From the NCBI GenBank assembly GCA_043228905.1, contig JBHGNT010000017.1, positions 13,950,001 to 14,014,000 of the forward strand: 64,000 nt of DNA. The letters run 5' to 3'. The DNA comes from Azolla caroliniana (taxonomy: Eukaryota; Plantae; Polypodiophyta). The notes under the pieces were generated by a model. The model ran no database searches and was not told the origin of the DNA. It saw nothing but the letters and a program-made list of their open reading frames with translations. The position numbers and the translations under genes were made by a program. Numbering within the stretch: the first letter of the stretch is position 1; the number at the start of each line of letters is the position of its first letter. Below are positions 1 to 64,000 of the stretch, one piece after another.

Positions 1-177
1 CCACATCAAACAATTGTAGAACCTACATTATGCGAGCAATCATGTGCTTGCATCCATGCTAAATGATAGTTCAAATGTTTCCCAATCCATTTAGAAGATG
101 AACAAATTCACCAAGGTTTAAAAAAATCCACATAGGAGATGAACAAACTCATGGAAGTTACAAAAGAGACACCGTAC

Positions 178-405
178 CCCAAATACAGTAAAGGTAGATG
201 AACCATCTCCAGGAACTCGTTGGCAATCTGTCTTAACTATGGTGAAATCTTCTCCTTTCTTGGATTGGCATGCTTGACCATAAGAGATAATGGGTGCATC
301 AATTTTGTCACTATTGAACTCCCTCTTCAGAAATGTGGCCAATGGAACCATATTCTGACCAGAACCACTTCTATGCTTCACCTTCTGACCTTCTTGAATA
401 CCCAT
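178..405 (-). CDS. Protein phosphatase 2C family, first coding exon (gene continues off the left edge)
   Basis: VPLATFLKREF..KIDAPIISYGQACQSKKGEDFTIVKTDCQRVPGDGSSTFTVFG matches the N-terminus of a plant PP2C subgroup just before the FDGH motif; GT donor at 177-176. Confidence 0.85.
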
Positions 406-1216
406 TCTTATATAACCTTAGAAGGAGTTTCTTTCACTGATGCAAATGATGGGAAGAAGAAAGGCACATGAAAAAACCAAAAGCACATTGTAGTTGACCT
501 TTATCCTTCATAAGAAACACCTATTCTATTCAATTAGAGGAAGAAGACGAAGCTGTATGGAAGGGTTTTTCATTTATTGGAAGAAAATTTCTTGCTGAGA
601 ACAAACAAAACCAAGGCCGAGGTTTGGAGACGGAAGAGCTTTTCAGCTTCAAGGAAAAGAGGTTAACAACTTTGGAACAGACAGGGGAGGTCTACTCAGA
701 CAATATTCTCCTGCAAGTCAATTTGAATCAACCCTAAAGTTTGAACCCCAAAACATTCTGACAAAATGTATGTATGTCTGTCTGTCTGGCTGACTAATCA
801 GATATAATTCTCTTTGGTAGTGTTGACTATCTCTCTCTCTCTCTGTATGTATATCCTCGGATGAAGTGTTATTTCAAAAGCTTGAAATTGATACAAGCAC
901 AGTAGAGAGAGAGAGAGATTGGGGGGGAGGCATGTTCTGGATATTCACCCTGCATTTGCAGAAACCCTAAACCTGAGAGGGAGAGAAAGAAAGAGAGGAG
1001 TACTTTTGGAGCAGAGTATGTACATACATATGTACATACTTAAAAGGAAAAAGAAAGAAGCTTTTTCAGCAGAAGAACAGAGGACCACAAAAACCCAAAA
1101 ATTTAGTCTCTCTCTCTCTCTCCATTTAGTTAGAGTCTCTAACTAAATGGAGAGACTCTTAACTAAATGATGCTTGCTCCAAAATATAGATAGATAGAGA
1201 GCTTTGATCTTCACTA

Positions 1217-1267
1217 TGGTGATGCTGATGCTGATGCTGATGATGATGATGATGATGATGATGATGA
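1217..1267. repeat. (TGA/TGC)n microsatellite
   Basis: tgatgctgatgctgatgctgatgatgatgat run; encodes the poly-His/Gln tract of minus ORF 1159..1512. Confidence 0.9.
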
Positions 1268-2806
1268 CTCATGAGCATGTTTTGCTTACTCTCTCTCTCC
1301 ATGACCCCATGCCAGCTCCTTACCCCCTGCATGGCCATCCCCATCCCTGCCAGTAGTTCGATCCTTCTCTCCACAAATCTCTCATCTGGGCAGGGATGCA
1401 TGGCAATGCAGCCTACAGGGGAGAGAAGGATCCTTTTGGACACCCACCCACAAAGAGTCAGGCGTGGGATGCAATGTTGAGGCTTTGTTTCCATATCGAG
1501 GTAGCTTCTCATTCGTCAAAACAATCGTAAAATGACCGTGAAAGGGTATGTGAGAGACTACTGTAAACACATCGCCTGGCTCTCGAAAGATCTCTTCTCA
1601 TTTGTCTAGACTCTAAACAACCATAAACGCATTGCTTCCTACATGATTGTCCAAAAAAATGCCTTGATTCATGTGAGAAGGATCAATTGTGGGCATGTCG
1701 CCTGGGGTCTCGAAGGATCTGGTATGCATATTCCATTCCTTACCATCTTGAGTCTCCACACAACAATCACTGCATTTCTAGAGAGTTGTTACACCTTGGT
1801 GACTAGGGACTAGTACAAACTGGATTGTCGTTACAACTTGGTTAACAAGGTGTCTTTCTTGGATGAAAAGATATTGCATTTTGTGTGCACACATGGACTA
1901 ATATAAGCGATCAACCTCAAGGCCAACAATGACCATGATCAAATGGATACTCATACTAGTATATTAAGATGATCTAAAAGAGACGATTTCATTTTTTTCT
2001 TGAACATCCATAAATAGATGGCCCATGGCAATCATTAGGGGCTATTCAAATGTAAGACCTTTGGATCCATAGTCCAATGCACTAATCCATTGCACTACAG
2101 AGTCTTTCTGATTATAACTACTTGTGAGACAACAAGCTTCTCAATGAGCAAGAGGATAAACCACAATGTCTCTCTCTTTGTAGGACATGCATGGTTTTTT
2201 ATTTCTTTAAGACAGACCATATGCTCCCTTGAGTATGATAGCCACTTACCAAATAAGCTACCAAAGCAATAACAATGTTGTTGAGAAGTCGTGAAACAAA
2301 AAGAACACGCGTGAGAGGGACAACAAGATAAAACAATGACTTTAAGGGTGGGGGAGAGAGCTTTGAATAGAGAGATTTAAACTTTCCAAGTTTTTAACAA
2401 GGGTAAATCTCATAGATTATGTATTGCTAATAAACACCGGTTTTTATGGTTTTTTGAATTGGTTGAAAAAGGGAGAGAAAACCTAGAAAAGGCAAGAAAT
2501 GGAGAGGATATTTGCTTTCCTTGCATCATTCTTCAAAACAAAATGTAGCTCTCATAACGAGATATATCGAAAACTTCAATGCTGCAGTAAGAAGTAGCAA
2601 CATACCATGATTGCCATATCTCAGACAATAATCGTTAACACCATTATTGTGCAATGTACGATATTGGAGACATCGCGTAAAGTTGTGCATTCCTATGTCT
2701 TGAAGTTGAAGACAACCTAGTGATCTGGACATGTCCCATCACAAAGCTTAATGGTAGTCTTCATTGTAAAAAAACTTCATTGCCATTTGACAATCCAAAG
2801 TGGAAC

Positions 2807-2954
2807 ACTTTGTGTGATTGTTGGACGGTTTTATATTAAGCTTATTCTACCACTTACGTCAACACTATCTTTAACTCTGTACTTTGTGTGATTGTTGGAT
2901 GGTTTTATAGTAAGCTTATTCTATCATTTACGTGAGCACTATCTTCAACTCTGT
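2807..2954. repeat. ~74-bp tandem duplication
   Basis: actttgtgtgattgttgga...ctatctt(t/c)aactctgt occurs twice in tandem. Confidence 0.85.
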
Positions 2955-5274
2955 GCTAGATACAGACATTGACAATAGCTTGGAGGGATCTAATACTCAC
3001 CACTGAAAGAATTAAAAATTAAGACCCTAAATTTTAAAATTGTCTTGACAAGTTGATCAGATGATTAACAATCAATATATTAGGAATGAACATCACGACA
3101 CTTACATCTTCAACATATTCTAAACATGGGAATATAGATAGATATCTTTTCATAATTTATCTTTCAAAACAAGAGGGAAGGGAGGAGTAACATGTAAGTT
3201 AATGTAAGTACAACTATTTAAACATTGTATAATTAACTCTAGTGAGGGGTAAAGATGGTTGATTTTGATCAAGAAAGAAAGTGTGTACAACAAAGTTTAA
3301 CAATTGATGACTTTCTCATTGTGCAATATGAATCACCTTCAAGCTAAAAGAAACATACATTTGGCTTCGCCTTGTATAAGACGGTAAAAGGAGAGTTATT
3401 TCCACAAGATGATTAGGGCATCTTAAATAGACATGTATGTTTTATTACCGAAGTATCTTATCATTAAAAAGGCCAAGGACAAACATGGTCAAGCTATTCA
3501 ATGTTGATGAAAGTGACTATTTCTTTAATCATTTGAAATATTTAATGTTAGGGTCAGGAAGCCAATTGAGCATGTTGGAATTTGAAGGTAGGGATTTGTT
3601 CTCGTCCTCATATATTTAATTTAACAAGGAAATGCAAGCTTGCAATTTTGGCTATAATCCAAAGGGTATAGAACATGTGTTTCATTACATATCTACATCA
3701 CTTGTACCTTCTTCAAATATGATTTTGATTTTAAGGAGAAAATATGTCATTAATAGATTTTGCATTTATTCAAAGGTTTAGAGCACATGATTGTTGACAA
3801 GCATTCTGATGCTACATGATGTAATCAATAACAAACATCAAGGGTTTGTTCATCTACTCACTTGAAGAAAAGGAATTATTCTAGTCCCCTATATTATAGG
3901 GTGTACGAGGATTATATGGAGCATGGAATGGATGACTTGTGAGTGAAGCGTCATTAAGGCGTAGCCTCTAGCATATTAAGCCTCTTCAATTGAAACATAC
4001 TTTAAAGTTTAGATCATTCATTGGACCTACCGTGATCCTTCCCATCGCATGGAGTTGGCACACTTCCCTAATAACTAGTAACACAAAGGTGCCTTTGAAT
4101 GAATTAAGGTGTTGCAAATGACATAGAACACTCAACAAGGTAGCTTGAAAAGTAAGGCAGAAGAGTGGTCAACTTAATTTAATTGTAGCATGTCCTTACT
4201 GTCAACTTGAATTTGTTTGCCCATTCTTTATTAGCCCAAATAGAAAGTTGTTCACTTCATAAATTCGTCCTCCTCATGCCACATCAACTCTTGTTTTCAT
4301 GTGGACGATAGGATGGAGCAATGGTTCAAAGCCATATTCACTTTTTTATTAAAGGAGTGGAACATTGCGTTGCTTTTAGCGCAAAACATTAACATGACAT
4401 GCTAGCTTTTGTATAAAGCAATACTAGGTGTTAACTTTTGTCGAAAATGATATAAACGAGGCTCATCGTATTTTCATCTACCTCATAATATAGACATTAA
4501 ATGTTGGAATGCATAATTTCCACAAAAAAATCTTCTTTGAGACATGTTTCTTTCTACATATTAGTATGGACATTGCAACTTTAGCATTGAACATCATGTG
4601 ACAAGTGAAGATAGTTTGTTAAAAGTTAACCATATTTCAAACATTGTAAATATTATACGAGGTTGCAAAACATGCGACACATCACTTTATTGTTGGGAAC
4701 TATTTGACATATGATGGTCATTACGCAATGATATTGGTTATACATAGGGCATTGGAGAAATTTGAATATGATTGAAAGCATGTAAGCAACACTCAAAAAT
4801 ATTGTAAAACCTTCAACACACCTAATGAGAGAAATCAATGGGTTCCTTGGTTGCGTTATATTAGCCTACACAGGTAAAAGTACCACGTCATAGGCTCAAA
4901 TATAAATACACGAAGGATAACTTACCTGAAGTGTATTGCAATAGTTGACACGTAGGATATTGATATATGAATATCCGTGTACATTTTCCTTGGTTTGAGC
5001 AACATTCATCAAAAGTCTAAACACAACCTTCATAGATGAAATGTCTAACTTGAGTGAACCTGAATCATCTCCAAAGGAAATATCATTTGGTTACATTATT
5101 CATGAAAATTGCATATGCAATACAGAATTGATAAAAAATATTCAATATAGAGAATGCATAGAGTTGAATGACATGGTTCAATTTATTTTAAATCCACACA
5201 CATAAGTTGTGTACTTCCTTCTTTAGTGTTTTAGATAGTGCACTCTCACATTAGTTTTCAAAAAAGATCCTTCT

Positions 5275-6069
5275 CAGGGCCTGAATTTGACAAGTTAGTA
5301 TAAAAGTTTTTTGACGGGCATTTTTTAAAGATGTATGTCATATGACACAAGAGTGCAAAAACTAACATGTCATTTGACATACAAATTTTAATAATGAATG
5401 TTCTATATGATGCTTCATTGTTATACATTTCATTACTATAGAAAGTGCACAAATAAACATAACTACCTAACAAAGATAATGAAATATATAAAATTAATAT
5501 CATGTTAATGTTTTTACTAATAAGTAGGAAAAAAAAGTTAGTAAAAATTTAGTTTTAACTTAAAATTTTATGTAAGTAAATTTTTTTTGTTTTAACTTAA
5601 AACTTAAAATATTAAAATCAAACCTAGAGTTATACACTCTTAAAGTATGTATTTAATAAAGGTTATTGTTTAAAATTTCAATCAAATTTCAACTAATATT
5701 ATTAGTAAAGAAATTAAGAATAAATATTTGAGAATATATACCATTATTACATGATAATGATATTATTTTAAGCGTGTTATAAAAAACATATAATTTTTTA
5801 GATTTTTTATTATGTAGTATTAATATATTATAATACACACTTCATATATATATATATATAATTGACGTATGTATATGTATATAATATATATGACATGGAA
5901 AATAGAATTTTAACATGTCATTTGACATGCATAATTTGTAGGGGCCTTTCGCATGAAAAATGGATATTTAAACTTTATATGTCACTTGACGGGCATTTTT
6001 ATTATGTGTATGTTTTTGACGGGCAAAATGGCCTTCGATGGGCATGACACCCGTCAAATTCCAGCCCTG
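5275..6069. mobile_element. Non-autonomous hAT element (MITE)
   Basis: Imperfect TIRs CAGGGCCTGAATTTGAC / GTCAAATTCCAGCCCTG; perfect 8-bp TSD ATCCTTCT (5267-5274, 6070-6077); subterminal TTGACGGG motifs; AT-rich core. Confidence 0.9.
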
Positions 6070-6279
6070 ATCCTTCTCTTGTGCTTGAAGGAATACAAGG
6101 CTCAACAAAATGAACCCTACCTTCACAAGATCAAATTCCACAACATCTCAAACAATTTTGGAAATGGCTATGGGGTATAAAGATGAGTTGGAAAATTGTT
6201 TGTTTTCGATGGTTGTTGGTTCATAAAGCCATACCAGTTCATGGGTGGCGAAAAGGAAATGTAGACAAGATTTGCCCTT

Positions 6280-6396
6280 TGTCACAGACACACTAACCAT
6301 GGATTACGAAGGAGCATGGATGAAGAGGCTACAATTGATAAGTGGAACCGGAAGTGATGAGGTTAGGAACTCTAGAAGCTGTGAGCGACAAAACTA
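6280..6396. mobile_element. LTR fragment, same family as solo LTR 50327-50767
   Basis: tgtcacagacacactaaccatggattacga...ggaactctagaag aligns with the start of 50327. Confidence 0.75.
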
Positions 6397-6419
6397 ACTC
6401 TCTCGCTCTCTCTCTCTCT

Positions 6420-7560
6420 CTCCACACACACACACACACACACACACAGAGTTCTTTCGCTGCACATAATCCATCCAATTCTTTACATGGTATCAGAGCG
6501 TGTGGTTGCTTGATCGAAGCTCATCGCCCCTGGGTGTGCTATGCCCGATTTTGTGTTCGTCAAGAACTGACTGATTGCTGTAACAACCATCTGCACAATT
6601 TGCATCAAGAAGAAAAAGAAGAAGCTCAACATGAACACACAGATGGGAAGCGCTCTTCCTACCGAAAAGCTCGATAGAAACAACTTTGCATCTTGGGAGT
6701 ACAATATGCACCAATACCTTGTCAGCCAAGGCTACTGGAGTTATGTCGAAGGGCAAACGAGAATCAACCCAACCCAACACATGATGACTACCCAGCTTGG
6801 GAGCAAGCGTCGAGTCATGTGTTGTACCGCCTTGCATCATGCGTCCATGATGGCATGCTCGGCTACATTCAAGAGGCCAAAACGCCAAAGGAGGCGTGGG
6901 GGAACCTCAAGAAGATTTTCACGGCCAACACGACCGCAAGAAAGCTTCAACTCCGTCAAGAGTTGAACGGTATAAAACAGAGGGACATGTTAATTGACAG
7001 CTACACCTTGAAGATCAAGGAGCTGTGCGATGCCCTCGGGTCCATCAATGTTAGCATTGACGACGATGAAATGATGCAGATTTGAATCAGAGGCCTAGCA
7101 CCTCGGTTCGGGGCCATTCGGTCGGCAGTCCTCGCGAGGGAGAATCCTCCCTCCTTCGATCTCTAGTCGATGTTGCTGGTCGAGGAGAATCATGTTTGAA
7201 CAAGAAGCAATGCGCAAGAAGGACAAATGCTCTATTCGAACTTCGATGGAGGAAGAGGACAAGGTCGGGGAAGAAGAGGCCGACTCGACCAAGGTCAACA
7301 CAACCAAGAACATAACTTCTATTACCGACAAGACATTTCAAACGCACAATGTAGAGCGTCTGGAAGAAGGGGGAGCAATCAGGCCGGACCCAACAGACAA
7401 AACAATCTCGCTCAGTGCGGATACTGTGGTAAATTTGACCACTATGAGGCAGAGTGTCGGAAAAAGAAGAGTGAGTCGGCTTGCACAAGTAGACAACTCA
7501 CAAACTACGCCTCCAACTTCGACTACGACAATCGTGGCGGAATGTTTTACATGGGTTCAG
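6420..7560 (+). mobile_element. Ty1/Copia fragment: LTR 3' end, tRNA-Met(i) PBS and degenerate gag
   Basis: ...ctttaca then TGGTATCAGAGC (6488-6499); gag EKLDRNNFASWEYNMHQYL, ARKLQLRQEL; zinc knuckle CGYCGKFDHYEAEC; frameshifts and stops. Confidence 0.9.
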
Positions 7561-9670
7561 AGCGCGAGGGTTGAGATCCTCTACTGCCGACAAACAGACA
7601 AACCCTAATCACGGTGAAAGAACAAAAGAAGAAAATAATGGACAGAGGAATGGCTAGCTTGCTTCTGATGGAGAAGCTCGACAGAAGCAACTACGCATCT
7701 TGGTCGTACAAGATGCACCAATACTTGCTTGGGCATGGCTACTGGAGTTATGTCGATGGAGCTAATGACACAGCACCCCAATCGACACATAGAGGTTTCC
7801 CAGCTTGGGAACAGGCGGCAAGTAGAGTTCTCTAATGTTTCGCATCTTGTGTGAGCAATCAACTTCTGAGCTACATTCGGGATGCAAGGACGCCAAAGGA
7901 TGCTTGGGGAAATCTGAAGAAGATTTTCATCGTGAGCACCACAACCAGAAAGCTCTAACTCAGGCAAGAGTTGAGCAATGTTCGACAACGAGATATGTCG
8001 GTGGCTGATTACACCTCTAAGATCAAGGACATATGCGATTCTCTTGCCTCCATCAATGTAAACGTCGAGGAGGAAGAAACGGTGCAGAAATGCCTCGGAG
8101 GGTTAGCGTCGAAGTTCGGAGCATTCCAAACTGCTATCTGTACGAGGGAGAATGCGCCGTCGTTTTTCAACTTACAGTCGATGCTCCTAGTAGAGGAGAA
8201 TCACGCGGGTGCGTCAACGAGTACGCACGACGACAACAAGATGTTGTACATGGTGGAAGATAGGCCCCGTGGTCGTGGCGAATGAGGCGAGTCGGCGTGT
8301 AATGGAGGCGGCTGATAGGAGCAAGATGGAAGGCATGGTCGTAATGCCAACAATAGTTCCGAACCCTTCGCAAGCAGGGGGAGTCGAGGCGGTGCGAAAG
8401 GACAGAAGGTTGAGTCGGACATCGACCTATGGCACAAGTGGTTCGGCCATGTTCACTTCCCACGGCTTCGTGAAATGCAGACGAAGAACATTGTTTTCTG
8501 TTGAGAGATCAAGCTAATTAGTTTAGTTAGTTGGTCAACCATGTAACTTCCTAGTTACCTAGATAGAATCTAGTTAGAAGTATTGACTATAACGCCTTAA
8601 CTAGGACCTTGTACTTAAGTGGGATATTCTAGATCCTCCACTCCCAAGTACATTTAATATAGGACTTACACCCTTGTACCTATATTCTCCTCACACATGT
8701 GCACCCTTGCACATGAGACCTATATATACCTCATTGTGGGTATTTTTGTATTTTTTGATGATGTTGCTAATTTAATATAGTGTTTATCATCCCCCATCTT
8801 GTGTTGTTCATAAGTGTATCTTCCTCTCTCTCTTCCTCTCACACACATACACACACATATCACATAATCTTTCGCTTAGCTTAATCACATAATTAGGTAC
8901 TAATTAACCCATAGTTAATCACCTAATTCTTAATATTTTCGGATTGTTGAAATTTAGTGGCCGGAATGGTCAAGTCTGCGAAGCCTACCAGCTCGGGAAG
9001 CAGCACCGACCTCCATTTCCCAACGAGCGTAATCGGTGTCGAAATCCGCTCGATGTGATCCATTCGGATGTAAGGGGACCGACATAGAAGGTTAGCATCG
9101 GAGGAAGCCGTTAATTCATAACCTTCATCGATGACTTCACTCGACACACTTGGGCGTACTTGATCGCAAAAAAGAGCGAAGTCTTCGCATGTTTCCTGAA
9201 GGTGAAGAGCCTTGTGGAAAGGGAAACTGGGCTAGAGATCAAGTGCTAAAGGTCCAATGGCGGGAAGGAGTACTTCTGCGACCAGTTCTCGAGTTATCTA
9301 CAGGAGGGAATTCAACGCGAATTCTCGTGTAGATACACGCCGCAGCAGAACGGTGTGGCCGAGAGGAAGAATCAGATGATAGAGGAGGTGGCAAGGGCAA
9401 TGCTTGAAGAGAAGCGATGAGAACAACTTTCTACCTCCAGAATAGGGCATTTGCCAATGGAGGAGTGTCGCCACATGAGTTGTACTTCAAGAAGAAGCCA
9501 AACTTGGCACACTTGAGGGTTTTCAGTAGCATTGCGTATGTGCATGTGCTGAAGGAGAAGCGGAGGAAGTTGGACGCCAAAGCCGAGAAGTGTATCTTGG
9601 TTGGTTACTCGGACGAACAAAAGGGTTATAGGTGTTATAACCCCCGAACCAAACAAGCTCGCGTTGTCGT
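7561..9670 (+). mobile_element. Second Ty1/Copia fragment (gag, pre-integrase, integrase), degenerate
   Basis: EKLDRSNYASWSYKMHQYL gag; LWHKWFGH pre-integrase; TPQQNGVAERKN; KLDAKAEKCILVGYS; interrupted by a solo LTR. Confidence 0.9.
8499..8935 (+). mobile_element. Copia solo LTR
   Basis: TGTTGAGAGATC...TTAATA (terminal CA mutated to TA); 5-bp TSD TTTTC on both sides; homologous to LTR 26588-27022. Confidence 0.9.
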
Positions 9671-9711
9671 GATGTTTCTAACACATAGTGTGAAACCATC
9701 CTCGACATAGA

Positions 9712-10359
9712 GCTTATTTGTTTGTGTGTCTTGTGACATGGGAGCGTTTCGGACTTGCCCATGCATCTCTCCTTTCACAAAGGCATTCAAACTTACGTGT
9801 CTTATATGTTATTGTCAAATTTCGTGCTTATCTGTTTGTGTGTCTTGTGAGAAGGGAGAGTTTCGGGCTTGCCCATGCACCTCTCCTTTCACAAAGGCAT
9901 TCAAACTTACGTGTCTTATATGTTATTGTCAAATTTCGTGCTTATCTGTTTGTGTGTCTTGTGAGAAGGGAGAGTTTTGGGCTTGCCCATGCACCTCTCC
10001 TTTCACAAAGGCATTCAAACTTACGTGTCTTATATGTTATTGTCAAATTTCGTGCTTATCTGTTTGTGTGTCTTGTGAGAAGGGAGAGTTTTGGGCTTGC
10101 CCATGCACCTCTCCTTTCACAAAGGCATTCAAACTTACGTGTCTTATATATTATTTTCATTTGTGCTTATCTGTTTGTGTGTCTTGTGACAAGGGAGCGT
10201 TCGGGATTGCCCATGCACCTTTCTTTTCACAAAGGCATTCGAAACTTTGTCTCTCGTATGTGTAAGTAAGCCGTTTCCTTGTGTGTCCGTGTGTAAGTCT
10301 TACTCACGTGCATTCATTCGCCTTGTGACTAGGGGTTGATTCGGGCTTGCCCATGCACC
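9712..10359. repeat. 114-bp tandem repeat, ~5 copies plus a degenerate tail
   Basis: Unit gcttatctgtttgtgtgtcttgtgagaagggagag...gcccatgcacctctcctttcacaaaggcattcaaacttacgtg; 38-aa periodicity in ORFs 9718/9726. Confidence 0.95.
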
Positions 10360-10875
10360 TGTCATGATATGACAAGACTCGAACCCATGACCTTATGGTA
10401 TATGAGTCGAGCTCTTCACCATCACACCATCTATTGTAATTCATAAGATATTATTTTCATTTATGCTTTATTATAAGAAAGTAATGTATATTCCAGATTT
10501 CTCTGGAACATTCTAGAAATTTCAGGATTACTCCTGAGAACACTATAAAAGAAGGCACTAGGCATTATGTTGAACCAAATTGGTTCAACGCTAGTCTTAA
10601 GCCTCTTAGCCATTTTGTACTTATCCTTCACATAATATATTGGCTGTTATCATCATCTCTCTCTCTCTCTCATCCTCGCTATCTCTCTTTTCTCTTCTCT
10701 CTTTCTCTCTCTCTTGGGAGTCTTACGCAGTCCCGTCCTCTTAGTACTAATAGTACTACTCCTCTTTAGTACTAATTCCTTCTCTGGTTTAGTACTATTC
10801 CTGACAGTTTGCACCAATTTTGTCCTCCAGCCTACTTGTCGTTCTCCCTCATCCTCCTACCCTTTTCCCTATACT

Positions 10876-12033
10876 ATGGCTACTGTTAGCACCCAAGAAT
10901 ATCAATCCGTTTTCTCAGAGCTACAGTGCCTAAAAGAAAAATTTGTTGCCTTGGAACAAGAAAACCAACGGTTGATAGGGGATCTGCTTCAAATTGCTCT
11001 AGAAAAGCAACAAACGCAGCAACAACATGGGGAGTTAGCGTTACGAGTGCAACAACTCGAAGCGGCATTGCAACAACAAGGATCAAGTCCCCAAGGATTT
11101 CATAAAGAGCCGAAGATTGAACTTCCTGTGAAATTTGATGGAACGTGATCGCAATTCAAGGGATTCCTTAATCAGGTACGATTAGTCCTCCAAATGCATC
11201 CTTCCCGATACCCCACTGATGCATCCCGAGTCAGCTTAATAGGCACGTTTCTTAGCGGCTCAGCCTTCGCATGGTTCGCTCTGCTTCTAGAAAAACAATC
11301 TCCCTTGCTTAATAACTTTGAAGATTTTATTAGTGAGTTTAAAGCCTACTTTGGAGACACCGACATCATCATGACGATGATCAACAAGATTCGGTGATTG
11401 CGTCAAGGCGATCGTCCAGCCTCTGCCTACGCGGCGGATTTTCGCCTACTCGCTTCAGATATCCCCTGGGATGATCAAACACTAATGGAGCAGTGTCGCT
11501 ATGGCCTGCGAAACGATGTCAAAGATCTACTTCTAACTTTCCCCGAAGAACCAAAGTCTCTTGCGGAGGCAATCAGTCGAGCGGTCCGATGTGACAACCG
11601 CCTTTTCGAACGGCATTCGGAATGTCAATTACAGATACCACGCTCTAGGCCGGAGCCCACTTACGCCTCAGTCGCGGCTAAACCGTTTGCACGAGACATA
11701 CCTCAAGCAAATACTTTGACACTGATGGAGATCGATACCATGCGTCGACGCGGCCCGTTATCGGAAGAAGAAACGCATCGACGACGTGCAAATCGATTAT
11801 GTCTTAATTGCGGTGGACTAGGGCATATCGCAATCAATTGTCCCCATAGGCCAAGAAGACAGGTAAATCAAATTGTAGCCTGTACTAAACCCGAGTCAAT
11901 TCTTCCCTTAGGAGTGTCTGATAGTATTAATAGTACTAATAGAGTGTTTGATAGTATTAATAGTAATAATAGCCCAAGTATCTCAAACAAATTTGAAATC
12001 CTTAGTCAATTAGATGAAGAGTTAAACGATTGA
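10876..12033 (+). pseudogene. Gypsy gag (PEG10/Tf-like) with in-frame stops
   Basis: EPKIELPVKFDGT, LSGSAFAWF, RQGDRPASAYAADF, knuckle CLNCGGLGHIAINC; TGA at 11146 and 11395. Confidence 0.9.
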
Positions 12034-13210
12034 GTCCAACCAAAATAGGAACCGTTTGGTTGGACAACCCTAGATCTGTACAACCCATTAGTGGTTCCAT
12101 TCCCTCCAAGCAAGTTAGCAATGTGTTCCTAGCCCAAGTCATGGTTAGTACTAAAAGTACTCCCCCAGTACATGTCCTAGCCCTTCTAGATTTTGGAGCT
12201 AATTCTTGTTTTATGGATCGAAATTTTGCCCAAGCTTCTCAGATACCCTTAAGAAAACTTCCTTGCTCCGCATCTGTAGTAGTCATTGATGGTTGTCCCA
12301 TTGCTTCCGGGAATATTGTAGAAGAGTCAGAACCCATTCAAGTTGTCCTAGGTAGTTTTGTGTGTGTAGTAGCATTTAATATAATTAGTAGTCCAGAGCA
12401 TCCCATTGTCCTGGGATTACCTTGGTTTGAATTACATAATCCAGAGACAGATTGGAGAACAAGAGAAGTCCGACATCGACAACCCCAAGAATCTACTCAT
12501 CGAGTTTCGACCATTTCACTACGTCAATTACACGAAGAAGGACACAAGGAGGCAATGTTCCTATTTGCAATATCAATACATCCTTCCAACACTATTAAGG
12601 AGGAATCCAGCACTATTAAGGAGGAATCCTTAGTACAACTTCCGACGAAATATCATCCTTATGCCGATGTATTTGACAAGGTAAAAGCTGGTACTCTTCC
12701 TCATCATCGTCCCTATGATTGTCCCATCGATCTACAACCGGGAGCAGAGCCACCATGGGGACCCAATTACAACTTGTCCCCCACCGAGTTAGAAGTCCTT
12801 CGAGCCTACATAGAGGAGAACTTGGCAAACAGGTTTATTCTTCATTCGAAATCTCCGGCCGGTGCACCCATCTTCTTTGTCAAGAAGAAAGATGGCTCAC
12901 TTCGTCTCGTCGTTGATTACCGCGGCTTAAATAAAGTCACCATCCGTAATAGGTATGCACTTCCTCTTATATCAAGTGTTTTAGAGCGAGTTAATGGTGC
13001 CAAGTTTTTTACAAAGATCGATCTACGAGGAGCGTATAACCTCGTGCAGATCCGACCGGGAGATGAATGGAAGACCGCCTTTCGCACACGGTATGGGCAT
13101 TTCGAATATACTGTTATGCCGTTCGGTCTAACCAATGCACCTGTAGTCTTCCAACACATGGCAAATGATATATTCAGAGACCTCTTGGATATCTGTTTGA
13201 TCATCTATTT
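12030..13210 (+). pseudogene. Gypsy pol (aspartic protease + N-terminal RT), -1 frame relative to gag
   Basis: ALLDFGANSCF protease; FVKKKDGSLRLVVDYRGLN, KIDLRGAY, VMPFGLTNAP RT motifs. Confidence 0.92.
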
Positions 13211-13910
13211 GCCTTGGAGGGTACGGATCACCTCGATCTCTAGGAAGTAATGAAGGTCCCCTAGGTCCTTCATGTCAAATGATGCCGCAAGCTGGGACTT
13301 GACGCGGCCGATTTCATCTAGGTCGGCGCCGACGATGACTAAATCATCAACATAGAGTAAAATACTAACCGGTCCATGTCAACCTTGCCGGACGAACAAT
13401 GAAGAGTCCGATTTGGACGTCACAAAACCCATCTGACACAGGCACTGCATGATCTTCGCATTCCACATGCGCGGGGCTTATTTTAGTCTGTGGAGGGACT
13501 TCTTCAGTCAGCATACTGCCAAGGTGTTCCTCCCGGACTGAAATCCAAGGGGTTGTACCATGTACACCTGTTCCTCAAGTTCTCCTTGTAGGAACACATT
13601 CTTTACATCCATCTAATGTAAATGCCACCCCTTTACCGTGGGTACTACAAGCAGGACACATACTGTTGTCATCTTCGCGACCGGCACAAAGGTCTTATCG
13701 TAGTCGATGCCGTGTCATTGTGCGTATCCCTTCGCAACTAACCGGGCCTTGTAGCGGTTGACACAACCGTCAGTGTTGTACTTGACCTTGTACACCCACT
13801 TGCATCCAATCGGCTTTACACCCTTCGGGGCGTCAACCAAGTCCCAGGTTGCATTTTCCGCTAATGCGTGCATCTCTTCCTTCATTGCGGCACGCCAATT
13901 TGCGTCTGAG
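13211..13910 (-). mobile_element. Copia reverse transcriptase fragment
   Basis: Minus translation WRAAMKEEMHAL..IGCKWVYKVKY..YKARLVAKGY..FDMKDLGDLHYFL. Confidence 0.88.
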
Positions 13911-15655
13911 TACCCGATTGACTAAGTATAAAGAAATATGAGAAAATACTACAATAATTATATTACATGCGTAGGGCAAGATTTGAACCATGTACCTCCA
14001 TGTTAACGATTTTAAACCTTACAATTGTACTAGCATATTATGAGTTTTAAAGTTATATTAAACTTTATCCCATATAAATATTCTAGATAACCATGATAGA
14101 AAAAGTTATTCATGCATACACACTCGAGTTAAATGAAAAGGTGTGATAGAAAGCTAATCATGCACATGTAGTGTGCATGAACACTAGAGTTAGAAAAAAG
14201 AATGAGGTTGTAAAGGGTTGTTGTCGATTTTGGGTTTTCTAAATATTGATTAAATTGATTATACTCATGGGATTCATGATTTCCTATCTCTCTCTTCCAA
14301 TGTATTGAAAGTTTGGGTTGATTTCTTGATATTCTTAATACTAATTACACTAATTCACTATACTCGTGAAATTCACGAGATTCCTACCTTTCTCTTTCAT
14401 ATTCTTATAAGCCTTAAACTTCTCCTCCTCCTAGTCCAAAACCCAAGTGGTTCCCACCCGACTCACACAAATGATCCGGCGCTGAAAGGCACGACATATT
14501 TGGTGAACCCGACGTGAAGACGGGTGGTAAGGAGATGGAGAATCAACAAGAGGCTAGCAATTATACTAATTCACTATACTCGTGAAATTCACGAGATTCC
14601 TACCTTTCTCTTTCATATTCTTATTAGCCTTAAACTTCTCCTCCTCCTAGTCCAAAACCCAAGTGGTTCCCACCCAACTCACGCAAATGATCCGGCGCTG
14701 AAAGGCACAACATATTTGGTGAACCCAACATGAAGACGGGTGGCAAGGACATGGAGAATCAACAAGAGGCTAGCAACATGATGACGATGTTCGAGCGGAT
14801 GCTACAAGAACAATGCGTGATGTCAGAGATTGCGGCGGCAGTGGAGCGGCTCGTGCAACGAAACGGGCAATTCAACGGGAATGATGTGTCGCGTTATTTG
14901 CGGGACTAAAAGACGGAGATGCTATGGTGCAGAATACCGGAAGGATTGCAAGTGATATCCTTCAATCTAGTGTCTATTGATGGGCTTCAAGGGAGTATCC
15001 ATGGGATACGACAACAAAACCTGACGTGGGCGGTGTTTGAAGAAGCATTGAAGACCATGTTCGCTATCGAGGACCCCTCGAAGGCAACACTGAGAGGATT
15101 CGAAGATTGGGTGGAAACACCGGACAAGGGGTTGAAGGTCCTCGATGTGTTTTTGGCATTCGAAAGTCGATTCGGGAGGTTGTCCGCGAGAGATCAAGCT
15201 ATCCTCGCACCAGACAAAGTGATCATGTTCTTACATGCCGTGGACATTCGGGACCGGAAAGATCTTGGAGTACTTCTAGAGGATACGACTATTGAGAGTG
15301 GCCTCACCAATACATGGGAACATGTGCGGGACATCGTTGCACGATACACAAAGAGGGGGCAATGGCTCGGTAATGAAGAAAAGAGAATTTTGGAACCAAT
15401 CTTGAGGCCAAGACCCGGATTGGAAGATCACCAACCACGACCTCGAGAGACTACGAACGAAAAGGGAATTGATGCAACCACGATGGAGTAATTGCTGAAG
15501 GAGATGGAAAATCTCAAGATTGCTATGGTGAAGAAATCAGAAGACCATCCCACGAGTTCCAAGTATATGGACCGTCGATGCATATGGTGTGATAGCACCG
15601 AACATGATCTGAAAGATTGCGATGAGCACAAGGAGGCTCTACGACGAGATCTCTG
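13911..15655 (+). mobile_element. LTR retrotransposon (probably Gypsy) 5' part with tRNA-Trp PBS and gag
   Basis: LTR end ...ggcacgaca then TGGTGAACCCGACGTGAA (14501-14518), complementary to the plant tRNA-Trp 3' end; 216-bp tandem duplication of the LTR end/PBS; gag with knuckle CIWCDSTEHDLKDC. Confidence 0.8.
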
Positions 15656-18285
15656 ACAGGAACTACACGCTCCGATGAACACTGCTCGGCCACAACCGAG
15701 TCTAAGATCAAACACAAAAAACGGGAATGAATACACACGACACAAAGGAGAGAAGAGAACACAGGATGTTTAACGTGGAAAACCTTGAGAGGGAAAAACC
15801 ACGGGAGTCCACAGACTCCAAACTATCACTATATCACAATGATTACGACAGTGAGTTCACAGAGGCGACGACCTCGTGCTCACGATCTTCGCCACAGGCG
15901 GCGACCTCTTCCTCTCTCTCTATCATGCCAACTCCGAAGCAAATCGTCAGTCCCACATGACATTATTAGGGCTGAGTTCACTCTACCCCCTATGTTAGTA
16001 GAAGCACTTTTTCAACTGGTAGTCTTTATACACAGGATACATAACCAACCACTTGATAGAATATCCCACCAAGCCTTTAAGGCTTCTCGAGCACTGTATG
16101 AGTCCGGCCATACTAGCTCATGGTATGGCATGATGGTGAGTTGGCTTCTTGCCAACGGTCTAGACATTACTAACCTCCCCCCCTTAAGTACGACCACACG
16201 ACTGATAACACTTTAATCTCTCATGAGGACCGTAATAAAGTAATACGCCAAGAAATATGGCAAATTTATACTCGTTATAAATGGATCACCCCACTAGAGC
16301 CACTCCCATCTAAAATGTCGTACTATAAGGAACACTTTATGCACTTCTCTGAGTTAGGTTTTATCACGCGCCCAAAATATCTAGATGTATTCTTACCACA
16401 TGCACTAAGGGTTGCCATTGGTCAACTTAGAATATCATCTCACCAACTTGAGATTGAGAATGGATGTACTAATGGAGTCCTTAGGGAGGAAAGGATATGT
16501 AGGTTATGCCACATAGAGATAGAGGATGAGTACCATTTTACATGCAAATGCCCCACCTATGCCGAGATAAGGGCAAAATACCAAGACATACTTGGTTCCT
16601 CTCCCACCCTCCCTAAACTATTAGATACACTAGATATAAAGAAATTAGGTAGATACAACTTAGAATTGAAACAACACAGAGAGAATAAATTACAAAACGT
16701 TGATAATAATGTTGCTAATGTTTACCAACATATAACAAATGAAGTTTTTAAGGAACAGGGGGAGACAATGAATGTCGACACACCTACACCACTCGGACTT
16801 CTCCTTGATGAAGCAGAAAATCAAAGAAGAACCAAACGCCCTCGGATGCCGGGTTTCAAAGCAACTCGACGAGATGTAGAAGCAATAAAGAAAATAAGGG
16901 AACGTGAACTACACCGCCTAGAAGCCATGGCTAGGGCACTCTATGCATCGGGACCATGGGTCACACCCACACCAAAAACTTTTGACCAGCCACTTCTTTT
17001 TGAGAGACTTGGGTGGAAATGAGATTAGCCTTAGTGCAAAGTTTTGTACACTACTAGAACTTTCTTAGCTTAAGCTATTTTCTTTTATTTTAGTTTTGAT
17101 GATTGGATAAACACTCATTTTTGTTGTAACCTATTTGTCTCATGGGCCAAATTTGGCCTTAGAAGACGTTAATATATCTTTCTTTCTTTCTTCTTTCTCT
17201 CTCTCTCTCTCTGTACACTGTTACGCGCTCTAATCTTGCGCCAACAAGAATGACAACAACAACAATTCTCTGTTTGCCCTAAGTCATATTTATACTAATA
17301 TGACTTTTTGACTATTTACAAATATAGCCCCGATGGACTCTCAGAAAACATATTTACAAATATGTCCCTTCATCCGATGAGCACCTCTCACCGGGCCTTC
17401 ACCATCCGGCTCATGCCGGGTACTCCTCATCCGGTTCTCACCGGATCTTCCGTAGGCGGGTACTCCTCATCCGGTGCTTGTCGGGTACACCACATCTGGT
17501 TCTCACTAGGTCTTCCGTTGCCGGGTACTCCACATCCGGCACTTGCCGGGTACACTACATCCGGTTCTCACCAGGTTTTCCGTAGCCGGTTACTCCAAAT
17601 CCGGTTTCGGCCGAGGCTGAGTTTGCTCATCAGTACTGTTCTTCTCATTTCCCATCCGGAGGGACTTGTTTCCTAACAAACTCCCCCTTCACTCCGGCAT
17701 GGGATGTCTTACTAGTCCGATCCGTTTCCAGCATGCATCCAGCTTGTCGGGTATCAATACTTTGGTCAGCATATCTGACCCGTTCTCGGCCGTGTGGATC
17801 TTCGTCAGCGCGAACTCCTGGTCATCTACTCTTTCCTGGATCCAGTGATACCTTCGCTGGATATGCTTCATCTGGGAATGGTAGGCCGCATTCTTAGCAA
17901 GGTGGATAGCACTTTGACTATCGCAATAGAGCTGGTATTCATCTTGCCGGATACCGAGCTCTCCGATGAAGTCCTTCATCCATAATATTTCCTTGCCGGC
18001 TTCCACAGCCGCCATGTACTCCGCCTCCGTGGTTGACAACGCAACCGTCTTCTGCAGCCTCAACTGCCACGAAACAACTCCCCCTGCATACGTCATTACA
18101 TACCTGGATGTAGATCGGCTGGTATCCACATCAGTCGGCATGTTTGAATTGGTAAAACCGTCAAGTTGAGGTTTACCGGAGCCGAATCGGAGACACATAT
18201 TTGAAGTGCCCTTCAAGTACCGGAGTATCCACTTGACCGCGTTCCAGTGCTCCTTGTCGGGATTGCTCATAAACCGGCTCACCAC
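15656..18285 (-). mobile_element. Copia (Tnt1/Tork-like) 3' end: RT/RNase H, PPT and 3' LTR split by a LINE
   Basis: ORF 17689..18297 VALSTTEAEY, LYCDSQSAIHL, NGSDMLTK; PPT agggggag next to LTR start TGTTAGG at 17677; distal LTR part 15656-15920 resembles 33290-33450. Confidence 0.85.
15921..17190 (+). mobile_element. 5'-truncated non-LTR retrotransposon (RTEX/L2-like C-terminus) in a (CT)n tract
   Basis: LRISSHQLEIENG..REERICRLCHIEIEDEYHFTCKCPTY zinc knuckle; (TTTC)n tail; CT repeats on both sides; second copy at 51020-52911. Confidence 0.8.
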
Positions 18286-19966
18286 AGCCAACGACATTAC
18301 GTGCTAAGTATGCTCTTCAAGTTCGGGATGACTGACTGTAAGTCCATCTCAACTCCTCTAGACAAAAATGTCAAGCTTCGCCGAGATTCGGGAAAGGCGT
18401 GTGACCCGACACGGTTTCGACAGATTGTCGGAAGCCTAATTTATTTACCTGGTTGGCCTAGACAGTCAATTTATGTCACAACCCATGGCCAAACACCTTT
18501 AGTGCGCACAATGGATATTGCGCTATGTCTGCGGCGCTAAGGATAGGGCACTGCTATATCAGACCGATATTGCTGCACAACTCGTCGGCTACTCAGATTC
18601 TGATCGGGTCGGAAACGCTGGGTTCTCTTTCTCGCTTGGGAGCGCCACGATCGCCTGGAGCAGCATGAAGTAGCCGACAATTGCACTGTCGAGCATGGAG
18701 GCTGAGTATCGAGGAGCAGTTGTTGCGACATGCGAAGCCATTTGGCTCAAGAGGCTACTCAAGGATCTGCAGGTGGAGGTGTCCAATATGAAGACGATCT
18801 ATTGGGACAACCTTAGTAGCATCCAAATTGTGAACCCTATCTTCCACGCTTGGACCAAGCACATTGAGGTGCACTACCATTTTATCAGCGAGCGTGTCCT
18901 CTCCAGTGAAGTCGAACTAGCGTATGTTCCGACGGATCAATAGACTTGGTCTCGACAAGTTGCAGCAATTCTCGGGTGTTCTTGGTTTGCGGCACCTCGA
19001 TATGCCGACCTTTAAGGGGGAGAAAAGACCAAGAAAGGGAGCAAGAAAGGAGCGAAAGTGACCGTGAAGCCGAGTTGAATGAAGAAATCGATTTTGGGTC
19101 AGTTGAAGGAGCCGAAGGCGGAGACAAGGGCAAGAACTGAAGGGAAGAGCCAGAGTAAGCCGAACAAAGGGGAGATGAAGCCAAGAAGGGCGAGAAGGCC
19201 AAGACGAAGACATGGTCTGATGTGTTTAAGGGCCTGAAGAAAGAAGACGAATTGGAGATATCCAATTCGGGCAAGGGCGGAAACGAATCGGAGACAGACG
19301 ATTCGGTTTGTATGTTTGATTCGGAGACACCGAATCCATTAAAGGCCAAGCAGAGGAAAGGGCAGCGGAAGAGGCGCCAACACCGCGACAACAAGGGAGC
19401 TGAGAAAGGCCGCACGAGCAGACAAGACGACCGAAAGAATCGAGGCGCGTGGAATCGAATGGGTCGAGGTGTGCGAGCAAGGCGTGAAGCCAGGAGAAGC
19501 CGGAACAAAGATCCGGAAGAGCAGGCAGAACCTCAAGTTGAGCTTGACGGGGAGTCTTGAGATACAAGCTCAACATTGGGTGCATAAAACAATGCGTAAA
19601 CCAGTGCGTAGACTAGGTGCACAACGAGAGGCCGTAGCGGTGCGTAAACCTGGAGGCCGTTGGATAGATATTCCGCAGAAATATATTTTGGGAGTTAGTG
19701 TAGGGGCTCATTGATGAGCATTGAAGTACGAGTCAGTACTTCTGTCACTCCGTATGGACTTGTATAAAAGTGCTCTCTAAGCACATCCTATGTACAAAGT
19801 TTTTAGAGTATTGTTTTGGTATAGAGTTTTTTATGTTCTTCTCGCTCTGTCTCTCCCACGTATGCTATGTTGATTAAGCTTTCCATTAAACTTTCCTCAT
19901 CTTCTTTTTCTTTTGTCTATTGTCACCCGGTTGTGTCTGTTAAGCTTCTGCACGTATTCTTTTACA
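18286..19966 (+). mobile_element. Copia 3' fragment: RT/RNase H, extended 3' region, PPT and 3' LTR
   Basis: FGMTDCKSISTPL, LSSMEAEYRG, WTKHIEVHYHF; purine tract ggggag at ~19549; LTR ~19557-19966 ending ...ttttaca. Confidence 0.8.
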
Positions 19967-19989
19967 ATAAGTATATGTACAACCGGTTG

Positions 19990-20840
19990 TGGCCGGTTCC
20001 GATCCTAATAGATACTCCCTTTAAGCCCATTGTAACCACCTGATTGAGGGATGCCACTTGCAATCCTTCCGATATCCTGCTTTGCAAAATCGCCGCCTTG
20101 TAATCCTGTAGATAACATGACATGTCCTTTCCATCGAACTGCTCGTTCTGTTGCATCAGTCATTCTACTACTGGCGTGGCCTCCGACATTACACGTTGTT
20201 CCTATAGCATTCGCTCGAACATTGTCATCATGTTGCTCACCTCTTGTTGATTCTCCATGTCCTGGCCACCTGTCTTCACGTCGGGTTCACCAAATGTGTC
20301 GTACCTTTCGGCGCCGGATCGTTGGGTGAGTCGGGTGGGAACCGATTTGGTTTTGGACTAGGAGGAGGAGGAATTTGAGGCAAATAAGAATATAAGACTA
20401 AAAGAGAGAGATGTAGAAAACCTCGTGAATTCCACGAGTGTATTATATTAGATTAATAAACCTTTAGAACCCTAATAGTAGATTGGATTAGATTAGGAAA
20501 GATAGATCGAAAAAAATCGTGAATCACACGAGTATAGTAAATCAGATCAATATTTAGAAACCCTATTAAAACCCAAGAATCAACAACCACAATGCATCTT
20601 TCTCATCTCCTTGTATAGTGATGGAAGATTTTAAGTATAGCTTACCACATGGCAAGCATCATGCTTTTTCTAAAGTGTTCATGCACACTAGATGTGCATG
20701 AATAGCTTTTTCTATCATGCTTTTTCTTCAAATTATAGTGATCATGCACGCTAGATGTGCATGAGTAGCTTTTTCGATACAATGTTTTCTTTAACTAAAG
20801 TTTTATGCACACTACACATGCATAAGTAGCTTTTTCTAGA
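19990..20840 (-). mobile_element. Second copy of the tRNA-Trp-primed element (LTR, PBS, gag start)
   Basis: Reverse-complement homology to 14100-14990; PBS at 20275-20292. Confidence 0.82.
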
Positions 20841-22945
20841 ATTTATACTTGAAACACGTTCGCGTTCAGAAGTGGAAGGATCGCGCATTACACTTTTAGA
20901 TTCCCTTTATAGTTACACAATTTTAGCCTGTTGTGAAATATGACGTGCACCAGTATCACATGATAAACCACAGAGGGTGAATTTATTGATTTATTAATCC
21001 GATACATCTCTATACCTAGAGAACATGCTATTTATTGGAGAAAATATAAATGTACTAGATTTATTCTTGCAATGTTTACAAACAATTATACTCACCCAAT
21101 CCTTAAATGCAATGAAATATTCCGATAATGCCTTGTACGAAGATGTTATCAGATATTCTTGAGTCACTTGTTCCCACGATAAGCAACCTAGTTGCTTCAT
21201 CATCACTTCTTGTATTTTCATATAGACTTTGTCGCTGAAAATTTATAAACCAACATTAAAAATTCATTTCTTAAAACAAGATAAACCATAAAAAATTTAG
21301 TAAGACCTTGTTGAACTCTGTAACCATTTCCTCTAGGCTCAGCTCCTTTCCTACAACTCTTAAAAGCACAGATATAAGAAGTTGCTCATTTTTTATCCCT
21401 TGCATTGCACTCCATAAAGACAGCTTCATATCATCTGCCACTTCCTCAATGGTAAGCTCAATCTTCTTGGCAGCTGAGCTCTTTAATTCTAATTGAGGGT
21501 CAACTTTTGACTTCTTTTGTCTTTGACCCTTCACTTCCTTATTCTCCCACATCGTAAATATTTGATCTTAAAGATCCTAGACTCCTCCATCCCTAAATGC
21601 GAGTTGAAACCACGACTCATACTTTCTGATTCCATCAGACTTCACCGCATCGTCCACCACAATTCCCACTTCGTGGAGACATTGACTCGTAGAGCTGGAT
21701 ATAATTTCGCTCCAAATTTGGTTTTCCCGTCAAGGTACTCGTGGTGAAAAAATCTAATGCGTTCGATGGAGGACATCTTCTGTCGGTAGTCATTGTCGTT
21801 ATTGTGGTCCCATGCTAACAACTTCGTCTCCTCAGTTGTTAGCCCCACATAAATTTTGCATTCCGCATATTTGAAGAAGTACGTTGTGGGATGCTTGCAG
21901 ACTAATTGTCGTCTTGCCTCCGCCGAGTGAGATCCTCCAATCACAAAATAATTGTATTAGTCGTGCTTCTTAATATCAAAATCCTCGAGCTTAGAGCACT
22001 CAAGAGGATCCACCATTACAATAAAAGGCACGATTGTTGCATGAGGGTTGATTTTCATCTTCTTCTTTAAATTTTGGACGTGCAGCTTATGTGGTTCTTT
22101 GATCTCCAAAGGGCGATGTCCTGTATTCTCATCTAGAGGGGGGAGATGAATATGGGTTATCGGAAGGTTAAAAACTTACCCCTTCCGCACAAGTTTTCTA
22201 TGTATTGTGTCCCTTCTAATTTTATTTTGTTCTGATGACAACACACCAGATGCAAACTCTGCTCCTTGTATAGATTGAGCCTCATCATCCTCTGTTGAAC
22301 TCGATGACTCAGAATTTGACATTTTCGTCACCTTCTTTTTTGGAGGCCTAGACTGCACCGCAGATTTCCTTATTGGTGCTTTAATAGGCGATAAGGAGGC
22401 TATCTTCAAATTAACATGACCTTGAATATATGGCCTTATTGTTGTTATTAATTTAGTACTTGTCTCAATAACACGTCGGAAGGATTCTGGCCCGCATGAA
22501 TCCTTCAACAAGTAGTCTTCTGAGACGATCATCTTTCGGACTCCTTTTGTACAGTTGACTAATACAATCAAATTAGTTGAGTCCGTGTCTTCATAGTCCA
22601 ACCGCAAGATTTTGCCATAGCTAAATGCACGATCTTGAGCAAGCATACCACGTCCAACCAGTCTAGTAACTAACAATACTATTTCTTTTTCGAGTCTACA
22701 AATTGCAATGCCCACTCAAATCCAGTTAAGTCTCTGTCTAACTGGCCCTCACTCCCTCCAACTGCGACAGATGTTTTATGACTAACCTCGTCAAACGGCT
22801 ACCTCACGACTTCGTCTTCAAACATGAGTTTCTTTCTCTTTTGTGGATATTTCACAACAAGGATCTTTGTGGTGTCTGGAGGTGAGCTTTGATACTTAAT
22901 CCGAATTCTGTTGAGTGGCAACTCCTCCTTAGGGTCAGTCGACTT
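20840..22945 (-). pseudogene. Intron-containing gene with a ParB/Sulfiredoxin-like domain, disrupted
   Basis: Reading through stops: VFNLPITHIHLPP..RPLEIKE..HVQNLKKKM..IVPFIVMV..YFVIGGSHSAEARRQL..CKIYVGLTTEETKLLAWDHNNDNDYRQKMSSIERIRF follows the ParB N-domain pattern; GT..AG intron at ~21307-21236 and a GTGAGT donor at ~21095. Confidence 0.6.
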
Positions 22946-23642
22946 GCATGAAATAATACAACAGATGAACCTAAACCTATATTCTCTCAAATGAAAATCT
23001 ATTGTAGTCTAGAAAATGCGAATACAAAAAATAGTTTGGCCTTATGAAGCTCTTGCTTGACCAGTAGTGTATGGGACCTACTTAAAGGATGTAGTCATAA
23101 GATAAAAAACCATAGCGAAAGGCACTAGAAAGGGAGTTGAGATAAGGGATTAGTGAAACCTAAACCTATATGCTCCTTACTTCAATTCAAGTATTGTTTT
23201 GTCCTCATTTAGTCTTATAGTAAGCACATTCGTAGTAAAGAAAGATTTGTATGGGGTGTCAAATTATATACAGTATGCAGATCGGTAGTATGGAATGCCA
23301 AATCAACAATCCAGTATTGTTTTGGCCTCATTCCACTGTTACAGTTAGTACAAAACTAGTAAGGTGGTTAAATGACATGAAGAATAGGAGAAAGAGGATT
23401 TGAAACCTAGGGACTAGAAAGAGGAAAATGTATATTTAATGTCTCAGAGTCCACCGGACACTAAGATTAGTAAGATTTTGGTATCCCTAGTAGTGTCTAA
23501 ATATCAAATTTCAGACCCAAATTTACCGTATTTTGACCTAATTTAGAATTTTTGAACCTAATTTTACTACTTATTTTTTGTCTAATGCCCGTTTTCGTGT
23601 CTCTGATGTCCCAAGTTAGATTAGTAGTGTTATCTGGGCCAC

Positions 23643-24412
23643 TATTCGATACATCGTATCGAGTTAGTGGTGACAATTCGTTACGTCGTATTGAGTTCTA
23701 ACCCTAAGGAGCCCAACTCGTTACGATGTATCGATTTTTAGCCCTAGGAGCCACAACTCGATACGCCGTATTGAGCTATGACCCCCAACTTGGTACGCCG
23801 TATCGAGTTTTAGCCCTAGGAGCCACAACTCGATACGGCGTATCGAGTTATGACTCCCAATTCGATACGCCGTATCGAGTTTTAGCCCTAGGAGCCACAA
23901 CTCGATATGCCGTATCAAGTTACGACCCCCAACACGATACGACGTATCGTGTTTTAGCCCTAGGAGCCACAACTCGATACTCCGTATCGAGTTATGACCC
24001 CCAACTCGATACGGCATACCGAGTTTTAGCCCTAGGAGCCACCACTCGATACGTCGTATCGAGTTATGACCTCCAACTTGATACTACATATCGAGTTTAG
24101 CCCTGGGAGCCACAACTCGATACGACATATCGAGTTGTGACTCCTAGGGCTACAACTCAATACGACGTATCTAGTTCTAGCCCTAGGAGCCACTAGATAT
24201 GGCGTAACGAGTTCTAATACGTAACTCGATACATGGTAACGAGTTCTAAAACTGAACTCGTTACATCGTATCGAGTTGAGTGTCAGAACTCGATACATCA
24301 TATATAGTTCTTGGTCTTGGATCTATAACTTGATACATCGTACCGACTTGTGACCCTCACGTTGATACAATGTACCAACTTCGGGCCATAACTCGATACA
24401 ATGTATCGAGTT
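23643..24412. repeat. Array of ~22 palindromes AACTCGATAC-N3-GTATCGAGTT (72-bp dimeric unit in the core)
   Basis: Palindromes start at e.g. 23755, 23787, 23827, 23859, 23899, 23931, 23971, 24003 (alternating 32/40-bp spacing). Confidence 0.95.
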
Positions 24413-25289
24413 ATGGATCCAGGACTTAGAAGTGGGCACGCAAGTTATTCTAAAAGAAATATAAAGTACGTAGATAGGACTATGTTCGTACAGTTTAGGG
24501 TTTAGATCCTACCTAGTGTCAAAATGGGTAGTCTTTTTGCTTGACATGATGATCGTGTCGGTTCGGGGATGTGTGAGGTATCTTGGGAGTCCTCGCGTCT
24601 GTGCTTTCACACTCTGGAGAGTGGTTATGCTCAAATGCGAGGAAAGAAAAAGAGAGGTCGGTTCTATTTATGGGGGGGGAAGGGACCATAGTTTAAAAAC
24701 TAACCACAGTTAGAATTAAATGCCATATAGTGCCTTTAGTTAATTTTATTTGAATTTGTATTTATTATTATCATAACATAATGATTATCTTTATACTTTA
24801 TGTGTAATATGTTCATTATGATCTAGTAGTTATGATTTCATACTTATTATGATTTAATACATGTGCAAGGTTACTCCAATGATTGAGTATACTTATCTAC
24901 ATTTATGGTAGTCTAATGATTTTGATGTGCAATAAAGTAAGAAATTATTTATAGAAATTGAGAACATTCACTAATTGGGTGAGGATAGTGGTATTGTGCA
25001 ATTATGTCACAAGGACACGTGATCAATGAATAGGAAGTTACATAAATGTTTTTTTAAAACCTACTTAAGGCACGTGACCATATAAGGGGGACAAGTATAT
25101 ATAACTACGCATAAGTTTAATTATGATTTATATTTTTAATATTTAACCTCTTTTAAATTTTTATTTATAACTAAAAAAATATATACAAAATACATATATA
25201 GTTCCTTAGAATTCTATTTGTAGTTTAAGCATGTCTTACAATTTGTATGCTTAGGGAGTGAAATATAAAGGATATTAGAACCTCAAACA

Positions 25290-26587
25290 ATGGGAACTAA
25301 TTCACCCTTTTCTGTTGAGGAATATCAACTGTCATCGGATTCCTCACCTTCTTTGGGGTTTTCAGTAGAAGAATACCATTGGTCTCAAGATTCTAATTTC
25401 TCCGTTGAGGAGTATATAATCTTCGACAGTCCAATCAATACGCCAAGATGCTATGAATTCTCAATTGAAGAGTATGACCCATACGCGGACTCAGGTGAGA
25501 ATGTAGGTGATTGTCAAAGTTCCGAAAGTATTTCTACCCAACAACAGAGAGCAAATGTGCGCCAAGAGGAGGACACACCAATATCAGCTAAGGATGACAA
25601 TAAGTCAGTGAGCCCCCTATTTTTCAAAAGGGTCTCAAGACGTATTAGTCGAGAAGTTTATGATTCCTATAGATCGGAAATGTCAACTTGTGGCGACAAG
25701 TATGTCACCTATAGTCAGTTCACAAAGGTTGTGGACATTGCACTTTAGTAATCTTATTATACCTCGTAAAGTATGTATGGGGTATTGTTCAGTATGTGCA
25801 AACCTGAAGAGTGTGTGTAAAGGGGCAAAGACAGTGATAGAGAAGGAGCTAAATAAGAAATTGTTACAAGATCACCGAGACGCCCAAGCATTAGAGCGAA
25901 AAAGAGCTATGCACCATAGGGAAAAGTCGATAAACAATCCAGCTAACTACATGTGTTTAATGATAGATGGAATGGACCAAAAGAAGACGTGTCTACCTCA
26001 TCTTAAACATCTTCCTAAAGATGTCAAAAATGATTGTCTCGTGCAGATGCACTTGGTGGGTTGTTTAGCCTATAATGGAAGTGTGAAGCCTCATGTCTTC
26101 GTCACCTACCCAAATGTCCACAATGACCCTAATTTAACAGTCACTATGATTCAAAAAGTATTGATGTCTTGGGGGCAGTCTTTGCCGCCGGTTTTATATA
26201 TTCAACTAGACAATACTGCTCGGGAAAACAAAAATTCTACGGTGTTTGGTTATCTAAGTATGATGATGAACCAATGAATTTTTAGGAAAGTGAAAGTTAA
26301 CTTTCTATTGGTTGGTCACACACATGACCATATCGATCAGATGTTTTGTAACTTCTTTAGGCAGTTATCACGATATGATGCTTTTACGTTACCTAAGTTG
26401 TTCGACATCATTCGTGATGCATATACACCACGCCCAATCATGGAACACTTGAAGGAAATATATGATTTCAAGAGATACAAATTAGATGGTGGTGAGCGAA
26501 ATGCCAAAGTGTTAGCGCCATTAAATAATATAAGTTTCAACCACGTATTCTTAATAAATAAAAATGATCATAGTGGTTGTACATTAC
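25290..26587 (+). pseudogene. Sola1-like DDD transposase, frameshifted and cut by a Copia insertion
   Basis: CSVC, then MIDGMDQKKT, LYIQLDNTARENKN and FLLVGHTHDHIDQMF; frameshift near 25725, stop at 26275; LTR inserted at 26588. Confidence 0.7.
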
Positions 26588-29160
26588 TGTTGAGAGATCA
26601 AGCTCAACTTAGTTGAGTTAGTTAGTCAACACATGTAACTTAGTAGTGACCTAGATAGAATCTAGTTAGTGTACAGTTGACCATAAAGCCTTAAATAGGA
26701 TTTTGTACTTGAGTGGGATACATTGTACATCCACCACTCCATGCTTATTTAATATAGGACTTACACGTTGTACCTATATTCTCCTAGCACATGTACACCC
26801 TTGCACATGAAACCTATATATACCTCATTGAAGGTATTTTTGTATTTGATGATGTTTTATAATATACACTCTAGTTTACTCATCCCCCATCTTGTGTTAT
26901 TCATAAGTCTCTCTCTCTCTTCCTCTCACACACATACACAACCATATCACATAATCTTTCCCTTAACTTAATCACATAATTAGGTAATAATTATTCCTTA
27001 ATCAATTACCTAATCCTTAACATGGTATCAGAGCATGTGGTTTAACATATCCACTAAGCCCACCCGACTCTTTGTGATTGTGTGTTTGAAATGCCGATGA
27101 CAAATTCCGGCCACCCGCTACCGTAGTGCCACCACGTAGCACATCTATGATTTGATCCACTACGGACGGCAATCTTGGCGAGAGAAAACCCTCCTTCGTT
27201 CTTCAACCTCCAATCGATGTTATTGGTCAAAGAAAACCACGCTCGAACCAAAAGCAAGGCACCGGAAGGACAAATGTTCTTCTCAAATTCGGATGGTGGT
27301 CGGGGAAGAGGTCGTGGCGGTAGAAGAGAAAGCCATCGAGGAACCTTCGAAAGAAGGGGGAGCTTCCAAGCCGAACAAGGTTGGCAAACGAGGCCAACAA
27401 CTTGCAATTATTGCGGCAAAATCAGCCACTATGAGGCAGAGTGTCGGTAGAAAAGAAGCGAGTTGGCGTCGACAAACCGACAACTCACAAACTACGCCAA
27501 CAACTCCGAATACGAGGATTACGGCGGACTATTCGTAATGCGGCATAGAGCGAACTCTATGACGGCCTTTGACTCCGCAAGCATCTCCAATCCGGAAAAC
27601 GTGTGGTTCGTAGATTCCGGCGCCTCACATCACATGACATCCCACGAAGAGTGGTTTCGTGATCTACGAACTCCAGATCGACCCGGCTTCATAGAGAAGG
27701 GAGACAACACCACGCATCCCATTCGGCACATCGGCAATGTCCCATTCGCGAAAGAGGGCGAGCAAACTTGCATCAAGAATGTCTTGCACGTGCCCACAAT
27801 AACAAAGAATTTGGTGTCGGTCGGCCAAATCGTGGAGCAAGGCATGCAAGTCCGCTTCAACAAAGAAGGATGCTTCATCGAGAAAGATGGTCGAGTCGTA
27901 GCTAAGGGTGGGCAGAGAGAAGGCCGAATGTTCATCCTCAATTCGAACGAGGTGAAATCGGCAATGTACGCTAAAGGTCTCAAAAACGAGACGAACATCG
28001 AGTTGTGGCACAAAAGAATCGGCCACATCAACCTCCAATGGCTCCGAGCTATGAAAACAAAGGGAGTCTTCATTGGACTTCTGACATTCGAGTCGAAACG
28101 AGTCAACCGAGTATGTGAAGCGTGTCAACTCGGCAAACAACATCGACTCCCATTCCCGAAGGAGAGCCATGAGAGCAAAGGCCTCCTCGATGTCGTACAC
28201 TCGGATGTATGGGGACCGACTCAAACATCAACGATCGGCGGATGCCGATACTACATAACCTTCATCGACCACTACTTGCGCTACACGTGGATCTATCCGA
28301 TGAAGAAGAAAAGTGAAGTGCTCTCCCACTTCCAAAAGCTCAAGGGGCAAGTCGAAAAAGAAACCGGTCGGCACATTCGATGCCTACGATCGAATGGAGA
28401 AAAGGAGTACTTCTCCGATGAATTTACCTCCTACCTCCAAAGTGCAGGCATTCGTAGAGAATTCTCGTGCCGACCTACACCCCAACAAAATGGAGTTGCC
28501 GAAAGGAAGAATCGGCAAATACTTGAGGTAGCATGCGATAAGATGTATGAGAAGCACATGCCGAATTTCTATTGGGCTGAAGCGGCATCCACGACCGTCT
28601 ATCTCATGAACCGGTGCACCACCAATGGAGTCCATGAGCTAACTCCACACGAGCTCCTCGTCAGAAGGAAGCAGATCCTATCGCACCTGAAGGTGTTCGG
28701 AAGCATTGCGAATGTACGCATCCCGAACGAACAACGACAAAAGCCTAACGCGAAGTCAGAGGAATGCATCCTCATAGGATACTCATCCGAGAAGAAGGCA
28801 TACAAGTGCTACAACCCTTCTACCTGAGCGGTTCGGGTAAGTCGAGACGTAGTCTTCGACGAGTCCGCATCCTGGTACGCACCAAAGACAACTTCGACTC
28901 CGACTACGCTCGACCCGGAATCCGCCGAACAAGAGGTAGAAGATGGAGATTGCTTCGAACACATGTTCGAAGAAAGTCCGATTACGGCAAAGCCTAGTGG
29001 GCCACAAGAGCCCCCACGCGACCCAAGCACGTCGCGGCCAAGTACAACTTGGACAAAGGCAAAGGTAGGATGTCCGAATACGAAGTCGACCACCCCGAAG
29101 ACAATGATTCGGATGGATCGGCTCCATCACTAGACAGTGAGTTTGGTGTACCCATCATAC
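26588..29160 (+). mobile_element. Copia element 5' part: LTR, PBS, deleted gag, protease, integrase
   Basis: LTR 26588-27022 (TG...CA); PBS TGGTATCAGAGC 27023-27034; WFVDSGASHH, LWHKRIGH, CEAC, HSDVWGP, TPQQNGVAERKNR. Confidence 0.93.
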
Positions 29161-30258
29161 CTCGATAATCCACAACCAAACAAATTGAGTCGTCCTTTTT
29201 CTTCACGGAAAAGATAGGAGCACTAGCTGGAGACTTTGAATGTCGAATAAATCCACTTGCAAGATTCTCGTCAATGTATGCTCGAAGAACCTCAAGCTCT
29301 GTTGGTGACAGATTGTAGATCGGACCCCATGGTGGCTCTTTTTCTGGTTGTAGATCAATGGGACAATCGTATGGCTGATGCTTTGGAAGTACACTAGCTT
29401 TGACTTTGTCGAAGACATCAACATATTCTTGGTACTTTTTAGGAATGTAGACCTCTGACTTCCCTTGAGTGTCACTAGAAGGTGCAACTGATATGGCAAA
29501 TAAGAATAAATCTTCTTTTGCTCCTTCTTGGCATAATTATTCTAGGGTGATGATTGAAATTTGATGAAGAGGAACAACATGTTTGGTAGAGGGTGAATTG
29601 GTAACCCTATGTTTTTCAAGGGGAGGATCCTGGGTTCGACCCTTGACTACTATGTTTCCTTTTGAAGGGCACCTAATTTCTCGTCGTCTCCAATCAATTC
29701 TTGGGTTGTGTAGCTCGAACCATGGCAAACCAAGGACTATTGGATGCTCAGGGATACGGATTATGTTAAAGGAGACCACACATCCTAAATCACCTAAGAG
29801 TATGTGTATCGGCTCAGACTCCTCTAATATCTTTCCAGAAGCTCTCATCGCCTATCTTGTATCCATTCTTATTCTACTTTAATACATTCATTCTTCTCTT
29901 ATCATTTCATTCCTCTTCTTGTGATCTCTTTATATCTTTCTTCTATCACTTTACCTTCTCTCTTGGTTCTAACAGTTTGAGAAGAATTGGTTTGAGAAGA
30001 ATTGTATGTCCATATTTAGAATAACCTAGTGATTTCTATAATGTTCTAGTATGTTCTAGACCTAGAATATTCTAAGATGTTCTAGGATATTCTAGAATGT
30101 TCTAGGATGTTCTAGAACATTTACAATATCAGTCTATTACAAGAAGTAGCTTTTATTATTTCATATAATCATCTTAATGGTTAGATTCTTGATTATGTAT
30201 TACAAGGTTTTGGGTTCAAGCCCAAGTGAAGCCACATAATGTTCACGGATTCATGACA
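29161..30258 (-). mobile_element. Gypsy (same lineage as 10360) protease/RT fragment with a rearranged LTR
   Basis: HPIVLGLPWFELHNPRIDW and FVKKKDDSICLVVDYRG on minus; LTR outer end TGTCATG at 30258. Confidence 0.82.
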
Positions 30259-33157
30259 GTGGGTCTCACCACTGAAGATGAAGGACAAGGTACTATCCTT
30301 CCTCAAGGAATTCCACGCGAGGGTGGAAAGGGAAACCAGTCGGGAGCTGAAGGTGGTTCAAGCGGACAACGAAGGAGAATACCGGGGGCAGTTCGAAGAG
30401 TACCACTAGTCGAAGGGAATCCGGCTCGAATTCCGGAGCATGCTAGCACATGCGAAACTGCCCAAGACGTTTTGGGTTGGGGTGCTAATGACAATGACGT
30501 ACATGATAAACAAATCACCCTCAGTGCCCTTCGAAGGAGAGTCGCCGCAGAAAGTATGGACCGGTAAAGATGTGTCTTACCGGCATCTAAAGGTGTTCAA
30601 TTGTCTCGCTTACATGCATGTTGCAAAGGACAAGAGAGCTAAATTGGATCCGAAGTCCTGGCCATGCATATTCCTTGGATACAGTGATGATGAGTTTGGG
30701 TACCGTGTGTGGGACTTGGTCGACAAGAAGGTCTTCCGGAGTCGAGACATAGTCTTCATGGAAAACAAGGCTATTATCGGCAGGGAGTTGGAGAAGAAGA
30801 TAGCGGACTCCGGGTCAACCGACAGAGATCGGTCGAAAGACACAAGGACCCATCTGACCGGAAGCCGGATAACACTCGAAGAACCGGCCGGATTCAGACA
30901 AGAAATCGAATCGACCGAAGAAGAAGAAGAATTGGATACCGGAACCGGACAAGACCTCGAATCGGATTTGGATGAAGAACAAATGGTGGAACTGGTGACC
31001 GAAGACCAAGGAAGAAGATATTCTCTCAGGGAGAGAAGAGCCCCCCGAAGATTTCCGGATGCAGAGCATGTGTTGCTGACCGACGAGGGGGTGTCGGAAA
31101 GCTTCGAGGAAGCGAAGAAAGACACCCAAAGCCACAAGTGGTTAAGTGCCATGCAGGACGAGATGGATTCCCTACATGAGAACCACACATATAAATTGAT
31201 GGAGTTGTCGAAAGGAAAGAGAGCGCTCCGGAACAAGTGGGTGTACAAGCTGAAACCAGGAGATGCCAGAAATCCACCAAAGTACAAAGCCCGCATTCTG
31301 GTGAAAGGCTTCTAGTAGAAGAAATGAGTGGATTTCTATCAGATCTTCACCCTGGTAGTAAAGATGACATCCATCCAGACTGTGTTGAGCATAGCAGCAA
31401 GCATGGACCTCGAGGTAGAGCAACTAGACGTCAAGATGACGTTCCTACATGGCGACCTCGAAGAAGAGATCTACATGCAATAGCCGGAGGGATTTGTCAA
31501 GAAAGGGAAGGAGCGCTTGGTGTGCCGGTTGAAGAAGAGCTTATACGGACTAAAGCAAGCTCCCAAGCAATCGTATCGGAAGTTCAACTCCTTCATGACC
31601 GACCAAGGATACCACAAGACGCGGACCGACCACTGTATATTTGTGAAGAATTTTGACGGGGGAGACTTCCTAATACTCCTGCTATATGTGGATGACATGT
31701 TGCTAGACGTCAAGATGGCGTTCCTACATGGAGACCTCGAAGAAGAGATCTACATGCAATAGCCGGGGGGATTTGTCAAGAAAGGGAAGGAGCGCCTGGT
31801 GTGTCGGTTGAAGAACAACTTATACGGACTGAAGCAAGCTCCTCGGCAATGGTATTGGAAGTTCAACTCCTTCATGACCGACCAAGGATACCACAAGACA
31901 CGGGCCGACCACTGTGTATTTGTGAAGAATTTTGACAGAGGAGACTTCCTAATACTCCTGCTATATGTGGATGACATGTTGATCGTCGAACTGGACCGAA
32001 CCAAAATTGGGAATCTGAAGAAGGCCTTGAACCAGACCTTCTCAATGAAAGATTTGGGTCCGGCAAGACAAATACTAGGGATGCACATAATCCAGGATCG
32101 GACGAAGAAACAGTTGTGGCTATCACAAGAGAAGTGTGTAACAAAGGTACTTCAAAGGTTCAACATGTCAGATGCTAAGCTAGTCGGGTTGACACTCCCG
32201 GAAAATTGCAAGCTATCCGAAAAGCAAAGTCCGAAGACAAAGGTAGAGAAGTCGGAAATGATGAAGATACCATATGCGTCTGCCGTCGGAAGCTTGATGT
32301 ACGTAATGGTGTGTACCCGGTCGAATATCGGATATGCTGTCGGAGTGGTCAGCCGGTTCATGAGCAATCTGGGAAGAGAACATTACACCGCGGTCAAGGG
32401 GATACTCCAGTACTTGAAAGGCAGCTTGAGTATCTACCTCTGATTCGGCTCCAGAAAACCCCAACTTGAAGAATTCACGGATTTAGATATGTCAGTTGAT
32501 GCGGATACCAACCGATCAACTTCCAGATATGTTATGACATATGCAAGGGGAGTCGTATCGTGACAATCGAGGCTGCAAAAGTCCGTTGCACTATCGACAA
32601 CGGAAGAGGAGTACATGGCAGCCGAAGAAGCCGGTAAAGAGGTAATCTGGATGAAGGACTTCATCGGAGAGCTAGGGATCCGGCAAGAGGAATTCCGGCT
32701 CTACTGCGACATTCAAAGTGCTATCCACCTTGCGAAGAACATGGCCTACCATTCCTAAACCAAGCACATCCAGAGAAGATATCACTGGCTCTGGGAGAAG
32801 GTAGCAAATAAAGAGTTCGTGCTGACAAAGATCCACACAGAGGAAAACAGGTAGGACATGCTAACCAAGGTGTTGTCGACCGATAACCTAGACGCGTGCA
32901 GGAGACGGATCGTATTGGCAAGACATCCCATGCAGGAGTGAAGGGGGAGCTTGTTAGGAATTCGGTCCCTCTAGATGGGATCCGGATCGGATGGATCCGG
33001 TGTGGACTGGATCCAGGGCCATATCTATAAATATGTTTCTGATGTACCTATCATGGCTATATTCGTAAAGTATAGCCCTAAAGTCATATAAGTATAAATA
33101 TGACTTAGGGCAATCATGTTATATGACTTTTGTAGTTGTAATTATTGTTATATAGAG

Positions 33158-33192
<35 letters not shown>

Positions 33193-33450
33193 CAAAAATC
33201 ATTTATGTTGGAACCGCCGGTTGGCAAAGGTATAGAGCTCGCGGTCATTGCCTCTGAGTCTCTTGTTATAGCCTTTTCTTCTCATAGTGATAGTTGGAGT
33301 CTGTGGGCTCCCGTGGTTTTTCCCTATTAGGGTTTTCCACGTAAACATCATGTGTCCTCTCCATTGTATATGTAAGTGTATTAATCTCCATTTCTGTTTT
33401 TGTTCTTCCATTGAGTTTAAGACTCGGTTGTTGTCGAGTGCTATTCCACA
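30259..33450 (+). mobile_element. Copia (Tnt1/Tork-like) integrase-RT-RNase H and 3' LTR, with a 279-bp internal tandem duplication
   Basis: KLDPKSWPCIFLGYS, WLSAMQDEMDSL, LYGLKQAP, LLYVDDML twice; PPT gaagggggag; LTR from TGTTAGG at 32952 to ~33450 containing (GA)n. Confidence 0.92.
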
Positions 33451-33825
33451 CATCTCTCAGGTCATATGATTCAATATGAATGACACTCAGAACAACACAA
33501 TAAACATGAAACATAGAGTACCCTAAAATTATATAAGAAATCATATGCTTGGAGATCAATACTTTTTACAATGCTCTATACCCCTTTTTATAGGTGGTAC
33601 AAAAGTTCTCTTCAAAACTGTGTTTCGCCAAGAAACTATCTTTCTCCAGGAAACCTTAAAACAACAATTCTAACTACCTACATGGGATTTTACGACTATT
33701 CTATTTTTTACTATTACCTTTCTTAGTCTTTCGACTTAAACTTTCACACCTATCCTAGTTTCTACTCATCAGTCAATCGACTATGCTTATGATTATTACT
33801 TTAGAGTTTTATACTCGGGTCAACT

Positions 33826-34470
33826 TGTCCTAGAAACATGGGGAAATAATTTTGATGACAATGACCAACGACCCTTGTCACCACCACCGTCTCCCCCTCC
33901 TATTGGCCACTAGTTCTGTGACCAGACAACCACAAGCTCGTAGAGGCTAGGATGCTTGTGCAAAATAATAATATAATAAGTGTAAAATAAATAAATAAAT
34001 AATATTAGTTATTAGTTAATAGTTTCTTAGGAAGACGGTTTCCTTCATGAAACTGCCTCGGTGGTGGTCTTATAAAGCAACCACCAACATTGTAATCATC
34101 AGGGCGGCATTATAACATAATACATGGTATTATGTTATAACTCTCTCTCTCTCTCTCTCTCTCCTTTTCTTTCTATCTTGTTCTCTCTTTTCTTTTCCTA
34201 CATGGTATGAGAACCAACAACCTATAACCTATAGCCTATGCCTTTCTAAAATCTCAAAACCTATGCCCTTATCATAATTTAACTTTTATGCCCATACAAA
34301 AATAATCATATTCGTAGTTGTGTTTGTCGAGCGCTGATATGGAAAACCCTCTACAATAATGGCACAATCCATGTTGTCTTCACAATTCAACATGCGAATA
34401 TGGACGGCAAGGTTGGAATTGCTTTTTAAATATAATAAACCATGGGATATAACTTTAGGAACGTTGTCAT
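33826..34470 (+). mobile_element. Relic Copia 5' end (LTR end, degenerate PBS, gag start)
   Basis: ...ttcctaca then TGGTATGAGA at 34203; gag-like RIWTARLELLFKYNKPWDI. Confidence 0.5.
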
Positions 34471-34910
34471 GAAGTTGAGTCTTTACGATATCAAAACAAT
34501 GTTAATTTAGAAGTACATTTTTCAGCTAAATCTTGGGACGAGGAGCATGTAGGATTTTTCGATTTGTGAATCGGAGTTCAAAAGCCCAAGATACATCCTC
34601 CAAAAGGATCAATGTTACCTTTAAGATCACTCGGGACACAAATGTAATTGTATCAAAAGGGGCAGTTCGAAATTACATGAGGGTGATTTTGTAATTTCTC
34701 AAATGTACAATTACAAAATAGAATTTACAAAAATTATAATAAATTTATTTATTTATTTTTAAAATAAAATATAAATATTTTAAATAAATAATGCAACTGC
34801 CCCTACATGAGGGGGTTTACAAACCGCCTCAAAGAGGGTGGCAGGGCGGTTGAACCCCCAAAGGTGAAGGATGCACTCAAGAAGTTGACAATCTGAGCAA
34901 CAGAAGCTAA

Positions 34911-34991
34911 GAAAAGAAAGCCAAGTTGGTCTCGGGTGCTAGATTACGGTTTTGATCCAAAAGAGCATGGGTTCAAATCCCACTCTCATCA
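34911..34991 (+). pseudogene. tRNA-Leu(AAG)-derived pseudogene
   Basis: gccaagttggtct..agattacggtt..atgggttcaaatcccactctcatca; degenerate 5' end and anticodon. Confidence 0.75.
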
Positions 34992-35109
34992 TAATTCAAT
35001 TAAAATTGATACATGTAATGTTTGTTATCTAAATGAGTACTTCAGAGTGTAAACTTGGAAGTTTATGCCCCTATCTTATTTGAGAATGAAACAATTTGAG
35101 ATTTAGATA

Positions 35110-35190
35110 GACGATGTGACCGAGTTTGTCTAAGGCGCCAGATTAAGGTTCTAGTTCGAAAGGGCGTGGGTTTAAATCCCACTCTCATCA
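35110..35190 (+). tRNA. tRNA-Leu(AAG), best-preserved copy but probably a pseudogene
   Basis: 81 nt close to plant cytosolic tRNA-Leu(AAG): ccgagtttgtctaaggcgccagattAAGgttctagttcgaaagggcgtgggtttaaatcccactctcatca; acceptor-stem mismatches and T-loop TTT instead of TTC. Confidence 0.75.
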
Positions 35191-35522
35191 TAGTTCATGT
35201 GGTTTCAATTCCCACTCTCTTCATAATGCAATTTAAATTAATTACAAAATGGTTGTTATCTTAATAAGTACTTCAAGGTGTAAACTTGGAATTGCTCAAT
35301 GTTTTTATATCTTATTTTCGAATCAAATGAGATATAGTCAAATTAGTATCATGAGCCATATAAAGGTTCTTGTTTGAGATGGTCCATGGACTAAGGTTAT
35401 GGTTTAAGGAATCAGGGTGACAATCAAAATGTGTAAAACTATGAATGATTCAAACTAATCATGTTTTCTTCATGATTGAGCTGAAAGCATTTTAAGTGCG
35501 ATGAGCTGGTTTACTAGAACCA

Positions 35523-35603
35523 TAATGAAAGTGGGATTTCAACCCATGCCCTTTCAGTTAAGAGCCTTTATTTGGTGCCTTAGACCAACTCAACCATCTC
35601 ATC
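35523..35603 (-). pseudogene. tRNA-Leu-derived pseudogene, inverted copy
   Basis: Reverse complement gatgagatggttgagttggtctaaggcacc...gggttgaaatcccactttcatta. Confidence 0.75.
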
Positions 35604-35843
35604 ACACCAAAGAGGGCAAAGAAGATGAGCATTTTAACAGTGATCATTTCAAACCTAACTATGATCATTACAAAGCTAACTATTTAAAGGCATCGACATA
35701 AGGATGGGTTCTAGAGGCACTTTCACCATGCGTGACATAAATTCTTATAAAGTGTGTTCACTACGTCATGTGGTCGTGCACAATTGTATATGATTCCAAC
35801 TGTATTCAAAATCATAAGGATATAGCATTAAAACACCAACCTA

Positions 35844-35924
35844 GATGAGATGGTTGAGTTTGACTAATGTGCCAAATTAAGGTTCTTGTCCGCAACGGTG
35901 TAGGCTCAAATCTCATTCACATCA
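35844..35924 (+). pseudogene. tRNA-Leu-derived pseudogene
   Basis: gatgagatggttgagtttgactaatgtgccaaattaaggttcttgtccg...ggctcaaatctcattcacatca. Confidence 0.72.
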
Positions 35925-36296
35925 TGGTTCAATTAAAATTAATTACAACATGTTAGTTATCTAAATAAGTATTTGAGGGTGTAAACTTAGAGTTGCTTGA
36001 ACTATTCATCTCTCACTCACATCATGGTTTAAGTAAAATTAATTACAACATGTTAGTTATCTAAATAAGTACTCAAGTCTGTATTCTTAGGTTTGTTTGG
36101 TCCATTCATACCTTATTATCGAATTAAATGAGATGGTGTAATTAGTATCATGAACCCGATGAAGGTTCTCCTTTGAGAGGGACTGCATTTATGGTTTAAG
36201 GAAAATGAAGATGAAACCTAAAGTTGTAAAACTATGAACAATTCAACCAATCTTTTTTTTTTGTGACTAAGGTTTAAAAACACCTTAAGTATATTG

Positions 36297-39200
36297 GGAA
36301 GAATGTATGCCCAGGAAATGATGGATTATCACTAGAATTTTTTTTAGAATATTGGGATGATATAGCCGATGTTTTCACATCCTCTTTACAAGAAGTTTTT
36401 AAATTGGGAAGGACGCCTGCTGAATGGAATGAAGGAATGGTTTATTTGATTCCAAAATTAGAAGGTGCGGTGGATGATATTAAGAAATGGAGGCCTATAA
36501 CTCTTTTAAATATTGTATATAAAGTTTATGCTAAATTATTAGCGACACATCTGCAACCTTTTCTTCCACATATTGTGCATAAAACTCAGACAGGCTTTAT
36601 ACAAGAAAGGAGTATATTTGATAATATTTTCATGTTTTGGGAGATGATAGCAATAGCGCAAGAAACAAAACAAGAATTGACAATGTTGCTTTTGGATTTT
36701 GAGAAAGCATATGACAAAGTCGATTGGGATTTCTTATATGAAGTTATGGGTCGTCCAGGTCTTCCAAGTGACTATGTAAAAGCTGTTTTTATATTATATA
36801 ATTCAGCAACTAGTCGTGTTCTTGTTGGAGGAGCACTATGTAATACTTTCCCGATTACTAGATCGGTGAGACAAGGATGTCCTTTGGCTCCATATTTATT
36901 TCTATTGGTGGGAGAAGCCTTTACTGCATTCTTACATAAGAATAGGTTACCTATTAAAGGAATACAGTGGCCAGGTGTGGAGGAGGTTGTGTTAGACTTT
37001 GAATTTGCAGATGACACATCACTATATGTTGTAGGAGATGACATAAATCTCTGTAATGTGCAAAGTGTGATCCATGATTTCTGTGATGCTTCAGGCGCAA
37101 TTATCAATTGGCATAAATCAGTGGGATTTTGGGTTGGGGAAAGTCTTACTCCTACTTGGTGTCTAGACAGTGGATTCCGTAGGATACCAAAGGGCTCTCC
37201 TGTGAGATATTTAGGATGCCAAATGGGAATTAATCTTCCTCCAGAAGCTCATATACAACCATTATTGCTTTCTTTGAGGAAGAAATTGATATTTTGGAGT
37301 TCTAAGAATTTGTCACTTGTTAGGAGGCTAGTTATTTCTAATCAAGTATTACTCTCCTCAATGTGGTATATTCTATCCTCTTGGTTATTCTCCAGTTCAT
37401 TGTTATCAAAGTTACAGAGATTGATTAGGAATTTTTTATGGGGATCTACTGATTTTAATTATGTTAGACCAAAGGTAGCTTGGAAAACTATTATAGCGCC
37501 GACTTCTCAAGGGGGTTTAGGTTTGGTAGATCCATTATTGGCAAAATTTATTGTATGAGGATTACTACTAGGAAATGAGCCGTGGACGATGCTTCTTCAA
37601 TTGAGAATGAAAGAGGTCTTCCCAAAAACTGGAGGTGAATGGACAATGTCTCTCCGATGGTGGTTTATTCCTAACTTTCATTCGCATAAGATAGTGTTTC
37701 AAAATGATAGATTCTTCGCTGCGATAAAGCGACCCTGGTGGTCCATAAAGGATAACTTGCAACAAGTCTGACCCACTTCGGTAGATGAATGGTTACATCA
37801 GCCATTGGTTTGGAATCCTTTATTTCTAGACGTTGAAGGGTCTATGTTGGGAAGGAGAGTCGGATTAAATTGGGCTCAAGTGGACTCATCTTTTGCCTCA
37901 TCACTAGGTAATTGGCAACAGTTTGTTCACAACCCTACTCATATTATTCAACAAGAATGTAGAGGAATAAGAGGAGGAAAGGTGATAGTTGATGAGTTAA
38001 GGAGGTTGCAGTTACCCTTGCAGGATAATATACTTTCTAATTGTCATAAGTGGATGGGATTATTTTCGAATTTTCAGGTTTTACTGGGAGTTCGTGGCCT
38101 TAGAGATGATGGTACTTTCTTAATTTATGATGTTCTACAGAATGGACGATTATGGATGATTAACTAGGAAGATGAATGGTTGGCTAAGGCTATATTAAAA
38201 CCCATTAGAATTCTAGCTAAGGTAGATAAGGGTTGGGTTCTTGACCCTAATCCTAATGATGTGCATCCATGGTGGGATCTATGGGTAGTGGGAAAAAAAC
38301 CATTATGTGAATTGGATTGGGACCCAGGAGAATGGAAGTGGCTACCTACATCATATTCTGGGGAGGATGTTAGGCCAATTCCGTTTTTTCAGTATTCCGT
38401 TCGATTGGGAAGGGAGATGATAAGACGTAGGGTACCCCATTGGCCGACAGCAGCAACAAAATGGTTGACTTATAATGTGGATCCTACTCACATGACAAAA
38501 TTTTGGAAATGGCTATGGGCTATGCAAATTCCAAAGAAGATTATTCTATTTAGATGGTTGATTGTTAATTATGCGGTTCTTGTTAGAGCTTGGATGTATT
38601 GTAAAGAAGTGGATAAGATGTGTGATTTTTGTGGTTTAGAAGTGGAGTCTCTTCATCACCTATTTTGGTCATGTATGGCTACCAAATTGGTTTGGAAAAG
38701 ATTTTAACGTCTCTTGCATGAGGTTTATGGATCTAGAATATATAAATGGGGGGCAGTTATGTGGGCTAATATTAAGGGTGAGGTACAAGATTATGAAAAA
38801 GAAAATGTTAACTTTGCATTATATACAAGAGGTCGATATGTTGAGGAAGTGTCACCATACATGCCTATTAATTCAGTCCAAAATGGCGTGGTTTGGGAGA
38901 CGATTAGTTCAATAATTATATGGGTTTTGTGGACTAGTAGATGTCGAAGGATATTTCAGCAAATTCAATGGAATGTTGTGGATGTAGTCAAGGAGATTTG
39001 GATGACCTTAGTGCATACACTAAAAGGAGAATATGATGCTACCAAAGGTGATCCAGATGTATCTTTTGAAAGCAAGAGGTTTTTAAGAAGAGATGGGAAA
39101 GGATAAAGGTATTCTGCATGGTTGATGGTGGTATACGTTGGAGGTATCAGCCACCACTCTGGGTATTTCTTCCACAAACATGAGGCATGTGTCAATGTAT

Positions 39201-39775
39201 AACTATTATTTCTTATGCTCAGGGACAAACATATTTCTATAACAGTCTAAGAGTAGTTGAAAGGGACTATGCGAATTTTTGTGACCTATATTTTTACTTT
39301 GAAGGCATGCATAAGCCTAAAAGCTATGAGAAGAGGGCAAGAAATCCATAATGACATCATTGAAAGGGAGTTTGATTCAGATCCGTGTCTTGTGGCTATT
39401 CTAGTTTATGCATATGCTAAATGTGGCATTTTTGAATATGCTACTACAGTAATTGGACTACTTCCAGATGCAAACACCCTTGTAAGTTTGCTAAAGGACT
39501 GTGGTAGTGTAGTGGTAGTTGATAAGGGCATAGAAATTCACAATGAAATCGTGAGACTGTTGGAAGACAATATTGAGCTTGGGAATGCTTTGGTGGACAT
39601 GTATGCTAAATGTGGCCAGCTTGGAAAAAACCAAAAAAATACTCAATGATCTTTCAGATTGGGTGTTGTGGGATAGAGCGGCTTCAATAGTTGCACAATC
39701 TCTACGGAAAGCATAGCATTGTTGCTGATGTGCTTTTTTAAAACTAATGGAAGGATATTTTGTTTAAAATAATAA
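36297..39775 (+). mobile_element. 5'-truncated L1-clade LINE (ORF2 RT and zf-RVT) with PPR cargo
   Basis: WRPITLLN, LLDFEKAYD, RQGCPLAP, FADD, YLG, CDFCGLEVESLHHLFWSC; A-rich tail; 21-bp TSD AAAAACACCTTAAGTATATTG (36276-36296, 39776-39796). Confidence 0.92.
39195..39649 (+). pseudogene. PLS-type PPR gene fragment inside the L1
   Basis: FVTYIFTLKAC..GQEIH, LVYAYAKCG, LLKDCGS..KGIEIH, GNALVDMYAKCG. Confidence 0.88.
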
Positions 39776-39944
39776 AAAAACACCTTAAGTATATTGTATG
39801 ATCATTTCAAAACATACTAGTTAAAAATGTAAATGTAGTGTTGGGTTCCAAGTGCACTTACGACATGCTTGACGTAAAATCTTTTAATGTTCACTAATTG
39901 AAGTGGTCATGGACAATCATATATGATTCCAACATCTGAAACTA

Positions 39945-40242
39945 GAGGAGATGGATGAGTTAGTCTAAGATGCCAAATTAAGGTTCTAGTTCGAAAGTAA
40001 GTATTTGAAGATGTGAATGTAAGGATGGGTCTAACGACACTTTCTGCATGCTTAATGTAAAATCTTTATCACTATGTTCACTACTTCAAGCGGTTGTGCA
40101 CAACCATATATGATTCCAACATAATTCATAATGATCATAAATATGGCTTTAAAATGTCCTAAACAAGATGACATTGTTGAGTTGGTGGAAGGTGTTGAAT
40201 GTTTTGGTTGGAAAGTGTGTGGTTCAAATCCCACTCTCATCA
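39945..40242 (+). pseudogene. Two more degenerate tRNA-Leu-derived copies (39945-39997, 40167-40242)
   Basis: gagttagtctaagatgccaaattaaggttctagttcgaaag; ggttcaaatcccactctcatca followed by the shared downstream flank. Confidence 0.65.
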
Positions 40243-41145
40243 TGGTTCATCTACATGTTTGTTCTCTAAATGAGTACCTAAGAGTGTAAACATGGAATTG
40301 TTTTATGTGTTCATATCTTATTATCAAATCAAATGATATGGTTAAATTAGGATAATGATCGAGATAAAATATCTTGTTTGAGGGGCCTACATTTATGGTT
40401 TAAGAAAAATTAAGAACGCAAAAAGAAGGTGTTTAGTAATTTTGGCATGCTTAACGTAAAATCTTTTAAATTATGTTCATTACTTCAAGTGTTTGTGACC
40501 ATAATTTATTCCGTGGTAGTTTGTACCGTAGTATTCTACACATGAGGATAAAAGTGTGAGGGTTAATCAAGAGTGTAAAGAAGGAAGGATTACTTTTAAT
40601 CCTATGGACTGGGACAACCCTTAAGGGCGAAGTATAAACTTGCCTAAGGGACTTAGGCCTGGCAATAAAGATAAGGCATAGGTGTCCTCATTAGCCACAT
40701 TATTCAACTACATCAATATTGTCACCTTGTGATGAACAAACTCTTGTGGCGAGATAGCACTAGTACGAGGTATGACTCGGTGCCATGGCAGTGGTATGGG
40801 ATGTTGTTCAAGCGTTGGATCCGTCTCGATCCCTTCATTCAGGGGTGATTGGTTGGATCGACACCCTTCTTTTTGGCAGAACACACAAAAACGATTTTAT
40901 CGCTTGAAATCTTGATCCAAGAATTCATTAGGTATCTTGCATTTCCCAATGAATTGCAATTGCTTAGTCCCAAAGTACTTCAAGTTTATCATGGTCCTTC
41001 TTTGAAGTGCATTGATAACAAGAACCAATTTCAACGGTTGCTTTGAAGGATTTTGGACCCTTATCGTGCACTATCCAATGATAGTCTAAATTTGGGATGT
41101 CATTGACAAAACAAAAAGTTCACCAATTGTCCCATTCAAGACCTG

Positions 41146-41717
41146 GTGTTTTAATTTGGGTTCTCTCATGGTGAACATAACCCTCGAGCAAGGAAATTTT
41201 TTAGCTGGAGAGGTTCATTAGTGCTTACAATGCCTCTGTGTGAGATGGAGGTTGTAGAAATTGACCGTTGAAAATTGTGACAATGTTTGTGTAGGTATCT
41301 TGCAATTTCCTAGTAGTGTGAAGCCCATGCCACCAAGCAACCTTATCCCCTAGTTCTTGACCAAGATAGGCAATCTTCATACTATCTGTATTGGGATAGA
41401 CCTCAAAATGAGGTTCCCATCAGGCAAGGCAGTGTTTTAATTTGGGTTCTCTCATGGTGAACATAACCCTCGAGCAAGGAAATTTTTTAGCTGGAGAGGT
41501 TCATTAGTGCTTACAATGCCTCTGTGTGAGATGGAGGTTGTAGAAATTGACCGTTGAAAATTGTGACAATGTTTGTGTAGGTATCTTGCAATTTCCTAGT
41601 AGTGTGAAGCCCATGCCACCAAGCAACCTTATCCCCTAGTTCTTGACCAAGATAGGCAATCTTCATACTATCTGTATTGGGATAGACCTCAAAATGAGGT
41701 TCCCATCAGGCAAGGCA
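41146..41717 (-). repeat. 286-bp tandem duplication within a decayed Gypsy gag relic
   Basis: 41146-41431 and 41432-41717 appear identical; minus translation FEVYPNTDSMKIAYLGQELGDKVAWW is gag-like. Confidence 0.8.
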
Positions 41718-43723
41718 TGTGCAGATTGCTTTGTCGGTTCTCTCTTTTTTTGTCGTAAATTGCTTTATGACAAATGATGGTTCAATTTTACGTTTGTCTG
41801 GTCTATTAGTATCTCATTGCATACTAATGACACATGCTTCTAGAGCTCCATGAGGTTGCCAAAGTTCGGAAATCTCGGTTAAGGTAGAATTAAGAAATTT
41901 TGTATTTGTCAAAAATACAACTTGATTGGGATTGTCCTAGGAGTAGTTCCTTGAATCCCCTCCGCTTGGGAGGATGTCATTGGATGGTCGTTATTATGAG
42001 CTATAATTTCTGACAAAGAAATAAGATAGGATCAAACAAATCGGCATAACATGATGGCGTGATGTAAACATATCAATTGGCAAACATGAATCAATATCAT
42101 GATCTCACGCCAGTACCCCTCTAGGTGTATGAGATGAGGTTCAAGATCAAGTAATTATGGTAACACAAAGGTGTTTTAAAAACCTAAACTATTGGGGAGA
42201 CAAATGAATGTCTTTCCCTGATCTCGATATGGATTTAGAATGCTTAATAGTTTCACTCTAATAGATATTTGTAAGGCATTAGAAAAATTGACTTCGGTAT
42301 TGGTGAATGAAAATATTCTTAAGGTACATTTTGTACTTGATCATGAAAGAAAGGAAGGAATAGCGTTTAGGGGAATGAACAATGTTTCAATGATAATTAA
42401 TTACAATGCAACTAGTAACATAACAAATACATGATCAATCTTGAATGATAATTAATTTCGATGCAACTAGTAACATAACAAATACATGGTCAATCATTCA
42501 AGACATTCGATCTAGGGGAGCAAACTTTCTTCTCCACATTCAACTACAAATCATTGGTTGCAAAAGAGGATGAACAAGTCAAAGCTTCATGGATGCTTCT
42601 ACTCTCTAATGGTAAATACTAGCTAAATAAGTCACTTTCATAACTTTCACATAATCGGGAGTGTTGAGGAAATAAGCTCAAGTTGGGCGTAAATATAGCA
42701 AGTGCAATATACGACTTAACTGTGTACATCCACCAACTAAAGGAATATTTATAGGCCACCCGATACCAAAAAAGCTACACTGAATATTTATTTATTATTA
42801 ATATATGCTAAGACATAGCATAAATGATAGTTCACATCATGACCTCAATACAAGATGTGGCACATGGTTTCCATTATTTATGAACCACCTCCTCGACCCA
42901 TGTATATGAAGAGGATCCCACCTATTGTACATAGTTTTATCTAAAGCTAATATAATTCCCATTGTCTAGAATCTAACCTTCTATCTACTCTTCGCTTTTT
43001 ATATTTGCTTGAGCATAATGATTAAATCAACATCTTAACCTTAGGATACTACTTTCCCCAAATATCAGAATTCTTTATAGTTCACAACAGAATAATCATA
43101 CTTGAGTTTGATATTGCAACAAACCATATTATCAATTGATTGCTCTTGAATTCCTAATGTTGTTTGATCAATGTGTTTATTTGCTTTTTAAGCACAAAAT
43201 GATGCATAGCGGATACGAACATATATGAATTAGGAGAGGATATCAAATGATATAAGTAGAGGATGTAGCAATAAGGAAGTGTACATTGGGTCCTTCTTTT
43301 GTAAGCTATTTAAGCATCACCTTCTGGTCTCTATGTGACAACCTTACCACACAAGTTATAACATTCTTGTCATTAGCTACCTTGTGTAACCTAAAGTTAT
43401 AAATTTGTAAATCTTAATTTATCAAAGTATCTGTATAGAAAGTGAAAGTGAATGGCTTTGTGCCTCTTGTAGGTAGCATATTGTCTTGGCATAGTTACGA
43501 AATGTAATTGGTAGTTTATATAAAAAAACATTCCATACACAGTATACATAATTTATTATTGTAAACATGTCTAAATTGCACATAATGTATTAACATGTCT
43601 AAATTGTAGATAATAATACATGAATGAATGATTTTTTATCTACTAATTTTGAGGGATCCAAAATTATTTTGGTAAGATTGGCAAGTTAGTGTCTCATAAG
43701 TTTAGGCATGTCATTGAGAATAC

Positions 43724-46700
43724 TTAAAGTTGAGGAGGACAAAGTTCAAACAATGGAAAGAATGGGCGAAAATATGATCCAGATAATATTTGTCGAGCAA
43801 GAACTTCATTAGCATGGTCAGTAAGATGAACCCCATCCCAATTGATGTATTCTGATGGATTTACACATGACAATGCAGAAAGAAATTGACCATGCACATG
43901 GTTGCTCATACCACATTGTACTCCAAAGTCAAAATTGTGTTTGCCACCAACTCCACAACATGCACGAGTCGTGTAGTTAAAACCTATATATCAAAATTTT
44001 AATTATTACAAAATTCACCATATTATATTTCAAGACCATACCAATTATATTAAATTGAATCAAATCCAATTATAGTCAAATGCCTATAATGTGTTACACA
44101 ATATTTGTCAAATGCACTATACATATAGTACATGTAATATGTTCAACTTGAATATTCCTTTTGAGGAAGGATTGAATCATATGGTTTGGCAATATTGTAG
44201 TAGGTAAAGGATGATAATCACAACATCTAGATTAAGTGAAACTAGTAAAAAAGTGTGACCCATGATGTAGAAACTTTTTTTTTAATACATTCTAGTTCTG
44301 TTTGTTTGCCGATTATGTGTATTTGACTATTTTTATACGTAGATATTGCTTTGCATTACTATCTCGAGTGAAAACATTACAACATTAATGGCAAGATTGT
44401 TTAATTGGTATTGCTCTTCAAATCACGAAATAATGTGTGAAACCCTAGGGTTTGGTGGTGATCATATATTTGAGCAATATGTTACTTGCAGTACACATAC
44501 AAAAAGTCATTGTACAAGGACGACCCTTTATATCATCTACGAGTGGTAAATGGGAGTCTGAGGATACCTTAGTAGTTATAATGAGTGCTAGAAGGAGCCA
44601 AAAGATGCCTTAAAAAGTCACAAGACTACACTGCAAGTTGGAGAATACTATAGCTTTATCATAGATGTGGCGTATACTACACAAGTTAAATAATGAAGAC
44701 TATACTTTTTACAAAGTTGTAATGCGTTATAGCTAAAATAAAAAAAAGTAGTTGTGTCCAAGACATTGCTCTTCTTAGCACCTTTACGTGGTTTTGTGGC
44801 TTCATATATAATTGAGAATTGAAGGTACTGACAAAGACATTGTATCAATGGTGAATGACGAGTTTAGGATAATGAAGGAAATTAGTAATTGGGTGACAAC
44901 TTTGATGACATATAAAAAGAAGGTAAACAATGCAACTATTGGATAATGGGATGTGTCGATAGGTGTCAATTAGTGTATGCATGCTAAATCGTGGCAAGGT
45001 AGGTAAATGAGCATCAGTAATGACTAGAGTTAAACCCATTACTCTATAACCAACAAAAATGACACTACACTTGTGCAAGGGAGGATGCTATCTACGAAAA
45101 TTGAAAGGGCTTTTTAGAAACACAAGCAATTTAATACTTATAGTGGTCCCACTACTACCTAGCCCTTTAGTCTTTAAGTTTAGAGATACATAATGACTTT
45201 GGGAACCATATGAGAATGAAGCCTATCACACAATTGAGAAGTCTTAGAGAGAATGGGCTACAACACCTTTTTTTGTGTAAGAATTAGATGCAATTAGGCA
45301 GGTATACATACCATAGCGAGGGGCATGTTTGATCATGGAGTATTGGATGTGAAAAGTGTCGACGAATACAATGTCGGAGGTCAGTAACACAGATTGCAAG
45401 CGCCGGAGCTGCTCTCGAAGCAGACGATTGTAGAGTGCGACGGCTTCATTGTAGGGGCGAGCACAACCACACTCGTCTATGTCGCTCATCTTTATGTTGG
45501 CCGCATACTTTGTGAGTGTCATAGGCATGCACCCTTGTGGCCCCAAATCAAGGACCCAAATCCTCCTAGCCCCTTCATCATATAGTGCCTTACGAAAAAT
45601 AAAAATTCCCAACATGGTTGGATCGATTTAGGTCACATCCAATAAGGAAGCATTGGTGACATAAAAGACTTATATTTAAACCCACATTATGATCACATAA
45701 TAAGCTCACACTATACACATTTGTCATAATAGTGATGTCTTTCTTTTTTACTTACTTTAGTGAGTGACTTGACATTTAGCTTGTATTAGAGGAATGGGGA
45801 TTATTTATAGGCCAATCTCTATTAATTCTCTAGGATTTTTTTTAAATCTTTTGGCTGTTTTTATGGACCTAAGTTCCCCTAAACTTTGCAATGAAACGAA
45901 GGAAACTCTTTCAGAATGAATTTCAGCAATCTAGCAAGAAGCTGAAGATTTGGCCCCTTTGTTTTTTTTGTGAAGTATTCTTAGCTCTAAGTTTCTAGAT
46001 TTCTGAGGTTAAATCATAACCTATAAAGCTTCAGCCGAACCATTTACATTTGTATCTAAATTGCATCAAGATTCGGAATTAGACTGGTTTTCATTCGTGT
46101 GTGTATACCGTGATCGCATCGCTTACGGCATTCACTATCTTCGGTAGATAGCTCTTGATTTGTTCGGCGTCCATCTTGAGCTTCATGTAGGCATAGCTGA
46201 AATCGTTGCCTCCGATCCCGAGTATGTAGAGACCGTCCCGAAATGCCCTCACCTCCGGCAAATAATTCGTCCGACCTCCTCCTCCTGCACAAATTGATTC
46301 GATCAAATTTCATGGCATTCACCCGAAGAATTCATTCGATGAATATGGCCATTTCATCCTTCCTCCACAATTTGTTCTCTTAAATTGCACCTCTGGGATG
46401 TAAATCCATTCATCCGAGCCCCCGGATCCATGTCTAATGAATGGAAACATACCCTGAATCGAGAGAGGAGCCCAATCCGATCCATTTTGTATTCGTAACA
46501 AAAAATGGAAAATTACCCAATTCATTGCGTGCTCGGCGGGCCGCAACCTGCAAGACTTGTTGCTTGAAGACTTTGAATTGATTGACTTGAATCGCGAGGC
46601 TCATGGGGCTGATGAAGGAGCCGGGCATGGCGGTCGCCCCAGACGAAGCGAAGTTGGCCCCATCCGAGAAGTTGGAGTCCACAGATTGAAGGAAAGGGCT

Positions 46701-47437
46701 GAGGAATGACTTGCCAAGCCCCTGGGCTGCAAAAATCACAAAGCATTTTGGGAACAATATACTTACACACACACCCCTAAAGATTTATCAAAATCATAAT
46801 GCCTTCCATTATCTACATATATATATGTGTGTAAATGTTTCCATTATATATGTAAAGTTTTCCATTATATATGTAAAGTTTTCCATTATATATAGTAAAA
46901 TTTTCCATTATATATGTAAAACTTGTTTCATGGGGTACCGATGAAGTCGATGAGAAGCCTGCCATCGCTGAAGCGGTTCGCGGGCCTGTGGAAGAAGGTC
47001 TCTCCGTACGGGAACTGCTCCGAATGGGCGATGAATGGGAAGGCCGCCCGGACACCTCCCGTGTCGGACGAAGAATCCCCGAAATTGAATATGGCCGGGA
47101 ACGCACAGCCAGAGGTACCATGGCCATACCCATTGGCATCCTTACTACTATGCCTACGATTAATGCCCGACAATGAGAATGTCTTCATTGACGATCTATC
47201 ATCGCCATCATCATCATCTTCGTAGTTGATCGCCTCATTATCCATATGTATCATGGCATTGTTACTACTACTAATCACTATATTCGCATCATTGATGATT
47301 AGCATTACTAGTAGTAAGGCTATTATTGTATGTATGCTTAATCCATTGCATAAGTAGCTTGTAGTAGTTCCCCATGAGCTATGGTAGTAGCTAGCTGCCC
47401 TGTGACACCTATTGGAAGTTTCATAATCATGGGTCAT
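43724..47437 (-). CDS. GDSL esterase/lipase, 5 exons: 47437-46939, 46726-46517, 46284-46109, 45588-45312, 43983-43724
   Basis: SGNH blocks FNFGDS, GANFASSGA, GIGGND, WDGVHLT; GT-AG introns with consistent phases. Confidence 0.93.
46833..46920. repeat. 21-bp minisatellite (x4) in GDSL intron 1
   Basis: aaagttttccattatatatgt repeated. Confidence 0.85.
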
Positions 47438-48021
47438 TCTTCTATCCAATTAAATCTATGGTTTTGAATGATGGCCCCCCCTAAATTAAGTAGTGCTTCT
47501 AGTATAGAAGAAGAGGAGGAGGGGAAGATGATGAGGAAGAAGAAGAAGCAAGGAAGAACTGAGTCAATGGGGAGTGTTTTTACCATGTGAACTCATTCAT
47601 GTGCTTGAAGAAGGTAGGTATCATTTACTATGCACATGAACTAGGTTATTATTACACTAAAGAGTAAGTACTTCGTTGTCTAGTCTTCACATTATTGTCA
47701 TCCCAAGAGCCCGTGACAATCACAACCTATACATATATACCAAAAGAGTAGTCTGGTAGTTAATCGAAAAACAATTATATTTGTGGAGATTGTCGTCATG
47801 TCTGTACTTCAGGCCATGGCATTGTGGCAACATGCAATATATCTAAAGGGTACTTTGGTAATTGGGAAAAGATAAGGACATCTCCTGACGCTATTTGTTG
47901 TTCAAGTTGCACATGATTTCACGACTATATATGCGTGTGTGTGAGGGTTTAATAGCCAATGTATAACCATTACACGACTACCGGGAATAAAGTTAGATAG
48001 GGTATGGGGGCTTAGTAACCA

Positions 48022-48183
48022 ACATATAATTAGCTACCATTCCATGTGAAACTACGATGAATAAAGCTAGGTCATGAGAGGAATAACATTGTACGATATT
48101 GGACATATAATTAGCTACCATTGCATGTGAAACCACAATGAATAAAGCTAGCTCATGAGAGGAATGACACCGTATGATATTGG
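48022..48183. repeat. 81-bp tandem duplication
   Basis: acatataattagctaccatt...gatattgg twice. Confidence 0.85.
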
Positions 48184-48488
48184 ATGACCAAGAGGTTCAA
48201 TGAAGTGATAGAGTTGGATGTCCTTTGACGTATGAAAGCTCGTAGTTTTTCTTTTTGTTTCAAAGACGTGATTTTCAAAAGGATGGTTTCTCACTTAGAA
48301 AGCTTTCGTATTTACCATAACCAAACATGGTATTTCTTCTCTCCCCGCTTTCATGAACATCTTCTTGGCTTTGAAGTATTTCATTCCCCAAGAAGCTTTT
48401 GAGTTTTTCAATCATCTACAAAAGCTCTTTCAATTCTCAGTGATTCTCACAAATGCTAGTACATTAATCTTGTGACCCATAAAGAATA

Positions 48489-49563
48489 GGGAAAAGTATC
48501 AGGATACCCCTGGAAGTTCATCTATTTACCAGAATGCCCTTGGAAGTTCCAAATTTACCAAACTACCCCTATGTCCAAAAAATACACATTATAAAGTAAT
48601 ACTACACTCAAATCTACAAGCCTTATTTACCAGAGTACCCTTAAACCTAAACTTATTTACCATAATGCCACTATATACCTATTTTGACCAATTTATACCA
48701 CTTTTATTTTTCAAAATACATCATAAATGAAACTAAATTATCCAAATTATATTATATATCAAAAATTTCAATTGAAAAGTCACCTTAAAATCCAATTCTA
48801 TGAATTTACACTGAGTTATATTGGCTTAATCCCATAAAACCAAATTTTGTGATTGAAGTGACCAAATTTTAATCTTAAAACATTTGATCGCACCCCAAAT
48901 TTTACCATTTGGATGCCATTTTGAAGCCAAAATCCATGAATTTGCGAATTCACAAACAATTTGCGGCCAAAATGTTAAACCAAATCTCACGAAAAACTTT
49001 ACTACCAAAATGTCATTTTAAACGAAATCTCACATAACACTTTGCTATTAAAATGCTTTCTTAAACCAAATTTCATGATTTTAAACTAAATTTTGTTAGC
49101 AAAATGCAATCACAACTAAATCTCCTCAATCTCATCAATTTCAAAAATACTCGCAACCCAAAATTAATTATCGAAATGTAATAATTACATGTTAATTTTG
49201 ACGCATCTACAAAAAGTGTAATTCCAAAAATATCCACACAATCAAATATATCTATGGACTCAACAAAATATCTAATAATGCACAAGATAACCCCATATCT
49301 TGATGATGAAGACGATTGATAAACCCAATGAAGAAGAAAGAAAAGAAAGACTATATTGTTAGGTACAAAGGACCCAAAGAATCGCTTAAGTAAAGAAATT
49401 TGTGTTTGAAAGGTATTTTGGTAAATAGGGCTTGTAGATTTGAGTGTATAATTACTTTATAAAGTGTATTTTTTTGGACATAGGGGTAGTTTGGTAAATT
49501 TGGAACTTCTAGGGGCATTTTGGTAAATAAACGAACTTCCAAGGGTATCCTGGTACGTTTCCC
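48489..49563. mobile_element. Non-autonomous Mutator-like element (MULE/foldback)
   Basis: Long imperfect TIRs (>150 bp) GGGAAAAGTATCAGGATACCC... / ...GGGTATCCTGGTACGTTTCCC; 9-bp TSD TAAAGAATA/TAAAGGATA. Confidence 0.88.
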
Positions 49564-50326
49564 TAAAGGATAAGGAAAGGGATGAATAAATGGCAGTGAC
49601 TACTCATGAAAGAGCACATAATAAACTCCAAACAAATGACAACAATGAAAGGCATTCGGCAAAGTAAAGACAAAATTCAAGGATATTAGAGTTATTTCCC
49701 CTTTCAATTATTCTCTTAGCAATTGCGGGAAAACTTTGGTTTATCGTCATTATGTTGGCCAAGGACAATAGAGGTATGTATACTATTATAGCTCCAAAGG
49801 TATTAGGGTTCAATATCTTTGGCGCTATCTAAACAAAAAAATCTAATATTATTGTCTCAAAATTCATCACATTGTTTTAATATTTTCTACCTCTCACCAC
49901 AAGCTCTCTCTCTCTCTTTCTCTCTCTCTCTCTTAGAATTGCTTGAAAATCAAGCAAAAAGATCCAAAAGACACATAAAAGCAAAATTTTGTGTTTCAAT
50001 TGGATGCAAGATCGTATCTAGAAAATCAGTTTGGAAGATGGGAAGCAACACACTTGCTTCATGATGCATCGCTAGATTCCTCAGTAAATGAGGCCTTTTG
50101 CAATGCCAATGTGTCATGACATGGGACTAATGTGGACTCGGCTTATGCTTCACACATTATACTACAAATTTATACCATATTCTTCACTGAAAAGGGAAAC
50201 GACACACATCAATACATGTTAGAGTCATCCAATTATCTGCCATCTGAAACCATTGCTTCCACATGACTTAGATCACACACATTGTTATTTGAGACGTGGT
50301 GTTGGGGCACGACTGAAAAGGAAAAT

Positions 50327-50767
50327 TGTCACGGACACACCAACCATGGACTACGACGGAGCATGGATGACGAAAGTGGAACCGGAAGTGACAAGGCTAG
50401 GAACTCTAGAAGTTGTGGGCAACAAGACTATGAAGATAGGAAGCTAGGGTTAACTGGAGAGCATGAAGACAAATATGAAGATGAAGGAGACAATATGGCA
50501 TGCACTGAAAATACTAGATTGATGTGTCAATGACTGGTGTTGAATCCCTTGAAAGGGACCAAAGAGGTTACAAGCATTTATACAAGTTCTAAGATTGAAT
50601 ATCTCTAGAATATACCTTAGAATATTTCTACAATATATTAACAAAAATATGAGCTAAATTATACAATATTAAACTATATTCATGTTCACAAGAGTTTCCA
50701 TATGGTCTAACACAACACTATGTACTAGGTGTGTTATAGGTCGGAGGTTCGAGTCTAGAATGTGACA
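50327..50767 (-). mobile_element. Solo LTR
   Basis: TGTCAC...GTGACA ends; 5-bp TSD AAAAT; TATA-like motif on minus. Confidence 0.88.
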
Positions 50768-51019
50768 AAAATGACACACATCAATAAATGTTATCTATAG
50801 AATCTGAAACCTTGCTTCCATGTGACTTAGTAGTCGACTATGCACACTTTGGACACATAAGTGATAGTAAGTTGTTAGATTTCTAAATGTCAAGGCCTAT
50901 GGTTCAAGACTCAACTTTCATGCCTCTCAATATTACACCATACTTTTGTTTTTCCTAATATATTGGATGCCACTCTAGAATGGCCTCCTCCTTCTTCTTC
51001 TTCGCTCTCTCTCACTCTC

Positions 51020-52911
51020 TTAGAGAGACAATGCCACCAGGCATACTTTCAAGAGCCACGAACTAAGGGGTGGCTCTTTGACTCATTAGTGACCCCTTCC
51101 CTCATGTATGCATCAGTGGTTTGGGCTCCAAGGCTACCATCTTTCATGTGAACGAAATTAGAGCAACCATTGGTGACGATGTTATCACGTCAACTCTGAA
51201 GCAAATCGACAGTACTACATGACATTATTAGAGCAGAGTTCACTTTACCCCCGATGTTAGTAGACGCACTTTTCCAACTCGTCGTTTTTATTCATAGGAT
51301 ACATAGCCAACCACAAGATGGGATATCTCGTCAAGCTTTTGAGGCATCTTAATCACTATATCAATCTGGAGATACTAGCTCTTTAGTATAGCATTGTAGT
51401 GAGTTGGCTTCTTGCAAATGGCCTAGACATTAATAACCTACCTCCCCTTAGGTACAACCATGAGACTAATAACACTTTAATATCTCATGAGGATCGTAAC
51501 AAAATAATACACCAAGAAATATAGAAAATTTACACTCGATATAAATAGATCAACCCTCTAGATCCACTCCCATCTAAAACGTTACATACTATAAGGAACA
51601 CCTTCACACACTTCTGTAAGTTAGGTTTTATTACACGACCAAAATATCTAGATACATTCTTAACAAATACACTAAGGGTTGCCATTGGACAACTTAGAAG
51701 ATCATCTCACCAACTTGAGATTGAGAATGTTCATACCAATGGAGTCCCTTGTTATGTACACATAACGTTGGTGAGGGTAGGTCACTAATATTTACATTAG
51801 TGAAGGGTATGTTCACTATTATTAAAAAGGGGACTAATGATTGGATAGAATGAATGATATGTGCATGCACTATCATGATTTAGACAACCAATGAATAGAG
51901 AGCCTTTTAGAAAGGCACATCTATTCAAGGGGCCTAGGAAAAGGTATAAATATGAGGCTTAGCTACCCTCATAGGAATCACGTCAGAAGGCTGCTGTCGT
52001 AGACACCGGTGGTGCGGGCTAGGCTTTCGTCTCGACGATCGTGTTTATCTCTTCCAAGGTATTAGTCATCCTAATATCCGGCGGTATGGGACGTCGGTGG
52101 TAGGTTGGCTATGTCTAGATCATAGCTCGGGGGTGGTCGGGTGGAACGGGTTCTTCTATCCAATCTATTTTCTTCCTTTTTACTTGATTTGGTCTATTGA
52201 TTAGTAATAGACTCTTAACATCCCTAGAGAGGAAAAGATATGTAGATTATGTCACATGAAGATAGAGGATGAGTATCACTTTACATGCAAGTGTCCAACT
52301 TACACTGAGATAAGGGCAACACAAACATACTCGGCCCCTCTCCCACCCTCCACAAACTATTAGATACTCTAGACACAAATAAATTAGGTAGATATATCTT
52401 AGAGCTAAAACAATAGAGAGAATAAGCTACAAAATGTTAACAAAAACCTTTCTAATATTCACCAACATGTAAAGAATGAAAATTTTCAGGGATAGGGAGA
52501 CAATGAATGTGGACACACCTACACCACTCGGCCTCTCCATTGTTGAAGTAGAAAACCAAAGAACAACTAAATGCCCTTGGATGTCAGGCTTCAAAGCAAC
52601 TCGACGTGATGTAGAAGCAACCAAGAAGATAAGGGAACATGAGTTACACTACCTAGAAGCTATGGTTGGGGTACCACACGGCAACACGCCACACCCAAAT
52701 CGAAACCCTTTGACCTTCCGTTTCTTTTTGAGAGAGTTGGATGAAAATGAAACTAGGCCTAGTACAAAGTCATTTCTTTTATATAATATGTTACCTACAC
52801 CATAACATGCTTTGTACACATGCTATAACTCTTTTGGCTTAAGTTCTATTTTGACCAATTTTGGTCTTAGAAGGCGAACTTAATATATCGTTCTTTCTTT
52901 CTTTCTTCTTT
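51020..52911 (+). mobile_element. Second copy of the RTEX/L2-like LINE, in a (CT)n tract
   Basis: Colinear with 15921-17190; same (TTTC)n tail; CT repeats on both flanks. Confidence 0.82.
51750..52220 (+). mobile_element. Solo LTR nested in the LINE
   Basis: TGTTA...TAACA; 5-bp TSD TCCCT (51745-51749, 52221-52225). Confidence 0.9.
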
Positions 52912-53984
52912 CTCTAGACTCTCTCTCTCTCTCTCATATTTGTTGTTTCTCTGCAAAACATGTTTATGAGGGACTTCATCAACCACATACTCGTATTTCA
53001 AGCCATTATTTTACTACTAAGCCCCTTTTCTTAGGATCAGATGACTTCACATGTACTCTTGCTTGCAACTTACATGTTCTATCTTAAAATCTTTGTCATG
53101 TATTGTGTTGAGAACTTCATAGGAACCTATGGGGAATATCTACAATGCAATCTATGAATATGATATTAAGAAGCTCATATGAATCCCAAATTTGGTGCAC
53201 ATGTAACTGTTCTTATAGTAGTACAACATGTAACAGTTCTTATGGTCTCTTGTATTTGCAACCTAAGACGTAGAAGTAATTAATGGTTCAAAACCACAAG
53301 TAACCTATAAATCCCATTTTTCTAGAATAATAGGATTTGGTAACAGGAAATAGTCAATCATTGGGCGAAGGGTTCATGGTAATCTTATTCTTAATGGAAT
53401 GATTGGAGGTGTGTATATGCATGAGCATGCTGATTTGTGTGAAACCATATGTCATGGACTCTATTTCTTCTAATTTTGAAATGCTTCGCTGTTTTTAAAT
53501 GGTTTGGTGGTTCCGTTTAGGCTTGAGCTTCCTCAGCCGGTTTGAGCTCAATTAGGTTTGGCTTGGGCCTTTCGAAACAGGTTAAGCCTTAACTAGTTTA
53601 GAGATCAGTTTAGTTTAGGCTTGACAGGTTTGTCTTGGACGAGGTCAAACTGGTTAACTGAAACCTAACCATTGCCGATTCCAAGTCGGGATTGACAAAA
53701 CTTGGGTTCGGGCCCGAACCGAGCCGTGAAACCGTGGTGTAACCGGCTCGGTTTATGTAGTTCTAGAGATAAGCAAATGGCTCGAGTTCGGTTCAAGGGT
53801 ACCGTTTGCTGCTTCTCAACCCCAACAATTCCTTCTTTAAGTTTCTGTTGTAAAGAAACACCTGCCAACATAACCCTAATACTTGAAGAAAAATGAATTT
53901 GAGGAACAGATGAGAAGCATTGGATGATTTGCTTTGATTTGATTTAATTATATTTGATCTGATATGGTTTGATTGTATTGAAGA

Positions 53985-56660
53985 ATGGCCATGGAAGAAG
54001 AGGAAGACGACAACCTAGCTGACACCTGCTTCAATCCAAGGACATGGCTCCCTTCACAAATCCTTCCTGCCCATTTGCTCTACGAGCAAATGCAACAGAG
54101 TGGCATTACTCCCAACAAATACATATACCCTGCAACCTTAAAAGTATGTGGCGACCTCCGAGAACTGAAACAAGGTAGGGTTCTGCATGATCATGTTCTT
54201 AGACATGGTCTTGAATCAGACATTGTCATTGGAAGTGCCCTTGTTGATCTGTATTGCAAGTGTGGAAGCCTCGATGAATCATCCCATTTGTTCCATAACT
54301 TGCCCATCAGAAATGTTGTCACTTGGGGTGCTTTGATCTCTGGCTATGCTCAGTATGGCTATGGTGACTCTGCATCTCAACTCTTTGCTAGGATGAAGAT
54401 GGAAGGCATTAAGCCCAACAAGGTAGTCTTTTTGAGCATTTTGAAGGCTTTCGGTGCTAGTGCAAGATTGCAAAAGGGTAGATTGTTCCATAATGAGATC
54501 CTTAGAAGTGGATTTGAAAAAGATTTGGCGGTTGCAAACATGTTGATTTTCATGTATTCTAGAGGGGGAAATATGGAGGAGGCATACTCTGTTTTCAGAA
54601 TGTTAAGGTTTCGTAATGTTGTGTCATGGGGAACACTATTAAGTGGGTATATGCAACAAGACCGAGGAGAGATTGTGCTCAAACTCATAGAAAAAATGGA
54701 TCTTGATGGCATTAAGCCCAACACATTTATCTTTTCATGCATCTTGAAGGCATGTGGTGGCACTGAATCTTCAAAGCAAGGAAAGTTGGTGCATGACCAG
54801 ATCATTAGAAACAAACTTGAGACCGATACTGTGCTTTCTAGTTGCTTAATTGACATGTATTCAGAGCAAGGGATTCTGCATGAAGGTCGATATGTGTTTG
54901 ATAAACTAAAAGACAGAAATATAGTTTCATGGAATGTGATGATGTGTGGGTATGTCCATCACGGACACAGTCTCCATGCACTCAGCTTCTTTGCTAAGAT
55001 GAACCAAGAGGGCGCAGAGCCAAACAAAGCAACTTACTTATACCTTTTACAGGCATGTGGTGATTCCGGAGGTATATTAGAGGGCAACATGTTGCATGCT
55101 CATATAGTTGAAAGTGCAACTGTAGTGGATGTGATTATTGGAAGCTCGCTTATTGACATGTATACCAAATGTGGGGGTTTAGAGGATGCTCATGAGGTTT
55201 TCTGTAGATTATCTAAGAGGAATGTGATCTCATGGAGTGCCATTATCAGGGGATATGCTTATCATGGACATCATCTTCATGCTTTGGAACTCTTTGAAAG
55301 AATGAAAGAAGAAGACATACAACCTGACAAAGTTACCTTTCTATGTGCTTTAAAGGCCATTGGAAACCTAAGGATGATGATACAGGGAACACTAATTCAT
55401 GACTCTGTTATTCTAATAGGACTAGAATCAGATGTGATGATTGGGAATGGTCTTATGCACATGTATTGCAGCTGTGGCAGCTTTGAATCTGCTTGCAAAG
55501 TGTTTGATAACATGCCTAATAGAGATGTTGTATCTTGGAGTGCAATGATCACAGCACATGCTGCTCATGGTGACATTGCAATAGCATTTGGCCTTTTCAA
55601 GAGGATGCAACAAGAGAAAATAATTCCTGATAGAGTTACATTGTTATGCATGGTAAAAGCGTGTGGCATAATCGGAGCATTAGATCAGGGCAAGCTTATA
55701 CATGACTATATCCAACACAATGGAGCCGATTTAGAATTAGCTGTAGGGAATGCACTTGTTGATATGTATGCAAGATGTGGGAGCTTGGAAGACTCATCGA
55801 GAGTGTTTCATAACTTATCGGAACCAGACATTATTTCATGGGGAGCAATGATTGCTGGATATGCAGAGCATGGTAGCTTTAATGAGGCATGGGAATGCTT
55901 GCAAGCTATGGAAAGGCGAGGGTTAGTGCCGAATGGTATTATGTTTACTTCCATTCTTTCAGCATGTGGTCGGTCTGGTAATATCAATACAGGGCATCTA
56001 TATTTTCGGCTTATGATCGAGCGATATGGTATAATACCTACTTTTGAGCATGTTAACTGCATGGGTGACCTTTTTGGTCATGCAGGCTGCTTAGAGGATG
56101 CTATGCAGCTATTGCAATGTATGCCAAACCAACCTGACCTTACTGGGTGGATGTCTCTCCTGACAGCATGTAGAACACATGGTAATAGAGAAGTAGGGAA
56201 GAAATCCTTCTATAAAATATCAGAACAAGATCTAAGCTATGCAGGAGGATACGATTTCATGGCGGATATTTATGCCGATGGTGAGGACCGGGAAGTTGCA
56301 TCAAAGATTCAGGAATTAAGGTCTATGAGTAAGGCCTGGAAAAAACCTGGAAAAGCATGGATGGAGATTGGGAACAATATTTATGAGTTTATTGTTGGGG
56401 ATAAGTCACACCCTCGATATGAAGACATTCGATCGAAGTTGGGAAGTTTGAGTGGTTTGATGAAGAAAGGAGGGTATCTACCACACCTTGATGTAGTAAC
56501 TGACCGATTGATTGGGAAAGATGAGGGGTTTAATAATGGCAGTGAAACCCAAATGTGTACTAACAGTAATATATTTTCAAACATTTCTAAAAGAGAAGAA
56601 GATAATACGTTAAATGTTTTTCGTGGTGTTCATTCCATGTGTATGTATGTGCATGTGTGA
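53985..56660 (+). CDS. PLS-class PPR protein with E1/E2 and PG-box (E+), lacking the DYW catalytic part
   Basis: 891-aa intronless ORF of P-L-S triplets; KKPGKAWMEI..FIVGDKSHP..MKKGGYLP; no HxE or CxxC. Confidence 0.95.
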   Translation: MAMEEEEDDNLADTCFNPRTWLPSQILPAHLLYEQMQQSGITPNKYIYPATLKVCGDLRELKQGRVLHDHVLRHGLESDIVIGSALVDLYCKCGSLDESSHLFHNLPIRNVVTWGALISGYAQYGYGDSASQLFARMKMEGIKPNKVVFLSILKAFGASARLQKGRLFHNEILRSGFEKDLAVANMLIFMYSRGGNMEEAYSVFRMLRFRNVVSWGTLLSGYMQQDRGEIVLKLIEKMDLDGIKPNTFIFSCILKACGGTESSKQGKLVHDQIIRNKLETDTVLSSCLIDMYSEQGILHEGRYVFDKLKDRNIVSWNVMMCGYVHHGHSLHALSFFAKMNQEGAEPNKATYLYLLQACGDSGGILEGNMLHAHIVESATVVDVIIGSSLIDMYTKCGGLEDAHEVFCRLSKRNVISWSAIIRGYAYHGHHLHALELFERMKEEDIQPDKVTFLCALKAIGNLRMMIQGTLIHDSVILIGLESDVMIGNGLMHMYCSCGSFESACKVFDNMPNRDVVSWSAMITAHAAHGDIAIAFGLFKRMQQEKIIPDRVTLLCMVKACGIIGALDQGKLIHDYIQHNGADLELAVGNALVDMYARCGSLEDSSRVFHNLSEPDIISWGAMIAGYAEHGSFNEAWECLQAMERRGLVPNGIMFTSILSACGRSGNINTGHLYFRLMIERYGIIPTFEHVNCMGDLFGHAGCLEDAMQLLQCMPNQPDLTGWMSLLTACRTHGNREVGKKSFYKISEQDLSYAGGYDFMADIYADGEDREVASKIQELRSMSKAWKKPGKAWMEIGNNIYEFIVGDKSHPRYEDIRSKLGSLSGLMKKGGYLPHLDVVTDRLIGKDEGFNNGSETQMCTNSNIFSNISKREEDNTLNVFRGVHSMCMYVHV

Positions 56661-58282
56661 GTCTCTTGTTTATAGATTGTATTCTAATTGTAATACATTG
56701 TCGAAACGTTTTTTAAGAGAGAAGATGAGACATTCGGTGTTTAAAATCAAGAAGATAAATTCATAGCAAATGATTCTATGTTGGTCTTAGAAACTAGGAT
56801 TTGATTGAATCTAAGTGTATATACTCCATGTTTAGACAATGTGTCATCTTGAGAGAACAAATCATTTCCATTGAGGATAATCAGGTGACAGAAACGGATT
56901 GCTTGTAAATTACCTTCATCCCATTCAAGTTCACTATGAAAAAACCAATATGAGATGAAATTATCCTTTCCGTCTCCAATTATTATTGTCGCACATTCAC
57001 CTTTCTCTTGTTTTGTCCAAGATTCTGGGCTCCATTATGGGCCCCATATTCCATTTGTCTTTGCATATGTTTACACATATTGAGATCCATTTTGGATGTT
57101 TGATCCTATCTACAAAAACCTATGAAGTCTCTTTGCATCCACCAATATATTTTATAATATGGATATACTTTTTAGTAGATTTTAATCACCATAGTGGTAA
57201 AAAATCCCTTATATTTTAGTTTAAAATATTATGAAATATCTCTCCCATGGACATTTTGTAAACAATACATGACCATAACAAAATGGCATCTGACAATTTA
57301 CATGCACATATGCTCTCTGCTTTCCGAATAAAGTAACTGATCAAAATAAGGAAGGATTTCTTTTTCCCTGTGATATGCCTTGCAGATAATTTATTCTACT
57401 CGATTTAGATGTAGAGCACAAACATTCTATAGTTGAACACTCAGCTGTCTAGTGAATGAATTTGTCTCAAGTGAGGTGCTCAAGTTTTTAATGCTACAGA
57501 ATGCACTTAAAACAAATTCTGTTCACTCCAAAAGAATAACAGACAAAGATTATGTTCCATATTAAGTTAGATTAGGCCACTCATGCCTCAGAATAAACCA
57601 CTGCCAAACACTGTACTTTGAAATTGTTGCCTTTACACATAAATTTTCCCGAAGGGATTGGTTAAACCACGCATGGACTCTATGCCCAAACATGATAAAA
57701 TACACTTGGTTCTAATAAGATACACTCTTGAATCAATATGCAGTCATCTGTTATGGTGGGAACATTTCAAATCTGTTATACGATGTACAGGGGAAATACT
57801 TTCACATTGTGCTTTAGTACCATAATGTCTTATTTGACTTGAATTTATATTTCTTACAACTTGCATTTACATAGGTGACTATCCTGTCTTTCTAGCATTT
57901 CGAATTCAATTTGCATACCAATGTGGTCATTCAAAAGCGTGATTCCAATGCATGGTCTTGGACTGATAACCTCTATCAGAGTCAGTTCCAAGGCTTCGTA
58001 CATGTTCCATATTTTTCTTCTGATGTTTGAGGAAGGATGCATAAACCCTAGCCATGACATCTGAAGCCTCTTATAAGATGTATAAAGACAATACTTGCAC
58101 ATTGTATTGTAGTACCTTTCTAGAGTTTAACGATTCAAGTTATCCATCACAAGATAAATTCCCACTCCGTCATATTGAGATCTTTGTGATTCCCACATTA
58201 CTGCACTTTGGCTTTGGGTCTTGCGTTTGAAACTTTGGGTTCGAATCACACTTAAGTTTTGTATTCATTCACGAACGTGGCA

Positions 58283-59941
58283 TTAACTCTGCAACATTTT
58301 TAATCTCATGGCTTGTACCTTTTCAGCATCCTGTTTCATGTTAGAGGCCGAATAGATATTAGCCATGAGGGTATAATGAGCATCATTACTATGTAGTTGT
58401 GATGCATTTTCAAAGGCAAACCTCCCTAGATCCACATATCCCCATTTCCGACATGCACCTAAAAGAGCAGCCCAAACCGGTGGATAGTCTGAACATGGCA
58501 TCTTCTTAATTGCTGTCACTGCCTTATCTATATGTCCGGCCCGACCAAATATATCCACCATGCAAGTATAGTGCTCTAAATCTAGAAACATGCCATGACT
58601 TTGACTCATGTTAACAAAACATGTTTCTCCCTCATCCACCAAGCCAGAGTGACTACATGCATTGAGCAAACATAAGAAAGTGACAATATTTGGGGTTAGC
58701 CCTTCAGATACCATTTGTTTGAAACATGCCATCGCTTCTATTCCTTGGCCTCCTTGGGCATATCCCGAGATCAATGCATTCCAAGAGGTAATGCTCCGAT
58801 TCGGAAGCTTTTGAAGCACTTCGTATGCTTTCAGAAGAGCCCCACATCTCGCATACATATCAACCAAAGCAGTGCCAAGCACAGCATCGTTTTCTAGCAA
58901 CCCTTGCTTATCAATTTCATCATGGATCTCCTTTCCTTTGTCAAATGCTCCCATGGATCCACAAGCTTTTAAGACGCAAGTGAATGTGATTTCATCAGGC
59001 AATATGCCGTCTTGTCTCATCGATTCAAGACAATCTAGTGCTTCTTCAGCCCTACATTGTTGTAAATATCCTGAAATCAGTGCATTCCATGAGACTATAT
59101 TTCGAGTCGACCCTAGATCAGAGAGAGCTTTTCGAGCTTTTACAAGGCACCCGCATCTCGCATACATATCAACCAAAGCATTCCCAAGACGGACATCATC
59201 GTCTTTCAACAAACGTTTGGCCATAATCTCATCATGAACCTCTTCACCCATGCAAAGCTTTCTCATGCGTCCACAAACTTTCAAAATACAAGTAAACGTG
59301 ATAGAATTAGGTGCTATACCTTCATTCTTCATGCATTCAAAGCAATTTAATGCTTCCTCATCTTGCCCCAACCGAATATATCCTGTTATTAGAGCATTCC
59401 AAGTGGCCACATTTCGGGTCGGCATCTTGCAAAGCACATGCTTTGCTTCTATCAACACACCAAATTTAGCATACATATCCACCAAAGCATTGCTAAGCAC
59501 AACATGTTTGTTGCTCTCCAATAAACCCTTATTCATAATCTCGCTATGAATCAATCTCCCCTTCTTTATGGCTGGAATGGATCCACAAGCCTTCAACAGA
59601 GAAGTATATGTTACAGAATCAGACGAGAAGCCATCACTCTGCATCTCATCATAAGCTTTCATGGCCTCCTCACATTGACCCAAATGGGTATACCCTGAGA
59701 TGAGGGCAGACCAAGAGACACTATCCCTGAAAGGAAGGTTTTCAAGGACTTGGTGGGCTTTTGTGATCATACCACATTTTGCATACATACTCACCAGAGT
59801 GTTACCCACATAAGGGCTCCTCTCAAGTAAGCCCTTCTTCAGAATGCTTGTGTGAGCTCTCATACCTCTGCATAGATCTTTCTTCTGTGTGCAGTCCTTC
59901 AGTAAGGCCACAAAGGCCATACCTTCCTTGCATTGCTTCAT
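58283..59941 (-). CDS. PLS-class PPR protein, E subgroup
   Basis: Intronless ORF with PLS repeats, EHYTCMVDIFGRAG, WAALLGACRKWG, YTLMANIY; first ATG at 59941. Confidence 0.93.
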   Translation of the reverse strand: MKQCKEGMAFVALLKDCTQKKDLCRGMRAHTSILKKGLLERSPYVGNTLVSMYAKCGMITKAHQVLENLPFRDSVSWSALISGYTHLGQCEEAMKAYDEMQSDGFSSDSVTYTSLLKACGSIPAIKKGRLIHSEIMNKGLLESNKHVVLSNALVDMYAKFGVLIEAKHVLCKMPTRNVATWNALITGYIRLGQDEEALNCFECMKNEGIAPNSITFTCILKVCGRMRKLCMGEEVHDEIMAKRLLKDDDVRLGNALVDMYARCGCLVKARKALSDLGSTRNIVSWNALISGYLQQCRAEEALDCLESMRQDGILPDEITFTCVLKACGSMGAFDKGKEIHDEIDKQGLLENDAVLGTALVDMYARCGALLKAYEVLQKLPNRSITSWNALISGYAQGGQGIEAMACFKQMVSEGLTPNIVTFLCLLNACSHSGLVDEGETCFVNMSQSHGMFLDLEHYTCMVDIFGRAGHIDKAVTAIKKMPCSDYPPVWAALLGACRKWGYVDLGRFAFENASQLHSNDAHYTLMANIYSASNMKQDAEKVQAMRLKMLQS

Positions 59942-61167
59942 GAGCAAGACAAGAGCAGCCCTGTTCTACTCTTTGAGTTTCCATGCTAATATTTATGTGA
60001 ATCAATCAATAGTGGTCATTCATTACTCTTGTGTTTTTTTCTACACTAGTCCAAAGTGTCCATAGGATGCAATCGATCCGGTTCGAAACCTCGGATCGCC
60101 CACAAGAGACTCTTCTTGTTACGTTCGGACTCGGTGAATCAATATGTATGTTACACCCCTAGATTATGGGGGGGACAAGTACACACGGTCGAGACACCAA
60201 TTAGGACACAAATCGTAGTTATATCTCATTATGAATACACAAGATTACAACCGTCCCAAATTAGGATAAACCACTCGGAGTTGGGACTGAGTCGGAACAA
60301 CTCCCTGAAACCACCATAAGGGGGAGATGGCAAAATGATTACACACTTCTTAGATCTGAGATGAGAATGAGAAAGTGTGAGAGAATGGATATCAGAAAAT
60401 GGTAATGTGGGAATAGTTACACATGAGGAAGGATCCGCCCTATATAGGCCAAATATGGTCGTTGGGTGGTCCCCTTGGGACTGCCCATTGAGACTATGTT
60501 ATCCCATCCCAAGGTGGAGCCTTCTTTGGGACTGGGACTGGGACTAGCGCCCATGATGAGTCCCAACTCACATTGGGACAACTTATGGACACCACAATGT
60601 ATCCTACACATATCCGATGTCCACAAGATGCTTTCTAGTTCGAAACCTCGGATTGACCACGAGAGACTCTTGTTACATTTGGACTCAGTTTGGTTTTTCA
60701 ATACACTTGGATTACATACATGCCTTTCTCTCATTTTTCCTCACGCACAAATTCGTATGTGTATGAAGCTTCAAATTTTTAAACATTCAAGAGTTTCAAT
60801 AATAATCATACCTTCAATTTAGTGAATCTATAAGCTATAAGTAGAGTTTTTGTGGGGCCGGTTGAAGTCTATTAAATGGCAATGCCTCAAAATGGAATGA
60901 CCTTGATGTCTTATGGAAAAAGTGATGGACAATAAGCTTGATGATTTTGTCAACTATTCTTTAATTATTGCGATATGTGTGCCAATAAATGCCGTGACAA
61001 CCCTAACATATAATCATTGCTTCCCATGTCAATGAAACCCACAATAATTAAAGAGTCTAATATGTACTTCTATGATGTATCGTTAAAAGTTTCAAGAGTG
61101 ATAACAAATTTCTATACTAAACAATTATGTCACTTACATTTCTTGTTATATGAAAAGAAGAATTTTC

Positions 61168-61577
61168 TTTTTCTTTTTTTCCAAAAAAAAAAAGACTCCT
61201 TCCATTAGTTATACAATTTTACAAATGAGATTATTATGTACAAATCTCTGTAGGGACGCGATAGTTCCATCTTATGTGGATGCCCACTAACTCAAGAAAG
61301 GGAGAGAACGACCATTGTTGGATGAAGGCTATTCGTTGTCTTTCAACTCCATCGGAGCTGCCCTTGAGGCCATCATATTGGCTCTTTAGAGTGGCTACAA
61401 TTTCACTCCATATCTCTTGCAGTAACATTGTTGGATATGCGGTTTGGTTGGAGAAGACCCGTCTACACCGTTGTTTCCATAGAATCCAAAGAGTTATTGG
61501 GCTGACCAATTCCAACACAACTTGAGATTTGTCATTAAGAGGACTTGAGTGGACTTTGGCGAGGGTGGAGAAAGAAG
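61168..61577 (-). mobile_element. Short 5'-truncated L1 fragment
   Basis: TLWILWKQRCRRVF..WNYRVP resembles the L1 end at 38900-39180; A-rich tail; 13-bp TSD AAGAAGAATTTTC (61155-61167, 61578-61590). Confidence 0.82.
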
Positions 61578-61962
61578 AAGAAGAATTTTCAATATTGTAA
61601 ATAAGGAACATTGCATTACTTCAATATATTCCATAAGCTAATTATTCTATATGGTAGAAAAGACTACATGGGAAACAAAGTTATATACATTTACATAATA
61701 ATGTAAACACTTTTTGCTAGCATCGCTTGCTCTCAAAATGGAAGTGTCACTCTAATCTTCACTCCATTTTGAATGTGAATAGAAGACATCCCCAAGTACA
61801 ACCTTGCATCGAACTTCACACTCAAAATACTAAAAATTAAGTGTTTACTAGGATCAAACCACAATAAAAAAGGAAGTGCACATAAGCCTTGAGAGGAAAG
61901 GAAAGGCAGTGTCAAAAGAAGAACTTTAGTGACCATTTTATATGACATTTTTTGCCACTCCT

Positions 61963-62235
61963 TCCATGTCTTGCATGGCGAAGCAAGTTGGTGTTTGAAA
62001 TTGTAGCTTGAATTTTATAGTGATGAAGAGCTTTAGTTGCCAGTTTCATTACACTGTTATTGCTTCTTCCATGTTTTGCACAACAGAAAAAAGGTGTATG
62101 AAATTGTAACTTCAATCTTATCATGAAGAAGAGCTTTTGTAGTCATTTGCATTACACTTTATCACTTTTCGTTGCTTCTACCATGTCTTGTGTGCCAAAA
62201 AAAGGTGTTTGAAATCGTAGATTGAATCTTATTGG
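61963..62235. repeat. Degenerate ~105-110-bp tandem repeat (x2.5-3)
   Basis: ccatgt(c/t)ttg...ggtgt(t/a)tgaaat(t/c)gta recurs at ~61963, 62069 and 62180. Confidence 0.7.
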
Positions 62236-62536
62236 AAAACTAGCTCTAGCTCTTCTTGATGAACAATTATGGATAATGTGGAAGTTACTTCCTTGTTTAT
62301 AAGGAAAACAAAAGGTGTTGGATAAACTAGTTGTTGCCATCTTAATTTTAATATTTACACCAAAAAAACTTAAAAGGTGACTCAATTGATAGGTAGCTAT
62401 AAAGCTCATTTTGTCTGGTCATAGTTCCATTGATCATGAAAATTTATATTTCCTCATAAAGAACTAGACCAAAAAGTCCTTTGTGCACACTCAAGAATCA
62501 TGCACTTTGTCAAAATTAGTGCAATTCATTGAGCGT

Positions 62537-62828
62537 ATACTAGTCCCTTCTGTATTTTGGGATTCTTTTCCTTTGACATTTTGATGTGTCTCCACATTTA
62601 TGCCTACACATACTGGTCCCTTCCGTATTTTGGGATTCTTTTCCTTTGACATTTTGATGTGTCTCCACATTTATGCCTACACATACTGGTCCCTTCCGTA
62701 TTTTGGCATTCTTTTGCTATGACATTTTGACGTGACTCCACATTTATTCCCACATATACTAGTCCCTTCCGTATTTTGGCATTCTTTTGCTTCGACATTT
62801 TGACGTGTCTCCATATTTATGCCTACAC
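62537..62828. repeat. ~73-bp tandem repeat (x4)
   Basis: atact(a/g)gtcccttccgtattttgg...gacattttga..tctccacatttatgcctacac. Confidence 0.9.
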
Positions 62829-63753
62829 TCACTCATATCACCAAGGATGCCATGAGATCTCTATTGTTGTCGCGTCTCGTCTATTTTCTCATGATTTTAA
62901 AGGCAACTCTTTGAAAACATGCTTTGAAATAGTAACTTTAATACCCTCATACCCAAGGTTTCACCTTTGATGGTAGTCATATAAGGATATAACAAAAACT
63001 AGAGCATACCTCCTTATTCACACTTATTGGGTAGTAATATATTATTATTGGTGTACCCGGTTGAAGCTTGTCATGAATTGGAACAAGTTCATCATATCCC
63101 TCCATTGAAGCATTAAGTGGCTCTAGCGATAGCAAGTGAGGATAGCAAGTCTCACTTACGACACATTATGACAAAAGAATATTGACCAAACTATTCCACA
63201 ATAAGTTGGGGCTTTTAAAAAAAGACTCCTTTGACACCATGAACAAGAAGATGGTTTCAGGTCTTCCATGGAGTTAGAAATCTTCTCGACTTTGAATTCT
63301 TCTGCCCACCATGCATGATTAATCTGAAAGATAGTGTGGCTAAGATATTCTTAACTTCTAGAATCAATTATGAGTCCAAAAGAATGTCTTCACAAGAAAC
63401 CATTACAAAACTTATGTAGTCCATCCCACCAGTTGACATTGACCCTCTCTAGGAATTACTTAATCCTTCTATTATGGACTTGAAATGTCCAAGATTTATG
63501 CAAACTAGACAAAAAGGTTTGTCCTCTCAGCAAAATTGATACATCATATTGCATTGTTTGGTAGTTGCATTGTTATGCTATTACAATGGATATGAAGTAT
63601 TATGTATGATACAAGTGTCTACACCAGACAACAAGAGTCAATGGTGTACTAATTTTTACAGGTAAAAGATACATATGCATATTCACATGGTTTTCCTTGG
63701 ATGAATGTAAAACCCACTGAATTTGAGCTACTTCTAATTTGTGTAAGAATAGG

Positions 63754-63960
63754 CTATTTTTTCTTGCTCTTTGCAAATGAAGCTGCACTTCCTGGTGCCC
63801 CGACTCCTCGCTTTTTCTTATTAGTAGGTACTTGTGTCTGCGCTTCAAAGTTATCAAGTTCCTCAACAGCTTTCCTTTCAGCAACTTCACAAAATTTCAA
63901 AAAAAAGAGAGGCAACAGGCTCAGTTCAAATTCAAACCAAGAGTGAATTATCAGAATGCC
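63754..63960 (-). CDS. Possible terminal coding exon of an unidentified gene entering from the right edge
   Basis: Protein-like charged sequence EVAERKAVEELDNFEAQTQVPTNKKKRGVGAPGSAASFAKSKKK* with NLS-like basic clusters; family not recognised. Confidence 0.4.
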   Translation of the reverse strand, partial: GILIIHSWFEFELSLLPLFFLKFCEVAERKAVEELDNFEAQTQVPTNKKKRGVGAPGSAASFAKSKKK

Positions 63961-64000
63961 ATAATTCTGAAGAGCCATTCCAAGTTTTCAAAATAAAACA

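Follow-up and report, generated by a model that had tools for sequence, protein, structure and literature searches.

A dead, probably Sola1-type transposon copy in Azolla caroliniana points to a ParB-methyltransferase that may bind and mark its own element

The window, a 64-kb stretch of Azolla caroliniana DNA, holds a dead copy, shortened by an internal deletion, of a high-copy cut-and-paste transposon, likely of the Sola1 type and likely belonging to the fern. Taken as a whole, the reading that explains the data best, which we give an even chance, is that the family carries, beside its transposase, a ParB-methylase that binds and methylates the element itself. A dimer of this ParB-HTH-methyltransferase would dock on phased palindromes in the predicted first intron of its own gene and would methylate the element's own DNA, likely at adenine, and this methylation would likely shield the shared promoter region from host silencing. 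The protein could also work in trans, both on related copies and on deleted ones such as that in the window, because the core of the site is common to the families.

On the methyltransferase side, the copy ends in an intact terminal inverted repeat (TIR) of 36 bp (AACACGTTCGCG..., 20853..20888, plus strand), which aligns with those of L002-L005, L007, L010 and L018 at 0 mismatches, and an inverted copy is present at the opposite end of L001 and L002. In three runs, the flanks turned unrelated exactly at 20853 in 23, 36 and 43 contigs. The original prediction had retroelements cutting both ends of the element. This stands for the right end, where a copia 5' LTR (26588..27022, plus strand, with a TG start, a primer-binding site at 27023 and a second LTR copy at 8495-8936) lies outside the element and interrupts the transposase, but not for the left end, where the perfect TIR match and the sharp flank divergence led us to reject such a cut in favor of the element's own terminus. 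As the distal ends of L001 and L002 matched nothing anywhere in the window, the remainder of the element is absent from it. Among the relatives, whose elements measure about 7.6-8.6 kb, TIRs of 33-36 bp starting with AACAC occur at both ends of L026, L028, L043 and L059 and are nearly complete in L002; the TIRs differ between families and lack the palindrome motif. A candidate 4-bp target site duplication (TGTT, in L026) was seen in one of four two-ended contigs, though these, being collapsed, may combine the ends of separate copies; in the flank symmetry analysis, 4 bp was reached in 103 of 5000 shuffles, and 6 and 9 bp scored higher. No relative appeared in the viral contigs searched.

On the plus strand, the 5' part of a DDD transposase of the Sola1-like DUF7869 type (25290..26587) has a stop at 26275 and is cut off by the copia insertion. 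The plus-strand transposase gene noted earlier is borne out by a DUF7869 match at E 8e-49 and by the motifs IDGMDQ, QLDNT and GHTHDHIDQ. Across loci, the D of IDGMD[QK] and that of QLDNT are each conserved in 13 of 13 and that of GHTHDHIDQ in 14 of 14, and the three probably form the catalytic triad. The relative P0203 has an open transposase of 917 aa, and that of L002 bears two stops near its 5' end. No mention of DUF7869 was found in the literature searched.

We found the DUF7869 transposase head-to-head with the ParB gene in each of the 12 related contigs that reach over 2 kb beyond the ParB match on its upstream side and could therefore be tested; the loci are collapsed short-read contigs of one assembly series and not independent copies. 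The palindrome sits between both genes in 11 of these 12, and L059 has both genes without the upstream array. The three parts thus co-occur as had been anticipated, and their placement inside the TIRs of L002, L026, L028, L043 and L059 bears out the proposal that they make up one DNA transposon. Two loci with a tandem orientation, L033 and L036 (the latter 99.9% identical to L031), were rejected as a different layout, being nested insertions in the transposase of another element. In Riccia sorocarpa, R1sor_010795 (DUF7869) and R1sor_010796 (ParB plus N6_N4_Mtase) bear consecutive locus tags, and the contig recorded for each has the same length.

The copy was correctly called dead, with diverging genes: the ParB gene has five stops and two frameshifts, and the transposase one stop and one frameshift, together with a 471-bp deletion at about 25654. 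Alignment to L002 (gap at L002 6347-8403) revealed a 2,058-bp internal deletion that took all three methyltransferase exons, and it is this deletion, not a retroelement cut, that shortened the ParB gene. It joins the subterminal non-coding DNA (20889..21078) to intron sequence at about 21078, with a short shared TAAACA at the junction. C>T changes in the ParB gene affect 15 of 110 CG and 13 of 95 CHG sites versus 31 of 520 CHH sites, an excess indicating that host 5mC acts on the element. The CG sites of the array carry transitions too, four C>T and three G>A among 42 half-sites, and this dead copy therefore gives no hint of protection.

The minus-strand gene begins with a predicted exon 1 of 35 nt (24513..24547; MSSKK..., GT donor), and the same 35-nt first exon, in frame with exon 2, is found in L001, L002 and L010; a clear first exon emerged in the clade of the window copy alone, other clades giving only candidate basic mini-exons. 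The pseudogenized exon 2 (21308..22943, minus strand) covers an N-terminal beta domain, the ParB/Srx domain and a predicted HTH DNA-binding region, and is 86-94% identical to L002 across two main segments. Exon 3 (21096..21234, minus strand), a helical region, matches the L002 exon at 6191-6329 and has 73% identity to residues 495-539 of Ceratopteris KP509_1Z236600; the nearest named protein is from Ceratopteris (72%). In L002, four GT-AG introns yield an open frame of 934 aa. No splice joints were present among the related contigs displayed, which looked like DNA. A length-restricted search returned no homologues of 1051-3000 aa, and a profile search gave one, of 1825 aa.

The ParB domain went undetected by Pfam and PDB sequence searches and was found only by structure. 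The model of the homologous region of L002 (pLDDT 83.5, pTM 0.76) retrieved Noc/ParB in Foldseek at E 2e-5, and the VIA structure comparison aligned 99 residues with Caulobacter ParB at 2.1 Å (Z 10.4), so the model upholds the ParB/Srx fold predicted for this spliced gene. The fold appears to cover the ParB N-domain and the DNA-binding domain, as the model superposes over two domains on KorB (the best fit, 189 residues at 4.5 Å rmsd) and Noc; the Noc DNA-binding domain alone reached only Z 4.3, and HTH_ParB matched 1 of 60 members (E 0.03). The homodimer prediction scored 0.54 against 0.00 for the best control, with contacts falling in the N-domain. Of 30 solved dimers 21 reached the dimer mark, as did 17 of 29 eukaryotic ones and 0 of 23 monomers. 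The runs share at least 43% of contacts at pLDDT of at least 75, and the predictor may have drawn on solved ParB dimers.

This architecture, the N-domain dimer contacts and the invariant G, H and N of the nucleotide pocket would suit a CTP-dependent sliding clamp that loads at the array for transpososome assembly or for retention or segregation of excised copies, with the methylase secondary. The nucleotide motif of bacterial ParB is of the arginine-rich GERR type. The great majority of fern loci have GGSHS instead, and Chara, Riccia and other relatives GG[GNT]H[ST], so CTP-clamp chemistry, raised in the original prediction, is left without support. Moreover, no ParA-like gene turned up in the complete elements inspected (ORFs of L002), the array lies kilobases away from the TIRs, and the fused methylase would go unexplained; we regard such a clamp as very unlikely.

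The accessory protein is not ParB alone, as first described, since intact relatives encode a ParB-HTH-N4/N6 methyltransferase fusion. It is this fusion that favors self-marking over segregation, for which we found no support, or transpososome assembly. The earlier description lacked the DNA amino-methyltransferase domain that the intact gene encodes at its C-terminal end. Intact relatives match PF01555 at E 1.3e-10, and in spliced L002 a DIPY motif at residue 651 precedes DLFSGTG at 811, a permuted order that places the putative catalytic motif IV ahead of the SAM-binding motif I, as in the beta class. DIPY was present in 45 of the 49 loci covering the motif, and distant relatives carry DFPY, DLPY and DAPY, which retain D, P and Y with the first P swapped. 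Amino-methyltransferases have the canonical catalytic motif (D/S/N)PP(Y/F), usually DPPY or SPPY. DIPY is atypical in this respect, which counts against taking either activity or target base as assured. Both domains are under purifying selection: dN/dS came to 0.02-0.09 in the methylase, where 9 of 22 pairs could be estimated, and to 0.02-0.05 in the ParB core, where 8 of 22 could. We lean, with some reserve, toward an active enzyme that marks element DNA. The best solved relatives of the methylase are CcrM, M.RsrI, M.MboIIA and DpnA, ahead of N4C enzymes, and its predicted target is rather more probably N6-adenine than N4-cytosine.

The array consists of 21 palindromes, AACTCGATAC-N3-GTATCGAGTT, at 23643..24412 inside what is predicted to be intron 1 of the ParB-methyltransferase gene, counted at up to 5 mismatches and found nowhere else in the 64 kb; about 22 regularly spaced copies between the genes had been noted. 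Spacings mostly alternate between 32 and 40 bp, with others of 37, 39 and 63 bp. Across families, spacings lie near multiples of 10.5 bp, which suggests helical phasing; with 54 spacings taken at family level, the periodicity is strongest at 10.45-10.65 bp (R 0.58; 0 of 2000 nulls). Saturated families still share the core YCGATRC-N3-GYATCGR, and the 48,689 bp lying upstream of ParB genes hold 213 matches to it versus 23 in 280,999 bp elsewhere, 12 of these 23 belonging to one nested element. The conserved core and the phasing make the parS-like use of the array, as initially put forward, plausible, and we judge it quite probable that the ParB-methylase binds the palindrome. Covariation between site and protein was discarded as evidence, as the five residues that separate the GATAC and GATGC groups (27 rows) are all explained by clade.

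Binding at this place might instead serve autoregulation: the ParB-methylase would restrain transposase expression as a repressor akin to KorB or as a timing switch, and any methylation would tune its binding and not oppose host silencing. The array lies in the predicted intron of the gene itself, close to both divergent promoters, phased sites fit cooperative binding or looping, and KorB, the best two-domain match, is a ParB-family repressor. However, a repressor needs no methylase held at dN/dS below 0.1, and the plant accessory proteins with proven self-binding activate their own elements, as far as the consulted part of that report goes (PMC5735166); we hold autoregulation to be unlikely. 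Some DNA transposases bind internal repeats. By that general precedent, the transposase or a host factor could be the one that binds the palindromes, while the ParB-methylase marks target or host DNA, protects excised ends or, with its unusual DIPY, binds without catalysis. Against this stand the conserved methylase motifs and the ParB genes on unrelated Plavaka elements, which in the available text also adjoin inverted-repeat arrays (bioRxiv 2025.02.11.637652), so that the array seems to travel with ParB and not with one transposase; this option strikes us as decidedly unlikely.

The self-binding, self-methylating ParB-methylase has forerunners, and the claim of a new transposon system was overstated. 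According to the accessible parts of the respective sources, Ectocarpus Sola1-1_Ec32 has an opposite-strand gene with ParB-like and N4C/N6A methyltransferase domains, for which its authors propose self-binding and self-modification (PMC12477816), and the Plavaka (EnSpm) elements PAG2/PAG3 of Bostrychia and other red algae carry a ParB accessory gene beside tandem inverted-repeat arrays, the suggestion there being that its protein binds the element that encodes it and modifies it, with an N6-adenine methylase in the same cassette (bioRxiv 2025.02.11.637652). The TE-borne ParB-methylase design is thus known from algae, there as proposals. Sola1-1_Ec32 shares the Sola1 gene pair, compared here by description and not by protein sequence, and has similar termini, AACCG against AACAC in the fern family, those of Ectocarpus Sola2-1 reading GGCGG. 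It differs as a brown-algal element of 21.5 kb with a 282-bp imperfect TIR, as opposed to about 7.6-8.6 kb and 33-36 bp in land plants, and the available text mentions no palindrome array for it, unlike the phased array of the fern family (PMC12477816). In Plavaka, as described there, the fusion partner of ParB is a 2OG oxygenase, the methylase is encoded apart from it, fused to SET, and the transposase belongs to another superfamily. Our literature searches returned no land-plant description of a ParB-methylase transposon.

Arabidopsis VANDAL elements encode VANC, which binds tandem motifs in non-coding parts of its own element, introns included, and is in the part of the report consulted a precedent for an intron array; VANC is an unrelated protein without a methylase, and its motifs are same-orientation 9-mers that change fast between families, whereas the fern palindrome core is conserved across them (PMC5735166). 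Marchantia DN4MT1 is likewise a prokaryote-type amino-methyltransferase in a land plant, although, from the excerpted source, it is a TSPPY N4C enzyme encoded by a host gene and acting genome-wide in sperm, while the fern protein has DIPY, is fused to ParB and is transposon-borne (bioRxiv 2021.02.12.428880). With bacterial ParB/Noc/KorB and parS, the modeled protein would share the N-domain and helical DNA-binding fold, clustered palindromes and a predicted dimer; the fern gene differs by GGSHS, the fused methylase, the lack of ParA and its splicing.

The window copy, being dead, contributes little beyond the array and one TIR, but the family offers many copies, a spliced gene whose frame is open, and a target site that is defined, conserved and apparently phased with the helix. 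That the predicted marking results in anti-silencing we consider slightly short of an even bet. A bolder and doubtful version would have a ParB-derived clamp load on the intron array, spread and write 6mA or 4mC that blocks 5mC silencing, with one site code licensing related copies and the high copy number making the element one of the main contributors of amino-methylated DNA to fern genomes; land-plant transposons would then run a bacterial-style epigenetic circuit addressed to themselves. If true, self-marking would mean that a transposon writes a DNA mark other than 5mC in land plants, with VANC no longer the sole anti-silencing route there, and the protein could serve as a site-directed methylation tool.

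The product of the plus-strand gene in the window belongs to DUF7869 (E 8e-49) and has three motifs with conserved aspartates, in agreement with the original prediction of a DDD transposase. The further proposal that this gene, a divergent ParB-like gene and the palindromes between them form a single transposon held among its relatives. In a metagenome scan of the best 80 of 161 loci, on collapsed short-read contigs from a single series of assemblies, the transposase was divergent from the ParB gene in 12/12 loci that extended beyond the ParB match by more than 2 kb on its upstream side, and the palindrome lay between the genes in 11 of these 12 testable loci (locus L059 was without it; L028 and L029 had one copy each). 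The divergent pair recurs across families between which the ParB proteins are only 56-60% identical, and in Riccia the genes R1sor_010795 (DUF7869) and R1sor_010796 (ParB-methylase, a predicted ParB-DNA methyltransferase fusion) carry consecutive tags. The relative L002 matches the window at 90-96% identity across the genes and the end, and measures about 8.6 kb between terminal inverted repeats (TIRs); its transposase has two stops near the 5' end, and the relative P0203 is open over 917 aa. The TIRs of the relatives are 33-36 bp long and start with AACAC, and a 4-bp target site duplication was found in 1/4 two-ended contigs, these being collapsed short-read contigs, while the symmetry of the flanks gave 4 bp no clear preference over other lengths. 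The element is likely a member of Sola1. In the flanks of 37 TIR ends, the fifth base outside the TIR is more often G than expected (17/37, p 8e-6 uncorrected), which suggests a target-site preference, and elements of the group are nested in each other, within the methylase intron or the transposase gene (L009:3280, L036:4040, and L033:3960).

The window copy is dead, as had been surmised: its ParB gene contains 5 stops and 2 frameshifts, its transposase has a 471-bp deletion, and an internal deletion of 2,058 bp, at about 21078, has removed the methylase exons. Retroelements had been said to cut both ends, but this is so only at the right, where a copia LTR interrupts the element at 26588; the left end is intact, since 20853-20888 matches the TIR of relatives perfectly and 23, 36, and 43 contigs from three runs depart at exactly 20853 into unrelated flanks. 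A host 5mC signature is present in the dead copy, with C>T changes in the ParB gene at 15/110 CG and 13/95 CHG versus 31/520 CHH sites. The left flank holds a 63-bp tandem repeat beside a retroelement with a second copy in the window (20670-20836 and 14135-15002), and the core of this flank, 20741-20775, shows very high depth in four of four runs. Long ORFs at 53982-56657 (+), 58286-59965 (-), 45247-47449 (-), and 36278-39103 (+) appear by eye to be two PPR genes, a GDSL-lipase gene, and a LINE.

The regular 23-bp palindromes claimed between the genes are real, with 21 copies at 23643-24412, spaced mostly by 32 and 40 bp, and none in the rest of the 64 kb, at up to 5 mismatches. Upstream of ParB genes, the core YCGATRC-N3-GYATCGR has 213 occurrences in 48,689 bp; the remaining 280,999 bp contain 23, of which 12 fall in one nested element. 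In the relatives, site spacings group near 32, 41, 51, 63, and 72 bp, and the periodicity that fits best is 10.45-10.65 bp (R 0.58, reached by 0/2000 uniform nulls), each spacing being counted once per family to give 54 values that, the families being related, are not fully independent. The window-copy array showed no clear protection from transitions. The dyad site is conserved and phased and lies well away from the TIRs, which are themselves variable; this pattern suggests a dimeric protein distinct from the transposase as the binder. That the palindromes are bound by something other than the ParB-methylase, or that the latter has an unrelated role, seems to us quite unlikely. A predicted 35-nt first exon precedes the array in the window and in the relatives L001, L002, and L010; in these three relatives it is in frame with exon 2, and other clades gave candidates only, so that the array is likely intronic in the ParB-methylase gene.

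The minus-strand gene had no significant match in Pfam or PDB sequence searches; its 49 close homologues include Ceratopteris richardii KP509_1Z236600 at 72%, which makes a fern host likely. A first structure model, of a 517-aa relative (pLDDT 63), already matched Noc and ParB. The second, of 317 residues of L002 built from 60 sequences (pLDDT 83.5, pTM 0.76), matched Noc and ParB at Foldseek E 2e-5 to 3e-4 and, by VIA, ParB over 99 residues at 2.1 A (Z 10.4), such that the ParB-like domain first proposed is borne out by modelled structure. The VIA alignment with KorB covered 189 residues at 4.5 A, from the N-domain through the DNA-binding domain, and the Noc DNA-binding domain alone gave a Z of only 4.3; KorB-like autoregulation by a putative array-binding protein is a reading we consider unlikely. 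The homodimer prediction passed (0.54 versus 0.00 for the best control, at least 43% of contacts common to the runs, pLDDT at least 75) a mark attained by 21/30 solved dimers and 0/23 monomers, and the pass may reflect memory of solved ParB dimers. In most loci the nucleotide-site motif is GGSHS, in place of the arginine-rich motif of bacterial ParB, and CTP clamp chemistry is putative at most; such a clamp serving assembly or segregation is, to our judgment, the least probable reading. The N-terminal beta domain of the homologue P0004 (residues 38-152, window about 22400-22740) was confidently modelled, had weak PH/SANTA-like matches only (Z up to 5.3), and evolves faster than the ParB core. 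The part of P0004 homologous to window 21308-22260 (residues 200-517) lies closest by features, among ESM Atlas clusters, to fungal DUF3723 proteins (score 0.96); DUF3723 genes are common in fungal Starship elements, and so may encode a ParB-like accessory of this kind.

A profile search returned 601 relatives at E up to 0.001, and PF01555 (N6_N4_Mtase) was C-terminal to the ParB region in 6/24 proteins scanned, proteins of Chara braunii, Ginkgo biloba, and Riccia sorocarpa being among those bearing it. With four GT-AG introns removed, L002 has an open frame of 934 aa, in which DIPY is found at residue 651 and DLFSGTG at 811; its last exons match PF01555 (E 1.3e-10) and also phage DNA methyltransferase families. 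The solved enzymes closest to the family profile are CcrM, M.RsrI, M.MboIIA, and DpnA, with N4C enzymes next. DIPY is conserved in 45/49 loci, and dN/dS is 0.02-0.09 for the methylase (9/22 pairs estimable, the rest being saturated or lacking coverage) and, for the ParB core, 0.02-0.05 (8/22 pairs estimable). Two relatives differ in architecture: P0174 has a SAM domain and the helical region, and the Chara protein P0053 is a doubled ParB-methylase. We propose, with about an even chance of being right, that the predicted fusion docks on the palindrome array, from where it would methylate the element near the shared promoter region, and that this methylation would oppose host silencing.

Related arrangements are described in several sources. 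In Ectocarpus Sola1-1_Ec32, a gene running opposite to the transposase encodes ParB-like and N4C/N6A methylase domains (PMC12477816); the terminus of that element shares AAC with ours but reads AACCG instead of AACAC. In Bostrychia Plavaka elements, a ParB-2OG gene adjoins tandem inverted-repeat arrays, and self-binding is likewise proposed by the authors (bioRxiv 2025.02.11.637652). A chlorophyte Dam of another methylase group is fused to ParB-HTH (PMC4738411), VANC proteins offer a tested precedent (PMC5735166), and Marchantia DN4MT1, with a TSPPY motif, is a host gene (bioRxiv 2021.02.12.428880); PMC5751038 and PMC9033089 provide background on Sola. No land-plant description of a ParB-methylase transposon was found in the literature searched, mainly of freely accessible papers. 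The element is real and adds a new representative from land plants to a kind of transposon so far hardly described, with a putative function.

Follow-up and report, generated by a model that had tools for sequence, protein, structure and literature searches.

The window, by which we mean the whole 64,000-nucleotide stretch of Azolla caroliniana DNA analysed here, is plant DNA rich in repeats, where PPR genes and retrotransposons are found, and it harbours an array of interrupted palindromes that raises a straightforward question: what reads such an array, and to what end? A preliminary description, made from the letters of this DNA, had counted about 22 palindromes of 23 bp, and this count stands. 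Defining a unit as two 10-bp arms flanking three free bases (23 bp) and scanning the window in full, we found, at 23643–24412, 22 units with at most six mismatches out of the 20 arm positions, 21 with at most four and 20 with at most three. By comparison, base shuffles of the whole window (n = 100) gave a mean of 0.07 sites at the four-mismatch level against these 21, and outside the array the scan found no unit at that same level. The spacings are 32 bp (ten times), 40 bp (eight times), and 31, 37 and 39 bp (once each). The 32/40-bp phasing of the preliminary description stands as to the values, with one correction as to their alternation: the core of the array (23712–24071) consists of five copies of a 72-bp dimer, identical at 62–64 of 72 positions, so that in the window alone this alternation stands for one amplification, and not for many independent spacings.

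The arms had also been described as constant, the 3-bp centre as variable and the edge linkers as diverging, and this is what comparison of the units displays. Pairwise identity among the 11 edge units reaches 79% for the arms, against 26% for the 9-bp linkers (n = 5) and 41% for the 17-bp linkers (n = 3), while the centres of all 22 units are 45% identical; every centre that had been named is present, together with GAT, TAC and ATG. The array is, as had been noted, rich in CpG (observed over expected 1.51, GC 46%) within an AT-rich setting (0.58–0.69 and 35–39% in the flanks).

The transposon that carries the array

Metagenome contigs searched for exact matches to the palindrome yielded at least 120 loci, with flanks taken for 80 of them, the majority of the array loci deriving from one set of related assemblies. 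Among the loci listed, 98 hold at least two units; 43 of these are 2 kb or longer, and in 37 of them we see a gene or an end of one and the same kind of element, which goes against the alternative, raised at the outset, of a generic satellite unlinked to it. Seventeen single-unit loci with neither gene nor end were treated as chance or unplaceable matches. Because contigs from three DNA runs (three studies) cover 30 of the 30 element bins with many variants, the family can be taken as multi-copy. One of its members, L023, is a near-complete element of 8.6 kb, in which the transposase, an upstream region shared by the two genes, and gene B, whose short exon 1 is followed by the array, lie in this order between the two ends; no third gene was seen in it. 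The parts of the copy present in the window are as follows.

20853–20887, plus strand: 35-bp terminal inverted repeat at the gene-B end (24 ends compared; the other end lies outside the window)
21073–21078, no strand: junction of an internal deletion of about 2.05 kb, where L023 position 6354 is joined to 8404
21096–21242, minus strand: exon 3 of gene B, 94% identical to exon 3 of L023
21304–22943, minus strand: exon 2 of gene B, for an N-terminal beta domain, a predicted ParB/Srx fold and a KorB/ParB-like helical domain
22944–24512, minus strand: predicted intron 1 of gene B, containing the array, with an acceptor damaged here (comparison with relatives)
23643–24412, no strand: array of 22 interrupted palindromes (10-3-10) with spacings of 31–40 bp (arm scan)
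24513–24547, minus strand: predicted exon 1 of gene B, with ATG, 11 codons and two bases, and GT donor at 24512; conserved in five related loci
24665–24672, minus strand: putative TATA-like site upstream of gene B, aligning to a TATA box in L023
25290–26587, plus strand: gene A, a DUF7869 DDD-type transposase, divergent from gene B
26588–27022, plus strand: retrotransposon LTR inserted in the transposase gene, foreign to the element and marking where it is cut off

As far as sequence can tell, the host element is likely to be a Sola-like DNA transposon of the cut-and-paste, terminal-inverted-repeat type, with inverted ends of 35 bp. Three acidic motifs are visible in its transposase, which matches PF25273 (DUF7869) above cut-off, a domain that we take to be that of the Sola transposases. 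Both ends are complete in L017, L029 and L062, and L023 and L004 are two-ended, with one end cut by the contig. Over the 24 ends compared, base 1 is A in 23, base 2 is A in 20 and base 3 is C in all 24, and the base at −1 is A in 14. A 4-bp target site duplication matches fully in none of three two-ended contigs, and at three of four positions in one, these being collapsed high-depth contigs, the flanks of which may belong to different insertions. End-anchored search for copies in viral_contigs and genome_contigs gave no match. In L016 (161–821) an element end is directly followed by another array and a gene-B remnant, probably a copy inserted in a copy.

The minus-strand ATG (24547) and GT donor (24512) that had been proposed are indeed there, and exon 1 with its donor is conserved in L023, L019, L112, L007 and L033. 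The proposed TATA-like site, located in the upstream region common to the divergent genes A and B, faces a fuller TATA box in the aligned L023 sequence. As for the placement of the array in a first intron, the family bears it out: all 28 loci tested have the array upstream of exon 2, and in L023 exons 1 and 2 join in frame; the window copy itself departs from it, its acceptor reading AA instead of AG. No joint of exons 1 and 2 was found among the matches listed in contigs of runs X13, X21, X22 and X23, a result that weighs neither way.

The copy in the window is a dead one, with an array in decay. In its gene B, exon 2 contains in-frame stops and frameshifts, and the deletion of about 2.05 kb took away the methyltransferase exons 4–6; its gene A has lost internal sequence near 25650, has a stop codon at 26275 and is cut by the LTR insertion at 26588. 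The arm CpGs have decayed (9 of 44) much as those of the gene bodies (13 of 51 and 7 of 29), so that protection in trans against 5mC decay, which we sought in this copy, is not visible there. In L023, the CpG ratio of the coding parts (0.70–0.96) is not above that of neighbouring LTR elements (0.84–1.15). That the copy is dead, that it belongs to a transposon with terminal inverted repeats, and that gene B continues into a methyltransferase in more intact copies are three points that the preliminary description had missed.

Around this copy, the window contains other repeats. A repeat of very high copy number, containing a 63-bp tandem unit (20600–20850), abuts the terminal repeat on its outer side, and on the other flank nested LTR retrotransposons (26588–33430) truncate the transposase, the first LTR having a copy, 84% identical, at 8498–8936. 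Further on, degenerate dispersed repeats of about 90–130 bp with a tRNA-derived look (34900–36200 and 39900–40400; families D11, D13, D14 and D19) surround a LINE fragment (36278–39100), and PPR genes with E motifs, ordinary genes of the host, lie at 53982–56660 (plus strand) and 58283–59965 (minus strand).

Constraint and phasing of the array across the family

Comparison of the related copies shows a helically spaced array under constraint, with arms and centre length kept while the linkers change. Among 674 half-sites examined, of which 80 were unpaired, the centre measures 3 bp in 587 of the 594 that were paired. We then have 20 loci where the synonymous sites of gene B are saturated or nearly saturated with respect to L023; leaving out six that possess one or two units, the same majority arm is found in all 14 of the others, while their linkers resemble those of L023 (0.07–0.54) at, or modestly above, the level of shuffled linkers (0.10–0.37). 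Arm conservation is partly built into this comparison, because all loci were found by the palindrome: each locus was bound to contain one exact match, a condition that does not extend to its other units or to its linkers. An equal divergence of arms and linkers had been named beforehand as the pattern that would speak against selection; across related loci, arms were kept and linkers changed.

The length of the array differs among copies. To examine the spacing, we retained 88 of the at least 120 loci, those with at least three units, together with the window, and considered linkers of spacing up to 75 bp, from which those bearing half-sites were removed, 340 being kept. The 378 distinct linkers of the 88 loci give spacing peaks at 31/32, 40/41, 50–52 and 61/62 bp. 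Taking as in phase a spacing that departs by no more than 1.6 bp from a multiple of 10.3, this is the case for 102 of 129 linker families defined at 80% identity and for 45 of 70 defined at 70%, where uniform spacing would give 33%; the best period is 10.0–10.1, and the p-values attached to this phasing overstate it, as linker families are related and not fully independent. A shared majority arm, a nearly fixed centre length and in-phase spacing in the relatives give substance to the original suggestion of selection on a dimeric protein site set at helical-turn intervals.

The protein of gene B

More intact copies show gene B to encode a predicted fusion of a ParB fold, a KorB/ParB-like helical domain and a beta-class N6/N4 DNA methyltransferase. 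Its closest named relative is found in Ceratopteris richardii. In the predicted structure of an intact relative, P0002 (pLDDT 79.8), the chain runs from an N-terminal beta domain through a ParB/Srx fold to a helical region; Foldseek places ParB and Noc on top (E about 3e-5), and VIA finds PadC (Z 9.4, rmsd 3.2 over 100 residues) and KorB (Z 8.4, rmsd 13.8 over 180). The match of residues 348–517 to the KorB operator-binding domain is middling (Z 5.1, rmsd 4.2, 105 aligned), as is that of the helical part to a ParB–parS domain (Z 4.1). Searches of Pfam and of PDB sequences gave chance matches only and did not detect the ParB fold. Box II, placed by the strand–helix layout of the predicted model, reads GGSHS in 12 of 13 loci and GRSHS in one, with GGNH, GGGH or AGTH in distant relatives; the GxxR arginine of the CTPase clamp is absent from it. 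Two copies of P0002 residues 205–517 were predicted as a homodimer with a score of 0.57, the best of three controls reaching 0.01 (contact agreement of at least 43% and pLDDT of at least 75 across runs), at a mark passed by 21 of 30 solved homodimers and none of 23 single chains from microbes, and by 17 of 29 and none of 30 from eukaryotes. Possibly, memory of solved ParB dimers accounts for this pass.

The N-terminal beta domain (P0002 residues 37–158, about 22380–22750 of the window, minus strand) is well folded in the model and is the fastest-changing part of gene B; it weakly resembles the SANTA domain of M18BP1 (Z 5.4, rmsd 5.1) and PH folds, and no Atlas match was found for it. The language-model features of residues 200–517 match fungal DUF3723 clusters at 0.96, which suggests that DUF3723 may be a relative of the ParB fold. 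DUF3723 is tied to fungal giant elements.

The methyltransferase is carried by three more exons, into which gene B extends in L023 (PF01555, E 1.3e-10). A DIPY sequence (motif IV) precedes DLFSG (motif I), in the beta-class order, in L023, L014, L026 and L042, and DIPY is also found in L012. The ParB, helical and methyltransferase parts are all under strong purifying selection (dN 0.06–0.14, synonymous sites saturated or nearly so), the methyltransferase having dN 0.06–0.07 at saturated dS. A full-length relative, P0074, has a predicted fold like that of CcrM (E 1.9e-10), M.BceJIV and M1.HpyAVI; adenine enzymes come on top of its structure matches, a 4mC enzyme coming 27th with a similar score. 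The D-type motif IV, a variant of DPPY, and the top matches lean to 6mA as the predicted product. A contig from run X21, which we guess to be RNA, lacks precisely the 93 bp of the intron that separates exons 5 and 6, and lacks as well 38 bases that belong to no intron.

Profile search collected 572 proteins at E of 0.001 or less. Scanning 35 of them revealed PF01555 in nine, six of which share a chain with the ParB-like part; exon 4 alone, used as a query, found no homolog, and no relative of gene B was found in viral_contigs. Twenty relatives were looked up, the named records belonging to Chara, Riccia, Adiantum, Ceratopteris and Ginkgo. Two proteins of this collection, P0063 and P0179, depart from the common plan, with a Chara model that has two ParB–methyltransferase units per chain and another protein where a SAM domain comes before the helical part.

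Known systems and readings of the array

The array is probably a docking site, set out in helical phase, for dimers of the ParB-fold/DNA-methyltransferase protein that the element itself encodes, the product of gene B being, on the strength of the models, its likely binder. Each dimer would read both 10-bp arms; spacing by whole turns would place adjacent dimers on the same side of the DNA and so allow cooperative loading; the attached beta-class methyltransferase would then methylate adenine, or cytosine at N4, in the shared promoter region close by or over the whole element, for regulation of its own genes or in order to keep copies mobile. Copies deprived of genes would depend on protein supplied in trans by others, and deletion derivatives of about 3.5 kb do retain both ends and array. 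We do not extend this proposal to spreading as a CTP clamp, given the missing GxxR arginine; loss of the Box II arginine abolished nucleotide binding in the ParB folds tested in the portions consulted of 10.1101/2025.10.10.680097.

The design of such an element is already in print for algae, Ectocarpus and Bostrychia. According to PMC12477816, Sola1-1_Ec32 of Ectocarpus, a Sola1 transposon, resembles the present, likely Sola-like family in having a fusion gene of ParB-like and N4C/N6A methyltransferase parts opposite the transposase, termini starting with AAC and a target site biased to a final A; its fusion protein has been proposed to bind and modify its own element. It belongs to a brown alga, with 21.5 kb and 282-bp ends, whereas here we have about 8.6 kb and 35-bp ends in a land plant; the main text of that paper gives no palindromic target, and the likeness is one of description, not of protein alignment. 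In the Plavaka elements of Bostrychia (PAG2/PAG3), a ParB-like accessory gene likewise sits beside tandem arrays of inverted repeats, proposed as binding sites, with an N6-adenine methylase within the same element, according to the accessory-gene section of 10.1101/2025.02.11.637652. There, however, the transposase is of the Plavaka/EnSpm type, the fusion partner of ParB is a 2OG oxygenase, and the methylase has a gene of its own, fused to SET; the PAG3 type of ParB–oxygenase fusion is not found in gene B, where the C-terminal enzyme is a methyltransferase, and the section gives no unit sequence, phasing or retention in derivatives. VANDAL elements of Arabidopsis, as presented in the portions consulted of PMC5735166, resemble ours in having an accessory protein, VANC, with tandem target motifs in introns and upstream regions, including its own intron. 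VANC removes methylation, contains DUF1985/DUF287 and has fast-changing, non-palindromic targets, in contrast with a candidate methyl writer and a long-conserved palindrome; no Pfam match to a MuDR transposase, DUF1985 or DUF287 was found in the element.

Bacterial ParB/parS, Noc and KorB also combine a ParB/Srx fold followed by a helical DNA-binding region (a candidate one in gene B), a dimer (predicted in our case) and a palindromic site (10.1101/2025.10.10.680097, in part), and phage ParB–N6N4-methyltransferase fusions are of the same type as gene B in the sections consulted of PMC4738411, which further describe phage ParB loci and chlorophyte adenine methylases fused to ParB-HTH (Iyer 2016). 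Gene B differs from bacterial ParB in being a eukaryotic gene with predicted splicing, with neither the GxxR arginine nor parA, and in having dense, phased 23-bp sites and an extra N-terminal beta domain. Eukaryotic beta-class amino-methyltransferases are known in MpDN4MT1 of Marchantia (10.1101/2021.02.12.428880, in part) and in N4CMT of rotifers; these are host genes, with TSPPY in Marchantia, whereas here we find DIPY in a ParB-fused enzyme borne by a transposon. A term search in the accessible text of a preprint on a retrotransposon methylase found neither ParB nor Sola. No report of a land-plant ParB–methylase transposon was found in the freely accessible literature searched.

Transposon genes of the ParB type that may bind and modify their own element have been proposed for red and brown algae, without a test in the passages concerned, and according to the Bostrychia passages VANDAL is the sole transposon in which this is known (10.1101/2025.02.11.637652). 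With the present family, the idea of self-marking becomes open to direct test: the candidate target is exactly defined (10-3-10), the spacing of the sites follows a rule, some genes are near-intact and deletion derivatives occur naturally. Should the idea prove correct, a transposon of a land plant would be writing a bacterial-type DNA mark of its own, and the protein with its site would make a compact tool for targeted methylation.

A bolder reading, possible and yet rather doubtful, sees in the array a eukaryotic parS, required in cis for mobility: ParB–methyltransferase dimers from autonomous copies would load in phase, spread or loop to the ends, and write a 6mA or 4mC mark licensing transposition or blocking 5mC silencing, with a module that would be old in streptophytes, given the fusion proteins of Chara, Riccia, Adiantum and Ginkgo. 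Since the mark would license mobility, gene-less derivatives would keep the array. Three two-ended elements of 3.50–3.52 kb have indeed only the 3′ ends of both genes left, with 6–9 units kept, and at least four further array-to-end junctions exist in other contigs; because the loci were found via the palindrome itself, this retention cannot be called obligatory. Were this reading true, land plants would possess a hidden, locus-specific source of non-5mC methylation.

The same derivatives, which retain ends and array after losing most of both genes, as a cis-acting mobility site would, also suit an internal transposition enhancer, bound by the transposase in order to assemble or synapse the ends while gene B acts elsewhere. 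CACTA subterminal motifs and the Mu enhancer offer analogues. We hold this unlikely: in the 400 bp beside either end there is no half-site with fewer than two mismatches, and half-sites of L023 with at most one mismatch are confined to the array, 3.6 kb from the nearest end; the N-terminal parts of the transposase, moreover, have diverged to 41–51% identity (in L020 and L022 only), while the helical domain of gene B is kept at 78–97% and the palindrome is unchanged.

Its situation in a predicted intron 1, near the shared upstream region, would be convenient for an intronic enhancer of both divergent genes, bound by a transcription or chromatin factor of the host. Plant transcription factor sites are typically shorter than this two-fold site of 20 bp, with its fixed 3-bp centre and its whole-turn spacing; the element has its own candidate dimeric ParB-fold protein, and the window contains no further unit at up to four mismatches. 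A host factor thus appears quite improbable as the reader of the array.

Slightly less credible still is a role as single-strand structure, in the form of hairpins of the intron RNA or DNA cruciforms. Two observations favour such structures. Of the arm changes (353 in all), 25 have a mirror change across the centre alone, 10 across the linker alone and 11 across both; and linkers of the 49–53 and 58–64 spacing classes show more self-complementarity than do cross-paired controls, with, for example, 0.63 against 0.37 at position 2. The 31/32 and 40/41 classes, which are those of the window, have no such excess, and hairpins provide no reason for a 10-bp spacing period. Changes that a G–U pair would tolerate are in no excess on the sense strand (78 against 77; 22 against 13, p 0.18). 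The balance of C>T (78) and G>A (77) on the sense strand of gene B, over 243 units from 46 loci, is as expected for duplex DNA under 5mC decay and does not fit a selected RNA hairpin. The long self-complementary linkers, for which the docking reading offers no explanation, may reflect template switching or a second constraint; at L062 (3128–3718) and other loci with 49–64-bp spacing, they are partly inverted repeats, of differing sequences.

There remains a neutral minisatellite riding on the transposon, homogenised by unequal exchange and with palindromes repaired by template switching, which the recent amplification of the 72-bp dimer, the variable array length and the background-rate arm decay of the window copy would suit, and which we consider very improbable, because homogenisation would carry the linkers along, whereas the arms outlast a saturated synonymous distance and the linkers are replaced with their in-phase lengths kept.

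What the first reader, a model, noticed from the sequence alone, without database searches (positions are those of the whole stretch)
36276..39796. L1 retrotransposon carrying a PPR gene fragment inside its target-site duplication
Seen: the perfect 21-bp TSD brackets L1 ORF2 (ending ~39183), ~450 bp of PLS-PPR coding sequence in the same orientation, a short tail and an A-rich end. The PPR piece therefore most likely moved with the LINE, by 3' transduction or as a captured 3' UTR component. Known: plant PPR genes are mostly intronless and retroposition is a proposed route of their expansion. This is a direct snapshot of such an event, 14 kb from two intact PPR genes.
Basis: partly seen in the sequence, partly recalled or inferred. 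Interest (0 to 1): 0.78.

Follow-up and report, generated by a model that had tools for sequence, protein, structure and literature searches.

The report
Fern LINE tails built from PPRs
A broken jumping gene (a LINE) in a plant, likely a fern, carries scraps of PPR genes inside its tail, and many relatives carry such scraps in the same place and direction, likely picked up and swapped when the element's copying enzyme jumps between RNAs; the scraps likely make no protein.

Summary
In detail: an exact 21-bp target-site duplication (36276/39776, TT|AAAA site) brackets a 5'-truncated, decayed L1-type ORF2 (stop 39181-39183) and about 400 bp of sense PLS-PPR sequence. It is not a fresh transduction. 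The PPR lies upstream of the LINE's own 23-nt 3' terminus, whose 14-nt core ends a second, PPR-free L1 in the window. In contigs of one run it is 21-43 times deeper than the flank. Of 37 other insertions with enough upstream DNA, 18 have sense PPR before the terminus (antisense 0 of 37; downstream 0 of 47). This copy's tail is a mosaic: module A is 92% identical to PPR in a contig whose ORF2 end is only 58% identical, and module B plus terminus is 96% identical to another copy. The two neighbouring PPR genes are not donors. Best reading: an L1 clade whose 3' UTRs repeatedly captured and exchanged PPR coding pieces, most likely by RNA template switching (inferred). No new functional PPR gene is shown; some supporting contigs are chimeric. 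No plant-LINE/PPR case turned up in 8 literature searches; the scan noted analogous LINE captures on other DNA, none with PPR.

The parts
36276..36296 (.). Left target-site duplication (21 bp), preceded by TTT (TT|AAAA endonuclease-type site)
36297..39183 (+). 5'-truncated L1-type ORF2: RT (~36479-37222), zf-RVT (~38489-38695), four in-frame stops, frameshift near 39061, stop 39181-39183; no endonuclease, no ORF1
39184..39205 (+). Post-stop stretch ending in TGTATAACTA, a 10-nt match to the start of the second L1's terminus; relatives' contigs stop matching at 39186-39204; possible vestigial terminus or switch point
   Evidence: table 8; 62 of 20000 shuffles reach 10 nt
39206..39260 (+). Linker, multicopy with the PPR modules; origin unresolved (PPR-like reading not significant)
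39261..39462 (+). PPR module A (L and S motifs); 169 of 183 nt identical to L009; L009's stretch is colinear with PPR protein P0331
39463..39657 (+). PPR module B, joined in frame to A at a short microhomology, skipping one P motif; shared with L046, L024, L037, L044, L058, L035
39658..39741 (+). Rest of 3' UTR; about 220-245 nt present in L024, L037, L044, L058 are missing at 39658-39666 here and in L046
39742..39764 (+). Conserved 23-nt LINE 3' terminus
39765..39775 (+). Short A-rich tail
39776..39796 (.). Right target-site duplication
61168..61577 (-). Control: second, distant 5'-truncated L1 (ORF2 end, ~60-nt UTR, same 14-nt terminus core, no PPR) with a 13-bp TSD at 61578-61590 and 61155-61167
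53982..56660 (+). Intact PLS-E+ PPR ORF; not the donor
58283..59965 (-). Intact PLS-E PPR ORF; not the donor

Best explanation
This is a dead, 5'-truncated copy of an L1-type LINE whose 3' UTR holds sense fragments of PLS-PPR coding sequence upstream of the element's own 3' terminus, an arrangement shared with many relatives and likely built by the reverse transcriptase switching between LINE RNA and PPR-bearing RNAs. Shown: the TSD, the order ORF2 - PPR - terminus, the multicopy state, the two-module mosaic and the sense-only bias. Inferred: reverse transcription starts at the conserved terminus, jumps at short microhomologies onto a PPR mRNA or onto another subfamily's PPR-bearing LINE RNA, and jumps back, so chimeras that keep both ORF2 and the terminus found new subfamilies. 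Once one tail held PPR sequence, homology with the very large fern PPR family would favour further PPR switches. The cargo then decays as non-coding UTR. I put the architecture (stable, family-level capture) at about 0.9 and template switching as the main route at about 0.55.
For: Terminus: 62 metagenome loci carry the exact 23-mer; 52 of 57 distinct places have an A-run within 20 nt behind it and 5 show 12-17-bp TSDs; its 14-nt core closes the PPR-free second L1. Sense bias: PPR HMM hits (>=12 bits) within 600 nt upstream in 18 of 37 places, antisense 0 of 37, downstream 0 of 47 on either strand, so there is no target preference for PPR genes. Multicopy: summed contig depth over 39228-39537 is 21-43x the flank in X1 and 46-106x a single-contig level in X9; one 204-nt X16 contig at depth 638.5 (flank 25) spans 39162-39367; an X1 contig spans the A/B junction (39377-39498). 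Polarity: in X20 the ORF2 end (34-102x) and terminus region (19-78x) are deep but 39228-39475 is 0.5-2x. Exchange: module A 169/183 identical to L009 while the ORF2 ends are 174/299 (shuffled mean 50%, max 56%); module B plus terminus 289/302 to L046; L035 joins B-type PPR to another terminus subtype. At least four nucleotide-distinct PPR sources. No TSD or TIR above chance around the PPR piece (longest direct repeat 6 nt, shuffles give 6-8). Template switching at chance similarity is described for LTR elements (PMC5470649, PMC13317346; passages read).
Against: PPR genes lack introns, so an RNA intermediate for the capture cannot be shown; DNA-level gene conversion would also give sense, homology-guided exchange. 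The 10-nt terminus-like remnant after the stop fits read-through capture as well. The 18 places are not independent: many share an old piece at -330 to -150. Supporting loci are low-coverage short-read contigs and at least one pair is chimeric (L007/L024 share 395 nt downstream but only 203 nt upstream; L039/L045 also disagree), so the long-range ORF2-to-PPR link in L009 is less sure; L008/L018 agree fully over 995 nt. Only 2 loci (L009, L041) show an ORF2 end and a terminus on one contig, and L041 has a PPR hit by blastx (48-55 bits) but none by the HMM. 19 of 37 places show no PPR; several are short truncated inserts, but 8 of 22 with long shared upstream also have none. Contig depth is not a copy number. 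No donor gene was found.
Confidence: 0.55

Rival explanations
1. Old read-through capture between two LINE ends: a full L1 inserted in a PPR gene, transcription ran past its terminus and stopped at a short 5'-truncated L1 end lying downstream in the same gene; the first terminus decayed and the composite became a master element, later trimmed by deletions.
For: 10-nt terminus-like remnant right after the stop (62 of 20000 shuffles) and a looser one in L009; very short terminus-only insertions are common (8-299 nt upstream of the motif); L009 and L017 hold successive parts of one PPR orthogroup (P0331 aa 1-195 and 311-644), as if one long gene copy was captured; L017's 65-nt downstream flank may resume PPR sequence (weak).
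Against: No poly(A) remnant after the first site; 0 of 47 downstream flanks are PPR, so repeated sense-only PPR capture from random flanks is unlikely; does not by itself explain module A shared between L1s with near-unalignable ORF2 ends.
Confidence: 0.2
2. DNA-level capture: break repair (filler DNA, synthesis-dependent annealing) or ectopic gene conversion copied PPR gene pieces into the UTR of master elements and swapped modules between copies.
For: Microhomology junctions and in-register deletions; no poly(A) or TSD at module ends; homology would also keep the sense direction after a first capture.
Against: Filler DNA should come from any sequence in either direction; the first captures of several different PPR sources are all sense.
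Confidence: 0.17
3. One-off recent 3' transduction of a flanking PPR gene piece by this L1 copy.
For: PPR lies inside a perfect TSD, downstream of ORF2, same strand.
Against: It lies upstream of the family terminus, is multicopy in 2 of 4 runs over its whole length and in a third over part, and its two internal junctions are shared with other copies.
Confidence: 0.03
4. Later independent insertion of a PPR piece into this copy, or misassembly.
For: The 5' junction and the full-length path were not bridged by any listed contig.
Against: No TSD or TIR at the PPR ends; independent contigs bridge stop-linker-A (X16), A-B (X1), B-terminus (L046) and terminus-flank (X1, X2, X3).
Confidence: 0.03

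Closest known systems
Drosophila telomeric non-LTR elements with captured host gene fragments (TART-A/nxf2; piwi and aub captures; PMC13534243, passages read)
   Same: Non-LTR element carrying host coding fragments in its UTR across many copies; repeated captures of the same kind of gene; replacement of one captured region by another.
   Different: Plant L1-type, non-telomeric; cargo is from a huge organellar RNA-binding family, not silencing genes; no small-RNA effect tested here.
Bs1 and other LTR-element template-switch captures in plants (PMC13317346, PMC5470649; passages read)
   Same: Internal mosaic of gene fragments from several donors, carried by the element.
   Different: No LTRs; TSD, A-tail and L1-type ORF2; all donors seen are of one gene family. 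The review passages I saw give no plant LINE example.
L1 3' transduction (defined in PMC13317346, passages read)
   Same: Host sequence mobilised inside the TSD, 3' of ORF2.
   Different: Cargo is upstream of the element's own terminus, without an internal poly(A), and is shared by many copies.
L1-like retrocopies in dicots (PMC4838847) and retroposition-associated PPR expansion in early land plants (PMC13386178; passages and one results section read)
   Same: LINE machinery and PPR sequence moved through RNA; TT|AAAA site, TSD, A-tail.
   Different: Those are stand-alone gene copies; the PPR study points mainly to flanking LTR elements and its duplication analysis included no fern. Here fragments ride in cis within the LINE and are decayed.

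Membership tests
L1-clade LINE | RT closest to L1 ORF2p | tested here: met
   Human L1 ORF2p E 2.4e-42 versus R2 2.7e-21; RVT_1
L1-clade LINE | N-terminal APE endonuclease | tested here: inconclusive
   Absent from this truncated copy; present in relatives of 50-61% identity (PF03372)
L1-clade LINE | C-terminal zinc finger (zf-RVT) | tested here: met
   PF13966 E 1.1e-8
L1-clade LINE | TSD at a TT|AAAA-type site and A-rich tail | tested here: met
L1-clade LINE | ORF1 | not testable with these tools
   Copy is 5'-truncated; no genome held
L1-clade LINE | Placement in an RT tree with reference clades | not tested
   No reference set on hand
Classical 3' transduction | Cargo downstream of the element's own 3' end | tested here: not met
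   Terminus at 39742-39764 follows the PPR
Classical 3' transduction | Poly(A) remnant between element and cargo | tested here: not met
   None at 39184-39260; only a 10-nt terminus-like remnant
Classical 3' transduction | Cargo private to copies from one source locus | tested here: not met
   Multicopy and shared across subfamilies
PPR retrogene | Complete ORF with own poly(A) and TSD | tested here: not met
   130-codon fragment missing a P motif, no own TSD
TART-like host-fragment capture (works like) | Host fragment fixed in the UTR of many copies | tested here: met
TART-like host-fragment capture (works like) | Element-derived small RNAs act on the donor gene | not testable with these tools
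   No small-RNA data on hand
TART-like host-fragment capture (works like) | Donor gene identified | tested here: inconclusive
   Best lead P0331 (63% to L009 over 182 aa, 59% to L017), probably an ortholog from another plant
Template-switch capture (Bs1 type) | LTR-bounded element | tested here: not met
   No terminal repeats other than the TSD
Template-switch capture (Bs1 type) | Internal mosaic with microhomology junctions | tested here: inconclusive
   Mosaic shown; the A/B microhomology is only about 5-8 nt and was not tested against chance

The most novel reading that the evidence does not exclude
A fern L1 clade acts as a homology-guided PPR shuffling machine: because its tail is made of PPR repeats, its reverse transcriptase keeps switching onto PPR mRNAs, making chimeric repeat arrays and PPR retrocopies (some with 260-290 open codons) that feed the fern PPR expansion, while the PPR tail also shields the element by tying its silencing to essential PPR genes.
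Probability: 0.15. Interest if true: 0.87.

Novelty: new variant of a known kind. Interest (0 to 1): 0.6.

Why it matters
Ferns have some of the largest PPR families (over 2,000 and 1,700 in two water-fern genomes, PMC6786969, passages read) and retroposition is the favoured but indirectly supported route (PMC13386178). A LINE clade whose tails are made of exchangeable sense PPR modules names a concrete vehicle and a mechanism for recombining PPR repeat arrays, which set RNA-target specificity. It makes two things testable: whether young PPR genes carry this LINE terminus, and whether LINE small RNAs hit PPR genes. It also warns that ORF-based PPR counts may include LINE-borne fragments. As it stands, only decayed fragments are shown.

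Tried and rejected
No whole genome was held, so copies could not be counted directly. Empty site: not found; X1-X3 hold the filled 3' junction, X9 lacks the flanks, X16 has a flank contig starting near 39795 (inconclusive), and 116 and 15 joints were not shown. No RNA holder listed. Donor gene: two protein searches gave no near-identical protein among the 120 of 327 and 120 of 299 hits listed. Viral contigs: 0 matches to the terminus. Selection: NG86 on short stretches gave dN/dS 0.44 (A vs L009; 5 syn, 8 nonsyn), 0.09 (B vs L046; 3, 1), 0.53, 0.70, 0.63, 1.01 (L024, L037, L058, L044); counts are too small, and the script failed before the L035 and L046-based comparisons. PPR origin of the linker and of 39658-39741: not significant by blastx or a small nucleotide HMM, which also barely saw the known PPR part. 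Terminus folding is not special (z 0.02). The idea that the 23-mer is itself a PPR coding motif was rejected: A-tails follow it, downstream is never PPR, and it follows ORF2 directly in the second L1. A 5-nt repeat (AACTA) at 39201/39742 as a TSD of the insert is within chance. With 2 mismatches allowed the 14-mer count in the window is not above chance (20 of 100 shuffles); the support is that both matches are exact and sit before A-tails (expected 8e-4 exact hits). Look-up of earlier findings by sequence found nothing.

Full report
Observation. The window holds an exact 21-nt repeat at 36276-36296 and 39776-39796, found nowhere else in it, with a chance expectation near 1e-7. The left copy follows TTT, giving the TT|AAAA site known for L1 (PMC4838847, passages). 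Between the copies lies one long reading frame with RVT_1 and zf-RVT, closest to human L1 ORF2p among solved structures (E 2.4e-42; R2 2.7e-21). It starts at about residue 470 of 1445-1458-aa relatives that have the endonuclease, has four in-frame stops and a frameshift near 39061, and ends at 39181-39183. It is a dead, 5'-truncated copy. Sense PLS-PPR homology covers 39281-39628 (E 1.7e-25); the top named hits are Ceratopteris and Adiantum proteins, so the host is likely a fern (inference). The two intact PPR ORFs in the window match the piece only over 46-53 nt of the generic motif.

The LINE's own 3' end lies behind the PPR. A second, distant L1 fragment at 61168-61577 (-) has a 13-bp TSD, a UTR of about 60 nt and no PPR. 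Both elements have the same exact 14-mer just before the A-tail, the only two matches in the window. The 23-nt version of this terminus occurs in 62 metagenome loci, 57 distinct places after dropping 5 with the same downstream flank (L018, L024, L033, L045, L056). 52 of 57 have an A-run within 20 nt, and five show 12-17-bp TSDs around short inserts. So the PPR piece sits inside the 3' UTR, not behind it, and there is no poly(A) between ORF2 and PPR.

It is multicopy. Laying contigs of four runs on 38980-39880 (ratios) gave, in X1, 127-396x the flank depth at the ORF2 end, 21-43x over 39228-39537, 379-699x at the terminus. X9 (organism C) gave 46-106x over the same PPR stretch, taking 24 from single contigs as unit because it lacks the flank. 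In X16 (organism E) 39197-39382 is 25-57x, with one 204-nt contig at depth 638.5 spanning 39162-39367, but 39383-39475 is 1-2x. In X20 (organism F; unit 6 from single contigs) ORF2 end and terminus region are deep while 39228-39475 is 0.5-2x, and a 1160-nt contig matches 39279-39445 with 13 differences and no ORF2 match upstream, a candidate donor or L009-like copy. Ordinary PPR paralogs lay only at the 39569-39630 motif. The tool warns that summed depth is no copy number; I use it as a rough contrast only. The 3' junction is bridged in X1, X2 and X3; the 5' junction was not seen in the listed pieces.

It is family-wide and sense-only. A profile HMM from 400 PLS units hit (>=12 bits) within 600 nt upstream of the terminus, sense strand, in 18 of 37 distinct places with at least 300 nt upstream (20 had less); antisense 0 of 37; downstream 0 of 47 on either strand (10 had too little). 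These 18 are not independent, since many share an old piece at -330 to -150. Among 22 places with at least 250 nt of shared upstream, 14 hit and 8 did not. L009 reads ORF2 end (92% to P0004), about 700 nt with degenerate repeats, about 1.6 kb of PPR including a 288-codon open stretch, terminus, A-tail. L041 reads ORF2 end (81% to P0007), 1.25-kb UTR, weak PPR, terminus. L017, L038, L046 and L008 carry 1.0-1.7 kb of other PPR sequence with stops.

This copy's tail is a mosaic. 39278-39460 is 169/183 identical to L009, whose ORF2 end aligns at only 174/299 (shuffled mean 50%) and 29/70 residues. 39463-39764 is 289/302 identical to L046. The A/B join is in frame, at a few shared bases, and skips a P motif; an X1 contig at depth 110.5 spans it. 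About 220-245 nt present in L024, L037, L044 and L058 are missing at 39658-39666 here and in L046. L009 and L017 hold successive parts of one PPR orthogroup (P0331 aa 1-195, 63%; aa 311-644, 59%). No TSD or TIR above chance bounds the PPR piece. Caveat: these loci are low-coverage short-read contigs; L007/L024 and L039/L045 disagree upstream of a shared flank, while L008/L018 and L029/L033 agree fully.

Mechanism. Shown: insertion by target-primed reverse transcription hallmarks, internal position, multicopy state, several PPR sources, sense-only direction, no PPR in target flanks. Inferred: template switching between LINE RNA and PPR-bearing RNA explains direction, position, lack of poly(A) and TSD at module ends, and sharing between distant subfamilies; homology with a family of about two thousand genes (PMC6786969, passages) would make it recur. 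Rivals are an old read-through between two L1 ends, supported by a 10-nt terminus-like remnant after the stop (62 of 20000 shuffles), and DNA-level conversion. Intronless donors prevent a direct test. The cargo looks non-coding: fragments, stops, shifting junctions; dN/dS values of 0.09-1.01 on very few changes are inconclusive.

Comparison with what is known. It works like TART-type host-fragment capture (PMC13534243, passages) and Bs1-type template-switch mosaics (PMC13317346; PMC5470649; passages), and is neither a classical transduction nor a PPR retrogene. The PPR-expansion study (PMC13386178; passages and section 6) links retroposition mainly to flanking LTR elements in hornworts, a moss and lycophytes. 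TE-captured fragments as siRNA sources are reviewed for maize; 24-nt RNAs are weak in many ferns (PMC5569507, passages), which tempers the silencing idea. Eight searches (listings and abstract starts only) showed no plant LINE with PPR-filled UTRs; Repbase, Dfam, subscription journals and supplements were not seen. The labels P, L, S motif and target-primed reverse transcription are from my own knowledge.

Verdict. Real feature, first reading partly right. New variant of a known kind: a plant L1 clade with modular, PPR-derived 3' UTRs. Interest 0.6; 0.87 if it proves to seed or shuffle functional PPR genes (probability about 0.15).

Noticed in passing
window 34900-36260 and 39800-40500: The flanks are degenerate copies of a repeat with a tRNA-like head (Rfam tRNA 35110-35190, E 0.07, below gathering score; ARAGORN none); possibly an old SINE or MITE family into which the L1 inserted.
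   Followed up: partly
L040:708-1446; also L009, L012, L041, L045: A degenerate ~147-151-nt tandem repeat (about 5 copies in L040) lies in the 3' UTRs of other subfamilies, between ORF2 and the PPR part; absent from the window copy.
   Followed up: partly
L017:1-1029 and L038:1-1062: 1.0 kb of nearly open PPR frame (one stop each) fused to a LINE terminus; could be PPR-LINE chimeric retrocopies or PPR copies hit by a short L1 end.
   Followed up: partly
L025, L039, L045 downstream of the terminus: Three loci share similar sequence behind the A-tail; a short TSD-bounded L1 end appears to sit inside another repeat, or a true 3' transduction.
   Followed up: no
window 39742-39755 and 61197-61210: A 14-nt terminus core is exactly conserved between the two L1s in the window, whose ORF2 ends are each only ~30-42% identical to the same full-length relatives; suggests sequence-specific recognition of the 3' end; no special fold.
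   Followed up: partly
window 6126-6275 (+): Third small L1 ORF2 scrap (zinc-finger region), followed by what looks like the end of an LTR.
   Followed up: no
window 41146-41717: Perfect 286-bp tandem duplication; recent duplication or assembly artefact.
   Followed up: no
window 23640-24420: Array with both direct and inverted self-similarity.
   Followed up: no
window 11398-13250, 27451-32443, 45244-47449, 25612-26277: Decayed Gypsy-like and Copia-like pol pieces, GDSL lipase exons (-) and a DUF7869 ORF.
   Followed up: no
window 40433-40600: Start of a very high-copy repeat: summed depth 39,000-93,000 in all four runs.
   Followed up: no
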